A stretch of DNA of 64,000 nt, taken from the NCBI GenBank assembly GCA_903848955.1, contig CAINHS010000122.1, positions 647-64,646 of the forward strand, written 5' to 3'. The notes under the pieces were generated by a model. The model searched no databases. It was not told where the DNA came from and worked only from the letters and a program-made list of their open reading frames with translations. Positions 1 to 64,000 of the stretch are shown in pieces. Both the position numbers and the translations under genes were made by a program. How positions within the stretch are numbered: the first letter of the stretch is position 1; each line of letters opens with the position of its first letter. Source of the DNA: an uncultured beta proteobacterium. Its GTDB lineage: Bacteria > Pseudomonadota > Gammaproteobacteria > Burkholderiales > Rhodocyclaceae.

Positions 1-1
1 G

Positions 2-720
2 GCGACGCTGGCGCGCAACTGGCTGCGCGACCAGAACGCGACCCTGGAAGCCGAGGTGGCACGGCGCCTGGAAGAAAACGAACTGATCCAGACCGTCAGC
101 ATCCGCGCCCTGGCGCATCTTGCCGAGACCCGCGACCCGGAAACCGGCAACCACATCCTGCGCACCCAGGGCTATGTGCGCCTGCTGGCGACCCGGCTGC
201 GCCATCATCACCGCTTCGCCGCCACCATCGACGATCTCTACATCAGGATGCTGGCCCACTCCGCCCCGCTTCATGACATCGGCAAAGTCGGCATTCCCGA
301 CGCCATTCTGCAAAAGCCGGGCAAGCTCACTGCGGAAGAATGGGACATCATGAAAACGCATGCCCGTCTCGGCAGTGACGCAATCGAACTGGCCGAGCGC
401 GACATCGACCGTCAGGTCGATTTCCTCTCGCTGGCCAAGGAAGTCGCCCACTGGCACCATGAGCGCTGGGACGGCGGCGGTTACCCGGACGGTCTGAGGG
501 AAGAAGCGATACCGATTTCCGCCCGGCTGATGACGCTGGCCGACGTCTTCGATGCGCTCATCACGAAACGGGTCTACAAGGAAGCGATGCTGTTCGACGA
601 GGCGCGGCGCATCATCGCTGCCGAGCGCGGCCGCCAGTTCGATCCCGACGTCACCGACGCCTTCCTCTCCTGTTTCGCCGACTTCGCCGCGCTTGCCGCG
701 CGACATGGCGACAAGCAGCC

Positions 721-724
<4 letters not shown>
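2..724 (+). CDS. HD-GYP c-di-GMP phosphodiesterase (RpfG-like response regulator), 5' truncated by the window edge
   Basis: LHDIGK and [11 protein letters not shown] motifs. The frame is open back to base 2. The stop overlaps the next ATG (ATGA 721-724). Confidence 0.9.
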
Positions 725-4596
<3,872 letters not shown>

Positions 4597-4714
4597 ACCC
4601 CCGGCCGACGATTTTGTCGGGCGTCCGGTATGATCCGGCATAGTCCATCTGACTGCTGTTCGACCATGGCGGCGGTATTTCGCCGCTTGCCGCCTTACTT
4701 GAATAAAGAAGACC

Positions 4715-6337
4715 ATGAAAATTAATCTTCCCGTCACCCAGGTCGAGATCCCCTTTCCCAGCGGTCACTACATTGTGTCGCGCACCGACCTCAAGGGCAG
4801 CATCACCTATGCCAACGACACCTTCGTCGGCATCAGCGGCTTTGAGCGCGACGAACTGATCGGCAGCAGCCACAACATCGTCCGCCATCCGGACATGCCG
4901 CCGCAGGCCTTTGCCTGGCTCTGGGACACGCTCAAGGAAGGTCGTCCGTGGCGCGGCATGGTCAAGAACCGCTGCAAGAACGGCGACTACTACTGGGTCG
5001 ACGCCCTCGTCGTGCCGGTGCTGAAGAACGGCGCGGCCATCGGTTACATGTCGGTGCGCAGCGCGCCGAGCCGCGCCCAGGTGGCGGCGGCGGATGCCCT
5101 CTACAAACAGTTGAACGCCAGCAAGGCTGCCCTGCCCAAGCCCACGGCCTGGATGCGCCTGCCGCTCAAGGCCAAGCTCAATGGCCTGGTGCTGGCCTTG
5201 CTGGCGACGCAGATTCTGGGCATGGGCTTCCATGCCTTCGGCACCTCCCTGGGCCTCTCGCCGTCCGGCACCGGCCTCGTGGTGCAGGTCTTCGGTGCCG
5301 CCGGGATCGCCGCCGGCATCTGGCTCATGGCGATGCAGAAGCAGACCATGACCATCGTCAATCGCATCATCGGCCGCCTTGACAACATCGCGCAGGGCAA
5401 CCTGACCGACGAAATTCCGTTGCACCGTGTCGACGAGCTGGGCAGGCTCAACGACGCTCTGGTCACCATGCAGACCCATCTCAAGGTAATGATGGCTGAA
5501 ATTGCCGAGGCGGCCGATCAGGTCGGCGACAGCGCGGCGGACCTGAATGCCGAAATGACGCAGGCGCGGCAGGCCGCCGACCAGCAGTCGGCGGCGGTCG
5601 GCCGCATCGCGGCGGCGGTCGAACAGTTCGTCGCCTCGGTGAGTGAAGTGGCCGACAGCGCCGATGAAGCGGCGCAGGCCGTGACTGCATCGCGCACCCT
5701 GATAGACGAGGCTTCGCAACGCATGACGGACAGCCAGGCGGCGTCACAGAACGTGGTGGTCACGGTGGAAAGCGCCGGCAAGACCATGTCCGATCTGTTC
5801 CAGTCCATATTTGCCATCGGGCGCATTTCCCAGGCCATCGCCGGTATCGCCGAGCAGACCAATCTGCTGGCGCTGAATGCGGCGATCGAAGCGGCGCGGG
5901 CGGGTGAGTCCGGACGGGGTTTCGCCGTGGTGGCGGACGAGGTCAGGAAGCTGGCCGAGAAAGCCAGCACCCAGACCAGGGAAATAGCCGTCGCCGTGCA
6001 GGATATCCAGCGCATCACCCAGATCGCGGTGACCAGCATGGAAACGGCAGGAAGCCATGTATCCGCCACCGACGCCGCGATGATCGGGGCCAGAGCCGGG
6101 CTCGACTCGGTATCGGCACACGGCGACACAGTGGTGGCGATTTCCGGCCACATCGCCAATGGCACCCGGCAACAGGCCGCCGTCGGCAGCGAAATTGCGG
6201 GCCAAGTGGAGGACATCGTGGCCGGCATCGACCAGAGCGCTTCGGCCATGTCGCAGGTCGGCGAAAAGGCCGGCCAGTTGCGCGCCACGTCGTCCCGCCT
6301 GCAGGACTTGATCGGCTACTTCAGGTTCATGCGCTGA
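4715..6337 (+). CDS. aer: Aer-like aerotaxis receptor (PAS + MCP signalling domain)
   Basis: N-terminal [17 protein letters not shown]...[10 protein letters not shown], and the MCP hairpin [34 protein letters not shown]. Confidence 0.85.
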
Positions 6338-6364
6338 GGCGGGGATTTCTCCGGCGCACGTACA

Positions 6365-7009
6365 CTAGCGGGGGGATTTGCCGGGCAGGAACTCGGCCGC
6401 CAGCCGCACCAGCTCGGCGATCGACCCGGCCTGCAGCTTCTGCATGATGAGATGGCGATAGGTTTCGGCAGTGCGCTGGCTGATGCCCAGTTCGTAAGCG
6501 ATGACCTTGGTCAGCTTGCCCTCGAACACGCCTTCCAGAACCTCCCGCTCGCGCGGCGTCAATTGCGCCATGCGCTCGCCCATTTCGCGGCTTCTGGCCT
6601 GAATCTCGGCGCGCGCACTGTCGATGCGCATGCCATCCTGGATGCGGTCGAGCACCTGCTGCGTCGAAAACGGTTTCTGAAAGAAATCCAGAGCGCCGCC
6701 GCGCATGGCGCGCACCACCGACGGCACCTCGGCGTAACTGGAGATGAAAATGATCGGCAGATCGACGCCGCGCGCGTGGAGTTCATCCTGCAGTTCCAGC
6801 CCGCTCATGCCCGGCATGCGCACATCGGTGACGATGCAGCCTGCAAGCCTCGGCAAGTCCTGCTTCAGAAAGCTGGTGGCATCGGCGAATACGGCGTAGG
6901 GCAGGTGTACCGACTCGACCAGGTCGACGAGAAGATAGGTGATTACCGGGTCGTCGTCGAGCAGGAAGACCTTCGGCAACGTCCGCTCAGATTGCTTGGC
7001 GTGAATCAA
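6365..7009 (-). CDS. FixJ/LuxR-family response regulator
   Basis: Receiver IVTDVRMPGMSG plus LuxR HTH LTPREREVL...KVIAYELGISQRTAETYR. Confidence 0.9.
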   Translation of the reverse strand: MIHAKQSERTLPKVFLLDDDPVITYLLVDLVESVHLPYAVFADATSFLKQDLPRLAGCIVTDVRMPGMSGLELQDELHARGVDLPIIFISSYAEVPSVVRAMRGGALDFFQKPFSTQQVLDRIQDGMRIDSARAEIQARSREMGERMAQLTPREREVLEGVFEGKLTKVIAYELGISQRTAETYRHLIMQKLQAGSIAELVRLAAEFLPGKSPR

Positions 7010-7249
7010 AAAGCCAAATCCCCAAATGGCATTGGTACAGGCCGGGTTTGTTGCGAACCATGCAATACCCCTTGCCTACGTAGAACCCGCAGTTTGCCGC
7101 GTAATTCCCGGATGCACAAGCTACAACGTCTTTGAGACGATGGGTACAATGGATCCGGGATAATCCCAATCCGCTATCAGCCCGGTCCGGAAAGCTTCCG
7201 GGGCGGTGTCGCCGGGAAGGCCGGCGAGCCTCGGCACAACTACATTCAA

Positions 7250-8071
7250 ATGGCAGCCAACGACAACCCCGACATCACCAACGCAGAGTTTGCCCAGTTC
7301 CAGAAGCTGATCTACAAGATCGCCGGGATCAGTCTGGCAGACACGAAGAAGGTACTTCTGGTCGGCCGTCTCGGGCGGCGCCTGAAGCATTTCAATCTCT
7401 CCAGTTTCGCCGAGTACTACCGCTTCGTCGCCAGCGGCAGCGAGCCCGACGAACTGCAGACCATGGTCGACCTGCTGACGACCAACGAGACCTATTTCTT
7501 CCGCGAGGAGGCGCACTTCGATTTTCTCGCCAAGACCATCGTCGCCCAGCACCCGGCCGGTACGCCTTTCAACGTCTGGAGTGCCGCCTCGTCGACCGGC
7601 GAGGAAATCTACACCATCTCCTTCGTGCTGGCCGATACCCTGGGTCTCGACGCCAACTGGACGGTGACCGGCTCCGATATTTCGACTGCCGTGCTGGCCA
7701 CCGCCCAGCGCGGACTGTACTGGCTCGACCGTACCCGCGGTCTGCCCCAGTCCTATCTGCGCAAGTATTGCCTGAAGGGCGTTCGTACCCAGGAAGGCGG
7801 CTTCATGATTGCGCCTGAAATCAAGCGTCACACCCGCTTCCAGCAGGTCAACCTGAACCGGACCCTGCCGGTGCTGGGCAAGTTCCACGTCATCTTCCTG
7901 CGCAACGTCATGATTTATTTCGACGCCGAGACCAAGCGCCAGGTAGTCGCCCGACTCGTCGAGCAACTGCATCCCGGCGGCTATTTCATCGTCGGCCATT
8001 CGGAAAGCCTGAACGGCCTGACCGATACGCTGCGCGCCCTCAAACCCACCATTTACCAGTTGCCCGGCTGA
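7250..8071 (+). CDS. cheR: Chemotaxis methyltransferase CheR
   Basis: LTTNETYFFRE, WSAASSTGEE and IFLRNVMIYFD motifs. Confidence 0.95.
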   Translation: MAANDNPDITNAEFAQFQKLIYKIAGISLADTKKVLLVGRLGRRLKHFNLSSFAEYYRFVASGSEPDELQTMVDLLTTNETYFFREEAHFDFLAKTIVAQHPAGTPFNVWSAASSTGEEIYTISFVLADTLGLDANWTVTGSDISTAVLATAQRGLYWLDRTRGLPQSYLRKYCLKGVRTQEGGFMIAPEIKRHTRFQQVNLNRTLPVLGKFHVIFLRNVMIYFDAETKRQVVARLVEQLHPGGYFIVGHSESLNGLTDTLRALKPTIYQLPG

Positions 8072-8094
8072 CGCCATGACCACAGATCAAAATC

Positions 8095-8190
8095 TCACCG
8101 CAGAGGCGCAGAGGCGCAGAGAAATGCAAAGACCTGCAATGCTTGTGCCTTCCTCTGCGCTACCTCTGCGCCTCCGCGCCTCTGCGGTAA
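8095..8190. repeat. Palindromic intergenic element with internal 8-nt repeats (copy 1)
   Basis: Left arm ACCGCAGAG-GCGCAGAG-GCGCAGAG (8097-8121). Right arm CTCTGCGC...CTCTGCGC-CTCCGCGC-CTCTGCGGT (8153-8188). Confidence 0.85.
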
Positions 8191-8235
8191 AGCCTTTCCC
8201 TCTGCCGCCTTTCACCGGCCCCACCTGATCAGATC

Positions 8236-9315
8236 ATGGCGAACAAAATTACCGTAATCATCGTCGACGATTCGGCCGTGGTGCGCCAGGTGAACCGCGA
8301 AACCCTGGAGCGCGAAGCGGACATCGAGGTCATCGGCGTCGCCTCCGATCCGCTGTATGCCCTGGACAAGATGAAAGTGCAGTGGCCGGACGTGCTGGTG
8401 ATCGACATCGAAATGCCGCGCATGGACGGCCTGACCTTCCTCAAGAAGATCATGAGCGAACATCCGACGCCGACCATCGTCTGCTCCTCGCTCGCCGAAA
8501 AGGGCGCGGCGGCAACCATGGATGCACTCGCTGCCGGTGCGCTGGCCATCATCACCAAGCCCAAGATGGGGGTGAAGCAGTTCCTCCAGGATTCCAGCAA
8601 CGACCTAGTGTCGGCGGTGCGCGCCGCCGCCCGCGCCAACATGCGCCGGGTCACGCCCGGTGCGGCGCGGCCGTTGGCGCCGCCGCCCAAGCTGACGGCG
8701 GATGCCATGCTCGCGGCGCAGGCCGCCAGCAGCCGCGCCATGGCCAACACCACCGACCGGGTGGTGGCCATCGGCACCTCCACCGGCGGTACGCAGGCGC
8801 TGGAAGCGGTGCTGACGCGTCTGCCCAACGTCGGCAGCGGCATCGTCATCGTCCAGCACATGCCGGAAAAATTCACCGCCATGTTCGCCGAACGCCTGAA
8901 CAGCCTGTGCAAGCTCGAGGTGCGCGAGGCGCAGAACGGCGACCGCGTCATGTCCGGCCGCGCCCTGATCGCCCCGGGCGGCCGCCACATGATGCTCAGG
9001 CGCAGCGGCGCCCAGTATTACGTCGAGGTGGCCGACGGTCCGCTGGTGAATCGCCACAAGCCCTCGGTCGATGTGCTGTTCCGTTCCGTGGCGCAGATCG
9101 CCGGACGCAATGCGCTGGGCGTGATCATGACCGGCATGGGCGACGACGGCGCGCGTGGCATGAAGGAGATGCACGACGCCGGCGCCAGAACGGTGGCCGA
9201 AGACGAATCGACCTGCGTCGTGTTCGGTATGCCGAAGGAGGCGATCAAACTCGGCGGCGTGGACCGGATCGTTCCGCTCGACGCCATCCCCGCTGAAATC
9301 ATCTCCTACGGCTGA
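8236..9315 (+). CDS. cheB: Chemotaxis response regulator methylesterase CheB
   Basis: Receiver domain (DIEMP) plus esterase motifs GTSTGG, QHMP and TGMGDDG. Confidence 0.95.
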
Positions 9316-9331
9316 ACGTCGGAGGCAAACC

Positions 9332-9934
9332 ATGCCAAGCCTAGCTCTGCCCGTCGAACACGATCCCAAGGACCTCGAGCGCCGCGCCCGCAACATCAAC
9401 CCGGGCGGCTGGACGGTCGAGACCGAACGCCCGATCACCACGCTGCTGGGTTCCTGCGTTGCGGTCTGCCTCTACGACCCCAAGCTGCGCCTGGCGGGCA
9501 TGAACCACTTCCTGCTGCCCAGCCGTGCCAAGACCGCCGGCGACGACACCGACGTCATCCTCGCCGGCGATTATTCGATGGAAGTGCTGCTCAATACCAT
9601 GCTCATGAAGGGCGCGGTCAAGCAGCGCATCGTCGCCAAGGCCTTCGGCGGCGGTACCATCGTGACCTCGATCCTGATGGCCATCGGCCAGCGCAATGCC
9701 GAGTTCGCCCAGGAATGGCTGGCCCGCGAAGGCATTGCCTTGACGGCGCAGGATTTCGGCGGCGCCTGGTCGCGCAAGGTGATCTTCACGCCCGATGGCG
9801 GCGATGCCTTCTGCCGGCGGCTGCCCATTACCCAGCCCGGCGTGCAGGATGTGGTCAAGGCCGAGCGCGACTACGAACAATCGCTGATCCGGCCGGCCAA
9901 GCCGTCGGGCGAAAAGAAGATCGAGCTGTTTTGA
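9332..9934 (+). CDS. cheD: Chemoreceptor glutamine deamidase CheD
   Basis: TLLGSCVAVCLYD, GMNHFLLP and KAFGGG motifs. Confidence 0.92.
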   Translation: MPSLALPVEHDPKDLERRARNINPGGWTVETERPITTLLGSCVAVCLYDPKLRLAGMNHFLLPSRAKTAGDDTDVILAGDYSMEVLLNTMLMKGAVKQRIVAKAFGGGTIVTSILMAIGQRNAEFAQEWLAREGIALTAQDFGGAWSRKVIFTPDGGDAFCRRLPITQPGVQDVVKAERDYEQSLIRPAKPSGEKKIELF

Positions 9935-9992
9935 AGCCTGTCTGTTTTCTTCCTTCGCCGCAATGACGAAGAAATATAGGAGAGGATAAATC

Positions 9993-10838
9993 ATGGACGT
10001 AGCCGCGGTATTGACCAGCGTTGCCAAATCGGCGGCGCATGACGACCTGATTTTTCCGACCACCACCGAAATGGCGCTCAAGGTGCAGCGGGTGCTCGAC
10101 GATCCCGGCTGCTCCATCGATCAGCTGGCCAAGCTGGTGCGGGCCGATCCGCTGCTCTCGGCGAGAGTCGTGGCAGTCGCCAATTCGGTCATCTACAACC
10201 GTTCCGGCCGCGCCATCGACGATCCGAAAAGCGCCGTGTCGCGCATCGGTTTCAATACCCTGAGGGTGCTCGCCGCCGCGGTCGTGGTGCGCCAGATGGA
10301 AGGCATGGCGCACACCCCGGCGCACCGGCAGACGGCGGTGCGCCTGTGGGAGCACACCGCCCATGTCGCCGCACTGTGCCAGGTCATCGCCCGCCGTGTC
10401 ACCCATGTAAACCCGGACACCGCCTTTTTTGCCGGCATCATTCATGAGGTGGGCGGCTTCTACCTGATTTCCCGTGCCCGCGATTTTCCCGGCCTGCTGG
10501 AAGGCGCCAATGGCAGCCTGCTGGCCTGGGACGAAGGCGGTGCGGCCGAAGTCGGCCGTGCCGTGCTGCAGCGCCTGAGCGCTCCCGCGGCGGTGGTCGA
10601 GGCCATCGAAGGCCTCTGGCAGGGCTATCTCGCCATGCCGCCGCAAAGCCTCACCGACACGCTGCTGCTGGCCGATCAACTGGCGCCGGTGGAGTCGCCG
10701 CTGTCGCAACTCGCCGGCAACGGGCGCGAAGGCACCGAAGCGAACATCGACGTTGCGCTCGATGACCAGACCCTCTCCAGCATCCTCAAGGAATCGGCGG
10801 AAGAAGTCGAGTCGCTGATCGACGCGCTGCGCGCCTGA
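9993..10838 (+). CDS. HDOD domain protein
   Basis: DPLLSARVVAVANS, AVSRIGF and FFAGIIHEVG motifs. Confidence 0.88.
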   Translation: MDVAAVLTSVAKSAAHDDLIFPTTTEMALKVQRVLDDPGCSIDQLAKLVRADPLLSARVVAVANSVIYNRSGRAIDDPKSAVSRIGFNTLRVLAAAVVVRQMEGMAHTPAHRQTAVRLWEHTAHVAALCQVIARRVTHVNPDTAFFAGIIHEVGGFYLISRARDFPGLLEGANGSLLAWDEGGAAEVGRAVLQRLSAPAAVVEAIEGLWQGYLAMPPQSLTDTLLLADQLAPVESPLSQLAGNGREGTEANIDVALDDQTLSSILKESAEEVESLIDALRA

Positions 10839-13800
10839 TCATCCGACCGCCTGGCGGACGGCGTCGATCAGGGCCGTCAGTTCCTTGATCAGTGCGCTGC
10901 CGCAGTTATCGATGCTGTCTTTTGCCGCGCCGTCACGAACCGCCAGATGAAGCGCCTTCGCCGCCTCGGCGACCCGCATGGCACCGATCGTGCCGGCGGA
11001 ACCCTTGAGGGTGTGGGCCAGGTCCTTGAGACTGCCGAGATCATTTCCTGCCAGGGCTGCGGCGAGGCGCGGCAGGTCTTGGGCATGGCTGGCGGCGAAC
11101 ACCGCCAGCAGCTTGGCATGCTTCGCCGTATTGCCGTGCATCAGCGCCAGTCCGCGTTCGACATCCAGCCCCGGAACATATTCCAGGCGCCGCCGCCATT
11201 GTTCCGTGTCCGCTACCGGCTCCGCTGCCACCGCGGCCGCCGGCGGCGCCGTGCCGCCAGCATTTCCGGCGTTCGCCGGCAGCCACTTCAGCAGTATCGC
11301 GTAGAGCGCGTCGGGATCCACCGGCTTGGGGACGAAGTCGTTCATGCCGGCTTCCATGCAGGCGCGGCGATCGCCGTCGAAGGCGTTGGCGGTCATGGCC
11401 AGAATCGGTGTGCGGCTGCGGCCGGGCAGGGCGCGGATGACCCGCGTTGCCTGCAGCCCATCCATATCGGGCATCTGCATATCCATCAGGATCAGCGGGT
11501 AGTCGGTAGTCCGCGCACGCTCCACCGCTTGCCGTCCGTCGCTGGCGACATCCACCGCCAGACCGGCGCCTTCCAGCAGTTCCAGCGCGACTTCGCGATT
11601 GGTCGGGTTGTCTTCGACCAGCAACAAGCGGACGCCGCCATGATGCTGTCGCAGTTCGGCCTCGGCATCCACCGCCAGTTCGGCCACGGCGGGCGGCATC
11701 ATGCCGCGGCCGCGGCCGAGGCGGGCGGTGAACCAGAAGGTGCTGCCTTTGCCCGGCGTACTGTCAACGCCGACTTCGCCACCCATCAGTTCCGCCAGCC
11801 GGCGGTTGATGACAAGTCCGAGGCCGCTGCCGCCGTACTGTCGCGCCGTCGAGGCGTCGGCCTGCTCGAAGGCATGAAACAGGCCGGACATCTGTTCCGG
11901 GCTGATGCCGATGCCGGTGTCGGCGACCTCGAAGCGCACCAGGATGTCCGCGCCGTTGTCTTCGAGAAGGTGGGCGCGCAGGGAGACCGACCCCCGTTCC
12001 GTGAATTTGAGGGCATTGCTGATGTAGTTGACCAGCGCCTGCCGCAACCGCGTCGGATCGCCGCGCAACCAGAGCGGCACGCCGTCGGAATCAAAGCGGA
12101 TGGCCAGACCCTTGGCCCGGGCCTGGCCGGAGATCAGCGAACGGACATGGCCGAAGATCGCCGCCAGCGAGAAGTCGGTGTCCTCCAGGCTCAGCTTGCC
12201 GGCCTCGATCCTGGAGATGTCGAGAATGTCATTGATGATGGACAGCAGATGGTTCGCCGCAGTGTCGATCTTGCCCAACCGGCGCGCCTGCTCCGCGTTC
12301 GGTCCGGCGCGGCGCAGCAGGTGCGTGAGGCCGATGATGGCATTCATCGGGGTGCGGATTTCGTGGCTCATGTGGGCCAGAAAGGCGCTCTTCGCCAGGT
12401 TGGCGACTTCCGCCCGTTGCCGTGCATCTTCCAGTTGCGCGGTGCGGCTTGCGACCAGTTCCATCAGGCGATGATGGAACTGGTCGAGCTCGGCTTCGGC
12501 CTGCTTGCGTGCGGTGATGTCGGCATGGGTGCCGATGATGCGCAAGGGCTTGCCGTCCCCGCTGCGGCTGACCACCATGCCGCGATCGAGTATCCACATG
12601 TAGCTGCCGTCCTTGCAGCGGACACGGTGTTCGCTGGCGTAGACCGGTGTCCTGGCCTCGAGGTAGGCTTGCAGCGTGATCAGGACTGCGGCCTTGTCTT
12701 CGGGATGGATGCGGCTTTCCCATTCATCCAGGCCGTTGCCGACCTCGTCGTCGGCAAAGCCGAGCATTTCCTTCCAGCGCGGTGAGAAAAAAACCGTGCC
12801 GTCGGCCACGCTCCAGTCCCAGAGCCCGTCGCCGGTGCCTTCGATAGCGAAGCGCCAGCGATATTCGCTGTCCTTCAGCAACTGCTGGCTGCCCTCTATC
12901 TCGCGGGTCAGCCCTGCGGCGATGCGCGCTGCGTTTGCCCGCGTATTGATAACCGAGAGCACCAGGCCGGAAAGCAGCACACTGAGCGCAAGGCCGCCGA
13001 TCAGGGCCGCCCACGCCGGAGCGTGACTGATGGCCGCTGCCGCGGTCTGCTGGAATACCAGCAGCCACGAATGGCCGTTCAGCTCGAGCGTCCGCTGCTG
13101 ATGGAGCAGGTGGTTCCGCGCCGGCACCTGACCCGGACTGCTGGCGAACAGCAGCCGCGCCGGCAGCGCCTCAGGGCCGTCGTAGATGTGCAGGTCCACG
13201 GTGTTGCCGTCGCCGGCATCCCAGCCTTGCAGAATGCCGGCCATCAGATCCTGCATGCGGCAGCGGCTTGAAATCCAGCCGGTCAGCGCGGCGCGCTTCT
13301 GCGCCACGGTGTCCGTCGCCATGCCATTGCGATACACGGGAACATACATGACGGTTTCCGCCAGGAGTTCGGCCGCGCTCTCCGGCAGCCGTTCGATCTT
13401 GCCGCTCAGCGCCGCCCGCCCGCTGTCACGCGCCTGCTCCATGGCGGCGCGCCGCACCGGCTCGGAGAAGGCATCGAAACCGAAGGCGCGCAGATTGCCG
13501 CCGCTGAAGGGTTCGATATAGACGATGGAGCTGTAGCCGGCTCGCTCGCCGGCCGGATGAACGCTGTAGTCCGGAAAACCTTCGCGGCGGATCCGGGCGA
13601 CGTGGCTGGCGAGTTGATCGCGGCCGATAACCTGGTTGAACGCCAGTTCCTTTTGGGCGGGAACAGTCTCTTCCAGCCGCAGTTGGTCGACCCAGGCGCG
13701 CCACTGTTTGCGATCTGCCTTGTCCGCTGTCGAAAAAAGCGCTGCGCCGCCGCGCAGGATCAGCGCTTCGGTGCCGAGGCGTTCCCGGATCTTGAGGGTG

Positions 13801-13949
13801 ATCTGATCGCTGGTAAAGGCGAAATGCCGCGCGCCATCCTCTTCGATGCCCTGCCAGACCTGCAGGCTGGTGACCACCGTCAGCAGAATCCCGGCGCCCA
13901 GCGTTGCCCAGGCCGGCCCGCTTTTTCGCCATGGCTGCGTGCTCAACAT
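10839..13949 (-). CDS. Hybrid sensor histidine kinase (CHASE, PAS, HisKA, HATPase, REC, Hpt)
   Basis: CHASE-like [70 protein letters not shown]. Confidence 0.92.
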
Positions 13950-14037
13950 GCTGTCCGCAATTCGCGCAGTAGAGTCGCCTGGCGCATGGTCATTGCCGCT
14001 GCGAGCCTGGAATCAAGTGATCGGCGCGGCGCGGGCG

Positions 14038-17000
14038 CTAAGCCGCTTGCCGGACAGCATCGATGAGCGCGGTCAATCCGGCGCACAGGACGGCGCAAAG
14101 GCTGTCGATCTCGTCCGCTCCGGGACTGACGCGAAGCGCCGCATCGAGGGCCGTTGCAGCAGCGGCTACCGGCCCGGCACCGATGGTGCCGGCCGAACCC
14201 TTGAGCGCATGGGCCAGTTGCTTGAGGGTGACGAGATCATTCGCCGACCGTGCCGCGGCGATGCGTGCAATGTCCCCGTCATGGCTGTCGACGAACAGCG
14301 TCAGCACGCGCGCGTACTTGACCGGATTGCCGCGTACCAGCGCCAGCCCGCGCTCGATGTCCAGCCCCGGGATGGCCGCCAGCCGGCGCATGGTGCGGGC
14401 CGGGTCCGGCGCCGCGGCGGCGGCAGGCGCCGCCTGTGATTCCGGCTCCGCCTGGGCAAACATGTCGCGCTGCGATGCCGGTGAGTTCTGCGGCAGCCAC
14501 TTCAGCAGCGCCGCATACAGCGCGGCGGGATTCACCGGCTTGGCGACGAAGTCGTTCATGCCCGCTTCGGCACAGGCGCGGCGGTCGTCGTCAAAGGCAT
14601 TCGCGGTCATGGCCAGGATAGGCGTGGTCTTGCGCTGCGGCAGGGCGCGGATGGCACGGGTGGCTTCGAGGCCGTCCATATGCGGCATCTGTATGTCCAT
14701 CAGGATCAGGTCGTAGGCCAGGGCGCGGACCTTGTCCAGGGCTTCACGGCCGTCGTGGGCTATATCGACAGCGAGACCTGCCCCGTGCAACAGGTCGAGC
14801 GCGACCTCGCGGTTGATGGCGTTGTCCTCGGCCAGCAGCAGCCGGGCGCCGCCGTGGTGGCGGCGCAGTTCGTCCTCGGCATCCCCCGACTCGGCTTTGA
14901 TGGTGACCGGCATGCTGCCGCGGCCGCGCCCGAGCCGGGCGGTGAACCAGAAGGTACTGCCTTTGCCCGGCGTGCTGTCGGCGCCGACCTTGCCCCCCAT
15001 CAGTTCCGCCAGGCGCCGGTTGATGACCAGGCCGAGGCCGGTGCCGCCGTATTTGCGGGTGGTCGAACTGTCTGCCTGTTCGAAGGCATGGAACAGGCTG
15101 TGGATCTTGTCCGGGGCAATGCCGATGCCCGTGTCCGTTACCTCGAAGCGCACCAGAACGCCGTTGTCGCCTTCCTCCAGAAGACGGGCGCGCAGCGCGA
15201 CGGAACCCTGTTCGGTGAACTTGATCGCATTGCTCAGGTAGTTGAACAGCGCCTGGCGCAAGCGGGTGGGGTCGCCCCGCAGCCACGGCGGGGCGTCGGC
15301 GGCATCGACCCCGATCACCAGTCCCTTGGCCCGCACCTGCTCTGCGGTGAGCGAGCGAACCTGGTCGAAAATCGCCGCCAGGGAGAAGTCGGTGTCTTCC
15401 AGCACCAGCTTGCCGGCCTCGATCTTGGAGACATCGAGGATGTCGTTGATGATGGACAGCAGGTGATTCGCCGCGCTGTCGACCTTGCCCAGCCGGTCGG
15501 CCTGTTCGGCAGTGGGCTCGGCGTGGCGCAGCAGATGCGTGAGGCCGATGATGGCGTTCATAGGCGTTCGAATTTCATGGCTCATGTTGGCCAGAAACAC
15601 GCTCTTGGCCGTGTTTGCGGCTTCGGCGGCTTGCTTGGCCTGCTCCAGCTGGAGCGTGCGCGAGGCGACCAGTTCTTCGAGGTGAAGGTGGTACTTTTCC
15701 AGTTCCGCCTCGACCCGCTCTTGCTCGGTGATATCCATGTGTGTGCCGGTAAAGCGCACCGCCCGCCCGCTGGCATCCCTCACGGCGCTGCCCCTGCTCA
15801 GAATCGACCGCCATGAGCCATCCTTGTGGCGCAGCCGCAGGATGACGCTGAACTCATGATCCGGGCGCTTGAAATGGCGGTCCATTTCCTTGAGGAACAT
15901 TTCCCGGTCCTGCGGGTTGGTGATCGCATCCCAGGCTTCGCGGACCGCCGGCAATTCCGCCGGGGTGTAGCCGAGCATCTGTGCCATTCGCGCCGACTGA
16001 TACAGTTCGCCGCTGACCAGGTTCAGATCCCAGACGCCCTCTTCCGTGCCTTCGACCGCGAGCTTGAAGCGCTCTTCGCTTTGCCGCAGAGCCGCCTCCC
16101 TTTGACCGAGGATGTCCAGCAGCCGGTTGAAGCCGCCGATCAGCTCGCCGACTTCGTCATGACGGGTTATCTGCAAGGCTTGCGGACGCTGGTCTGTTGC
16201 CGACAACAATGCCATCGTCCTGGCGGCGTCAAGCACAGGCAGGAGCTGGCGCCGCAACATCCACCAGGTCAGCAATCCCGCCAGCAGGGTCAGCAGCACC
16301 GCGGCGCCCAGCATGCGCTGCTGCATGACGCGGATCGGAGCGAAGGCTTCCGCGGCCGGCAGTGTCGCCGCCACGTACCAGCCGGCCAGGGGAATTCCCG
16401 CGGCCGAGACCAGCGCATCGGCGCCGGATGGATTGGTGTGAATGGCGGAGCCCTCGTAGCCCTGGATGTAGCGGTCGATTCCGGGGTTGATGCCGGGCGC
16501 GGGCAGGGTTTCCATGACGCGGCTGCGGTCGGTGGCGGTGATGATCAGCCGCTGCGCGGGAGCGATCAGCAGATAGCCACCGGTCTTGCCGTAAGTGTTT
16601 CCGGAAATCTTGTCGAGAAAGGAGGGTCTGCTCAGGTCGGTGATCCCCACCAGGGCACCCGCCACTTTGCCGCTGGCATCGCGAATCGGCGTGGCCATGC
16701 CGAACACGGGCGCCTTCAGCTGCTGACCCGTTTCCAGGGTGCTGATCGTGGTTTTTCCTTCCGCCAGCGCGGCAGCGACGTGATTCTTCGTCATGTAATT
16801 GACCCCCAGCCGGCCGGCCGAGAGCGGAGTTGAGGCGATCGTGGTGCCGTCAGGCCCTGTAATGAAGGCGCCGCCGTTGAAGGAACTTTGAATGATCAGG
16901 CGCTGTTCGAGGAATGCCTGCAGTGCCGCGGCGTTGCCCTGCAGCTCCGGGCCGGCTCGTGCGGAAACCGCCTCCAGCGCCTTGACGCGATCCTTCAGCT

Positions 17001-17190
17001 CGCTATTTATTTCCGCAGCGATCAGGGAAGCCATCGAGAACTGCTGTTCGCCCAGCAGTTGCTGCATGTCCTCGCGCAGCGCGCGCACCGAAAAAAACGT
17101 CAGCGCCGCGATGCTGGCCACGAAAATGGCCAGGGTGAACAAGGTCACTCGTGTCTTCAGTGACTGCCACTGGAACAGGTTTCCTTTCAT
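14038..17190 (-). CDS. Hybrid sensor histidine kinase (dCache-like, HAMP, PAS, HisKA, HATPase, REC, Hpt)
   Basis: Two TM segments, HAMP-like [54 protein letters not shown]. Confidence 0.92.
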
Positions 17191-17198
17191 GCCGGTCG

Positions 17199-17600
17199 TC
17201 AGTCTGTAAGTGCCGGCACCTCGCGCTTGCTGCCGTCCTCGTTGAGCGCGACGAAGGTCAGCTGAGCCTCGGTGACCTTGACCACCACCGGCTGCGCCGG
17301 GTTGCGTTCGGCATAAACCTGGACATCGATGTTGATCGAGCTGCGGCCGACGTGGGTGATTTCGGCATAGAAACTCACCACGTCGCCGACCGATATCGGC
17401 TGCTTGAACAGGAAGGACTTCACCGCGACAGTGGCGACGCGCCCGCGCGCGCGGCGCATGGCGGGAATCGCCGCGGCGATATCGACCTGGGCCATGACCC
17501 AGCCGCCGAACACGTCGCCGGTGGCATTGACGTCCGAGGGCATGGGCATTACCCGCAACACCGGCTCGCGGCCCGGCATGGTTACGCCTTTGTGGGGCAT
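17199..17600 (-). CDS. Acyl-CoA thioesterase (hotdog fold, YciA-like)
   Basis: [24 protein letters not shown] and VGRSSI motifs. Confidence 0.9.
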
Positions 17601-17714
17601 CAGTGTTCTCCGCTCTTCAGATGGTTCATGGGATTGCCAGTATACGGCGCAAAGCCTGCAGGGCGCGGCGGCAATCAGCAGGCAACCCGCTCACGACAGT
17701 TTCGTTACGCCCCC

Positions 17715-18386
17715 TCAGGCCGCCCGCTTTGTACGCGCTTTGCGGACCGGTTTGCTATTCACTTCAGGCAGCGGCGCGCGCAGCCCGCCGATCAGGAAAC
17801 TCATCAGACGGGCGTAGAGCGCATCCGGATTGCTGTCGTCGATCGGGCCGAGGATGCTCAGCGCATCGGCACCGGAAACGGCATAGGACAAGGCGCCCAT
17901 CATGAAATGGAAGCGCCAGAGGAATTCCTCCTGCGGCACATCGGGCAGCGCCTTGAAAAAAGCCGCCTTGTAGCGGGCGATTACCGCCGCATACTCTTCG
18001 GCGAGAAAGCTGCGGACGAACTCTGTCGGCTCGGTATAGGCGCGGCCCAGCAGGCGCATGAAGGTCTGGCCGCCGTTCTTGTCCGCAGCCATGCGAATTG
18101 CCACGCCGAAGAAGGACTCGACGATCTGTCGCGGCTTCAGCGGCGCGCCTTTGGCTTCGACTTCCAGCGCGTCAAGCGCGGCAATCCGCTGCTCGTTGAG
18201 CCAGGTCAGGCGGCGCCGGAAAACGGCTTCGATCAGCGCTTCCTTCGAGCCGAAGTGGTAGTTCGCCGCGGCAAGATTGGCCTGCGCCGCAGCCGTGATC
18301 ATGCGCAGCGTGGTGGCGTCGAGACCGTGTTGCACCAACAGGCTTTCGGCGGCGTCGAGAATGCGGGAGCGGGTATCGGGTTCCAT
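17715..18386 (-). CDS. TetR-family regulator, PsrA-like
   Basis: HTH TRSRILDAAESL...ANLAAANYHFGSKEALI and C-terminal LMSFLIGGLRAP. The start is chosen at ATG 18386 (alternative 18407). Confidence 0.85.
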   Translation of the reverse strand: MEPDTRSRILDAAESLLVQHGLDATTLRMITAAAQANLAAANYHFGSKEALIEAVFRRRLTWLNEQRIAALDALEVEAKGAPLKPRQIVESFFGVAIRMAADKNGGQTFMRLLGRAYTEPTEFVRSFLAEEYAAVIARYKAAFFKALPDVPQEEFLWRFHFMMGALSYAVSGADALSILGPIDDSNPDALYARLMSFLIGGLRAPLPEVNSKPVRKARTKRAA

Positions 18387-18416
18387 GGCTGGCCTGGCCT
18401 CGGACAAACAACATTG

Positions 18417-18432
18417 TCAAACAGCTGTTTGA
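18417..18432. promoter_or_regulatory. Perfect 16-bp palindrome TCAAACAGCTGTTTGA; candidate PsrA-type autoregulatory operator
   Basis: Lies 31-46 nt upstream of the TetR ATG and fits the CAAAC-N4-GTTTG pattern known for Pseudomonas PsrA. Confidence 0.7.
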
Positions 18433-18495
18433 AGTCTGCGCAATGCCGCCGCCAATGTCAATTCCGCCCGGATGCGCCGGCCGCGGCGGCGCGGT

Positions 18496-18987
18496 TCAGA
18501 CCCGGGAACGGCCGCCTGTGGCCGGCTTGCGCCACTGACCCGGGCGCGGCTTGCCGGCCACGGCAGTCTTGGGCTTGGGCACCAGCATGTTTCTGCCGGG
18601 GCCTTTCAGAAAGCTGCGGTGCGCCAGGATCGCGGCAGTGAGCTGTTCCGTGCTGAGCGTGATGGTCGCGGCCGCGCCCTTCGGCGCATGGCCGGCGAGC
18701 TTTTCCTTGACGGCCGACAGGCGCTCTGCCGCTTCACTTTTCTTGCGCGGCAGACCGGCCATGATCTCGAGCGCGTCGGGCGTCAGCCGGAAGCCGCCGT
18801 CATCGTTGCTGATCAAGCCGTGACTGGAGAGCCGGAGAAATGCTTCAGCCAGGTCCACGTCCAGGGGGATCGAGCCGTGGATCAGGTCGGCTGCAGCCAT
18901 CACTTCTGCAAGTTGCGCCGGTCGTCGCTTTGAAGCCAGCGCCATGGCCAACAGGAGAAGTGCATCCACATCGCGGATCAGGTGCAT
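18496..18987 (-). CDS. Hypothetical protein (possible winged-helix fold)
   Basis: Coherent ORF MHLIRDVDALLLLAMALASKRRPA...HGLI...GFRLTP with a basic C-terminal tail. Start placed at ATG 18987. Confidence 0.6.
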   Translation of the reverse strand: MHLIRDVDALLLLAMALASKRRPAQLAEVMAAADLIHGSIPLDVDLAEAFLRLSSHGLISNDDGGFRLTPDALEIMAGLPRKKSEAAERLSAVKEKLAGHAPKGAAATITLSTEQLTAAILAHRSFLKGPGRNMLVPKPKTAVAGKPRPGQWRKPATGGRSRV

Positions 18988-19357
18988 GGAATGGCCTTTG
19001 AATAGGGCGAAGCAGGAGCCGGCGGAACGGGAAGGGCAGGCGCGCAGCGCCTGGTCGGTGCAAACACCGGCCGGCGGCCGGGCAAGCACTGGCGAGGACG
19101 CGAGTGTAACGGTTTGCGGCACAAACCGCGGCCAGCCTTGTCCCATGGCGGCCAGGCGAAATACTAGGCACTGCGCTGCCGGCTTAAGCCGTTGAGTTTG
19201 CGGCCTTTAGGATCGGCCGGGGCGTGTCGCTGCATATTGCTTTTGTACTTGCGGCCAGACTGGCAGAGTCGCCTTGTCTTGGGAGATGCCGCCTCGACAA
19301 GGCGTAAGCACCTGATGCGTTTGCTGATTCAAAGGCTGGTGGAGTTTTCTTGCGGCG

Positions 19358-19373
19358 TGGCGCGGTTGATGCT
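19358..19373 (+). promoter_or_regulatory. Candidate sigma54 (-24/-12) promoter
   Basis: TGGCGCGGTTGATGCT has GG-N10-GC spacing and lies upstream of the receiver-domain gene pair. Confidence 0.4.
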
Positions 19374-19421
19374 TGAGAAAGCGTGCAAGCAGACATGAGA
19401 TACGAAGCAGAGCCCGCCACC

Positions 19422-19859
19422 ATGAACCCCAACCCCGGAATGCCAGTCGTCGACGATGTCGAAACCGTGCTAGAGTGCTGCCGGATGGTGTTCGCCAGTG
19501 CAAATTTCACGGTGCAAGCCGCTAAAACCGGCCATGAAGCACTCGATATGCTCGCCCATCAGGCTTTTGATGTCGTTTTTACGGAGTATCTGATGCCCGG
19601 CAGTGATGGACCCGCAGTGCTTCGCGCAATAAAGAATTCCTGGCCAGACACCGCAGTCGTGGTCATCGCCGGAGCAGCCTCGGTGGCACCCGCCAAGCAA
19701 GCAATCCCGCCCGGTGCGTCCGACTGCCTCGCCAAACCAGTTGCAGCTGACGAAGTTATCAAGGCGGCGGCACGTGCTGCCATTCAAGAGAAATGGACCC
19801 TGCGCCGGATTCCCGGTCGAGACCCGGCACAGTCCACCCACGAAGGAGAATCATCATGA
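19422..19859 (+). CDS. Atypical single-domain receiver protein (phosphoacceptor Asp->Glu)
   Basis: VVDD, FDVVFTEYLMPGSDG, LAKPV. Start uncertain (19395 or 19422). The stop overlaps the next ATG (ATGA 19856-19859). Confidence 0.7.
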   Translation: MNPNPGMPVVDDVETVLECCRMVFASANFTVQAAKTGHEALDMLAHQAFDVVFTEYLMPGSDGPAVLRAIKNSWPDTAVVVIAGAASVAPAKQAIPPGASDCLAKPVAADEVIKAAARAAIQEKWTLRRIPGRDPAQSTHEGESS

Positions 19860-20605
19860 GCAAGGCGCGCAAAATCCTCATCGTCGATGGCAACGCTTTC
19901 GAAAGAAAGGGCTTTGAACAAGTTTTGTCCGGCAAAGGCTATGCCGTCACCGCGGCATCGAACGGCGAAGACGCACTCTGGCAGTTGGCCAATGGCACCT
20001 ACGACGCGGTGTTCGCAGAACTGGCCATGCGCGGCATGAGCGGTCTTGAACTGGCCGAGCAGATTCATGCCAGCCAGCCCGGGCTGCCGGTTGCCATCAT
20101 CACCGCGGACGGCGCTGAAGCCGCCGGCAAAGGCGCCGCTGCCGCCGGCGTCGTGGAATTCCTGAAAAAGCCCGTGTCGCCCGAACAACTCGCGGATGCC
20201 GCTGCCCGTTTGCTGCCCGCCACGGAAGCCAGCGCTGCCTTGCAGGCGCAAACGCCGGAGGTGGAAAATTCGCCGGCGCAGACGCTGAGCAAGTCGGTAT
20301 TGCGCGTGAAGAACGTCGTGTTGTTCTTTCTGGCGCCCTTCGTCGGTCTGGCCTACCTTCTCGCCTTTCCCGTCTTTGCGCTGGGCATGGGCCTGTGGAT
20401 GGCGCTGCAGCAATCCGAAGAAGCCGAGCCGCAGCAACAGGCGCCGGGCAAGCGCAGCATGCTGCGAACCATTGCAATGATTCCCGCCGCGGTTTTGATT
20501 GGAGTTGCTTTCGCCGTCATCGGTCCGATACTGGGGATCGGAGTGCTGGTCTGGTTTGGTGTGCAGGCGTGGGCCAAGGTCGGGGCCAAGGCGATGGAAG
20601 CCTAG
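19856..20605 (+). CDS. Membrane-anchored atypical receiver protein (Asp->Glu) with duplicated C-terminal hydrophobic motif
   Basis: RBS GAAGGAG then MSKARKILIVDG...YDAVFAELAMRGMSG...FLKKPV, followed by two long hydrophobic segments. Confidence 0.8.
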   Translation: MSKARKILIVDGNAFERKGFEQVLSGKGYAVTAASNGEDALWQLANGTYDAVFAELAMRGMSGLELAEQIHASQPGLPVAIITADGAEAAGKGAAAAGVVEFLKKPVSPEQLADAAARLLPATEASAALQAQTPEVENSPAQTLSKSVLRVKNVVLFFLAPFVGLAYLLAFPVFALGMGLWMALQQSEEAEPQQQAPGKRSMLRTIAMIPAAVLIGVAFAVIGPILGIGVLVWFGVQAWAKVGAKAMEA

Positions 20606-20695
20606 CCGGGCAAGCGTTGCTTGCTGTCGCAAACAGAGGATGAATCAGGCTGAGGTGCTGCCACGACAACGGTGTCCTTCACTTCGCGATGCGAG

Positions 20696-20736
20696 TTGAT
20701 GTACGTCAAATCGAGAGCAGTATGTTCCTTTACTAT
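20696..20736 (+). promoter_or_regulatory. FNR/CRP-family class II promoter
   Basis: TTGAT-GTAC-GTCAA at 20696-20709 (one mismatch to TTGAT-N4-ATCAA) and a -10-like TACTAT at 20731-20736, which places the box near -41. Confidence 0.65.
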
Positions 20737-20847
20737 CCTCGGCAAAATGAATGGGTTTCGCCTCCGCTGGCGAATTTTTTGATAGACCGGGTTTTCCCCG
20801 TTCGAGACAGGACGGGGATTTCCTTTATTTTACGGGGAACGAACACC

Positions 20848-22848
20848 ATGCGTTTTTCAAGACTCGCCGCGTGGGTTGTGGCAACCACGGTTTGCCTAGC
20901 CGGCAACCTGATCGCCGGCTCAGCCGCAGCTGCCGACGACAAGGCCGCAACGCAGGCCGCAGCGCCTGTTTCGCACAAGCTCGACAACGCGAGTTGCGAA
21001 AGCTGCCACGACGGCAGGAAAGGCAAGCTGGAGGTGCCCGGCTCTCACGGTGAGAAGCGCGCCCTGTACGAAGTCAAGCAGGACAAGTATGCCAAGAGCG
21101 TGCATTCGAGAATGCAATGTATCGCCTGCCACAAGGAAATCACGGACGCTGTCGCACCGCACCAGAAGGCACCCGATGCCAAGAAAGTCGACTGCGCACA
21201 GTGCCACCTCGATTTGTGGGAAGCCGCCAAGCAGAAAGACAAGACCCAGGAAAAACTCCGCCTCGGCATAGTGGTCGAGAATGTCGCGGCCTACAACAAG
21301 TCTTTCCACGCCAAGGTGAACAAGGATGATCCGGGCAAGGTCAATGCGACCTGCAACGATTGCCATAACGTCCACAGCTTCAATGTGCCGCCGCGCGGCA
21401 CCGTCGAGCGCAAGGAATGGCACCTCACCGTGCCGCACGTATGCGGCGACAAATGCCATACCGACGAACTGGCCGACTGGACCGCATCGGTGCACGGCAA
21501 GGAGGTCACCGAGAAGCACAACGTCAAGTCGGCGGTCTGCTCGGACTGCCACAGTACCCACTCCGTTGCCGATCCGACCAAGGACGCCGGCAAGCTGGCG
21601 ATCACGGCAAACTGCGGCGGCTGCCATGCCGAGAACCTGAAGACCTACACCAAGACCTACCACGGACAGGTGAACACTCTGGGTGCCACCCACACCGCCA
21701 AGTGTTTCGACTGCCATGGCAGCCATTCCATCCAGCCCTCGACGGATCCGAAGTCGAAACTGCATGAGAACAACCGCCTCAAGACCTGCCAGAACTGCCA
21801 CAAGGGCGCTACCAAGGGCTTCACCAAGTTCGAACCCCACGGCACGTCCCACGATTTCGTGCGTTATCCCTTTATCTGGCTCGCGGCGAAGTTCATGCTG
21901 CTGTTCCTCGGCGGCATATTCGCCTTCTTCTGGGCGCATACCGCCCTCTGGTTCTACCGCGAGTACAAGGAACGCCATGAGCGCAAGCCCAGTCCGCACG
22001 TGACCACCGATCAGTTGCTCGAAGGCAAGCTCAAGGACAAGCATTTCCGGCGCTTCCCCTTGATCTGGCGCATCGCCCACCTGACTCTCGCCGTGAGCCT
22101 GATGATGCTGACCCTGACCGGCATGTCGGTGCTGTACGCAGACACGGTCTGGGCGCCCGTCGTGATGGGCCTGCTGGGCGGCCCGAAAGTCGCAGCGGTG
22201 ATTCACCACTTCTTCGCAACGCTGCTGGGAATCGTGGTTGTTCTGCAACTGGTCTATTTCGCGATTCACATCGTCAGCAACCGCAAGACCTTCGACTGGT
22301 TCGGTCCCAACTCTCTGGTTCCGCGTCGTCAGGATCTGTGGGACATTCTGGCGATGGTCAAGTGGTTCTTCGGTCTCGGGCCGCGGCCGGTTTTCGATCG
22401 TTGGACCTACTGGGAGAAGTTTGACTACTGGGCTCCGTTCGCCGCCGTGATCCTCATCGGCGCCACCGGCGTGATGCTGCTGTTCCCCAACGTCACAGCC
22501 GCTTTCCTGCCGGGCTGGGTATTCAACGTGGCGACCATTTTCCATGGCGAGGAAGCGCTGCTGGCGGCACTGTTCGTATTCACGGTGCATTTCTTCAACA
22601 ACCACTACAGACCGGACAAGTTCCCGCTGGATGTCGTGATGTTCACCGGTTCGATGCGCCTGGAACTGTTCAGGAGCGAGCACAGGGCGGAATACAACCG
22701 CCTGGTCGCTTCCGGAGAACTCGAAAAGTATCTGGTCGATGCGCCTTCGCAACCCATGACCTGGGGCGCGAAGATACTCGGCTTCGCCCTGGTCGGATTC
22801 GGCTTGCTGCTGCTGGTTCTGGTGCTGAGCGGAATATTCGGGACGTGA
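20848..22848 (+). CDS. Multiheme cytochrome c fused to a cytochrome b (FdnI/HydC-like) domain, CbcL-like
   Basis: Signal peptide. Eight CXXCH motifs (CESCH, CIACH, CAQCH, CNDCH, CSDCH, CGGCH, CFDCH, CQNCH) plus CGDKCH. Membrane domain with His in RIAH, VIHH, FHGEE and TVHFF, and a WEKFDYW motif. Confidence 0.88.
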   Translation: MRFSRLAAWVVATTVCLAGNLIAGSAAAADDKAATQAAAPVSHKLDNASCESCHDGRKGKLEVPGSHGEKRALYEVKQDKYAKSVHSRMQCIACHKEITDAVAPHQKAPDAKKVDCAQCHLDLWEAAKQKDKTQEKLRLGIVVENVAAYNKSFHAKVNKDDPGKVNATCNDCHNVHSFNVPPRGTVERKEWHLTVPHVCGDKCHTDELADWTASVHGKEVTEKHNVKSAVCSDCHSTHSVADPTKDAGKLAITANCGGCHAENLKTYTKTYHGQVNTLGATHTAKCFDCHGSHSIQPSTDPKSKLHENNRLKTCQNCHKGATKGFTKFEPHGTSHDFVRYPFIWLAAKFMLLFLGGIFAFFWAHTALWFYREYKERHERKPSPHVTTDQLLEGKLKDKHFRRFPLIWRIAHLTLAVSLMMLTLTGMSVLYADTVWAPVVMGLLGGPKVAAVIHHFFATLLGIVVVLQLVYFAIHIVSNRKTFDWFGPNSLVPRRQDLWDILAMVKWFFGLGPRPVFDRWTYWEKFDYWAPFAAVILIGATGVMLLFPNVTAAFLPGWVFNVATIFHGEEALLAALFVFTVHFFNNHYRPDKFPLDVVMFTGSMRLELFRSEHRAEYNRLVASGELEKYLVDAPSQPMTWGAKILGFALVGFGLLLLVLVLSGIFGT

Positions 22849-22896
22849 CCGGTGCGTGACGCGAAGCTTCTGTTCGCGTTTCGATTCTGATGCATC

Positions 22897-22936
22897 AAAC
22901 GGCGCTGGCGGTGATCTTTACCGCCAGCGCCGTTTC
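22897..22936 (+). terminator. Strong hairpin / probable terminator after the cytochrome gene
   Basis: 16-bp perfect stem AAACGGCGCTGGCGGT / ACCGCCAGCGCCGTTT with a 7-nt loop; the U-tract is short. Confidence 0.6.
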
Positions 22937-23049
22937 ATCTGCGGCGTGCGCCGGAGCGAGCCCGGCGCTGCTGCTTGGGATCCGGCCCGTTGCACCCTCC
23001 TGCCGGTTTCACGCCCGGCTGGCAGGATGTGCCCTGCTAGAATTGCCCG

Positions 23050-24894
23050 ATGCGCCGTGTTCAAACCGCCTTGGCCCTGCCGGGCCCGACCCCCGATAGC
23101 CGCCACGACTGGCAGACCATCCGCACCCTGCTGCCCTATCTGTGGGCATGGAAGGGCAGGGTCGTTTTTGCGCTGTCCTGCCTGCTGCTGGCGAAGCTGA
23201 CCAACGTTGCGGTGCCGCTGGTGTTCAAGGACATCATCGACACCTTTACCCTGCCTGCGGCCGACCGGATGCAACAGGCCGCCCTGCTGGTGCCGCTGGG
23301 CCTGCTGGCGGCCTACGGCGCGCTGCGCTTTTCCACGGCCCTGTTCACCGAGCTGCGCGAGATTTTCTTTGCCCGCGTCACCCAGCGTGCGGTGCGCACC
23401 ATCACGCTGCAGGTCTTCGAGCACCTGCACGCGCTGTCCCTGCGCTTTCACCTCGATCGCCAGACCGGCGGCCTGACGCGCGACATCGAACGCGGCACGC
23501 GCTCGATCGGCTCGCTGATCAGTTACACGCTGTATTCGATCCTGCCGACGCTGGTCGAAATCACGCTGGTGCTGGGCATCCTGGCCGCCCGCTACGACCG
23601 CGATTTCACCCTGATCACGGTCGGCACGCTGATTATCTATGTCGCCTTCACCATCGTCGTCACCAACTGGCGCACGGTGCTGCGGCGCGAAGTGAATGAA
23701 CTGGATTCCGCGGCCAACGTGCGCGCCGTCGATAGCCTGATCAATTTCGAAACGGTCAAGTACTTCAACAACGAACGCTGGGAACATGACCGCTACGACG
23801 AGCAGATGCAGAAGTGGGAAGTTGCACAGATCCGCAGCCAGATATCGCTTTCGTGGCTCAATCTCGGTCAGTCACTGATCATCGCCGCCGGCGTGTCGCT
23901 GATGATGTGGCGCGCCGCGGCAGGCGTCGCCGCCGGCAACATGACGGTGGGCGACATCGTGCTGGTGAATGCCTTCCTGATCCAGCTCTACATGCCGCTG
24001 AACCATCTCGGCGTGCTGTATCGCGAGATCCGCCAGTCGCTGACCGACATCGAGCGCATGTTTTCCCTGTTGAACAGCAACCGCGAGATTCAGGATGCGC
24101 CGGATGCGCGGCCCCTGTTTGCCGGGGGCCCCGACGGCAACAGCGGCGATCCCTGCGAGATCGAATTCGAGCGCGTCAGCTTCGCCTATGAAGCCAACCG
24201 GCAGATCCTCTTCGACGTCGATTTCAAGGTCGCTGCCGGCAGGACGGTGGCGGTAGTCGGTCACAGCGGTTCCGGCAAATCGACCCTGGCGCGGCTGCTG
24301 TTCCGCTTTTATGACACCACTGCCGGCTCGGTCAGGATCAACGGCTCCGACCTGCGCGCCCTGCAGCAAACCTCGGTGCGTGCCGCCATCGGCATCGTGC
24401 CGCAGGACACGGTGCTGTTCAATGACACCATCTTCTACAACATCCAGTACGGCCGGCCCGCTGCGCCGCGCGAAGAAGTCATCGCCGCGGCGAAGGCCGC
24501 CCACATCCACGACTTCATCGAACGGCTGCCAGAGGGCTACCAGACCCGCGTCGGCGAGAGAGGCCTCAAGCTGTCCGGCGGCGAGAAGCAGCGCGTCGCC
24601 ATCGCCCGGGCGCTGTTGAAGAACCCGCCTATCCTGATCTTCGACGAGGCCACCTCGGCGCTCGATTCGAAGACCGAAAAGGCCATCCAGGCGGAACTGG
24701 ATCAGGCCGCCGTCGGCCGTACCACGCTGATCATCGCCCACCGGCTATCGACCGTGATGAATGCCGACGAGATCCTGGTGCTCGATGCCGGGCGCATTGT
24801 CGAGCGCGGATCCCACCGCGCGTTGCTCGAACGCGATGGCCTATACTCGCAAATGTGGGCATTGCAGCAGCAGGAACACCTAATCGAAGTCTGA
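23050..24894 (+). CDS. ATM1/ABCB-type ABC exporter (fused permease-ATPase)
   Basis: HLDRQTGGLTRDIERG, DSLINFETVKYFNNE, Walker A GHSGSGKS, signature LSGGEKQR. Confidence 0.9.
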   Translation: MRRVQTALALPGPTPDSRHDWQTIRTLLPYLWAWKGRVVFALSCLLLAKLTNVAVPLVFKDIIDTFTLPAADRMQQAALLVPLGLLAAYGALRFSTALFTELREIFFARVTQRAVRTITLQVFEHLHALSLRFHLDRQTGGLTRDIERGTRSIGSLISYTLYSILPTLVEITLVLGILAARYDRDFTLITVGTLIIYVAFTIVVTNWRTVLRREVNELDSAANVRAVDSLINFETVKYFNNERWEHDRYDEQMQKWEVAQIRSQISLSWLNLGQSLIIAAGVSLMMWRAAAGVAAGNMTVGDIVLVNAFLIQLYMPLNHLGVLYREIRQSLTDIERMFSLLNSNREIQDAPDARPLFAGGPDGNSGDPCEIEFERVSFAYEANRQILFDVDFKVAAGRTVAVVGHSGSGKSTLARLLFRFYDTTAGSVRINGSDLRALQQTSVRAAIGIVPQDTVLFNDTIFYNIQYGRPAAPREEVIAAAKAAHIHDFIERLPEGYQTRVGERGLKLSGGEKQRVAIARALLKNPPILIFDEATSALDSKTEKAIQAELDQAAVGRTTLIIAHRLSTVMNADEILVLDAGRIVERGSHRALLERDGLYSQMWALQQQEHLIEV

Positions 24895-24912
24895 CAACAC
24901 AGGGGAGAGCCG

Positions 24913-25824
24913 ATGATCCGCCGCGCCGCAGCCGTAGTTTCTCTCACTCTCGTAATCCTCGCTCTCCCGGCTCTGGCGCAGGATGCGGGCGGTACGCTGA
25001 AGAAGGTCAGGGACAGCGGCAGCATCACGATGGGCATACGCGAATCCTCGCTGCCGCTCTCCTATCTGGACGACAAGCAGCAGCCGGTCGGCTATCACAT
25101 CGAGATCTGCAACAGGATCGTCGACGCGCTCAAGGCGCATCTCAAGATGTCCGCGCTCAAGATCACGCATACGCCGGTGACTTCGCAAAACCGGATTCCG
25201 CTGGTGACCAACGGCACGGTCGATCTCGAGTGCGGCTCCACCACCAACAATGAAGCACGCAAGAAACAGGTCGATTTCGCGCCGACCACCTTCGTCACCA
25301 ACGTGCGCATGGCGGTGAAGAAAGCCTCCGGCATCAAGAGCCTGTCCGAACTGAACGGCAAGCCGGTGGCCACCACTACCGGCACTACCTCGGTGCAACT
25401 GATGCGCGCTCACGAAAAGGGCAAGCACATCGATTTCAAGGAGGTCTACGGCAAGGATCACGCCGACGCTTTCCTGATGCTGGAAACAGATCGCGCGGTC
25501 GCCTTCGTCATGGACGACAACCTCTTGGCCGGCCTCATCGTCACCTCGAAAAATCCCAATGACTACGTCATCGTCGGCGAAGTGCTGAACATCGAGCCTA
25601 TCGCCATCATGCTGCGCAAGGATGATCCGGCCTTCAAGGCGGTGGTCGATGATGCGGTCAAGGCGCTGATGAAGAGCGGCGAAATCGACAAGCTCTACGC
25701 CAAGTGGTTCATGAACCCGATCCCGCCCAAGGGCGCCAGCTTGAACTTCCCGATGAGCGACAAGCTCAAGGAACTGATCAAGACGCCGAGCGACGCTCCG
25801 GCGGAGGCCTACAACAGGAAGTAA
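24913..25824 (+). CDS. gltI: Glutamate/aspartate ABC transporter substrate-binding protein
   Basis: VTSQNRIPLVTNGTVDLECGSTTNN and AFVMDD motifs; heads the permease-permease-ATPase cluster. Confidence 0.88.
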   Translation: MIRRAAAVVSLTLVILALPALAQDAGGTLKKVRDSGSITMGIRESSLPLSYLDDKQQPVGYHIEICNRIVDALKAHLKMSALKITHTPVTSQNRIPLVTNGTVDLECGSTTNNEARKKQVDFAPTTFVTNVRMAVKKASGIKSLSELNGKPVATTTGTTSVQLMRAHEKGKHIDFKEVYGKDHADAFLMLETDRAVAFVMDDNLLAGLIVTSKNPNDYVIVGEVLNIEPIAIMLRKDDPAFKAVVDDAVKALMKSGEIDKLYAKWFMNPIPPKGASLNFPMSDKLKELIKTPSDAPAEAYNRK

Positions 25825-25884
25825 GAGTCTGCAGCGGCGGAGGGCGATCCGTTTCGCCGTTCGCCGCCACGCTGCTCTGCGCGC

Positions 25885-26622
25885 ATGAACTACCACTGGA
25901 ACTGGGGCATCTTCCTCGAGCAGGTCAAAGGTGGCGACGAAACCTACCTCGACTGGCTGCTGACCGGCTTGGGCTGGACCTTGGCGGTGTCGCTGACGGC
26001 CTGGGTGATCGCGCTGACTCTCGGCATCTGCATCGGCGCCTTGCGCAGCATGCCTTCGCGCCTGCCGGTGATGCTCGGCAATGCCTGGGTCGAGTTGTTC
26101 CGCAACATTCCGCTGCTGGTGCAGATGTTCCTCTGGTTCTTCGTGATGCCCGAGTTCCTGCCGCGCGACTGGTCGCTGTGGGTCAAGCAGGACATGCCCG
26201 CCAAGGAATTCCTCACCGCCGCGCTGTGCCTCGGCTTGTTCACCTCTGCCCGCGTTGCCGAACAGGTGCGCGCCGGGGTCGGCAGCCTGCCGCGCGGCCA
26301 GCGCGATGCGGCTCTGGCGCTGGGCCTGACGCTGCCGCAGACCTACCGCCACGTGATCCTGCCACAGGCCCTGCGCATCGTCATCCCGCCGCTGACCTCG
26401 GAGTTCATGAACGTGTTCAAGAACTCTTCGGTAGCCTTTGCCATCGGCGTGCTGGAACTCACCTTCCAGGCGCGGCAGATGCAGGAGGACTCGGAACAGG
26501 GTATCGAGACCTTCCTCGCGGTGACTCTGCTCTACTTCATCTGTGCCTTCGCCGCCAACCGCGGCATGGTGCTGATCGAGGCCCGCACGCGGGTCCCCGG
26601 CCTCATCGCGCGGACCGGCTGA
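25885..26622 (+). CDS. gltJ: Amino acid ABC transporter permease
   Basis: MNYHWNWGIFL, ELFRNIPLLVQ and an EAA-loop-like segment. Confidence 0.85.
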   Translation: MNYHWNWGIFLEQVKGGDETYLDWLLTGLGWTLAVSLTAWVIALTLGICIGALRSMPSRLPVMLGNAWVELFRNIPLLVQMFLWFFVMPEFLPRDWSLWVKQDMPAKEFLTAALCLGLFTSARVAEQVRAGVGSLPRGQRDAALALGLTLPQTYRHVILPQALRIVIPPLTSEFMNVFKNSSVAFAIGVLELTFQARQMQEDSEQGIETFLAVTLLYFICAFAANRGMVLIEARTRVPGLIARTG

Positions 26623-26641
26623 GCATGGCAAAGACAAGGCA

Positions 26642-26714
26642 TACCGCAGAGGCGCAGAGGAAATCTTCTTCGCGCTGTTGCAGTTCTCTGCGAATCCTCT
26701 GCGTCTCTGCGGTA
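26642..26714. repeat. Palindromic intergenic element with internal CGCAGAG repeats (copy 2)
   Basis: TACCGCAGAGGCGCAGAGG ... CTCTGCGAATCCTCTGCGTCTCTGCGGTA, with a perfect 10-bp terminal inverted repeat. Confidence 0.85.
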
Positions 26715-26746
26715 GATGTTCAGCTCTTCTTTCGCAGACTCTGAAC

Positions 26747-27409
26747 ATGGGCGAATTCGACTTCACCGTCTGGCAACCGAGTCTGCCTTTCATCCGCGAC
26801 GGACTGCTGTTCACGCTGCGGCTGACGCTGGTCGCAATGAGCGGCGGCATCGTCATCGGTACCCTGCTGGCTCTCGCCCGGCTGTCGCCCGTCGCGCCCC
26901 TGTCACGCATCGCCGGCGCCTATGTCGACCTGATGCGTTCGGTGCCGCTGGTGCTGGTGATCCTCTGGTTCTTCCTGGTCATTCCCTTCATCAGCGGCGC
27001 GCCGGTCGGCGCCGAAACTTCCGCCATCATCACCTTCACTGCCTTCGAGGCCGCCTTCTATTGCGAAATCATGCGCTCCGGCATCCAGAGCGTGCCGCGC
27101 GGGCAGGTCGATGCCGCCCGGGCGCTGGGCCTCGGTCAGGCGCAAACCATGATCCATGTGATACTGCCGCAGGCGGTGCGCAACATGCTCCCGGTGCTGC
27201 TGACGCAGACCATCGTGCTGTTTCAGGACACCTCGCTGGTGTATGCCATCGGCGCCAAGGACATGCTCAAGGCTGCCGACATCGTGGGCAAGAACTACAA
27301 TCGGCCGGTCGAGATGATCGTGCTTTCGGCCCTGATCTACTTCGTCATCTGTTTCAGCCTGTCGCTGGCGGTAAAGCAACTGCAAAAAACCGTCGCCATC
27401 ATTCGCTAG
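26747..27409 (+). CDS. gltK: Amino acid ABC transporter permease
   Basis: MGEFDF..., DLMRSVPLVLVILWFF, EIMRSGIQSVPRGQ, FQDTSLV. Confidence 0.85.
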   Translation: MGEFDFTVWQPSLPFIRDGLLFTLRLTLVAMSGGIVIGTLLALARLSPVAPLSRIAGAYVDLMRSVPLVLVILWFFLVIPFISGAPVGAETSAIITFTAFEAAFYCEIMRSGIQSVPRGQVDAARALGLGQAQTMIHVILPQAVRNMLPVLLTQTIVLFQDTSLVYAIGAKDMLKAADIVGKNYNRPVEMIVLSALIYFVICFSLSLAVKQLQKTVAIIR

Positions 27410-27428
27410 GAAGCTCGCAACTGAAATC

Positions 27429-28157
27429 ATGATCGAAATCCGCAATCTCTCGAAATGGTACGGCCAGACCCGGGTGCTGGCCGATTGCAGCACCCATGTC
27501 GCCAAAGGCGAGGTAGTGGTGGTCTGCGGTCCGTCGGGCTCGGGCAAGTCCACCCTGATCAAATGCGTGAACGGCCTGGAACCTTTTGCCCGGGGCAGCA
27601 TCACGGTAGACGGCGTTTCGGTGGGCGATCCCGGGACCGACCTGCCGCGGCTGCGGGCGCGGGTCGGCATGGTGTTTCAGCACTTCGAACTGTTTCCGCA
27701 CATGAGCGTGGAACAGAACCTGGCGCTGGCGCAGATCAAGGTGCTCGGCCGCAGCAAGGATGAGGCCGCCGCGCGCGGCGTCGCACTGCTCGACCGCGTC
27801 GGCCTGCGCGAACACGCCCGCAAGTTTCCCGGCCAGCTGTCCGGCGGCCAGCAGCAGCGCGTGGCGATTGCCCGCGCCCTGGCCATGGACCCGGTCTGCC
27901 TGCTGTTCGACGAACCGACCTCGGCACTGGATCCCGAAATGATCGGCGAGGTGCTCGATGTCATGGTCGAACTGGCGCGGACAGGCATGACCATGATGTG
28001 CGTCAGCCACGAAATGGGTTTTGCCCGCAAGGTGGCAAAACGCGTGGTGTTCATGGATCACGGCGAAATCGTCGAAGACGCGCCCGCCGCGCAGTTTTTC
28101 GAAGCTCCGGCGAGCGAGCGGGCGAGGACCTTTCTCGCCCGCATCCTGCACCACTGA
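27429..28157 (+). CDS. gltL: Amino acid ABC transporter ATP-binding protein
   Basis: GPSGSGKS, LSGGQQQRVAIARAL, FDEPTSALDPE. Confidence 0.88.
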   Translation: MIEIRNLSKWYGQTRVLADCSTHVAKGEVVVVCGPSGSGKSTLIKCVNGLEPFARGSITVDGVSVGDPGTDLPRLRARVGMVFQHFELFPHMSVEQNLALAQIKVLGRSKDEAAARGVALLDRVGLREHARKFPGQLSGGQQQRVAIARALAMDPVCLLFDEPTSALDPEMIGEVLDVMVELARTGMTMMCVSHEMGFARKVAKRVVFMDHGEIVEDAPAAQFFEAPASERARTFLARILHH

Positions 28158-28172
28158 CAGGCATACGCACTC

Positions 28173-30932
28173 ATGACGACACCCGCCCCGGACAAAGACC
28201 AGCCCCTGCGTGATGACATCCGCCTTCTCGGCCGCCTTCTGGGCGACACCGTGCGCGAGCAGGAAGGCGTCGCGGTATTTGACCGCGTCGAGGAAATCCG
28301 CCAGCTTGCGCTGCGCTTCCATCGCGATGACGATCCCGCGGCGCGCGAGGAAATGGAGACCCTGTTGCACGGATTGCCGCGCGAGCGCACCAATCTGGTG
28401 GTGCGCGCCTTCAGTTACTTCTCGCATCTGGCCAACATCGCCGAGGACCAGCACCATATCCGCCGCGCCCGCGCTCATGCCCGTGCCGGATCGAAGCCGC
28501 GCGAGGGCAGCCTGGCCTTTTCGCTGCAACGCGCACTTGCCGTCGGCATAGACGCGGAACAGCTCGGCCGCTTCTTTGCCGGCGCCCAGGTGCGCCCGGT
28601 GCTGACCGCACACCCGACCGAGGTGCAGCGCAAGAGTATTCTCGACTGCCAGTGGAAGATCGCGCGCCTGCTCGACGAGCGCGACCGCACCGAGCTTTCG
28701 CCGCAAGAGCAGGCCGAGCATGCCGAAGCCCTGCGCCGCGCGGTATTGCGCCTGTGGCAGACGCGCATGCTGCGGCGGGCCAAGCTCTCGGTGATGGACG
28801 AAGTCAATAACGCCCTGACTTTCTACGACACCACCTTCCTGCGCGAACTGCCGCGACTCTACAACGCGCTGGAAGACCACCTCGTCGCCGATGTCCCGGG
28901 CTGGAGTGCCAAGGAACTGCCGCCCTTCCTGCATCCCGGCTCCTGGATCGGCGGCGACCGCGACGGCAATCCCTTCGTCACCGCCGAGGTGCTGGCCAAC
29001 GCCATGCGCGCGCAAAGCCGCAAGGCCATGGGCTACCTGCTGGAACAGCTGCATCAGCTGGGCGCCGAACTGTCGACCACGACCTCGCTGATTGCGGTGC
29101 CGGATGTCGAACTGATGAAGCTGGCCGAACAGTCGCCCGACCACAGCGCGCACCGCATCGACGAGCCCTATCGCCGCGCCATCGCGGGTTTCTACGCGCG
29201 GCTGGCGGCGACCGCCCTGCAACTCGACAATCTCGAGGCGCCGCGCCATGCCGTGGCCGCGGCCGAACCCTACTTTACCGCCGCCGAATTCGCCGCCGAT
29301 CTGGACGTGCTGCATCGATCCCTGATCAGCCACAAAGCGGGTCTGCTCGGCCGCGGCCGCCTGCGCCGCCTGCGCCATGCCGTGGCCATCTTCGGCTTTC
29401 ACCTGACGCCCCTCGATCTGCGCCAGAACTCCGAGGTGCATGCGCGCACCGTAGCGGAACTGCTGGCGATCGCCCGTCCCGGCAGCGATTACCTGTCACT
29501 CGACGAAAACGGGCGCATCGCCCTGCTGCTCGAAGAACTGGCTACGCCACGCCCTCTGGCGGCGCCCGGCATCGACTACTCGGCAGAAACCCGGGGCGAA
29601 CTGGCGATATTCCAGACCGCCCGCAGCATTCACCAGCGCTACGGCAAGGCGGCCATCGAGAACGTCATCATTTCCAAGACCGACGGCGTTTCGGACATTC
29701 TCGAAGTCGCCGTGCTGCTGAAGGAGGTCGGCCTGCTGCGGCCGCTGGAACATGCGCTCGACGTGAACATCGTGCCGCTGTTCGAGACCATCGGCGACCT
29801 CGCCAATGCCGGCGCGGTAATGGACAAGCTGCTGGCGATGCCGCTCTACAACCGGCTGCTCGGTTCGCGTCAGGCCCTGCAGGAAGTCATGCTCGGCTAT
29901 TCCGACAGCAACAAGGACGGCGGCTTCCTGACTTCGGGCTGGGCGCTGTATCGCGCCGAAATCGCGCTGACCGAGGTATTCTCCCGTCATGGCATCACCT
30001 TGCGCCTGTTTCATGGCCGCGGCGGTTCGGTCGGTCGCGGCGGCGGACCGAGCTATCAGGCCATTCTGGCGCAACCGCAGGGCGCGGTGCAGGGCCAGAT
30101 CCGCATCACCGAACAGGGCGAGGTCATCGCCTCGAAATATGCCAACCCGGAACTCGGCCGGCGCAACCTGGAAATCCTCGCCGCCGCGACCCTGGAAGCC
30201 ACCTTGCTGGGGCACGAACACGATGCGCCGCGGCCCGAGTTTCTCGCCGCCATGGAAGAACTCTCGGCCACGGCCTTTGCCGCCTACCGCGGGATGGTCT
30301 ACGAGACGCCCGGCTTCGAGCAGTATTTCTGGGAGTCCACCGTCATTGCCGAAATTGCCGCGCTCAACATCGGCAGCCGGCCGGCCTCGCGCAAGAAGAC
30401 CACGGCCATCGAGGACCTGCGCGCGATCCCCTGGGTGTTTTCCTGGGCGCAGTGCCGCCTGATGCTGCCGGGCTGGTTCGGTTTCGGCGCGGCGGTAGCG
30501 GCCTGGCGGCAGAAAAAGGGCGCGGCCGGAATGGCGCTGCTTGCCGAGATGAATCGCGAGTGGGGATTTTTCCGCACCCTGCTGTCGAACATGGATATGG
30601 TGCTGGGCAAGAGCGACATCGCCATTGCCGAACGCTACTCGCACCTGGTGACCGACGAAGACTTGCGCCAGGCCATCTTTCCGCGCCTCAAGGCGGAGTG
30701 GCAGGCGGCCATCGATGCGTTGCTGGCGATCAACGGACAAGGTCAATTGCTCGACGGCAACCCGCTCCTGCAGCGCTCCATCCGCAACCGCTTTCCCTAC
30801 CTCGACCCGCTCAACCACATCCAGGTCGAACTGCTGCGCCGCCACCGCGTCGGCGAAACCGACGAGCGCGTGCAGCGCGGCATCCATCTGACCATCAACG
30901 GCATCGCCGCGGGCCTGCGCAACAGCGGCTGA
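28173..30932 (+). CDS. ppc: Phosphoenolpyruvate carboxylase
   Basis: [36 protein letters not shown] and the C-terminal GLRNSG. Confidence 0.97.
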
Positions 30933-30964
30933 AGACCGGGCCGCGCACTCATTGCCGCCCTTCG

Positions 30965-32149
30965 CTAGTCCGTGTAGTGCTTCCCGGCGTAGCGCGTGAC
31001 ACCGATCAGAAGGCGCACCAGGCCGTAGGCCGCGGCGCGCAGCAGGCGCCCCGGCCAGAGGCGGCGGCGCTGATCGGCGGTGCGGATTTCCCTGGCGGCG
31101 CCGGCGATGGCCGTCTCCAGGCTGCTGCGCAAGAGCCCGGCAAAGGCGACATCACGCACCACGACATTGGCTTCACGCGCCAGCAGCAGGCTGAACGGAT
31201 CGATGTTCGAGGAGCCGACGGTGGCCCAGTCGCTGTCGATTACCGCCACCTTGGCGTGGAGGAAGGCCCTGTCGTACTCGAAGATCCGCACCCCCGCCGC
31301 CAGCAGGCGGTCATACAGCGCTTGCGTCGCGTAGTGCAGCAGGACGTGATCGGAACGACCCTGCAGCAGGAGCTTGACGGTGACGCCGCGCAGTGCGGCT
31401 GCCAGCAGAACCTTGCGAAAGTGGCGACCGGGCAGAAAGTAGGCATTGGAAATGACGATCTGCTGCCGGGCGGATTGAATCGCCTGCAGATAGGCACTCT
31501 CGATGTCGCGCCGGTGCGCCAGATTGTCCCGTATCAGCAGTGCCGCCTCGACCGTGCCGCAGACGGCCGCTGCCGGCAGCAGCAGATCCGGCGCCGGCGG
31601 GCGGTGGCCGAGGCTGGCCCAGCGCACCAGTCGCCAGACGTGCCGCATCGTGGCATGGACGCACGCCACCAGCGGCCCCTCTATGCGCACGGCATAATCG
31701 AAACGCGCCGCCGCCGCTTTGCCGTCGTCGAAATCGTCGAGCACGTTGATGCCGCCGACGAAGGCGGTGCGGCCGTCGAAAACCGCCAGCTTGCGATGCA
31801 GCCGGCGTAGTCGATGACGCCTGATGCGGGTTTGTCCGGCCTCCGGCCGGTAGGTCATGACCTCGACGCCGCCTGCCGACAGCGCTGCGCCGAGGCCCGC
31901 GGCAAACTCGCGCGCGCCGAAACCGTCCACCAGCACACGCACTGCAACACCCCGCTGTGCCGCGCGTGCCAGGGCTGCGGCGACCCGGCGTCCGCAGCTG
32001 TCGTCGGCAAAGATGTAGGTCTCGAGATGCACCTCGAGCTGCGCGGCGTCGATGGCGGCAATCAGTGCCGGAAAGTACTCGCCGCCCGAACTGAGCAACT
32101 GCAGACGATTGCCGGCCAGAAAGCCCTGCGAACCGGCATCCGGCGCCAT
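30965..32149 (-). CDS. clsB: Cardiolipin synthase ClsB (PLD family)
   Basis: Two HKD motifs (LHRKLAVFD; LHAKVAVID); adjacent to a ybhP-like gene. Confidence 0.85.
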   Translation of the reverse strand: MAPDAGSQGFLAGNRLQLLSSGGEYFPALIAAIDAAQLEVHLETYIFADDSCGRRVAAALARAAQRGVAVRVLVDGFGAREFAAGLGAALSAGGVEVMTYRPEAGQTRIRRHRLRRLHRKLAVFDGRTAFVGGINVLDDFDDGKAAAARFDYAVRIEGPLVACVHATMRHVWRLVRWASLGHRPPAPDLLLPAAAVCGTVEAALLIRDNLAHRRDIESAYLQAIQSARQQIVISNAYFLPGRHFRKVLLAAALRGVTVKLLLQGRSDHVLLHYATQALYDRLLAAGVRIFEYDRAFLHAKVAVIDSDWATVGSSNIDPFSLLLAREANVVVRDVAFAGLLRSSLETAIAGAAREIRTADQRRRLWPGRLLRAAAYGLVRLLIGVTRYAGKHYTD

Positions 32150-32154
32150 GGCGC

Positions 32155-32949
32155 TCACGGAACAGCGGTTCCCATCTGAAGCCGGGCAGAAAGCGCAGCG
32201 TGATCGGAAATGGCCGACCACGGCTGGCCGGCATGAACCTGGGTGTCGATCAGGTTCATGCCGCGCTGGTAAATGCGATCAAGGCGGAACAGGGGCAGTG
32301 CGGCGGGATAGCTGCGCGAAGGTCGCCGGCTGCTGCCGGCAAATACCTCGACCAGGCCGAGGCGGTTTGCCAGCAGGTCATCGGCGTGATTGCGCCAGTC
32401 GTTGAAGTCGCCCGCGATCAAGAGCGGTGCGTCGGCCGGCACCAGTTCTTCAAGCCGGCCGGCCAGCGCGTCCATCTGCCGCCGCCGCGAACGGGCAAAA
32501 AGCGACAGATGCACGCAGACGCAATGCAGCGGCTGCGCCGCTTGCGGCAACTCGACGGCGCAGTGCAGGAGTCCGCGCTTCTCGAAACGCAGATGCGTCA
32601 CGTCCTGATTGTGTTCGGTCAGGATGGGAAAGCGCGAGAGGATGGCATTGCCGTGGTGGCCGTGGTCATAGACCATGTTGCGGCCGTAGGAGTGGTTGCT
32701 CCAGACATCCTCGGCGAGGAATTCGTGCTGCGGCATCGAGGGCCAGTCCGGATGCTTTTCGGCATGCCCCAGATGCAGCCCCTGTACCTCCTGCAGGAAG
32801 ACGATGTCGGCCGACAGGTCGCGCAAGCGATCGCGCAGCTGATGCACCATCATGCGTCGATTGAACTGCGAAAAGCCCTTGTGAATATTCCAGGTGGCGA
32901 TGGACAGCGATGTTGGCGCTGCGGCATTCGCGTTCCGGGCCGGGGTCAT
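32155..32949 (-). CDS. Endonuclease/exonuclease/phosphatase family protein (YbhP-like)
   Basis: TWNIHKG, FLQEVQG, AGDFNDW, LDRIY, SDH. Confidence 0.9.
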   Translation of the reverse strand: MTPARNANAAAPTSLSIATWNIHKGFSQFNRRMMVHQLRDRLRDLSADIVFLQEVQGLHLGHAEKHPDWPSMPQHEFLAEDVWSNHSYGRNMVYDHGHHGNAILSRFPILTEHNQDVTHLRFEKRGLLHCAVELPQAAQPLHCVCVHLSLFARSRRRQMDALAGRLEELVPADAPLLIAGDFNDWRNHADDLLANRLGLVEVFAGSSRRPSRSYPAALPLFRLDRIYQRGMNLIDTQVHAGQPWSAISDHAALSARLQMGTAVP

Positions 32950-34046
32950 GACGCGGCGAGCATGCGCTCCAGCGCCACCTTTGCCAGCACGGCTTCATGC
33001 TGTGGCACCTTGATCTGATTGACTACCCGACCCTCGACCAGGTTTTCCAGCGTCCACGCCAGATGCTGCGGATCGATGCGCTGCATGGTCGAGCACATGC
33101 AGATGGTGCTGGCCATGAACTGTACGGTCTTGCCTTCGTGCTTCACTTCCTCGGCCAGGCGCTGTACCAGATTGAGTTCGGTGCCCACCAGCCAGCGCGT
33201 GCCGGGTGGCGCCGCCTTGACGGTGCTGAGAATGTACTCGGTACTGCCGATATGGTCGGACTGCCGGCAGACTTCGAAACTGCATTCCGGGTGCGAAATC
33301 ACCATGCCGTCGGGATACTGGTTGCGGAAGCGGATGATGTCGGCGGGCTGGAACATCTGGTGCACCGAACAGTAGCCGTGCCAGAGGATGATCCTGGCCT
33401 TGGCGATCTGCTCGCGGCTAAGGCCGCCCAGTTCGAGGTCGGGGTTCCAGATCACCATCTCGTCCTGCGGGATGCCCATCTTGAATCCGCTCCAGCGCCC
33501 CAGATGCTGGTCGGGAAAGAACAGCACCTTCTCGCGCCGGTCAAACGACCATTGCAGGATTTTCGGCGCGTTGGAGGAGGTGCAGACGATGCCGCCGTGG
33601 TCGCCGCAGAAGGCTTTCAGATCGGCGGCTGAATTGATGTAGGTGACCGGCGTCACCTTCTCGTCGGGATCGAGCACTGCGGAAAGCTCGCGCCAGGCGC
33701 GCTCGACCTTGGCCAGGCTGGCCATGTCGGCCATCGAGCAGCCGGCCGCAAGGTCGGGGAGGATCGAAACCTGTTCCGGGCGCGACAGGATGTCCGCCAC
33801 TTCGGCCATGAAATGCACGCCGCAGAAGACGATGTTTTCGGCATTCGACTGCGAGGCCAGGCGCGACAGCTTGAGCGAATCGCCGGTGATGTCGGCATGG
33901 GCATACACATCGGCGCGCTGGTAATGGTGACACAGCAACACCACCCTGTCGCCCAGCTTTTCCCTGGCGGCGCGGATGCGCTCGCCGGCAGCCTGGTCGG
34001 GCAGTTGGTTGAAGCGGTCAAAGGAGATGCTAGCTGTTTGTGCCAT
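32946..34046 (-). CDS. nadA: Quinolinate synthase A
   Basis: HHYQR, FCGVHFMAE, AGCSMAD, CTSSNA, GYCSVH, CMCSTM. Confidence 0.93.
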   Translation of the reverse strand: MAQTASISFDRFNQLPDQAAGERIRAAREKLGDRVVLLCHHYQRADVYAHADITGDSLKLSRLASQSNAENIVFCGVHFMAEVADILSRPEQVSILPDLAAGCSMADMASLAKVERAWRELSAVLDPDEKVTPVTYINSAADLKAFCGDHGGIVCTSSNAPKILQWSFDRREKVLFFPDQHLGRWSGFKMGIPQDEMVIWNPDLELGGLSREQIAKARIILWHGYCSVHQMFQPADIIRFRNQYPDGMVISHPECSFEVCRQSDHIGSTEYILSTVKAAPPGTRWLVGTELNLVQRLAEEVKHEGKTVQFMASTICMCSTMQRIDPQHLAWTLENLVEGRVVNQIKVPQHEAVLAKVALERMLAAS

Positions 34047-34105
34047 GGGAAAGCAGGCCGGTGCGGCGGGATAGAATGAGCAGGATTCGAGTATAGCGTT
34101 CCCAA

Positions 34106-35299
34106 ATGATGCGCGAAACCCACTCACACATGATCGACGATATGGCTGCCGCGGAAGCGGAACTCAAAGACACGCGCTTCCAGGAAGGGCAGCGCATCAC
34201 CTGGGTCAGCGTGGCGGTCAACATCGTGCTGACCGCAATGCAGTTGCTGGTCGGCTTCACCGCCCACTCGCAAAGCCTGATCGCGGACGCCATGCACACG
34301 CTGTCGGACATTGTCTCCGACGGCTTCGTGCTGTTCGCCAACCGCAAGGGCGCGGAAGCTGCCGACGCGGACCATCCCTATGGCCACGGCCGCTTCGAAA
34401 CCGCGGCGTCGCTGGTGCTGGGCCTGCTGCTGGCGGGCACCGGCGCCGGCATCCTGGTTGCCGCCGCGGGCCGCCTGCAGGACATCGGCAGCGCACCGCC
34501 GGTGGGAATCGCCGCGATGTGGGCGGCGATATTTACCCTGGCGGCCAAGGAGGGACTGTTCCGCTACATGCTGGCAACCGCCGAGCGCCTGCGTTCCCCC
34601 ATGCTGGTGGCCAACGCCTGGCACGCCCGCGCCGATGCCCTCTCGTCCCTCGTGGTGGCGGCGGGAATCGGCGGTGCATTGATCGGCTTCAACTTCGCCG
34701 ATGCCGTGGCCGCCATCGTCGTCGGCGCCATGATCGTGCGCGCCGGACTCAAATTCGGCTGGGAAGCCATCCGCGAACTGATCGACACCGGCCTCGCCGC
34801 CGAGGAAGTGGCCGCTATCCGTCAGACCATTGCCAGCACCCCCGGCGTGCGCGGCATGCACGAGTTGCGCACCCGGCGCATGGCGCACCAGGTGCTGGTC
34901 GATGCTCATGTCCAGGTCGACCCGCGCATCAGCGTGTCCGAAGGTCACCGCATTGCCGAGTCGGCGCGGCAGCGCGTACTCGAAAGTCATCCGGAAGTGC
35001 TCGACGTGCTGGTTCATATCGATGCTGAAAACGACCTGCTGGGCAATGCCACCATCGACCTGCCGGACCGGGCCTTTCTCCTCGCCCGTTTGAGCCTGCT
35101 GCTCGACACAAAGCTGCCTGAGTTTGAACGCACAACCCTGCATTATCTGGGCGCCCGGGTCGAAGCCGACGTCTTTCTGCCCCCCGGCGGCGCCGACGAA
35201 AACAGCCTGGCCGCGCTGCAACAGCGCCTGGAATCAGCTCTGGTTGACGATCCATGGTTCATCGCGATCCGGCTTCATCAGAGAGTTGCACCAAAGTAG
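34106..35299 (+). CDS. Cation diffusion facilitator family transporter
   Basis: ADAMHTLSD, HPYGHGRFE, ANAWHARAD, DVLVHID. Start uncertain. Confidence 0.9.
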   Translation: MMRETHSHMIDDMAAAEAELKDTRFQEGQRITWVSVAVNIVLTAMQLLVGFTAHSQSLIADAMHTLSDIVSDGFVLFANRKGAEAADADHPYGHGRFETAASLVLGLLLAGTGAGILVAAAGRLQDIGSAPPVGIAAMWAAIFTLAAKEGLFRYMLATAERLRSPMLVANAWHARADALSSLVVAAGIGGALIGFNFADAVAAIVVGAMIVRAGLKFGWEAIRELIDTGLAAEEVAAIRQTIASTPGVRGMHELRTRRMAHQVLVDAHVQVDPRISVSEGHRIAESARQRVLESHPEVLDVLVHIDAENDLLGNATIDLPDRAFLLARLSLLLDTKLPEFERTTLHYLGARVEADVFLPPGGADENSLAALQQRLESALVDDPWFIAIRLHQRVAPK

Positions 35300-35334
35300 T
35301 GCAGATAATAGTCGTCATGCACGTAAATGGTGCT
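35287..35334. promoter_or_regulatory. Tandem NtrC binding sites (enhancer)
   Basis: TGCACCAAAGTAGTGCA (35287-35303) and TGCACGTAAATGGTGCT (35318-35334), centres 31 bp apart, upstream of the glnA sigma54 promoter. Confidence 0.85.
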
Positions 35335-35464
35335 TCCGGCGCTATACCGGGAAGCAAAAGACTTGTGGCACAATCGCTCCCTTTACTCGCGGCAGCTTTG
35401 TTTAGTGCCGGCAAGGCAGGCGTTAGCCTCCACTGAAACATCGTTTTTGCGGCGCTGGTTTGAA

Positions 35465-35480
35465 TGGCACGCTAACTGCT
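35465..35480 (+). promoter_or_regulatory. sigma54 promoter of glnA
   Basis: TGGCACGCTAACTGCT (GG-N10-GC). Confidence 0.85.
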
Positions 35481-35548
35481 ATCAGGCTGCTACACCGCAT
35501 TCAGTACCGATTCCCAGCATTCGCCATTCTTTCTCAGGAGAGCAGTTC

Positions 35549-36961
35549 ATGATGACCCCCCAGGACGTAGTCAAACTGGTTGAAGAAAAGGAAGTTCGAT
35601 TTGTCGATTTCCGCTTCACCGACACCCGCGGCAAGGAACAGCACGTAGGAGTTCCGGTCTCCCATTTCGGCTTGGAAAAATTCGAAGACGGCCATGCCTT
35701 CGACGGCTCCTCCATCGCCGGCTGGAAGGGCATCCAGGCCTCCGACATGCAGTTGATGCCGGATGCGAACACCGCCTACATCGATCCCTTCATGGACGAG
35801 ACCACGCTGGTACTGACCTGCGACGTGGTCGAACCGGCCGACGGCAAGGGCTACGACCGCGACCCGCGTTCGATTGCCAAGCGCGCCGAGGCTTATCTCA
35901 AGTCCTCCGGCATCGGCGATACCGCCTTCTTCGGCCCGGAACCCGAATTCTTCATTTTCGACGCCGTCGAATGGAAGATCGACATGTCCGGCTCCTACTG
36001 CAAGGTCATCTCTGAAGAAGCCGCCTGGGCCTCGGCCGACAAGTTCGAAGCCGGCAACAGCGGCCACCGTCCCACCGTCAAGGGCGGCTACTTCCCGGTG
36101 CCGCCGGTCGACAGCCTGAACGACATCCGCGCCCAGATGTGTCTGGCGCTGGAAGCCTGCGGCGTGCCGGTGGAAGTTCATCACCACGAAGTCGCCACCG
36201 CCGGCCAGTGCGAAATCGGCACCAGGTTCGGCCCTCTGGTGCAGCGCGCCGACTGGACCCAGATCCTCAAGTACATCGTGCACAACGTCGCCCACAGCTA
36301 CGGCAAGACCGCGACCTTCATGCCCAAGCCCATCGTCGGCGACAACGGCTCCGGCATGCACGTGCATCAGTCGATCTGGAAGGACGGCAAGAACCTGTTC
36401 GCCGGCAACGGCTATGCTGGCCTGTCCGAGACTGCGCTGTACTACATCGGCGGCATCATCAAGCATGCCCGCGCCCTGAACGCCATCACCAACCCGCTGA
36501 CGAATTCCTACAAGCGCCTGGTGCCCGGCTTCGAAGCTCCGGTCAAGCTGGCCTACTCGGCGCGCAACCGCTCCGCCTCGATCCGCGTTCCCTACGTGCA
36601 TAACGACAAGGCGCGCCGCATCGAAGTGCGCTTCCCGGATCCGGGCGCGAATCCTTATCTGGCCTTTACCGCCATGATGATGGCCGGTCTCGACGGTATC
36701 CAGAACAAGATCCACCCCGGCGATCCGGCCGACAAGAATCTGTACGACCTGCCGCCGGAAGAAGACGCGAAGATCCCGACCGTCTGCTCCAGCCTGGAAC
36801 AGGCTCTGGAGTACCTCGACAAGGGCCGCGATTTCCTGTTGCGCGGCGGCGTCTTCAGCAACGAGATGATCGATGCCTACATCGAGCTCAGGAATGAGGA
36901 AGTCACGCGTTTCCGCATGACCACCCATCCGCTCGAGTACGAAATGTATTACTCGATCTGA
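35549..36961 (+). CDS. glnA: Glutamine synthetase type I
   Basis: RBS AGGAG. Motifs [45 protein letters not shown], and adenylylation-loop DKNLYDLP. Confidence 0.98.
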
Positions 36962-36984
36962 TCCGGGCTGAAAAATCCGGAAGC

Positions 36985-37015
36985 AAAAGGACGGGCGTTG
37001 CCCGTCCTTTTTTTT
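36985..37015 (+). terminator. Rho-independent terminator after glnA
   Basis: AAAAGGACGGGC-GTT-GCCCGTCC followed by a T8 tract. Confidence 0.9.
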
Positions 37016-37118
37016 CGCGTCGCGGAGGCCGGCAGCGGTATCCCGGCGACGGGTCCGCGGCGTCCGCACTGCAGATGGTTTGCTGGCGATGGTCTGGCAA
37101 TTGACATAAACTCGCGCC

Positions 37119-37559
37119 ATGAAGATTCTCCTCCTTGCCGTTACGTTCCTGCTGCCCCTGACAGGGCTTGCCAGTACGCTCTACAAATGCACTGACGCGG
37201 CCGGCGTGGTGCTGTACACCAACCAGAAAGCCGGCAACAAGAACTGTACGGTGTTGTTGCAGCAGGTGCCGGCGCCTGCTCCGGCTGCCGCCGCCGGCAG
37301 CAAACACGCCGCTGCGGCGGCGACGCCCGGTGATTTCCCCCGCGTTTCGGGAAGCGAGCAGAAGGCTCGCGACAGCGACCGCCGTGCAATTCTCGACAAG
37401 GAACTCGCCAACGAACTGCAGCACGCCGAAAAGGCCCGCAAGGCCCTGGCCGATGCCGGCAGCCAGCCCGTCGACAAACTCCAGCCTTTGCGCGACACGG
37501 CTGCGCTGCACGAGCGCAACATCGAGTCGCTGAAAAAGGAAATCGGCAACCTGCGCTGA
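37119..37559 (+). CDS. Exported DUF4124-like protein
   Basis: Signal peptide, LYKCTDAAGVVLYTNQ, coiled-coil C-terminus; the usual position between glnA and ntrB in betaproteobacteria. Confidence 0.7.
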   Translation: MKILLLAVTFLLPLTGLASTLYKCTDAAGVVLYTNQKAGNKNCTVLLQQVPAPAPAAAAGSKHAAAAATPGDFPRVSGSEQKARDSDRRAILDKELANELQHAEKARKALADAGSQPVDKLQPLRDTAALHERNIESLKKEIGNLR

Positions 37560-37615
37560 TCCGGCGTCAATTTGACATCCAGTGGCTGGTGCGCTTCTTG
37601 CACTGAACTGAAACA

Positions 37616-38683
37616 ATGACCGCCACAAAACCTTTCCATGCCTTCAGCGGATTGGACTTGCTCTCCACCGCCGTGGTGCTGGTCGATGCCAAGCTGATCG
37701 TCCGCCATGTCAATCCGTCGGCGGAGAACCTGTTTGCCATCAGCTCGCGCCAGCTGCTCGGGCACCCCTTGCAGCGGCTGGTGGGCGACACGCCCGAACT
37801 CTCCGCCGCACTCGACAATGCGCTGAAGAACAACTGGAGCTATACCGGTCACAACATCCTGATCAAGCGCGCACCCGAGGTAAAGCTGCACGTCGATTGC
37901 ACCGTAACCCCGGTCGACGCCAACCCGGCGCGCCTGCTGCTGGAAGTGCGCCCCATCGACCAGCAGTTGAAGGCGGCGCGCGAGGAGCAGTTGGCGCAGC
38001 AGCAGCAGGCCAACCGCGAACTGGTGCGCAATCTGGCGCACGAGATCAAGAATCCGCTCGGTGGCATTCGCGGCTCCGCTCAGCTGCTGGAGCGCGAACT
38101 GGCCAGCGAGCCGCTCAAGGAATATACCCAGGTCATCATTGAGGAAGCCGACCGCCTGCAGGACCTGATGCAACGCCTGCTCTCTTCGCATCGCGTGATG
38201 CAGCCGGCGCTGGTCAGCATCCACGAGATTCTCGAACGCGTGCGACGGCTGATCCACGCCGAATACCACGATGTCACCGTGCGCCGTGACTACGATACTT
38301 CGCTGCCCGACATTACCGGCGACCGCGAGCAGTTGATCCAGGCGATTCTCAATATCTCGCGCAACGCCGCACAGGCGATGCAAGGCAAGGGGGAAATCCT
38401 GTTCTGCACGCGGGCGGCGCGACAGGTCACGCTGGCCAAGAGGCGCCACCAGCTGGCACTTGAATTGCAAGTCATCGACAACGGCCCGGGCATACCCGAC
38501 AACATTCGCGACAGGATCTTTTATCCGCTGGTGTCGGGCCGTGAAAACGGCAGCGGGCTTGGCCTCACCATTGCCCAGAGCTTTGTCCAGCAACACGGCG
38601 GAACCATTGATGTCACATCGCGTCCGGGTTACACCTGCTTTTCGCTGATGCTGCCGCTGAACCGAAAGAAAAAGGAAGATTGA
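37616..38683 (+). CDS. glnL: Nitrogen regulation sensor kinase NtrB
   Basis: PAS, LAHEIKNPLGGIRGSAQLL, DNGPG, GSGLGL. Confidence 0.95.
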   Translation: MTATKPFHAFSGLDLLSTAVVLVDAKLIVRHVNPSAENLFAISSRQLLGHPLQRLVGDTPELSAALDNALKNNWSYTGHNILIKRAPEVKLHVDCTVTPVDANPARLLLEVRPIDQQLKAAREEQLAQQQQANRELVRNLAHEIKNPLGGIRGSAQLLERELASEPLKEYTQVIIEEADRLQDLMQRLLSSHRVMQPALVSIHEILERVRRLIHAEYHDVTVRRDYDTSLPDITGDREQLIQAILNISRNAAQAMQGKGEILFCTRAARQVTLAKRRHQLALELQVIDNGPGIPDNIRDRIFYPLVSGRENGSGLGLTIAQSFVQQHGGTIDVTSRPGYTCFSLMLPLNRKKKED

Positions 38684-38771
38684 TGAACGACTTGTCCCCC
38701 GGCTCCTGCTCCGCAAGAAGGAGTAACTGCCGCGCTGCCTTGGGGTCGCGGCGAGGTGCCAGACCATGAAC
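38683..38771 (+). repeat. 83-nt insertion at the ntrB/ntrC junction flanked by an ATGAAC direct repeat
   Basis: ATGAAC at 38683-38688 and 38766-38771; internal hairpin GCCGCG (38729-34) / CGCGGC (38747-52). Only one copy in the window. Confidence 0.5.
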
Positions 38772-40178
38772 CCTGTCTGGATCATCGACGACGACCGTTC
38801 CATCCGCTGGGTGCTGGAAAAGGCCCTCGGTCGCGAGGGCATTCCATCCAAGTGCTTCGGCTCCGCCGACGAAGCGCTGGCGGCGTTCGACCACGGCCAG
38901 CGGCCGCAGGTTCTGGTTTCCGACATCCGCATGCCCGGCAGCAGCGGGCTTGATCTGTTGCGGCACGTAAAAGCCAACTATCCCGATCTGCCGGTCATCA
39001 TCATGACCGCCTATTCCGACCTTGATTCCGCCGTCGCCGCGTTCCAGGGCGGTGCCTTCGAATACCTGCCGAAGCCGTTCGATGTCGATCAGGCCGTGGA
39101 CCTGGTGCGCCGGGCCATGACCGAGTCGTCGCACCATAATGGTGCGCCTATCGAAACCAGCAGCGTACCGGAGATTCTGGGTCAGGGTGCCGCCTTGCAG
39201 GAGGTCTTTCGCGCCATCGGGCGGTTGTCCCAGTCCCACGCCACCGTGCTGATCAACGGTGAGTCCGGCACCGGCAAGGAACTGGTGGCGCGCGCCCTGC
39301 ATCGCCACAGCCCGCGCAAGGACGCGCCCTTCATCGCCATCAACACGGCCGCGATTCCGCGCGACCTGCTCGAATCCGAGCTGTTCGGCCACGAAAAGGG
39401 GGCGTTCACCGGCGCCGCCGCGCTGCGTCGCGGGCGCTTCGAACAGGCCGACAACGGCACGCTGTTCCTCGACGAAATCGGCGATATGCCGGCCGAGTTG
39501 CAAACCCGGCTGTTACGCGTCCTCTCCGACGGCAACTTCTATCGCGTCGGCGGTCACCAGCCGGTAAAGTCCAACGTCCGCGTCATCGCCGCAACCCACC
39601 AGGACCTCGAAGGTCGCGTCAAGGACGGCCTGTTCCGCGAAGACCTGTTCCATCGCCTCAACGTCATCCGGCTGCGCCTGCCGCCCTTGCGCGAACGGCG
39701 CGACGACATTCCGCTGCTGGCCAAACACTTCCTGCAAAAGAGCGCCCAGGAACTCGGCGGCGAACCCAAGCGGCTGACCGATGCAGCGCTCAAGTACCTG
39801 CAGGGACTTGAGTTCCCCGGCAATGTGCGGCAGCTGGAAAATCTCTGCCACTGGCTGACGGTGATGGCACCGGGGCAAAGCGTGGACATTCCCGATCTCC
39901 CCGCCGAATTGCGCGACGAACCGCGGCGCGATTTGCCCGCCAACTGGAGTGCGGCGCTGGCGGGCGAAGCCGACCGGCTGCTCGGTTCTGCGCCCGGCGA
40001 GGTTTTCGACAAGCTTACGCGCCAGTTCGAAGCCACGCTGATCCGGCGCGCGCTCAACGCCTCCGGCGGGCGCCGCATCGATGCTGCGCAACTGCTCGGC
40101 ATCGGCCGCAACACCATCACGCGCAAGATTCAGGAGCTTGGCCTCGACGGCGTCAAGGCCGGTACGGAGGAAGACTGA
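38766..40178 (+). CDS. glnG: Nitrogen regulation response regulator NtrC
   Basis: REC, AAA+ GESGTGKE, GAFTGA, FREDLFHRLNV, Fis-type HTH LLGIGRNTITRK. Confidence 0.97.
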   Translation: MNPVWIIDDDRSIRWVLEKALGREGIPSKCFGSADEALAAFDHGQRPQVLVSDIRMPGSSGLDLLRHVKANYPDLPVIIMTAYSDLDSAVAAFQGGAFEYLPKPFDVDQAVDLVRRAMTESSHHNGAPIETSSVPEILGQGAALQEVFRAIGRLSQSHATVLINGESGTGKELVARALHRHSPRKDAPFIAINTAAIPRDLLESELFGHEKGAFTGAAALRRGRFEQADNGTLFLDEIGDMPAELQTRLLRVLSDGNFYRVGGHQPVKSNVRVIAATHQDLEGRVKDGLFREDLFHRLNVIRLRLPPLRERRDDIPLLAKHFLQKSAQELGGEPKRLTDAALKYLQGLEFPGNVRQLENLCHWLTVMAPGQSVDIPDLPAELRDEPRRDLPANWSAALAGEADRLLGSAPGEVFDKLTRQFEATLIRRALNASGGRRIDAAQLLGIGRNTITRKIQELGLDGVKAGTEED

Positions 40179-40184
40179 AGCCGG

Positions 40185-41003
40185 CTATTGCGGCTGCAGG
40201 ATCTTCAGCAGCAGCGCCTTGACCACCGCCGGCTCGAAAGGCTTGTCGCAGATGCCCGAAACGCCGGCTTCCTCGACTGCGGCGAGCCGGCCCTGATCGG
40301 ATTCGCTGGTGACCATCAGCACCGGCACCGAGTTCTGCCAGCTCTTATGGCGGATATGATCGATCAGCGCCTTGCCGTCCATCTCCGGCATGTTGTAGTC
40401 GGTCACCACCAGGTCGACCAGGTTTTCGGCCATCACCGCCACTGCCGCGACACCGTTTTCCGCCTCGACAAAGTTGCGGATGCCGAGATTCTCCAGCACG
40501 CGCCTGATGAAGCCACGCGCGCTGCGGCTGTCGTCCACGATCAGGACACGCAGTCCTTCGAGATCGATCCCGGCTTTCTCGAGGCCGGCGTCGTCGTCGT
40601 CGAGGTAATCCAGCGTGTTGCGCAAGGCCTTGCGCAGCTGCGCCTCTGAAAACGGTTTCGGCAGAATGCCGCAGACGCCGCTTTGCCGCACCGGATCGAG
40701 CACCTGCGGCCGCGTTTCGCTGGAAACGAGTATGAAGGGCACGTGCTCGAAATCCGGGTCGGCGCGCATGGTCCGGATCAGTTCGGTGCCGGACAGGTCC
40801 GGCAGGTACAGCGCGCTGATGACCACGCTGGGCAGTGCTTCGCGCAACAGCGCCAGCGCCTCGGCGGCGGTATTGCAACGCCGCACCTGGGTCACACCGA
40901 GCTGCCCCAACAGGGCGATGATGATGCGGCTCTGAACGGCCGAGGGTTCGACCAGGTAGACGATCAGTTCCGAAAATGCAGTAAGCACGATGGCAGCCAA
41001 CAC
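40185..41003 (-). CDS. Response regulator with two tandem receiver domains
   Basis: REC1 (VVISALYLPDLSG, lacks Asp) and REC2 (VVTDYNMPEMDG, canonical). Confidence 0.8.
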   Translation of the reverse strand: MLAAIVLTAFSELIVYLVEPSAVQSRIIIALLGQLGVTQVRRCNTAAEALALLREALPSVVISALYLPDLSGTELIRTMRADPDFEHVPFILVSSETRPQVLDPVRQSGVCGILPKPFSEAQLRKALRNTLDYLDDDDAGLEKAGIDLEGLRVLIVDDSRSARGFIRRVLENLGIRNFVEAENGVAAVAVMAENLVDLVVTDYNMPEMDGKALIDHIRHKSWQNSVPVLMVTSESDQGRLAAVEEAGVSGICDKPFEPAVVKALLLKILQPQ

Positions 41004-41081
41004 AGTTCACGGCCTTCCAGTATAGTCAATCCCGCCATTTCTGATTTTGTGTCACCGCCTCGTCGCCACACGGGACATTTC

Positions 41082-41849
41082 ATGCCAGCCAGCATTGCCG
41101 CCATTGCCGCCAGGCTCGGAGCACTCGCCTGCCGCTTCGACATCGACATCCTGTCGCGCTGCGATTCGACCAACGCCGTCTTGCTGAGCCGCGCCGAAGC
41201 CGGCGCGCCTGGCGGCACGGTGGTCATCGCCGAGGAGCAAACCGCCGGCCGCGGCCGGCGCGGCCGCAGCTGGTTCGCCAGCCCCGGCGACAGCCTCACC
41301 TTCTCCCTGCTCTGGCGTTTTGCACCGGGCACGCCGCCGGCCGGCCTCTCGCTCGCGGCGGGTGTCGCCGTCGGCCGCGCCCTGGCGCAGTCCGGCGCCG
41401 GCGAAACCTTGCTGAAATGGCCCAACGACATCCTCAAGGAAGGCCGCAAGCTCGGCGGCATTCTGGTCGAACTGCTGCCCGGCGCCCCGCATGTTGCCGT
41501 CATCGGCATCGGTCTCAATCTGCGCCTGCCCGCCGCCATGCCTGCCGACGTCCGTGCCGCCTCGGCCGCGATCGGCGCCGGCAGCGACGCCGATGTCTTG
41601 TATGCCGCCGTGCTGGGCGAACTGCTGGCTACGCTGGAAACCTTCGCCGCCGCCGGCTTTGCCGCGATTCGCGCGGAGTGGATGGCGCGCCATGCCTGGC
41701 CCAATGCCAAGGTCATCCTGTCATCCGATTTCGGGCCGTCCGGCGAGGGCATCTGTCGCGGCGTCGACAGCGACGGTGCGCTGCTGCTCGAGGCCGATGG
41801 CCGCATCGAGCGCATTCTCTCCGGCGAAGTATCGCTGCGAGCGGTTTGA
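41082..41849 (+). CDS. birA: Biotin-[acetyl-CoA carboxylase] ligase (no N-terminal HTH)
   Basis: DSTN, QTAGRGRRGRSW, KWPND, KLGGILVE, GIGLN. Confidence 0.93.
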   Translation: MPASIAAIAARLGALACRFDIDILSRCDSTNAVLLSRAEAGAPGGTVVIAEEQTAGRGRRGRSWFASPGDSLTFSLLWRFAPGTPPAGLSLAAGVAVGRALAQSGAGETLLKWPNDILKEGRKLGGILVELLPGAPHVAVIGIGLNLRLPAAMPADVRAASAAIGAGSDADVLYAAVLGELLATLETFAAAGFAAIRAEWMARHAWPNAKVILSSDFGPSGEGICRGVDSDGALLLEADGRIERILSGEVSLRAV

Positions 41850-41858
41850 AAGACAGCC

Positions 41859-42566
41859 ATGATTCTTTGCCTTGACGCCGGCAACTCGCGACTGAAGTGC
41901 GGCCTTTTCGACGGCAGCGGCTGGCGCATGCAGGGGGCGCTGGACTACCAGGCTTTCGATGATCTGGTCGCCGAACTGCCGCAGATGCCGGCACGCATCG
42001 TCGCCTGCAACGTGGCCGGCGAACCGATGCGGCTGCGCATAGAAGCGCTGGCAGGAAGCCTTGGCATTGCCCTCGACTGGCTCACCAGTTGCGCCGCCGC
42101 CTGCGGCGTGAGCAACGGCTACGACAAGCCGGCACAGCTCGGCGCGGATCGCTGGGCGGCACTGATCGCGGCGCGGGCGCTGCAGGCAGGGCCGTCCGTG
42201 GTGGTGATGGCCGGCACCGCCACGACCATCGACGCACTGGACGGCAACGGCGTATTTCGCGGCGGTCTGATCCTGCCCGGCCTGAGCCTGATGCGCGCCG
42301 CATTGGCCGGCAATACCGCCGACCTGCCGTATGCCGACGGCCATTACAAATCGCTGCCGACCAACACTGACGATGCCATCGTCAGCGGCGCGCTGCATGC
42401 CACGCTGGGCGCCATCGCACGCATTCACCAGACGCTGGGCGCTGATGCCGTATGCCTGCTGTCCGGCGGTGCGGCGCCGGCACTGGCGCCGCAGCTGGAT
42501 TTGCCGCATCGCCTGACGGACAATCTGGTGCTGGAAGGCCTGGCCCGCTACAGCCAGACGGTCTAG
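41859..42566 (+). CDS. coaX: Type III pantothenate kinase
   Basis: LDAGNSRLK, LGADRW, GTATTID, GGLILPG. Confidence 0.93.
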   Translation: MILCLDAGNSRLKCGLFDGSGWRMQGALDYQAFDDLVAELPQMPARIVACNVAGEPMRLRIEALAGSLGIALDWLTSCAAACGVSNGYDKPAQLGADRWAALIAARALQAGPSVVVMAGTATTIDALDGNGVFRGGLILPGLSLMRAALAGNTADLPYADGHYKSLPTNTDDAIVSGALHATLGAIARIHQTLGADAVCLLSGGAAPALAPQLDLPHRLTDNLVLEGLARYSQTV

Positions 42567-42633
42567 GCTAATCGTCCCGCGGCAGCACCGCACTATTGTT
42601 GACATCAAGTGCTTTTCAAACTAGCTTGCTTCG

Positions 42634-43965
42634 ATGCCTTCGCCACATCAACTGCCGGCTCGAAAACTCCCTGACGATGATCCGGCGCGGATGTTGTTGC
42701 ACGACGAAGTGCACGCGCGTCCCACGGCGCGGATCCGGCTGCCGGCGCTGGTGGTCTACATCGCGGTGCTGAACGAGGGTGTTTCACGGCAGCAGGAGTG
42801 CGAGCACCTGAGGTTGCTGCCCGGTCAGGAGGCCCTCGGCAGCGACCGCCTCGACGGCAATTTCCTGCGTCTGCGGTTTGAGCGATTCACGCTCAAGTGG
42901 GAACGGCACACCGAGTTCACCCGCTACTCGGTGGTGCAGTCGTTGCCGGCGGAAGCCTTGCTCGACGCTCATGATCCCGACCTGCATTCGGCATCGGCCC
43001 TGAGTGCCGAATGGCTGAGCGGGATTCCGGGCCGCACCATCTCGGCCGTTTTCCTGGCGATGGTTCACGGCGAGCTTGGCAGGCCGGAGGCGATAGTGAC
43101 GAAAGCGCAGTCGTGGTTCGGCGCGAATCCAATCGTTGCATCGTTGATGGGAGCCAACGGACATTCCTGCGCCTTTGCGGACTTCCAGGTCAGGCCGGAC
43201 GGGTTCGAGCGCATGCTCGTCGTCGCGCCGGCAGACACCTCCGAAACCAGGCCGGGACGCATTGCCCAGCGCTTGCTCGAGATTGAAACCTACCGGCTGC
43301 TGGCCCTGAAGGGCTTGTTTGTGGCAAAGGACATAGGGCCGATGCTGGCCCGCTCCGAGCATGCGCTGGCGGAGATCACTACCCTGCTTGAGGGAAAAAA
43401 GGATTCGGATCAGGAATTGCTGGAGCGATTGGTGTCGCTGGCGGCGGGAGTCGAGCGGGCAACGGCCCAGCACTCATTCCGGTTCTCTGCGACCAAGGCC
43501 TACGACGCTCTTGTCAGCCAGCGGATTGCCGAGCTGAGGGAAACAAGCATCCCCGGCAGTCAAAGCATCGGCGAATTCATGCAGCGCAGATTGTCGCCGG
43601 CCATGGCCACGGTGGCAGCGACGGCGCAACGCCTGACTTCGCTTTCCGAAAGAATCTCGAGAGCCAGCGCGCTGCTGCGGACCCGCGTCGATATCGCCAC
43701 CGAAGTGCAGAACCAACTGCTGCTCGAGAAATTGACGCGCGGCCAGGAAATGCAGTTGCGGCTGCAAACTACGGTTGAAGGCTTGTCCATCGCGGCGATC
43801 TCCTACTACGTCGTGAGTTTGCTGGTGTACGCGGTAAAGGCATTGAAGGGCGCGGGAGTTCCCGTCGATCCGGAAATTACCGCCGGCGCGCTGATTCCTC
43901 TGGTGCTGTGGGTGGTATGGCGAACCACGCAGCGGATTCACAAGAAGTTCCACGCCGGCCACTGA
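42634..43965 (+). CDS. DUF3422 family membrane-anchored protein
   Basis: LHDEVHARP, KWERHTEF, QRLLEIETYR, LRTRVDI, QLRLQTTVEGLSIAAISYY. Confidence 0.85.
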   Translation: MPSPHQLPARKLPDDDPARMLLHDEVHARPTARIRLPALVVYIAVLNEGVSRQQECEHLRLLPGQEALGSDRLDGNFLRLRFERFTLKWERHTEFTRYSVVQSLPAEALLDAHDPDLHSASALSAEWLSGIPGRTISAVFLAMVHGELGRPEAIVTKAQSWFGANPIVASLMGANGHSCAFADFQVRPDGFERMLVVAPADTSETRPGRIAQRLLEIETYRLLALKGLFVAKDIGPMLARSEHALAEITTLLEGKKDSDQELLERLVSLAAGVERATAQHSFRFSATKAYDALVSQRIAELRETSIPGSQSIGEFMQRRLSPAMATVAATAQRLTSLSERISRASALLRTRVDIATEVQNQLLLEKLTRGQEMQLRLQTTVEGLSIAAISYYVVSLLVYAVKALKGAGVPVDPEITAGALIPLVLWVVWRTTQRIHKKFHAGH

Positions 43966-44087
43966 AGACATTTCTGCGGGTTTGGCAGGCCAAGCGAATG
44001 CCCGGTTCGCGCTTTTGTCATGCGGCAAGCCACTTGATCACGCCGCCGGCATGACAGACAATGTGCCATCCGCCGCAGGAGTGTTCC

Positions 44088-44492
44088 ATGCCCATTCACT
44101 TTCTCGCCACGCTGCCGAACTTTCTCGCCTACCTTGGCGCCGCCATCGTCCTGCTGGTCGCCTTTGTCGCGATCTACCTCTATGTCACGCCCTACGACGA
44201 GATCGCGCTGATCCGCGCCAACAACAGCGCGGCGGCCATTTCGCTCTCAGGCGCGGTGCTGGGTTTCGCCCTGCCCATCGCCAACGTCATTGCCCACAGC
44301 GATACGCTGATTGATCTTGCGGTGTGGGGCGCGATTGCCGGCATCGTGCAACTGCTGGCCTGGGGCGTGGCGCGCCTGGCGCTGCCGCAACTGCAGCAAG
44401 ACATCGCCGCCGGACGCACGGCACCGGCTACCCTGATTGCCGCGCTGTCGCTTACCGTCGGCCTGCTCAATGCCGCCTGCATGACTTACTGA
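44088..44492 (+). CDS. DUF350 (YjfL-like) inner-membrane protein
   Basis: RBS AGGAG; four hydrophobic segments; VTPYDEIALIRANNSAAAI; ends LLNAACMTY. Confidence 0.85.
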   Translation: MPIHFLATLPNFLAYLGAAIVLLVAFVAIYLYVTPYDEIALIRANNSAAAISLSGAVLGFALPIANVIAHSDTLIDLAVWGAIAGIVQLLAWGVARLALPQLQQDIAAGRTAPATLIAALSLTVGLLNAACMTY

Positions 44493-44511
44493 ATCTACCA
44501 AGGAGACGCTC

Positions 44512-45531
44512 ATGGCACTCATGGATTTCATCAAGAAACAGTTCATCGACATCATCCAGTGGACCGAGCAGGACGACGACACCATGTCCTGGCGCTTCCC
44601 CATGGCCGAGTTCGAAATTCAGAACGGCGCCGCCCTGACGGTGCGCGAATCGCAGATGGCGGTGTTCGTCAATGAAGGCAAGGTGGCCGACGTCTTCGGC
44701 CCCGGCCAGTACAAGCTGACCACCCAGACGCTGCCGGTGCTGACCTACCTGAAGAACTGGGACAAGCTGTTCGAGTCGCCCTTCAAGTCCGACGTCTATT
44801 TCTTCAGCACGCGGCAGAAGATCGACCGCAAGTGGGGCACGCCGAACCCCGTCACCATCCGCGACAAGGATTTCGGCATGGTGCGGCTGCGCGCCTTCGG
44901 CATCTACGCCTTCCACCTCAGCGACCCCAAGGCCTTTCACACCACCCTCTCCGGCACCACGGAAAGCTACAGCACGGAGCAGCTCGAAGGCCAGTTGCGC
45001 AACACCATCGCCGGCCACATCGCCGACATCTTCGGCGAGTCCGGCGTGCCCTTCATCGACATGGCTTCGAACCAGGTCGAATTCGGCAATGCGCTGAAGG
45101 CCAAGATGGAGCCGATGTTCCAGGGCTACGGCCTGACGCTGGACAGCCTCAATGTGCAGAGCATCTCGCTGCCCGAGGAACTGCAGGCCATGCTCGACAA
45201 GCGCATCGGTGTGAACATGATGGGCGGCATGCAGGCCTACACCCAGTTCCAGACCGCGGAAGCGATCCCGCTGGCGGCGCAGAACGAAGGCGGTCTCGCC
45301 GGACTCGGCGCCGGTGTCGGCGTCGGCTTCGGCGTCGGCCAGCAGGTCGCGGCATCGATGGCGCAGTCGCTGAATCCGGCCGCCTCCAGCGCAGCGCCGG
45401 CCGCAGCCCCGGTATCGCCCGACGAAGTGGTGGCGACGATCGAAAAGCTGCATGGCCTGGTAGGCAAGGGCATGCTGTCGCAGGCTGAGTTCGATGCGAA
45501 GAAGGCCGAGTTGTTGAAGAAGCTCGGGTAA
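44512..45531 (+). CDS. SPFH (band 7)-domain protein, YdjI-like, with C-terminal SHOCT-like helix
   Basis: FIDIIQW, LTVRESQ, KWGTPNPVTIRDKDFG; C-terminal IEKLHGLVGKGMLSQAEFDAKKAELL. Confidence 0.85.
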   Translation: MALMDFIKKQFIDIIQWTEQDDDTMSWRFPMAEFEIQNGAALTVRESQMAVFVNEGKVADVFGPGQYKLTTQTLPVLTYLKNWDKLFESPFKSDVYFFSTRQKIDRKWGTPNPVTIRDKDFGMVRLRAFGIYAFHLSDPKAFHTTLSGTTESYSTEQLEGQLRNTIAGHIADIFGESGVPFIDMASNQVEFGNALKAKMEPMFQGYGLTLDSLNVQSISLPEELQAMLDKRIGVNMMGGMQAYTQFQTAEAIPLAAQNEGGLAGLGAGVGVGFGVGQQVAASMAQSLNPAASSAAPAAAPVSPDEVVATIEKLHGLVGKGMLSQAEFDAKKAELLKKLG

Positions 45532-45537
45532 AACCCG

Positions 45538-45660
45538 TTAGCCACAGAGCGTTTTGCGTGCCCTTGAATCCGCTGCGCGCGACGGCAACAGAGTTCACAG
45601 AGAAAAGCAAAGGCTGGCTCATGGTTTTTCCTCTGTGTCCTCTGTGATCTCTGTGGCTGA
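45538..45660. repeat. Palindromic intergenic element with internal CACAGAG repeats (copy 3, CAC variant)
   Basis: TTAGCCACAGAG...AACAGAG-TTCACAGAG / CTCTGTG-TC-CTCTGTG-AT-CTCTGTGGCTGA. Confidence 0.8.
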
Positions 45661-45675
45661 AGAGGTTTTTCTCTA

Positions 45676-47628
45676 ATGCCCTTTTCCGCCAACTGCCCTT
45701 CCTGCGGCGCGCCGGTTGTCTTCAAGTCCTCGGCGTCGTTTCACGGCGTCTGCGAATTCTGTCGCAGCACGCTGGTACGCCATGGCGGCAACCTGGAAAA
45801 CCTCGGTCGCATGGCCGACCTGATGGAGGACAGCTCGCCGCTCCGGCTCGGTAGCGAAGGCGACTATCGCGGCGTGCATTTCGCCGTGATCGGGCGCCTC
45901 CAGTTGCGTTACGCGGCCGGCATCTGGAACGAATGGCACCTGTTGTTCGATGACCGTCGTGGCGGCTGGCTTTCGGATGCCGGCGGCGAATACCTGATCA
46001 GCTTCCTCACGCCGCCCGGGGCGGAGTTGCCCGGGTTTGCCGCGCTGAAGCCGGACGACGGGCTCAAACTGGCCGGCAGGGACTTCGTCGTCAGCGATCT
46101 GGAAGAGGCCATGTGCATTTCGGGCGAAGGCGAACTGCCCTTCGCCTTCGGCGCCGGTTATCCGGCGCAGCTGGCCGATTTGCGTGGCACGGATCAAGCC
46201 GCGGCTGCCTTTGCCACCATCGATTACTCGGAAACACCGCCGCTGTTTTTCGTTGGCGAATCGCTGCCGTTTGCGGCCTTCAGCTTTACCGGGCTGCGCG
46301 ACGGAGCGGCGCCATCGAAGCCGGCAGGTACGCTCAAGGCGCTGCAATGCCCGGCCTGTGGCGGGGCGATCACGCTGCATGACAAGGCGGTGCAGAGCGT
46401 GGCATGCCCGTCCTGCCTCAGCGTGCTGGCCGCCGACAATGAGAGTCTGAGCATCCTGGCCGGGGCCGCCGCGGCAATGCGCGTCGAGCCGCTGCTCGAG
46501 CTGGGCAGCACGGGGCGCTTCGGCGGCAAGGAGTGGACCGTCATCGGTTTCCAGCAAAGGGCCGTCACCACCGGCGGCATCGACTATCCCTGGCAGGAAT
46601 ACCTGCTCCATCATGCGGACGAAGGATTCCGCTGGCTGGTCGAGGCGGACGGCCACTGGAACTGGGTCAGTCCGGTCGCCAATCCGCCGCGCTACACGGC
46701 CGGGCTGCCCTCGCTCAGCTACGCCGGCGAGCGCTACCTGCGCTATTCGGCGGGCGCCGCCGAGACGCGTTATGTCATCGGCGAGTTCACCTGGAAGGTG
46801 AGCGTGGGCGAAATCTGGCAGACCATCGACTTCATCGCCGCGCCGAAGATGTTGAGCCGCGAGACGAGCCGGAATGAAACCACCTGGTCGCTCGGCGAAT
46901 ATCTGCCGCCGGCCGAGGTCGCGGCCGCCTTCAAGCTGAAAACCGCGCTGCCAGCAGCTATCGGCATCGGCGCCAATCAGCCGAACCCGCGCCGTGAAAG
47001 CCATCGCCGCATCTGTAGCAACTTCTGGAAATTCTTTACCCTGGCCCTGGCGGCGCAGTTGCTCTGGGTCTTCATTCTGGGCGGACGCACGCTGCTCGAT
47101 CAGCGCCTGGTGTTCTCGCCGCAGAATGAAGAGCCGCTGACGACCCAGACCTTCCGGCTCGACAGCGCGGCGAGAAACATTGCGCTGCGCCACGACACCG
47201 ATCTCGACAACAACTGGCTGGGGCTGAACCTGACCCTGGTGGACAAGCACACCGGCCGTGCCTGGACGGCGCAAGGCGACATGGCCTACTGGCACGGCTC
47301 CGACGGCGGCGAAAGCTGGAGCGAAGGCGACCGCTCGCGCGAACTGGTGTTCCGCGACCTGCCGGCCGGCACCTATTACTTTGTCATCGATCCGGAAATA
47401 TCCGCGGAGAAACCGGTCGCCGTGGCAGACCGCATCAAGGTCATCCGCGACCAGGCCGCCTGGAGCAACTTCTTCTTCCTGGTGATTTTCCTTGCCGCCT
47501 TCCCGCTGTTCAGCCGCTACCGGATGACTGTCTTCGAGAACGGGCGCTGGCAGAACGCGGATTTCCTGTCCAGCGGCGCGGACCTGTCATCCGGCGGCAG
47601 TGACGACGACTCCGGGGGAGACGACTGA
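45676..47628 (+). CDS. DUF4178 domain protein with zinc ribbons and C-terminal membrane segments
   Basis: CPSCG..CEFC, GRLQLRY..G.WNEWHL, second ribbon CPACGG..CPSC, WQEYLL; TM segments; Ser/Gly/Asp-rich tail. Confidence 0.8.
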   Translation: MPFSANCPSCGAPVVFKSSASFHGVCEFCRSTLVRHGGNLENLGRMADLMEDSSPLRLGSEGDYRGVHFAVIGRLQLRYAAGIWNEWHLLFDDRRGGWLSDAGGEYLISFLTPPGAELPGFAALKPDDGLKLAGRDFVVSDLEEAMCISGEGELPFAFGAGYPAQLADLRGTDQAAAAFATIDYSETPPLFFVGESLPFAAFSFTGLRDGAAPSKPAGTLKALQCPACGGAITLHDKAVQSVACPSCLSVLAADNESLSILAGAAAAMRVEPLLELGSTGRFGGKEWTVIGFQQRAVTTGGIDYPWQEYLLHHADEGFRWLVEADGHWNWVSPVANPPRYTAGLPSLSYAGERYLRYSAGAAETRYVIGEFTWKVSVGEIWQTIDFIAAPKMLSRETSRNETTWSLGEYLPPAEVAAAFKLKTALPAAIGIGANQPNPRRESHRRICSNFWKFFTLALAAQLLWVFILGGRTLLDQRLVFSPQNEEPLTTQTFRLDSAARNIALRHDTDLDNNWLGLNLTLVDKHTGRAWTAQGDMAYWHGSDGGESWSEGDRSRELVFRDLPAGTYYFVIDPEISAEKPVAVADRIKVIRDQAAWSNFFFLVIFLAAFPLFSRYRMTVFENGRWQNADFLSSGADLSSGGSDDDSGGDD

Positions 47629-47771
47629 TGCCGCGCGCTGCGATGATTCTCAGCCTTGCCGCGTTTGTCTTGTTCAACTACGGACAATACATCGGCTGGA
47701 GCCTGTTTTCAGAAAGTGCCGATGCACAGCCCGTGCGCTCCGCCGGTGCCGCGCGGGTGTACCACAAGTGA
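47628..47771 (+). CDS. Small (47 aa) membrane protein not in the ORF track
   Basis: MPRAAMILSLAAFVLFNYGQYIGWSLFSESADAQPVRSAGAARVYHK; ATG overlaps the DUF4178 stop (TGATG) and fills the gap to speE. Confidence 0.7.
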   Translation: MPRAAMILSLAAFVLFNYGQYIGWSLFSESADAQPVRSAGAARVYHK

Positions 47772-47781
47772 TGCCGGCCTG

Positions 47782-49284
47782 ATGCAGCGCCCGCTGCTGG
47801 TCTCCGTTTTCATCGTCGCCTCCTGCGGGCTGGCTTACGAATTGATCGCGGGCGCGCTGGCGAGCTATCTGCTGGGCGATTCGGTGATGCAGTTTTCCAC
47901 CGTGATAGGCGTCTATCTGTTCGCCATGGGCATCGGTTCCTGGCTGTCGAAGCATGTCGAAGGCAACCTGCTGGTGCGCTTCATCCAGATCGAATTGCTG
48001 GTCGGCCTGCTCGGCGGGCTCTCGGCGGGGCTGCTGTTCCTGCTATTCACTTTGCATTCCGGTCCCTTCCGCTTCGCCCTCTACGGCCTGGTGCTGCTGA
48101 TCGGCATTCTGGTCGGGCTGGAAATTCCGCTGATCATGCGCATCCTCAAGCGCGAGGTGGCATTCAAGGATCTGGTGGCGCAGGTGCTGAGCTTCGACTA
48201 CGTCGGCGCGCTGGCGGTGTCGGTATTGTTTCCCCTGCTGCTGGCGCCGCATCTCGGGCTGGTCAGGAGCGCGCTGTTGTTCGGGCTGCTCAATGCGCTG
48301 GTCGCCGCCTGGGCGCTATGGCTGTTCCGGGCGCAGACCGGTGCATTGCCGGGGCTACGGGCGCAATGCGCGGCAGTGATCGGCCTGCTGGTGCTCGGTT
48401 TCGGTTTCGCCGGAGCCTTCGTCAGCATGGCCGAGGCAAATCTCTACAGCGAGGACATCGTCCATGCCGAGTCCAGCCCCTATCAGCGCATCGTGGTCAC
48501 GCGCTGGCGCGACGAGCTGCGGCTGTACCTGAACCACAATCTGCAGTTTTCCTCGCGCGACGAATACCGTTACCACGAGGCGCTGGTGCATCCCGGACTG
48601 GCGGCCCTGCCCGGCGCGCGCCGGGTGCTGGTGCTGGGCGGCGGCGACGGCATGGCGGTGCGCGAGATTCTCAAGTATCCGCAAGTCGACAGCATCACGC
48701 TGGTCGATCTCGATCCGCGCATGACGGAACTGTTCTCGCAGTCGCCGATGCTGAGCGCGCTGAACGATGCTGCGCTGAGTTCGCCGAAAGTCAAGGTCAT
48801 CAATGGCGATGCCCTGCAGTGGCTGGAAGAAAACCGGGAGATGTTCGATTTCGTCGTCGCCGATTTTCCCGATCCGTCGAATCACAGCCTCGGCAAACTT
48901 TACTCGACGGCGTTTTATCGCCTGCTGAAACATCATGTTGCCGAGACCGGCATGGTCGTGATTCAGGCCACCTCGCCGATGTATGCGCGGGAGAGCTTCT
49001 GGATCGTCGTCGCCACCCTCGAAGCCGCCGGCTGGCAGACCGCGCCCTATCACGCGCTGGTGCCGAGCTTCGGCGAATGGGGCTACATCCTTGCCGGCCG
49101 CCGCGAGTACCGGCCTCCCGCTGCGATACCGGTAGCGACGCGTTTCATCACTGTCGATTCCCTGCCTGCGCTGTTCCATTTCCCGCCCGACATGGCGCGG
49201 CTGGCGGCGGAGCCGAACCGCCTCAACAACCAGTCGCTGGTGCGCGTCTTCGAACGCGAGTGGGGTCGGCTGCAGACACACTGA
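47782..49284 (+). CDS. speE: Membrane-bound polyamine aminopropyltransferase (N-terminal multi-TM + spermidine synthase domain)
   Basis: About 7 TM segments (CGLAYELIAG, LEIPL, FDYVGAL), then DEYRYHEALVH, VLVLGGGDG, DFPDP. Confidence 0.88.
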   Translation: MQRPLLVSVFIVASCGLAYELIAGALASYLLGDSVMQFSTVIGVYLFAMGIGSWLSKHVEGNLLVRFIQIELLVGLLGGLSAGLLFLLFTLHSGPFRFALYGLVLLIGILVGLEIPLIMRILKREVAFKDLVAQVLSFDYVGALAVSVLFPLLLAPHLGLVRSALLFGLLNALVAAWALWLFRAQTGALPGLRAQCAAVIGLLVLGFGFAGAFVSMAEANLYSEDIVHAESSPYQRIVVTRWRDELRLYLNHNLQFSSRDEYRYHEALVHPGLAALPGARRVLVLGGGDGMAVREILKYPQVDSITLVDLDPRMTELFSQSPMLSALNDAALSSPKVKVINGDALQWLEENREMFDFVVADFPDPSNHSLGKLYSTAFYRLLKHHVAETGMVVIQATSPMYARESFWIVVATLEAAGWQTAPYHALVPSFGEWGYILAGRREYRPPAAIPVATRFITVDSLPALFHFPPDMARLAAEPNRLNNQSLVRVFEREWGRLQTH

Positions 49285-49352
49285 TGCCGGGGAAGCCGCC
49301 TGCGCCTTGAGTCGCCGCAAGCGTCGTCAGCGATCCCCGGCGGCCATGCCGT

Positions 49353-49688
49353 TCAGCTGCTCGGCGGCGTGCAATGTACCGCCAGCCAGACAGTCGGCTC
49401 GCCTGCGGCGGTCCAGTCCACGCGGTGACGGCGCAGCGGCGCAATGTGCAGCCAGTCACCCGCGCGCAGTCGCCGCGCTTCGGTTTCATCGGCGAAGCGC
49501 AGCAGCGCCTCGCCGCTCGCCAGCAGTACCCATTCGGCATCCTGCTGTTCATACCAGAAGCCCGGCGGGCTGGCCTGACCGCTGGAGACGATGCGCTCGA
49601 TGCGCACGCCGGGCCCGGCCAGCAGGGTTTCCATGCGCTCGGCTGCTTCCGCCGTGACGGGCAGATCGGCAAAGATATTTCCGGCCAT
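49353..49688 (-). CDS. Cupin domain protein
   Basis: MAGNIFADLP, RIERIVSSGQASPPGFWYEQ, EWVLL, HRVDWT. Confidence 0.85.
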   Translation of the reverse strand: MAGNIFADLPVTAEAAERMETLLAGPGVRIERIVSSGQASPPGFWYEQQDAEWVLLASGEALLRFADETEARRLRAGDWLHIAPLRRHRVDWTAAGEPTVWLAVHCTPPSS

Positions 49689-50053
49689 CAGGCGTCCTCC
49701 AGCAGTTCGGTGTCCTCGTGCGAGTAGGGCGGGCTGCAGCAGCACAGGATGCGCAACGGCCCGCTGCCGGTGGCTTCCACCCGGTGTGGCGTGCCGGGGG
49801 CGATCAGTATCGTGTCGCCGGCCACGACCGGGAAGCAGCTGTCGCCCAGGGTCATGAGGCCGCTGCCGGCGCTGACGTGATACAGCTCCTCGGTCAGGGC
49901 GTGGCGATGCAGGTGCGTCCGGGTTCCGGCTTCGACGGTCGCCTCGGCCAGGCTTTGCAAACGGTTGCCGTGCAGCGACGGATGCATCAGTTCGCGGATC
50001 GTCGAACCGTCACGGGTGACATAGGGCGCGGCATCTGCGTAACGCGATCTCAT
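49688..50053 (-). CDS. Cupin_2 domain protein
   Basis: HRHALTEELYHV...PGTPHRV, CCCSPPYSHEDT. Confidence 0.85.
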   Translation of the reverse strand: MRSRYADAAPYVTRDGSTIRELMHPSLHGNRLQSLAEATVEAGTRTHLHRHALTEELYHVSAGSGLMTLGDSCFPVVAGDTILIAPGTPHRVEATGSGPLRILCCCSPPYSHEDTELLEDA

Positions 50054-50784
50054 TGCCGCGCCGCCTTCTTCTGCAGCAGGCAGTGCAGCAGGGCCTGCTC
50101 GCCGGGCGTCAGCTCGCCGGCGTCGTCGCTGCCGGTGAAATGGCGGCGGAAGGCCTGGCGCGCCGCCGCCGCAACGACGACGTCATAGCCCAGCGCCTGC
50201 AGGCCGAGCATGGCATCGAAGGCGGCCGGCGCGGTCGCGGGCGGCGTCTCGCACCACAGGCCGAAGCCGTGTCCGGCGAGTCGTTGCCAGGGGAAGAGGC
50301 GGCCCGGGTCGACCTTGCGCGCCGGGGCGATGTCACCATGCGCCAGATAATTGCCCGATGGAATCCGGTAGCGCGTGCGCAGTCCGTCGAGCAAGGCCAG
50401 CAGGGCGACGATCTGCGCTTCGGCAAAGGCTTCGTCGCCGGTGTTGTCGAGTTCAATGCCGATCGACGCCGAGTTGAGGTCGGTGGTCCCGCCCCACCAC
50501 GATTCGCCGGCATGCCAGGCGCGGGCAGACTCATCGACGAGTTGCACGACGGCACCGTCACGCCCGATCAGATAGTGGGCGCTGACCTTGCGCTGCGGGT
50601 CGGTCAGGGTTGCCAGGGCTGTCGCCGCGTTGTCGTTGCTGGTCTGGTGCAGGATGATGAAATTGGGGCGGCGCTGGTCGAAGCTGGGGGAGGGCTGCCA
50701 CTGCACGCCGTGTCCCTGACCCGGCGGCAGCGGCGCACAGGCCGCAAGCGTTGCGAGCAGGAGGACAGCGAGTCCGCGCCGCAT
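50050..50784 (-). CDS. N-acetylmuramoyl-L-alanine amidase (Amidase_2, AmiD-like lipoprotein)
   Basis: Lipobox LAAC; IILHQT, VSAHYLI, AWHAG, SIGIE, HGDIAPARKVDPG. Confidence 0.9.
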   Translation of the reverse strand: MRRGLAVLLLATLAACAPLPPGQGHGVQWQPSPSFDQRRPNFIILHQTSNDNAATALATLTDPQRKVSAHYLIGRDGAVVQLVDESARAWHAGESWWGGTTDLNSASIGIELDNTGDEAFAEAQIVALLALLDGLRTRYRIPSGNYLAHGDIAPARKVDPGRLFPWQRLAGHGFGLWCETPPATAPAAFDAMLGLQALGYDVVVAAAARQAFRRHFTGSDDAGELTPGEQALLHCLLQKKAARQ

Positions 50785-50796
50785 GACCGGTTGCCG

Positions 50797-51021
50797 TCAG
50801 ACGGCGGGGATCGGCTTGGTGAGTCGTGCCCGGCTTTGCGCCTCGGACTTGTTCATTTCGGACACCTGGCGGCCGTAGGCCTCGCGCGCAGCCTGCCCCT
50901 GACGCGTGGCCTCGATGCTGCGGATGCAGCGCCAGCGCTTGCCGGCCTTGGTTTCGATCTGGCGCATCTCTGTTTTCGGATGATGCTGCCGGCAGTGGTA
51001 ACAGAAGGCGGTTTCGGCCAT
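50797..51021 (-). CDS. Small hypothetical protein with CxxC motif
   Basis: MAETAFCYHCRQHH...WRCIRSI; RBS-like GGAC/GAG upstream; fills the gap before the amidase gene. Confidence 0.6.
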   Translation of the reverse strand: MAETAFCYHCRQHHPKTEMRQIETKAGKRWRCIRSIEATRQGQAAREAYGRQVSEMNKSEAQSRARLTKPIPAV

Positions 51022-51146
51022 GCGGACGGACTCGGACAGTTGGATATGCCAATTGTAGACGGTCTTGCCATTATGATCCTATAGACTTGAGTCAAGCCGC
51101 CGCGACGGCGTCAATCGATTTCCAGAGCGAAGGCCATATTTTGAAC

Positions 51147-51740
51147 ATGACACCGGGCATTGCGCCCGAGGCGGAGCTGCCGCCATACGACGGCGTGGCC
51201 ATGGCCGACGTCGTGCTGGTGACGTCGCCGGAGGCCGCCGCCGCGGCCCGGCAGGTCTTGCAGGCGGAGGAGGTGCTGGGCTTCGATACGGAGTCGAAGC
51301 CGACCTTCAGCAAGGGCGAAATATCCACCGGACCGCATCTGATTCAACTGGCAACCGCGACCCGGGTTTACCTGTTTCCCGTCGGTCGCCAACCCGAACT
51401 GCCGGACGTCAAGGCTATCCTCGAGTCGCCGCGGATCTTGAAAGTGGGCTTCGGCCTTGACTCCGATCTGGCGCAATTGCGGGCGCGACTGCAGATCGAG
51501 GCGCGGAACATCCTCGATCTGTCGCGTGCGCTGCGCAGCGAAACCGGCAAACAAAGCCTCGGCGCCAAGACCGCGGTGGCGCAGTATTTCGGCCGGCGCC
51601 TGCAGAAATCCAAAAGGACCACCACCTCCAACTGGGCCAATCCGCGGCTGACGGAGCGCCAGATTTTGTACGCCGCCAACGATGCGCAAGTGGCCCTGCG
51701 GGTGTATCGCGCGGCCTTTCCGTCCGGCGCCTTGTCGTAA
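51147..51740 (+). CDS. DEDDy 3'-5' exonuclease domain protein
   Basis: LGFDTESKP, HLIQLA, KVGFGLDSD, SNW, QILYAANDA. Confidence 0.88.
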   Translation: MTPGIAPEAELPPYDGVAMADVVLVTSPEAAAAARQVLQAEEVLGFDTESKPTFSKGEISTGPHLIQLATATRVYLFPVGRQPELPDVKAILESPRILKVGFGLDSDLAQLRARLQIEARNILDLSRALRSETGKQSLGAKTAVAQYFGRRLQKSKRTTTSNWANPRLTERQILYAANDAQVALRVYRAAFPSGALS

Positions 51741-51783
51741 CCTCGCCCCGCCGCGCCGGGCATCCCGCTACGCACAGCGGGGA

Positions 51784-51835
51784 ATAAGCAATCCGCAAAT
51801 TCTTGGTTCGCTTCACGGTCGGGAAACTCTAGAGT
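51784..51835 (+). promoter_or_regulatory. Promoter of the sbp-encapsulin operon with a candidate sulfur-regulator (CysB-like) motif
   Basis: ATAAGCAATCCGCAAATTCTTGGTT (51784-51808) and -10-like TAGAGT (51830-35); the motif recurs upstream of the rhodanese gene. Confidence 0.6.
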
Positions 51836-51866
51836 TCGCCCATCCCAACCGATAGAGGCATCCATC

Positions 51867-52868
51867 ATGATTCGCTCCACCCTTCTCGCGGTGCTGCTCG
51901 GCATTGCGCTAGGCGCCCAGGCTGCCGACGTCAGCCTGCTCAACGTCTCCTACGACCCGACGCGCGAGCTCTACCAGGACTTCAACGCCGCCTTCGCCAG
52001 GCACTGGAAGGCCAGGACCGGCGACAACGTCAGCATCAAGCAGTCCCACGGCGGCTCGGGCAAGCAGGCCCGCGCCGTCATCGACGGGCTCGAGGCCGAC
52101 GTCGTCACGCTGGCGCTGGCCTACGACGTCGATGCGCTGCACGACAAGGCCAGGCTGATTCCCGCCGACTGGCAAAAGCGCCTGCCGCACAATGCCTCGC
52201 CCTACACCTCGACCATCGTCTTCCTCGTCCGCAAGGGCAATCCCAAGGGCATCAAGGACTGGAACGATCTGGTCAAGCCCGGCATCGGTGTCATCACGCC
52301 CAATCCAAAGACCTCCGGCGGTGCGCGCTGGAACTACCTGGCGGCCTGGGCCTACGCGCTGAAGCAGCCGGGCGGCAATGACGCCAGGGCCCAGGACTTC
52401 GTCGCCAAGCTGTTTGCCAATGTGCCGGTGCTCGATTCCGGCGCCCGCGGCTCGACCACCACCTTCGTCGAGCGCGGCATCGGCGATGTGTTGCTGGCCT
52501 GGGAAAACGAGGCCTATCTGGCTGTCAAGGAACTCGGGCCGGACAAGGTCGAGATCGTCACGCCCTCGCTTTCGATCCTTGCCGAACCGCCGGTCAGCGT
52601 CGTCGACAAGTTCGCCGACAAGCACGGCACGCGCAAGGTGGCCGAGGCCTACCTGCAATACCTCTATTCGGAAGAAGGCCAGGACATCGCCGGCAAGAAC
52701 TACTACCGGCCGATCGACAAGAAGGTCGCCGCGAAGTACGCCAAGACCTTCGCCAACGTCAAGCTGATCACCATCGACGAAGTCTTCGGCGGCTGGCAGA
52801 AGGCGCAGAAGACTCACTTCGAGGACGGCGGCTCCTTTGATCAGATCTACAAGCCCGCGGCTCGCTGA
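51867..52868 (+). CDS. sbp: Sulfate ABC transporter substrate-binding protein
   Basis: [39 protein letters not shown]. Confidence 0.95.
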
Positions 52869-52879
52869 TCGAACCGGTC

Positions 52880-53827
52880 ATGAACAGCCGCAATGAAGCG
52901 CTCTTTGCCGTCGAACAGGGCGCGCCGAACTGGGATATCCCTGGCATCGTCGCCGCGCTGCGCGAGTTGCGCGATGCCTCCCTCGAAGGCCGCGCCCGCC
53001 GCGGCAAGCCGCCCAAGCTGCCATCGCGCAAGGCCTTGATCGAGATCCTCGACGGCCTGCGCGCCACGCTGTTTCCCAACCGGCTCGGCTGCTCGTCGCT
53101 GAGCGACGAAGGGGTCGATTACTTTGTCGGGCATACGCTCGATGCGGCACTGCGCGAACTGCTGGAGCAGGTGCATCTGGAACTGAAATTCTCGGCCTAC
53201 CAGGACGATGTCCGCGATGCCTTCCGCGACCAGGCTATTGTCATCGCGCGGGAATTCGCCGCCGGCCTGCCGCGCCTCCGTGCCCTGCTCGAAACCGATC
53301 TGGCGGCGGCGTATAGCGGCGACCCGGCGGCGCGCGGCATAGACGAAATCCTGGTCTGCTATCCGGGCATGACCTCGATCACCTGCCACCGCTTTGCCCA
53401 CGAACTGAACCGCCTCGGCGCGCCGCTGATCGCGCGCATGATCGCCGAAATATCGCATTCGACGACCGGCATCGACATCCATCCGGGGGCGCAGATCGGG
53501 CCGAGTTTCTTCATCGACCACGGCACCGGCGTGGTGATCGGCGAAACCGCCGTGATCGGCGAGCGCGTGCGTCTGTACCAGGCGGTGACCCTTGGCGCCA
53601 AGCGTTTCGAGGCCGACGACAAAGGCGACCTGGTCAAGGGCAGTGCCCGCCATCCGGTCATCGGCAATGACGTAGTCATCTATGCCGGCGCCACGATACT
53701 CGGCCGGGTCACCATCGGGCACGGCTCGGTGATCGGCGGCAATGTCTGGCTGACCCACAGCGTGCCGCCGGGCAGCCACGTGGCCCAGACGCAATCCACC
53801 AGCCAGCCGGTTTCGACCGGCGTCTGA
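52880..53827 (+). CDS. cysE: Serine O-acetyltransferase (SrpH/EpsC type)
   Basis: GDPAA, CYPG, TGIDIHPGA, IDHGTGVVIGET, YQAVTLG, RHP, GGNVW. Confidence 0.9.
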   Translation: MNSRNEALFAVEQGAPNWDIPGIVAALRELRDASLEGRARRGKPPKLPSRKALIEILDGLRATLFPNRLGCSSLSDEGVDYFVGHTLDAALRELLEQVHLELKFSAYQDDVRDAFRDQAIVIAREFAAGLPRLRALLETDLAAAYSGDPAARGIDEILVCYPGMTSITCHRFAHELNRLGAPLIARMIAEISHSTTGIDIHPGAQIGPSFFIDHGTGVVIGETAVIGERVRLYQAVTLGAKRFEADDKGDLVKGSARHPVIGNDVVIYAGATILGRVTIGHGSVIGGNVWLTHSVPPGSHVAQTQSTSQPVSTGV

Positions 53828-53871
53828 GCGCCGGCGGCATCAACATTCAATCCACAGGAAGGGAAGTCCTC

Positions 53872-54804
53872 ATGACCACCACGGAACACAAACAATCCGC
53901 TCTCGGCGACGTCGCCGCACGGCAGCTCGCGAACGCGACCAAGACCGTCCCGCAACTCTCGATCATCACGCCGCGCTGGCTGACGCACCTGCTGCCGTGG
54001 ACGCCGGTCGAAGCCGGCATCTACCGGGTCAACCGGGTCAAGGACGCGTCCCGCGTGCTGGTTGCCTGTTCGCGGCGCGACGAGTCGGAGCTTCCCGAGA
54101 CCTTCGTCGACTACGATGAGACCCCCCGCGAGTACATGCTGTCGGTGGTCAACACGGTACTCGACGTGCATACCCGTGTTTCCGACCTCTACAGCAGCCC
54201 GCACAACCAGATCAAGGAACAGCTGCGCCTGACCATCGAAACCGTCAAGGAACGGCAGGAATCCGAGCTGATCAACAACAAGGAATACGGCCTGCTGGCG
54301 AATGCCCATCCGGACCAGGTCATCCGGCCGCTGGGTGGCGTGCCGACGCCGGACGATCTTGACGAGCTGCTGGCCCTGGTGTGGAAAGAGCCGGGCTTCT
54401 TCCTCGCCCATCCCCGGGCCATTGCCGCCTTCGGCCGCGAATGCACCCGTCGCGGCGTGCCGCCGCCGACCGTGACCCTGTTCGGTTCCCAGTTCATCAC
54501 CTGGCGCGGCGTACCGCTGATTCCCTCGGACAAGGTGCCGGTGGACAAGCAGGGCAGGACCAAGATCCTGCTGTTGCGCACCGGTGAAGCGCGCCAGGGC
54601 GTGATCGGCCTGTTCCAGCCCGGCCTGCCCGGCGAGCAGGGGCTCGGCCTCTCGGTGCGCTTCATGGGCATCAACCGCAAGGCCATCGCCAACTACCTCA
54701 TTTCGCTGTACTGCTCCCTGGCCGTGCTCAGCGAGGACGCCCTGGCGGTGCTCGATGGCGTTGAGACCGGCAAGTACCATGACTACAAGCCTGAATACCG
54801 CTGA
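53872..54804 (+). CDS. Family 2A encapsulin shell protein (SrpI-like)
   Basis: AARQLANATKTVPQ, ITPRWLTHLLPW, GIYRVNRV, PREYMLS, PTPDDLDELL, WRGVPLIPSDK; 310 aa with no cNMP insertion; directly upstream of a cysteine desulfurase. Confidence 0.92.
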   Translation: MTTTEHKQSALGDVAARQLANATKTVPQLSIITPRWLTHLLPWTPVEAGIYRVNRVKDASRVLVACSRRDESELPETFVDYDETPREYMLSVVNTVLDVHTRVSDLYSSPHNQIKEQLRLTIETVKERQESELINNKEYGLLANAHPDQVIRPLGGVPTPDDLDELLALVWKEPGFFLAHPRAIAAFGRECTRRGVPPPTVTLFGSQFITWRGVPLIPSDKVPVDKQGRTKILLLRTGEARQGVIGLFQPGLPGEQGLGLSVRFMGINRKAIANYLISLYCSLAVLSEDALAVLDGVETGKYHDYKPEYR

Positions 54805-56401
54805 TCCGGAAGCGGCCGGCGCGCCCGTATCCGAAGCGGTGCTGACGCAACTGGCGAATGAACTGTTCGCCGCGCTCCCGGCTCAAGCCTCGGCCCGGCC
54901 GCCGGTTCCTGCCATGGCGGCCGCAACGGGTGCTCCCGCGCCTGGCGCCGACCTGACCTACTTCGGCTTGCCCGGCGAAGCCGAACTGCAGGCCTTGCTC
55001 GCGCCGATCATCGTCTCGCCGCGCGCACCGTCGGCTGCGGCCGACCCGGCCGGTGGTTTCTACTTCCTGTCCGAGGCGCTGGCGCGCAATCCGGCTCCGC
55101 ATCAAGCCGAGACATTGCCCGACGATGCCTTCCGCCCGCAGCTGGTCGATGACATCCGGCCAGCGCATCCCGGCTTCGACGTCAATGCGATCCGCAAGGA
55201 CTTCCCCATCCTCAAGGCAACCGTCCACGGCAAGCCGCTGATCTGGTTCGACAACGCGGCGACGACGCAAAAGCCGCAGGCGGTGATCGATCGCCTGGCC
55301 TACTTCTACGAGCACGAGAACTCCAACATCCACCGCGCCGCACATGATCTGGCGGCACGCGCCACCGACGCCTACGAGGCCGCGCGGGAAAAGGTGCGCG
55401 GCTTCCTCAACGCCGGCTCGACCAAGGAGATCGTCTTCGTCCGCGGCGCCACCGAGGCCATCAACCTGGTGGCACAGAGCTGGGGGCGGCAGAACATCGA
55501 GGCCGGCGACGAGATCATCGTCACCCATCTCGAACATCACGCCAACATCGTGCCCTGGCAGCAGCTTTGCGTCGAGAAGGGCGCCGTGCTGCGCGTGGCT
55601 CCGGTGGATGACAGCGGCCAGATCCGGCTCGACCTGTACGAACGGTTGTTCTCGTCGAAGACCCGCCTGGTGGCGCTGACGCAGGTTTCGAATGCGCTCG
55701 GCACCGTCACGCCGGCGCAGCAGATGGTGGCCATCGCCCATCGCCACGGCGCGCGCGTGCTGGTCGACGGCGCGCAATCGGTGTCGCACATGGCCACCGA
55801 CGTGCAGCAGCTCGACTGCGACTGGTTCGTCTTCTCCGGCCACAAGGTATTCGGCCCTACCGGCATCGGCGCGCTCTACGGCAAGGAAGACCTGCTCAAC
55901 GCGACGCAGCCCTGGCAAGGCGGCGGCAACATGATCGCCGACGTCACCTTCGAGAAGACGGTGTTCCAGCCGGCGCCGGGACGCTTCGAAGCCGGCACCG
56001 GCAACATTGCCGATGCCGTCGGCCTCGGCGCCGCCATCGATTACGTGCAGCGCATCGGCATGGACAACATCGCCGGCTACGAGCACGACTTGCTGGCCTA
56101 TGCGACCAAGGCGCTGCTGACCGTCCCCGGCCTGCGGCTGATCGGCACGGCGGCGGAAAAGGCCAGCGTGCTGTCCTTCGTGCTCGACGGCTACAGCACG
56201 GAGGAAGTCGGCAAGGCGCTCAACGAGGAAGGCATTGCGGTGCGCTCGGGACACCACTGCGCGCAGCCCATCCTGCGCCGCTTCGGCCTCGAGGCCTCGG
56301 TGCGGCCTTCGCTGGCGTTCTACAACACCTGTGCCGAGGTCGACACGATGATCGCGGTATTGCGCGACCTGAAAGGCGGGCGGACGACACTGCCGGTGTG
56401 A
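54779..56401 (+). CDS. Encapsulin-cargo cysteine desulfurase (class II SufS-like) with long N-terminal cargo-loading extension
   Basis: About 135-aa Pro/Ala-rich N-terminus containing LTQLANELF, then DFPIL, DNAATTQKP, SGHK (PLP Lys) and RSGHHCA (catalytic Cys). Overlaps the shell gene by 26 nt. Confidence 0.92.
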   Translation: MTTSLNTADPEAAGAPVSEAVLTQLANELFAALPAQASARPPVPAMAAATGAPAPGADLTYFGLPGEAELQALLAPIIVSPRAPSAAADPAGGFYFLSEALARNPAPHQAETLPDDAFRPQLVDDIRPAHPGFDVNAIRKDFPILKATVHGKPLIWFDNAATTQKPQAVIDRLAYFYEHENSNIHRAAHDLAARATDAYEAAREKVRGFLNAGSTKEIVFVRGATEAINLVAQSWGRQNIEAGDEIIVTHLEHHANIVPWQQLCVEKGAVLRVAPVDDSGQIRLDLYERLFSSKTRLVALTQVSNALGTVTPAQQMVAIAHRHGARVLVDGAQSVSHMATDVQQLDCDWFVFSGHKVFGPTGIGALYGKEDLLNATQPWQGGGNMIADVTFEKTVFQPAPGRFEAGTGNIADAVGLGAAIDYVQRIGMDNIAGYEHDLLAYATKALLTVPGLRLIGTAAEKASVLSFVLDGYSTEEVGKALNEEGIAVRSGHHCAQPILRRFGLEASVRPSLAFYNTCAEVDTMIAVLRDLKGGRTTLPV

Positions 56402-56405
56402 TCAT

Positions 56406-56453
56406 CCGGCGGACGGCTGCCCGCAGCAGGGAAGCCGTCCGCCGGCGTTTTTT
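56406..56453 (+). terminator. Rho-independent terminator of the encapsulin operon
   Basis: CCGGCGGACGGCT / AGCCGTCCGCCGG 13-bp stem followed by TTTTTT; abuts the convergent rhodanese stop. Confidence 0.8.
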
Positions 56454-56920
56454 CAGCGCTGGTCCCAGGGCAGCGGGTAGGACTTCCAGCCGTTGACGCA
56501 GCGCCGGCCGGCTTCATTCAGCACGCCCTCGAAACCTTCCAGTACGTTGAAGACATTCTCGAATCCGGCCGAGGTCAGTTTTGTCGCGGCCTCGTCGGAG
56601 CGGATGCCGGAACGGCAGAGCAGGATCAGCACCGTTTCGGGTGCGTACTTGCGCTGGATGGCGGTGACGAAGGAAGGGTTCAAGTCCCAGTCGGGAAAGA
56701 ACTTCCATTCGATGTTGACAGCCTGCGGAATCCGCCCGATCAGCTTGAGTTCGGCTTCGCTGCGGATGTCGATCAGCACGGCGCCGGGCACGCTCTGCCA
56801 GGCGGCGCAGGCTTCGGGCGGCGTCAGCGTGCCGCGATAGGCGAGGTTCAGCTCGCGGGCGCGGCGTTGGGCGAGTTCGAGCGGGTGGGCGGTGGCCAAT
56901 TCGACGACGACGGCGTTCAT
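56453..56920 (-). CDS. Single-domain rhodanese (sulfurtransferase)
   Basis: LIDIRSEAE, active-site loop CRSGIRS, FNVLEGFEG. Confidence 0.9.
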   Translation of the reverse strand: MNAVVVELATAHPLELAQRRARELNLAYRGTLTPPEACAAWQSVPGAVLIDIRSEAELKLIGRIPQAVNIEWKFFPDWDLNPSFVTAIQRKYAPETVLILLCRSGIRSDEAATKLTSAGFENVFNVLEGFEGVLNEAGRRCVNGWKSYPLPWDQR

Positions 56921-56953
56921 GGGATTTCCTCTGATCAGATTGCACGTTGGCTA

Positions 56954-57005
56954 ACTGTATGACCATCGTCTCCGGTTCCAAACCAAGAAATTCAGATTTG
57001 CATAT
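56954..57005 (-). promoter_or_regulatory. Rhodanese promoter sharing the sbp motif
   Basis: Minus strand ATATGCAAATCTGAATTTCTTGGTT (19/25 identical to the sbp motif), with -10-like TACAGT at the same spacing. Confidence 0.6.
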
Positions 57006-57104
57006 CAGGAATCGGTGGTTGGTGGGCGCGGACGGAAAAGCAGGGATGACTCTGCTACTCTTGAGCCGCGAGTTCCTCTTCAACCTGTTCTGCAAGGAGC
57101 CACC

Positions 57105-57659
57105 ATGATCCGTCCCAGTCTCTTTCTTGCCGCCGGGCTTGCCTTGGCCGGCAGTGCCTGCGCTGAGCCTTTCACGCTTTCCAGTGCCGATATCAAGCCG
57201 AATCTCCCCATCGCCGACGAACAACTGTATGAAGGCTTCGGCTGCACCGGCAAGAATGTCTCTCCCGCCGTCAAATGGTCCGGCGCGCCGAAGGGCACGA
57301 AGAGCTTTGCGCTGCTTGTGCATGACCCCGATGCGCCTACCGGCGGCGCCGGCTGGTGGCACTGGGTGGTGACCAACATTCCCGCCGATGCCGGGGAACT
57401 GCCCAAGGGTGCCGGCAAGGCTGACGGTTCCGGCCTGCCCCGGGGCGCCGCGCAAATCACCACGGATTTCGGTGCTCCCGGCTGGGGCGGCCCATGCCCG
57501 CCGGTTGGCGACAAGCCGCATCGCTACAACTTCACGCTGCACGCCCTGAAAGTGGAAAGGCTGGAACTGCCGCAGGGGGCGACTGCCTCGCTCGCCGGGT
57601 TCATGATCAATGCCAACTCCATCGGCAAGGCGACGCTGACCGGAAAATACGGGCGCTAG
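57105..57659 (+). CDS. YbhB/YbcL family (PEBP-like) periplasmic protein
   Basis: RBS AAGGAG; signal peptide; GKNVSP, HDPDAPTG..WWHW, GPCPPVGDKPHRY. Confidence 0.9.
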   Translation: MIRPSLFLAAGLALAGSACAEPFTLSSADIKPNLPIADEQLYEGFGCTGKNVSPAVKWSGAPKGTKSFALLVHDPDAPTGGAGWWHWVVTNIPADAGELPKGAGKADGSGLPRGAAQITTDFGAPGWGGPCPPVGDKPHRYNFTLHALKVERLELPQGATASLAGFMINANSIGKATLTGKYGR

Positions 57660-57690
57660 TCGCGGCAGACGCGCGCAAACACCATCCCGG

Positions 57691-58854
57691 CTATCGCGCT
57701 CCCCAGTATGGCGTTGCGATCCCGTCGCCGAGGTCGGCCTCGACCAGGCGGCGGCGTACCTCGAGCAGTTGTGCGATCAGTGCCGGCTCGGTGCGAGCGT
57801 AGGCCTCGGCAGCGGGGCTGCGATTGACCACCACGCCGAGCACCTCGGTGATCGCGTTGCCGATCGAGTTCTGGCTGATGGTGACGATGAGCTTGCCGGC
57901 GTCGTTGCGATAGATCAGCTGCTTGAAGGCCGGCTGCCAGCGGATCGCGTTGGCGTACTTGGCATCGGTGATGCACCGGTCGCGCACCATCTTCGCCGTC
58001 TTCAGGAAATCGTTGTTGAATTGCAGCTTGTTGGCCACCAGCGCGGGGAAGCAGATGTCATGCGGCAGCGGCGCGTTGCGGGTTGATACCTGGCTGAAGA
58101 AGGTGCGGTAGAAATCGATGAAGCCCATGAGGATGGTGTCGTACTCATTCCAGAAGCGAACTTCCCCGAGCGCTGCCGCGCCCCCCGCGATTTCCCAGCT
58201 CGGCAGCCCCTGCGGGTAGCCGGTCAGGGCAATGCGGCATGACCCCGCCTCGCATGGCCGCAGGATCTGCAGGTCAAGCTCTTCAAAGAAGGCGCGGTAG
58301 GCGTCGCGCATATGGGCCTGGAACAGCGAATGCTGGCCGCCGTCCGTCAGGTTCGGGTTGTTAGCGTCGGCGATCGGCGCAGCGCGCAGTTCTGCCTTGT
58401 TGAAGGCGATGAAGTGATTGTGCAGCATGCGGATGCTCGGCACGCCGGGCGAAGTCAGCGGCCAGGTGGCGTCGAGACTCGCTTCGCCGGCGAGCAGCAG
58501 GGTTTGCTCGGGGTCGGGGTAGCGCTCCAGCATGTAGCCGACGATGATCTGGTTCATGCGATTCCAGACGTTCTTCACCGGCTGCGGCAGTTGGGTTCGC
58601 CGCACCGGGCGACCGAGAGGATCGAGAATGCTCTGCGAGGTGTTGTAGATGATCGAGGCGTCGAACTCGTTGCTGTGACCGAGCGCCTTGCGGTAAAGCA
58701 CCAGCCCCTCCGGGTTCTGCAGCAGGCCGTTGTTGTGAACCAGATCCTTGAGGTTCTCGGCGCTGTTGAAGAATTCGTTCGGCTTCATTCCTTCCGGCAC
58801 ATCGAGCGGTATCGGGCGAAAAGCCGTGACGATTTCTCTCGGGCCGGACTGCAT
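57691..58854 (-). CDS. Hypothetical protein (possible HIT-like fold)
   Basis: 387-aa ORF with genome-like codon usage; SIRMLHNHF motif; start uncertain. Confidence 0.75.
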   Translation of the reverse strand: MQSGPREIVTAFRPIPLDVPEGMKPNEFFNSAENLKDLVHNNGLLQNPEGLVLYRKALGHSNEFDASIIYNTSQSILDPLGRPVRRTQLPQPVKNVWNRMNQIIVGYMLERYPDPEQTLLLAGEASLDATWPLTSPGVPSIRMLHNHFIAFNKAELRAAPIADANNPNLTDGGQHSLFQAHMRDAYRAFFEELDLQILRPCEAGSCRIALTGYPQGLPSWEIAGGAAALGEVRFWNEYDTILMGFIDFYRTFFSQVSTRNAPLPHDICFPALVANKLQFNNDFLKTAKMVRDRCITDAKYANAIRWQPAFKQLIYRNDAGKLIVTISQNSIGNAITEVLGVVVNRSPAAEAYARTEPALIAQLLEVRRRLVEADLGDGIATPYWGAR

Positions 58855-59149
58855 GGATTTACTCCCGCGCGCTAGGATGAAGTTGCTGCGGGTGGTACCG
58901 GCGCCGCCTGCGGCCATGCCGTTCCTCCCTGCCGTTTCGTGTCGCGGAAAGCATAGACGGGCACTTGCCGTCTGGCAAATCAGGATTGATTACGGGCGCA
59001 TCAGTTCCATGCGATGCGCCATTGCCGGGATGCCCTGGCCCGCCACCGGCAAGGACCGTCAAATCCGGTCGAAGTCACGCTGCTGAAATGAGATTCCGCT
59101 GCGTCGGGCGCATCGGCTATTCTGGCAGCCTGAACGGAGCAGCCTGTTG

Positions 59150-59776
59150 ATGAGCCAGGAAATCAGATGGAGCAAGCGCTACAGCGATGCGGGTGACGAG
59201 TATTTGTTCGGCACCGAGCCGAACCGCTTTCTCGCGCATCGGGCCGATCTGTTGCAAAACGGCCGGACTGCCCTGTCGGTCGCCGATGGCGAGGGCAGGA
59301 ATTCGGTCTGGCTGGCCGAACAGGGACTGGACGTCACCGCCATGGAGATTTCGCCGGTTGCAATCGAGAAGGCAAGACGGCTGGCGGCGGGGCGCAAGGT
59401 CGATGTCCGTTTCATCCTGAACGACATGCTGGCGCCGGATTGGCCGCCGGCGCAACTGCAAAACGCCTTTGACTGGGTGATAGGCATCTTCATCCAGTTT
59501 GTCGGTCCCATGGAACGGAATCGGCAATTTGCCGCGATGAAGCAAGTTACCGCTCCGGGCGGGTGCATCCTGTTGCAAGGCTACACGCCGAAGCAACTCG
59601 ATTACCGCACCGGCGGGCCTTCCGACCTTGAAAACCTCTACACGCGGGAGATGCTGCAGGCAGCTTTTGCCGACTGGGAGATCGAGGAACTCGTGGACTA
59701 CGATGACGAAATTTCGGAAGGGGCAGGACACAAGGGGCGCTCGGCACTGATCGGGCTGGTTGCCCGCAAGCCCTGA
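59150..59776 (+). CDS. Class I SAM-dependent methyltransferase
   Basis: YLFGTEPN, LSVADGEGRNSVWLA, GYTPKQL..TGGP. Confidence 0.88.
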   Translation: MSQEIRWSKRYSDAGDEYLFGTEPNRFLAHRADLLQNGRTALSVADGEGRNSVWLAEQGLDVTAMEISPVAIEKARRLAAGRKVDVRFILNDMLAPDWPPAQLQNAFDWVIGIFIQFVGPMERNRQFAAMKQVTAPGGCILLQGYTPKQLDYRTGGPSDLENLYTREMLQAAFADWEIEELVDYDDEISEGAGHKGRSALIGLVARKP

Positions 59777-59803
59777 GCCAGCCGTTCCCGCGTTCGATCT
59801 CAA

Positions 59804-60505
59804 ATGAATTCATCACTCATCTCCGCCTCAGCACTCCCGGCCTACACGGCGGTGCTGTTTGATTTCGAGGGCACGCTGGTCGATTTCCAGTGGCAACTCG
59901 GGCCGGCCGAAGACGAACTGCGCCAGGCCTGCGCCCGGCTCGGCTTGCAAGGCAAAGAGTTTTCCAGCGGCAATTACGCCGCCATGTGGAACGCTGCCGT
60001 CGACCTGTTTGCTCCGCAAGGGCGCCAGGCTGAACTGCGCCAGGCGCTCGGTCCCGTTTATGACCGGTGGGACCTCGACGCACTCGCCAGATGGGCGCCG
60101 CGACCGGGCGCAGCGGAGTTGCTCGGCCAATTGCATGCCGGCGGCCGGCCCGCCGGCATGGTCAGCAACATCGGGCGCGGTGCGCTGGTCGCCGCTCTGC
60201 GGCGTTTCGGTTTCGCTGAATGCCTGTCGCCGGTAGTGACTCGCGACGATGTGAGCTACATGAAGCCAAGGGCGGAAGGCATCTTGCGGGTGATTGCGGA
60301 TTGGCAGACCACGGCGGACCAGGTGCTTTTCGTCGGCGACAGTCATGCCGACGTTTACGCGGCGCGTGCCGCCGGCGTGGCGGTGGCGATAATCAGAGGG
60401 GGTGAGTGTGCCGAAACGACATTCGCCGACAATCCGCCGGACCACATGATTTCCCAGTTAAGCGAACTGGCCGGCCTGATCGCCGGGCGCGGCGATCAAA
60501 CCTGA
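59804..60505 (+). CDS. HAD-superfamily hydrolase (motif I atypical, DFEGT)
   Basis: VLFDFEGTLVD, VSN, KPRAEG, FVGDSHADV. Confidence 0.8.
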   Translation: MNSSLISASALPAYTAVLFDFEGTLVDFQWQLGPAEDELRQACARLGLQGKEFSSGNYAAMWNAAVDLFAPQGRQAELRQALGPVYDRWDLDALARWAPRPGAAELLGQLHAGGRPAGMVSNIGRGALVAALRRFGFAECLSPVVTRDDVSYMKPRAEGILRVIADWQTTADQVLFVGDSHADVYAARAAGVAVAIIRGGECAETTFADNPPDHMISQLSELAGLIAGRGDQT

Positions 60506-60555
60506 TTGTCTGCAGTTGCCGGGTCCGGCAAGACGTGCCAGATGCGCAAGGCATG

Positions 60556-61080
60556 TCAGGCCTCGCTGCGCGGCGGACCCTCGCCGGCAAGGCCATCCGG
60601 AACGCCGCAATTGTTTGCCAGCCCGATTGCATTGGCCTCCATTACGGCGGTCACGATGACGGCTATCAGGGTAGGGACCAGGGCGACGCGCGTGAGGGCG
60701 AGCCACAGGATGTGCTGCATGCTGGCTTCATGCGCTGCCTGGCTGATCAGCCAGGCGACGAAAATCAGCAGCGCAGAGACCGCATATCCCAGCATCAGCC
60801 ATCTTGAATTATTGAATGTCAGGCGCCAATGCGCGTCGACAAACCAGCTGGTGGTTTTCCGACTGCGCCGGAAGATGTAGCCGATCAGCAGGCTGGAACA
60901 GAGCAAAGGGATCAGCAAACCCGACATTCCCGCATTCAGGACGACAATGGCGGGGGTCATGAACAAGTCCAGCACGAACAACCCGGATATGAACAGGTTG
61001 TGCGGCACTTGTGCCCGGCGGATTTCTTCCCTGGTGACCTCGCAGCGCATCCCGTTCTCCGCAGTAGTCAAATTCGCCAT
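60556..61080 (-). CDS. Hypothetical integral membrane protein
   Basis: Four to five hydrophobic segments after EEIRRAQVPHNLF; start uncertain (61080 or 61050). Confidence 0.65.
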   Translation of the reverse strand: MANLTTAENGMRCEVTREEIRRAQVPHNLFISGLFVLDLFMTPAIVVLNAGMSGLLIPLLCSSLLIGYIFRRSRKTTSWFVDAHWRLTFNNSRWLMLGYAVSALLIFVAWLISQAAHEASMQHILWLALTRVALVPTLIAVIVTAVMEANAIGLANNCGVPDGLAGEGPPRSEA

Positions 61081-61190
61081 CGCCGAACCCTCGGCGGGAC
61101 AAGCCGGCAACGCGGCCGCCGCCGGCTTCGAAGATGAGAAATGTCCGTTGTCGGGGCATTGGCGGAGCCCCGCCCGCTGTCGCCGGCCGG

Positions 61191-61622
61191 CTAGTGACCG
61201 ACGCGGATGTGCTCGCGACGATTGGCTTCCGAGACGAATTCTTCCAGCTCGGGATCCATCGCATTGCGCGACGAAACCATCCCGATCGGCTTGCCATGGT
61301 CGACGACCGGTGCATGGCGGAAGCCGTGTTCCTGCATCATCACCAGCGCGTAGCCGTAGGATGTGGCGGAATCGACCGTCCGTGGATTCCTGGTCATCAC
61401 ATCGACCAATTTCGTCGTACGCGGATCGAGGCCGCGCGCGATAACGCGAAACAAGGCGTCGCGTTCGGTAAAAATCCCGATCAGGCACTCGTGCTCGACG
61501 ACCATGGCAGCCCCGACTTTCTGCCTGTCCATCAATTCCGCAGCCTTGCTGACGGTGGTATCCGGAGCCAGGACAAGGGCGTCCTTCTTCTCCATGACAT
61601 CTCTTACAAGTAGATCAAACAC
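61191..61622 (-). CDS. Tandem CBS-domain protein
   Basis: GTG start after GGAAGGAA RBS; VRDVM, LIGIFTERD, DVMTRNP, GFRHAPVVD, GMVSSR. Confidence 0.85.
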   Translation of the reverse strand: MFDLLVRDVMEKKDALVLAPDTTVSKAAELMDRQKVGAAMVVEHECLIGIFTERDALFRVIARGLDPRTTKLVDVMTRNPRTVDSATSYGYALVMMQEHGFRHAPVVDHGKPIGMVSSRNAMDPELEEFVSEANRREHIRVGH

Positions 61623-61683
61623 GGCATTTCCTTCCCCGGGGTTCAAAGTGCGCCTGATCGTTCCCTGCAGCACTGACTCGAGG

Positions 61684-61724
61684 ATGGTAGGGGCTTTAGG
61701 CTTGATGACATTGATCATAATCAA
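61684..61724 (-). promoter_or_regulatory. FNR-type class II promoter of the CBS gene
   Basis: Perfect TTGAT-CATA-ATCAA (61711-61724) and minus-strand -10-like TACCAT (61689-61684). Confidence 0.75.
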
Positions 61725-61883
61725 ATATGCGCTGCGCGGAGGGCGGGAACCAGCCGCATCCGGCGCTTGCCCATGGCAACGACCTGATCCCGGACTGACG
61801 ACTAGCGCATCAGGCCGGCCTGGCGTTATGCTTGCGCCCCTGCATCTGCATCCATACACCGCGACATCCAAAGGAGAAAGCTC

Positions 61884-63008
61884 TTGTCCGCTCTGCTGCC
61901 CCAACCCGATCCCCAAGGCCTGCTCGAATATTCGGTGGTCTATACCGACCGCGCCCTCAACCACATGTCGCAACGCTTCCAGGGCGTGATGAAGGACATT
62001 TCGCGCATCCTGAAGAGCGTGTACCACGCCAGGTCCGCCGTTGTCGTGCCGGGTAGCGGCAGCTTCGGCATGGAAGCCGTGGCGCGCCAGTTCGCCACCG
62101 GCAAGAAGTGCCTGGTCATACGCAACGGCTGGTTCAGCTTCCGCTGGACGCAGATCTTCGACATGGGCGGCATTCCCGCCGAGAGCATCGTCCTCAAGGC
62201 GCGTCGCACCGGCAGCGGCAGCCAGGCGCCGTTTGCCCCGGCGCCGCTGCAGGAAGTCCTCGCCGCGATCCGCGAGCACAGGCCGGACGTCGTCTTCGCG
62301 CCGCATGTTGAAACCGCTTCCGGCATGATCCTGCCCGATGACTACCTGCGCGCCGTCGGTGCCGCAGTGCGTGAGGTCGATGGCCTGTTCGTGCTCGATT
62401 GCGTCGCCTCGGGCACCGTCTGGGTCGATATGGTCGCCAATGATGTCGATGTCCTCATCAGCGCGCCGCAAAAGGGCTGGAGCGCCTCGCCCTGCTGCGC
62501 CCTGGTGGCGCTCGGCGAGCGCGCCCGCGCCAGGATCGACGCCACCACCAGCACCAGCTTTGCCTGCGACCTGAAGAAGTGGCTGCAGATCATGGAAGCT
62601 TTCGAGAACGGCGGCCATGCCTACCATGCCACCATGCCCACCGACGCTCTCGCCGGCCTGCGCGACGTGATGCTGGAAACCGAGGCCTACGGTTTCGACA
62701 AGGTCTGCCGCGAACAGCAGGAACTGGGCCGACGGGTGCGCGAACTGCTGGTGAGCCGGGGGTTCCCCAGTGTTGCCGCGGCAGGCTTCGAGGCTCCCGG
62801 CGTGGTGGTCAGCTACACCACCGATGCGGAGATCCAGTCAGGCAGGAAGTTCCTCAGCGCCGGGCTGCAGACCGCTGCCGGCGTCCCGCTGCAGTGCGAC
62901 GAGCCCGCCGATTTCCGCAGCTTCCGCATCGGCCTGTTCGGCCTGGACAAGTTGCACCAGCCGCAGCGGACCGTAAAGAGCCTGGAAGTCGCCTTGAGCA
63001 AGATTTGA
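61884..63008 (+). CDS. Class V PLP aminotransferase (serine-pyruvate/alanine-glyoxylate type)
   Basis: RBS AAGGAG with TTG start; PGSGSFGMEAV, HVETASG, DCVASG, SAPQKGW. Confidence 0.85.
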   Translation: MSALLPQPDPQGLLEYSVVYTDRALNHMSQRFQGVMKDISRILKSVYHARSAVVVPGSGSFGMEAVARQFATGKKCLVIRNGWFSFRWTQIFDMGGIPAESIVLKARRTGSGSQAPFAPAPLQEVLAAIREHRPDVVFAPHVETASGMILPDDYLRAVGAAVREVDGLFVLDCVASGTVWVDMVANDVDVLISAPQKGWSASPCCALVALGERARARIDATTSTSFACDLKKWLQIMEAFENGGHAYHATMPTDALAGLRDVMLETEAYGFDKVCREQQELGRRVRELLVSRGFPSVAAAGFEAPGVVVSYTTDAEIQSGRKFLSAGLQTAAGVPLQCDEPADFRSFRIGLFGLDKLHQPQRTVKSLEVALSKI

Positions 63009-63037
63009 ACTGTCGGGCCGGCGCCTGAGCGCCGGCC

Positions 63038-64000
63038 TCAGCAGCGGGTCAGGCGGCTGCCCCAGAATGCCGCCAGTTCCAGCATGCGGTTGGCAAAGCC
63101 CCATTCGTTGTCGAACCAGATCAGCAGGTTTGCCAGCTGTGGACCGCTCATGCGCGTCTGGCTGGCGTCGATGATGGCGGAATATGCGCTGTGGTTGAAG
63201 TCGACCGAGGCATGGGCTTCCGCGGTATAGGCCAATTGTCCCGGGAAACTCGCGGCCACCGCCTGCTGCAGGCAGGCGTTGATCCCGGCAACGGTGGTGG
63301 GGCGTGCCAGCGTCGCTACCAGGTCGATGGCCGAGACATTGGTCACCGGCACGCGGATCGACTTGGCTTCGACGCGGTCGGCCAGTTGCGGCAGCAGGCG
63401 CGCCACGCCGCGGGCGAGGCCGGTGGCGACCGGGATGATGGACTGCATCGCCGAGCGTGTGCGGCGCAGGTCGGCATGGTGGTAGCCGTCGATCGGCGGC
63501 TGGTCGTTCATCACCGAGTGCAGTGTCGTCATCAGGGCGTGATCGATGCCGAAGGCCGCGTCGAGAATCGTCAGCACCGGCACGATCGCGTTGGTGGTGC
63601 AGGACGCGGCCGACACGATGCGTTCGTCGCCAACGAGCGATTCGTGGTTGCTGCCGAAGACGATGGTGCGGTCGACATCGCCGGCGCCATGCCCCGGGTG
63701 CGACAGCAGCAGTCGCGGACATCCGGCGTCGAGGAAGGCCTGCAGTTCTGCGCGGGTCGTATAGCGGCCGGAGGCTTCGATCAGCAGGTCGATCTGCAGC
63801 GCCCGCCAATCCACGCCCTGCGGCGTCACGGCATGAGTCACCCGGACGACCTGGCCGTCGATGAGCATCTCTTCGCCGCGAACCTCGACCGTGCCCGGAA
63901 AGCGGCCGTGGGTCGAATCGAAGCGCGTCAGGTAGGCCATGCTCTCGATGTCCGCCGGCTCGTTGATGGCTACTACCGAGACCTTCCCGCGCAGCGGGGA
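63038..64000 (-). CDS. epd: Erythrose-4-phosphate dehydrogenase (GAPDH family), 5' end outside the window
   Basis: SAASCTTN, HSVMNDQ..DGYHHADLRRTRSAMQSIIP, WFDNEWGFANRM (Epd-type signatures). The frame is open to base 64000. Confidence 0.8.
   Translation of the reverse strand, partial: SPLRGKVSVVAINEPADIESMAYLTRFDSTHGRFPGTVEVRGEEMLIDGQVVRVTHAVTPQGVDWRALQIDLLIEASGRYTTRAELQAFLDAGCPRLLLSHPGHGAGDVDRTIVFGSNHESLVGDERIVSAASCTTNAIVPVLTILDAAFGIDHALMTTLHSVMNDQPPIDGYHHADLRRTRSAMQSIIPVATGLARGVARLLPQLADRVEAKSIRVPVTNVSAIDLVATLARPTTVAGINACLQQAVAASFPGQLAYTAEAHASVDFNHSAYSAIIDASQTRMSGPQLANLLIWFDNEWGFANRMLELAAFWGSRLTRC

Follow-up and report, generated by a model that had tools for sequence, protein, structure and literature searches.

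A family 2A encapsulin module 11 bases behind a native sulfate-binding protein gene

Family 2A encapsulin shells that package a cysteine desulfurase form a compartment that is already characterised, and the 64,000-nucleotide stretch of Rhodocyclaceae DNA analysed here (the window) contains a further copy of it, with the gene of a periplasmic sulfate-binding protein, sbp, at its head. The question raised by this arrangement is whether the compartment has been wired to the sulfur-starvation response of its host through sbp, or whether the two came together by a chance insertion. Open reading frames called in the window give the gene order sbp, encapsulin-type serine acetyltransferase (AT), family 2A shell (Enc), cysteine desulfurase cargo (CD) and convergent rhodanese, and they coincide to the base with the order sbp, serine acetyltransferase, shell, desulfurase, terminator and convergent rhodanese proposed in an initial annotation of this DNA (Table 1).

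Table 1. Features of the sbp-encapsulin locus, in window positions
Feature	Position	Strand	Basis or remark
Putative CysB-type box, 34 nt, upstream of sbp (GGAATAAGCAATCCGCAAATTCTTGGTTCGCTTC)	51781-51814	+	best match, genome-wide PWM scan
-10-like TAGAGT, 15 nt downstream of sbp box	51830-51835	+	
sbp, periplasmic sulfate-binding protein, 333 aa	51867-52868	+	NF008022, 551 bits (cut-off 288)
sbp-AT spacer, 11 nt (TCGAACCGGTC)	52869-52879	+	
Lineage-specific block, 10.2 kb	52870-63043		between sbp stop codon and 3' end of convergent GAPDH-like gene
AT, encapsulin-type serine O-acetyltransferase, 315 aa	52880-53827	+	EpsC-type, 156 bits (cut-off 150)
Family 2A encapsulin shell, 310 aa	53872-54804	+	NF041162, 530 bits (cut-off 380)
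CD, cargo cysteine desulfurase, 540 aa	54779-56401	+	NF041166 'family 2A encapsulin cargo cysteine desulfurase', 892 bits (cut-off 800)
Intrinsic terminator	56407-56453	+	hairpin 56407-56444, then GCG, T6 (56448-56453)
Single-domain rhodanese, 155 aa	56453-56920	-	PF00581, 1e-12
TACAGT element, 15 nt downstream of rhodanese box	56954-56959	-	
Second box copy, upstream of rhodanese (CTGATATGCAAATCTGAATTTCTTGGTTTGGAAC)	56975-57008	-	third-best genome match

An ordinary family 2A module

The assignment of shell, desulfurase cargo and encapsulin-type AT to family 2A, made in the initial annotation, is supported at the level of sequence by every in silico membership test. The shell, whose start codon follows a good Shine-Dalgarno sequence (GGAAGGGAAG), belongs to the SrpI-like Pfam family (PF19307, 4.9e-107) and matches over its full length both SrpI (6X8M, 1.5e-158, the best PDB match) and the Acinetobacter baumannii shell (8T6R, 4.7e-157). 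The cNMP-binding insertion that marks family 2B is absent from its 310 residues, the 2B model aligning over its positions 211-449 only and the PDB 2B shells of 470-477 aa matching only from query residue 51-60 on. The AT combines a distinctive 130-aa N-terminal region with full-length identities of 53-67% to AT genes of other family 2A loci, as against only 42% (residues 131-299) to the housekeeping cysE of the same genome; its start has no recognisable Shine-Dalgarno sequence. The CD gene overlaps the shell gene by 26 nt, and an alternative ATG lies at 54755, while other gene-calling pipelines give the 540-aa product. An Ala/Pro-rich N-terminal cargo-loading domain of ~135 aa (24% Ala, 14% Pro), shorter than the ~225 aa of studied systems, precedes the SufS-type domain, and within it the motifs LTQLANELFA (54842-54871) and GGFYFLSE (55052-55075) correspond to the published loading motifs LARLANEFFS and AASPYYFLDG. 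The catalytic motifs are SGHK with the PLP-binding lysine (residues 353-356) and GHHCA with the catalytic cysteine (residues 491-495).

Four operon types of desulfurase encapsulins have been described, R-AT-Enc-CD, AT-Enc-CD, R-Enc-CD and Enc-CD (PMC10836720, Fig. 1C), and the core found here, with AT directly upstream of Enc-CD on the same strand, is of the second type, so that the system as such is already known. None of the four begins with an sbp only 11 nt away or ends with a convergent, box-bearing rhodanese, and the published arrangement, in which any rhodanese is an operon member that comes before AT or Enc, is not matched. A close comparison is with the R-AT-Enc-CD operon of A. baumannii 118362, source of the 8T6R shell (Benisch et al. 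2024, PMC10836720). Its AT, shell and CD belong to the same families and follow one another as they do here, its desulfurase has a disordered loading domain at the N-terminus (~225 aa there, ~135 aa here), and a rhodanese of the same ~150-aa family is nearby; there the rhodanese comes first in the operon, whereas here sbp does, and the rhodanese is convergent, downstream and under its own predicted promoter. Family 2A CD systems are induced ~10-fold by sulfur limitation in A. baumannii (PMC10836720) and by sulfate starvation in Synechococcus elongatus (PMC8049743), and by analogy induction under sulfur limitation would be expected here. The SrpI encapsulin of S. elongatus PCC 7942 supplied structure 6X8M (Nichols et al. 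2021, PMC8049743). It resembles the present system in both desulfurase loading motifs and in being a sulfate-starvation-induced module flanked by cysteine-biosynthesis genes, and differs from it in being cyanobacterial and in that no sbp fusion is reported there. The SrpI system lies on a plasmid, behind a cysK-like gene and an AT gene (srpG and srpH).

The locus is thus an ordinary family 2A module whose only unusual feature is its position 11 bases behind a native sbp. Its novelty is smaller than the initial annotation suggested, since published neighbourhood tables already link family 2A shells with sulfur-transport, LysR and CysK genes; what stands as unusual is the 11-nt wiring to sbp. 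A full-text literature search returned no paper pairing an encapsulin with a sulfate-binding protein.

A native sbp and a lineage-specific block

The sbp product falls in the Sbp rather than the CysP subfamily (551 bits against 375) and begins with a Sec signal peptide that, as read from the sequence, ends in AQA ahead of AD. Its description as an orphan is accurate, the only cysT and cysW of the genome lying on another contig, C144, in an operon of an sbp paralogue, cysT, cysW, cysA and a cysB-family gene, which provides CysTWA partners for Sbp. Orphan status is in itself not unusual: orthologues in sister species are monocistronic, and in Escherichia coli sbp is monocistronic as well, distant from cysPUWAM and a member of the CysB regulon. 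The two genomes are alike in holding an orphan sbp far from a cysP-type-cysT-cysW-cysA operon together with a CysB-family activator, and they differ in that three genes have been gained downstream of sbp in the present one.

Orthologues of this sbp in relatives are 86-89% identical, and at the same site decayed remnants persist in three sister species without the module, the source species being the only one in which the gene is intact there. In blastn comparisons homology to relatives ends at 52869 and restarts at 63044. The intervening block encodes AT, Enc, CD, rhodanese, PEBP, an unknown 408-aa protein, a methyltransferase, a HAD hydrolase, a 124-aa ORF and an aminotransferase, and its part from 52880 to 57029 has no homologue in the genus. 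The interval from exo to the GAPDH-like gene is highly variable in the genus and may be empty or hold sbp remnants or other cargo. Because relatives show an empty site or sbp remnants, sequence comparison places sbp as ancestral at the site and the downstream block as derived. Neither an integrase nor a transposase turned up in the gene-family scans of the block, and no direct repeats were seen in the junction sequences read by eye. The comparison shows that in this species the block with AT-Enc-CD and the rhodanese came to lie directly behind the stop codon of a native sbp that is ordinarily monocistronic, and that sbp thereby lost its own terminator.

The source genome is a draft of 151 contigs, and a metagenome mis-assembly might have joined sbp to an unrelated contig. 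The chance of this is negligible, as the junction contains no repeat and is identical, spacer included, in six independent metagenome assemblies, which differ in sample and assembler and whose contigs, 61-135 kb long, show the same gene order and an identical 35-nt sequence, with 99.85-99.98% DNA identity; such concordance rules out an assembly artefact. The 11-nt gap between sbp and AT noted in the initial annotation is real. It has neither promoter, nor terminator, nor clear Shine-Dalgarno sequence, its length leaving no room for either of the first two, and no terminator was found between sbp and 56407. The terminator reported after the desulfurase is likewise real, a strong hairpin with a run of six T that the convergent rhodanese shares at its 3' end. 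It has a 13-bp stem, and the predicted folding energy of the 66-nt stretch is -40.5 kcal/mol (z = -5.25), none of 200 shuffles being as stable; a simple terminator scanner missed the hairpin because of its long loop.

Predicted promoter, operator and co-transcription

The region upstream of sbp is the sole conserved promoter-like region, and its 34-nt box is kept in the sbp orthologues of 5-6 relatives in the genus while the flanking DNA diverges. A consensus sigma-70 scan of 51000-57800 found no promoter, so that the promoter assignment rests on this conservation and on the TAGAGT element. An Rfam scan of 50800-63200 gave two chance matches to miRNA models, far below gathering scores, and hence no sign of a riboswitch or leader RNA. 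Across ~7.2 million genome positions the three top-scoring sites of the PWM scan lie upstream of sbp, cysK and the convergent rhodanese, so that beyond sbp the box recurs in this genome only at the latter two (38 bits at cysK, 24 at the rhodanese), and at all three genes it stands at equal spacing from its -10 element (TAGAGT/TACAGT). In other genomes matches occur upstream of ssuA, tauA, cysK and rhodanese-led encapsulin operons, with the proviso that the PWM has a GC-rich background and its scores are inflated in AT-rich genomes. Given these positions upstream of cysK here and of ssuA, tauA, cysK and encapsulin operons in relatives, the box is most likely an operator of the CysB-family activator encoded on C144; the literature on CysB binding sites held nothing directly usable.

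The earlier proposal that sbp heads the operon fits the short gap, the lone conserved promoter-like region and the recurrence of the junction in six assemblies, and the module probably borrows the sulfur-starvation promoter of sbp. How far this is a rule was surveyed in 91 other family 2A loci, as the initial annotation had advised: sbp lies directly upstream of AT in three and directly downstream of CD in three. In each of the upstream cases (G442 and two Hyphomicrobiales genomes) the spacer between sbp and AT measures ~150 nt or longer, with a box copy of its own in two and hairpins in the third, so that co-transcription with sbp is not a general feature. These spacers are among the points that would suit an insertion accident in a variable hotspot, in which a promoter in the 3' end of sbp would be the main driver of AT-Enc-CD, or weak read-through the only one, with no selected coupling. 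The variability of the exo-to-GAPDH-like interval, the presence in the block of unrelated genes (PEBP, methyltransferase, HAD hydrolase) and the AT start without a Shine-Dalgarno sequence point the same way. A promoter within the 3' coding region of sbp may drive AT-Enc-CD, but neither the promoter scan nor the PWM scan found a box or promoter-like element inside sbp. Moreover, the survival of an intact sbp only where the module is present, against its decay in the three module-less sisters, fits selection on a fused unit, and sbp adjoins family 2A operons repeatedly in unrelated lineages. An accident is on balance unlikely.

The convergent rhodanese and the proposed sulfur store

The rhodanese, with the active-site loop CRSGIRS (Cys codon 56615-56617), belongs to the ~150-aa family that includes operon rhodaneses (36-45% identity) and the housekeeping copy of the genus (49%). 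The initial annotation placed it antisense and outside the operon. Its placement is as described, but it is probably not uncoupled, since the box found ahead of sbp and cysK stands upstream of it too. Aligned over 85 nt from promoter to start codon, the leaders of rhodanese and sbp score 32. One of 500 shuffles and 17 of 3000 windows drawn at random from the genome score as high, and this alignment by itself amounts to only about p = 0.005. Since box and -10 spacing are common to sbp, cysK and the rhodanese, the latter is probably co-regulated with the operon despite lying outside it.

A competing explanation sees here a general housekeeping sulfurtransferase, without an encapsulin partner and only incidentally next to the module, that replaced the genus copy upstream of nadA. 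That copy is precisely deleted in the source genome, the rhodanese is on the strand opposite to the operon, and in a phylogenetic tree it stands apart from a 56-member clade of operon rhodaneses and joins a rhodanese of Azovibrio and the housekeeping copy of the genus (support 98/84). Its branch is long, however, which makes the placement unsure, and the Azovibrio gene, its nearest relative, also lies downstream of a cysK-AT-Enc-CD cluster. The rhodanese is also contiguous with AT-Enc-CD within the part of the block lacking genus homologues, and it carries the putative cysteine-regulon box, found upstream of none of the other rhodaneses scanned (1.0-1.1-kb segments for six housekeeping copies of ~48% and three copies of ~41% identity, and two larger ~41% loci). 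On balance the housekeeping explanation is rather unlikely. Two other origins were considered. Vertical orthology to the PEBP-adjacent copy of relatives is rejected, given an identity of only 40%, the opposite strand and a PEBP-locus homology that starts only at 57030. A canonical operon rhodanese moved downstream finds no support in the tree, although the long branch may hide such an origin.

The best explanation of the locus as a whole, at a probability of roughly 0.7, is a family 2A storage module brought in with the block behind a native sbp, sharing a single transcript that starts at the sbp promoter, and accompanied by a co-induced rhodanese. In such a scheme sbp, AT, Enc and CD would be transcribed together up to the hairpin after CD, and under sulfur limitation the CysB-family activator would switch on the box-bearing genes, the rhodanese being induced along with the operon from its own convergent promoter, with the same box and spacing. 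The shell, which by family would assemble as a T=1 particle of ~24 nm, would package the SufS-type desulfurase through the predicted disordered N-terminal domain of the enzyme, and the loaded compartment, by analogy with A. baumannii and S. elongatus, would convert cysteine to alanine and store the sulfur inside as elemental sulfur or polysulfide, for which the rhodanese would likely act as persulfide acceptor or mobiliser. More speculatively, the extra AT would raise O-acetylserine, from which both cysteine and the CysB inducer N-acetylserine derive.

A bolder and rather improbable version has the acquired module form a self-contained 'capture and bank' unit in the host CysB regulon, its rhodanese having displaced the deleted copy upstream of nadA. 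If true, the encapsulin-linked rhodanese would in this species be the general exit from stored sulfur into persulfide trafficking, such as that for Fe-S cluster or cofactor synthesis, and the locus would be evidence from natural genetics that rhodaneses associated with encapsulins remobilise sulfur, a role so far hypothetical.

What is known of encapsulins is unchanged by this locus. Rather, it offers a clear case from nature in which a nanocompartment operon, acquired horizontally, appears plugged into a host regulon: the operon came to rest at the stop codon of a gene for sulfur starvation, and its accessory rhodanese keeps a matching predicted operator. How desulfurase encapsulins are regulated and what their rhodaneses do is still debated as an open matter in the literature (PMC10836720, Discussion), and the 34-nt box provides a concrete candidate regulator site for these encapsulins in Betaproteobacteria.

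Gene content and family assignment

The identities of the five genes are established by curated models (Table), and the open reading frames follow the order proposed in the initial annotation, in which sbp, an encapsulin-type serine O-acetyltransferase (AT), a family 2A shell (Enc) and a cargo cysteine desulfurase (CD) are met by a convergent rhodanese (R). Third-position GC in all five is high (0.83–0.89), as is usual for the genome. The gap between sbp and AT measures exactly the 11 nt originally described, the 44 nt separating AT from the shell gene include a strong Shine-Dalgarno sequence, and the CD start lies inside the 3' end of the shell gene; speculatively, weak translation signals at AT and CD, as opposed to the strong one of the shell, would suit an excess of shell over cargo. 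The terminator placed after CD is likewise borne out by a hairpin (13-bp stem followed by T6) lying between the CD and rhodanese stop codons, in a 66-nt stretch with a folding energy of -40.5 kcal/mol (z = -5.25).

Table. Features of the sbp–encapsulin locus and associated elements (window coordinates unless a contig or locus is named)
Feature	Position	Strand	Support or remark
sbp	51867-52868	+	NF008022, 551 bits (cut-off 288)
Serine O-acetyltransferase (AT)	52880-53827	+	EpsC-type SAT, 156 bits (cut-off 150)
Family 2A encapsulin shell	53872-54804	+	NF041162, 530 bits (cut-off 380)
Cysteine desulfurase (CD)	54779-56401, alternative ATG 54755	+	NF041166, 892 bits (cut-off 800)
Rhodanese	56453-56920	-	PF00581, 1e-12
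Box before sbp	51781-51814	+	34 nt
Box before rhodanese	56975-57008	-	matrix score 24 bits
408-aa ORF	57691-58917	-	no Pfam or NCBIfam match
Methyltransferase and HAD hydrolase genes	59147-60505		tight pair
Aminotransferase gene	61884-63008		
GAPDH-like gene	63038-63940		
RRLLNRAEF ORF/leader	C144:~700-1020	-	also L098 9119-9448, L099 5053-5370

Assignment of the shell to family 2A, with a desulfurase as cargo, also stands. Matches to the solved shells of SrpI (6X8M, 1.5e-158) and A. baumannii (8T6R, 4.7e-157) run from one end of the protein to the other, and the cNMP-binding domain seen in family 2B is missing. The Ala/Pro-rich N-terminal domain of CD (~135 aa) contains both reported family 2A cargo motifs, LTQLANELFA (corresponding to LARLANEFFS) and GGFYFLSE (corresponding to AASPYYFLDG), and the enzyme retains its PLP lysine (SGHK) and catalytic cysteine (GHHCA). 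Along its entire length AT shares 53–67% identity with its counterparts in other family 2A loci, and only 42%, within the hexapeptide part, with the genome's own cysE. AT-Enc-CD is one of four operon types among 1,462 desulfurase encapsulins, whose known accessory genes are AT and rhodanese (PMC10836720). Judged by its sequence, the locus encodes a true, if unremarkable, family 2A desulfurase encapsulin.

The sbp–AT junction is real. The assembly collection has 130 blocks that encode an identical AT protein, and six contigs from different samples (61–135 kb, 99.85–99.98% identity over 5.35 kb) all carry the same 35-nt junction, the terminator and both copies of a 34-nt putative CysB-type element, the box.

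Linkage of sbp to family 2A operons

The only cysT and cysW of this 3.6 Mb genome reside on another contig (C144), where they share an operon with cysA, a paralogue of sbp (58% identity) and the gene of a CysB-family regulator (443 bits), so that the window sbp is indeed an orphan without cysUWA. The initial annotation considered this a notable feature, but four to five congeneric species have monocistronic orthologues (86–89% identity), with hairpins or convergent genes coming next, and the condition is hence not unusual. An Sbp/CysP homologue (E <= 1e-40) was found in only 8 of 41 genus genomes, this one included, and it appears that most of the genus has no sulfate ABC system dependent on Sbp or else relies on a different transporter.

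How often sbp heads family 2A operons, a question raised at the outset, was addressed by two surveys. Of the 80 species-representative loci closest to the window shell, where R-AT-Enc-CD is the dominant order, 12 have sbp no more than 8 kb away; it is directly upstream of AT in two, both Hyphomicrobiales, with spacers of 150–280 nt that each hold their own box, and directly downstream of CD in three, with a gap of ~230 nt and its own box in the two measured. Sampling 400 further Pseudomonadota genomes evenly yielded eight additional family 2A loci, one of which has the order sbp-AT-Enc-CD with a ~175-nt spacer containing hairpins. The spacer was measured in five of these six operon-adjacent cases (all but L064) and came to 150–278 nt, and the 11-nt fusion of sbp to AT has no equal among the 91 other loci examined. 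A published neighbourhood table for family 2A shells lists ABC permeases (38%), ABC ATPases (30%), LysR regulators (27%) and CysK-type PLP enzymes (22%); taken with our surveys, it indicates that these shells are repeatedly linked to sulfur-uptake and cysteine genes, as was already known in broad terms.

History of the locus

To the left of sbp is a 3'-5' exonuclease gene that occurs throughout the genus and in two relatives adjoins the GAPDH-like gene. Homology to relatives detected by blastn runs through the sbp stop codon, ends at 52869 and is back at 63044, and three relatives keep sbp remnants directly after the exonuclease gene, two internally deleted and one reduced to the last 27 nt. 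Thus, sbp was ancestral at this site, and the encapsulin genes joined it later. The intervening DNA (52870–63043) is a lineage-specific block of 10.2 kb that opens with AT-Enc-CD. Its make-up is mosaic: at 57030 homology sets in to the PEBP locus found in relatives, and the aminotransferase gene has homologues beside the exonuclease gene in other species. Nothing homologous to the segment 52880–57029 (AT, Enc, CD, terminator, and rhodanese with its promoter) occurs in the genus, and this is probably the unit that was acquired. Family scans of the block named no integrase or transposase, and no flanking repeat was seen in the junction sequences inspected. Family 2A shells are uncommon in the genus: among the species sampled only one other has one (L094 of genome G024, 8818–12264), where the order Enc-CD-AT, a shell identity of 71% and no rhodanese nearby point to an independent acquisition.

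Across the genus, the exonuclease-to-GAPDH-like interval (window 51741–63043; L102, L105, L106, L108, L109) is a hotspot of variation, found empty or holding variously deleted sbp remnants, an aminotransferase gene or ~6.7 kb of other DNA, depending on species. Also within the block are the 408-aa ORF, which has good codon bias, and a TPMT/TehB-like methyltransferase gene, called at 208 or 174 aa in different assemblies, paired with the HAD hydrolase gene.

The shared box, the rhodanese and the operon wiring

About 100 nt before sbp are conserved among the genus orthologues, and DNA farther upstream has diverged. A position weight matrix of the 34-nt core, trained on its copies at five orthologues and run against both strands of the whole genome, ranked the genome's own sbp copy (a training-set member) first, a site before a small ORF and then cysK second (38 bits), and the site before the convergent rhodanese third. 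A -10-like element follows the box by 15 nt, as TAGAGT at sbp and TACAGT at the rhodanese, and as TAGAGT at that spacing, within a base, at cysK; the start codon lies 52 nt (sbp) or 54 nt (rhodanese) from the box. Alignment of these two leaders over ~85 nt scores 32, a value reached in 1 of 500 shuffled versions and in 17 of 3000 windows drawn at random from the genome. Outside this genome, the box precedes ssuA, tauA, cysK, a sigma-54 activator, sbp genes adjoining family 2A operons, and the rhodanese that begins several R-AT-Enc-CD operons, while none was placed before the genus housekeeping rhodaneses in the upstream regions scanned. From this distribution and the CysB-family regulator on C144, we infer that the box is a putative operator of a CysB-type sulfur-limitation activator. 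The small ORF or leader between box and cysK (motif RRLLNRAEF) is conserved in this genome and its relatives.

The window rhodanese belongs to a family of ~150 aa and is 36–45% identical to operon-encoded copies and 49% to the genus housekeeping copy, all sharing an N-terminal helix and a CRSGxRS loop. In a maximum-likelihood tree, 56 operon rhodaneses form a clade that excludes it; on a long branch, it joins the housekeeping copy and the rhodanese of Azovibrio restrictus, its closest relative, whose gene follows a cysK-AT-Enc-CD cluster at a distance of 2 kb. In that cluster (L065, 6047–13209) cysK and AT overlap by 4 nt, and the gene order parallels cyanobacterial srpG-srpH-srpI. Genus relatives (L125, L126, L127) carry the 150-aa housekeeping rhodanese directly before nadA, as first gene of the pair. 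Here it has been precisely deleted from its own ATG to that of nadA (window 34030–34050, ~34040), so that nadA now lies immediately behind the ribosome-binding site and promoter of the lost gene, and the box-bearing rhodanese is the only full-length member of the subfamily found in the assembly.

In the proposed mechanism, sbp-AT-Enc-CD would form one transcript induced by sulfur limitation, and the rhodanese, from a promoter of its own, would be induced along with it. If the module works as known systems do, CD dimers would be loaded into the shell by their N-terminal domain, the loaded shell would turn cysteine into alanine and elemental sulfur that is kept in store, and the rhodanese may make this sulfur available again. 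The encapsulin system itself was already known; what is unusual is the wiring of the operon, for which promoter capture behind a native sbp is the best explanation.
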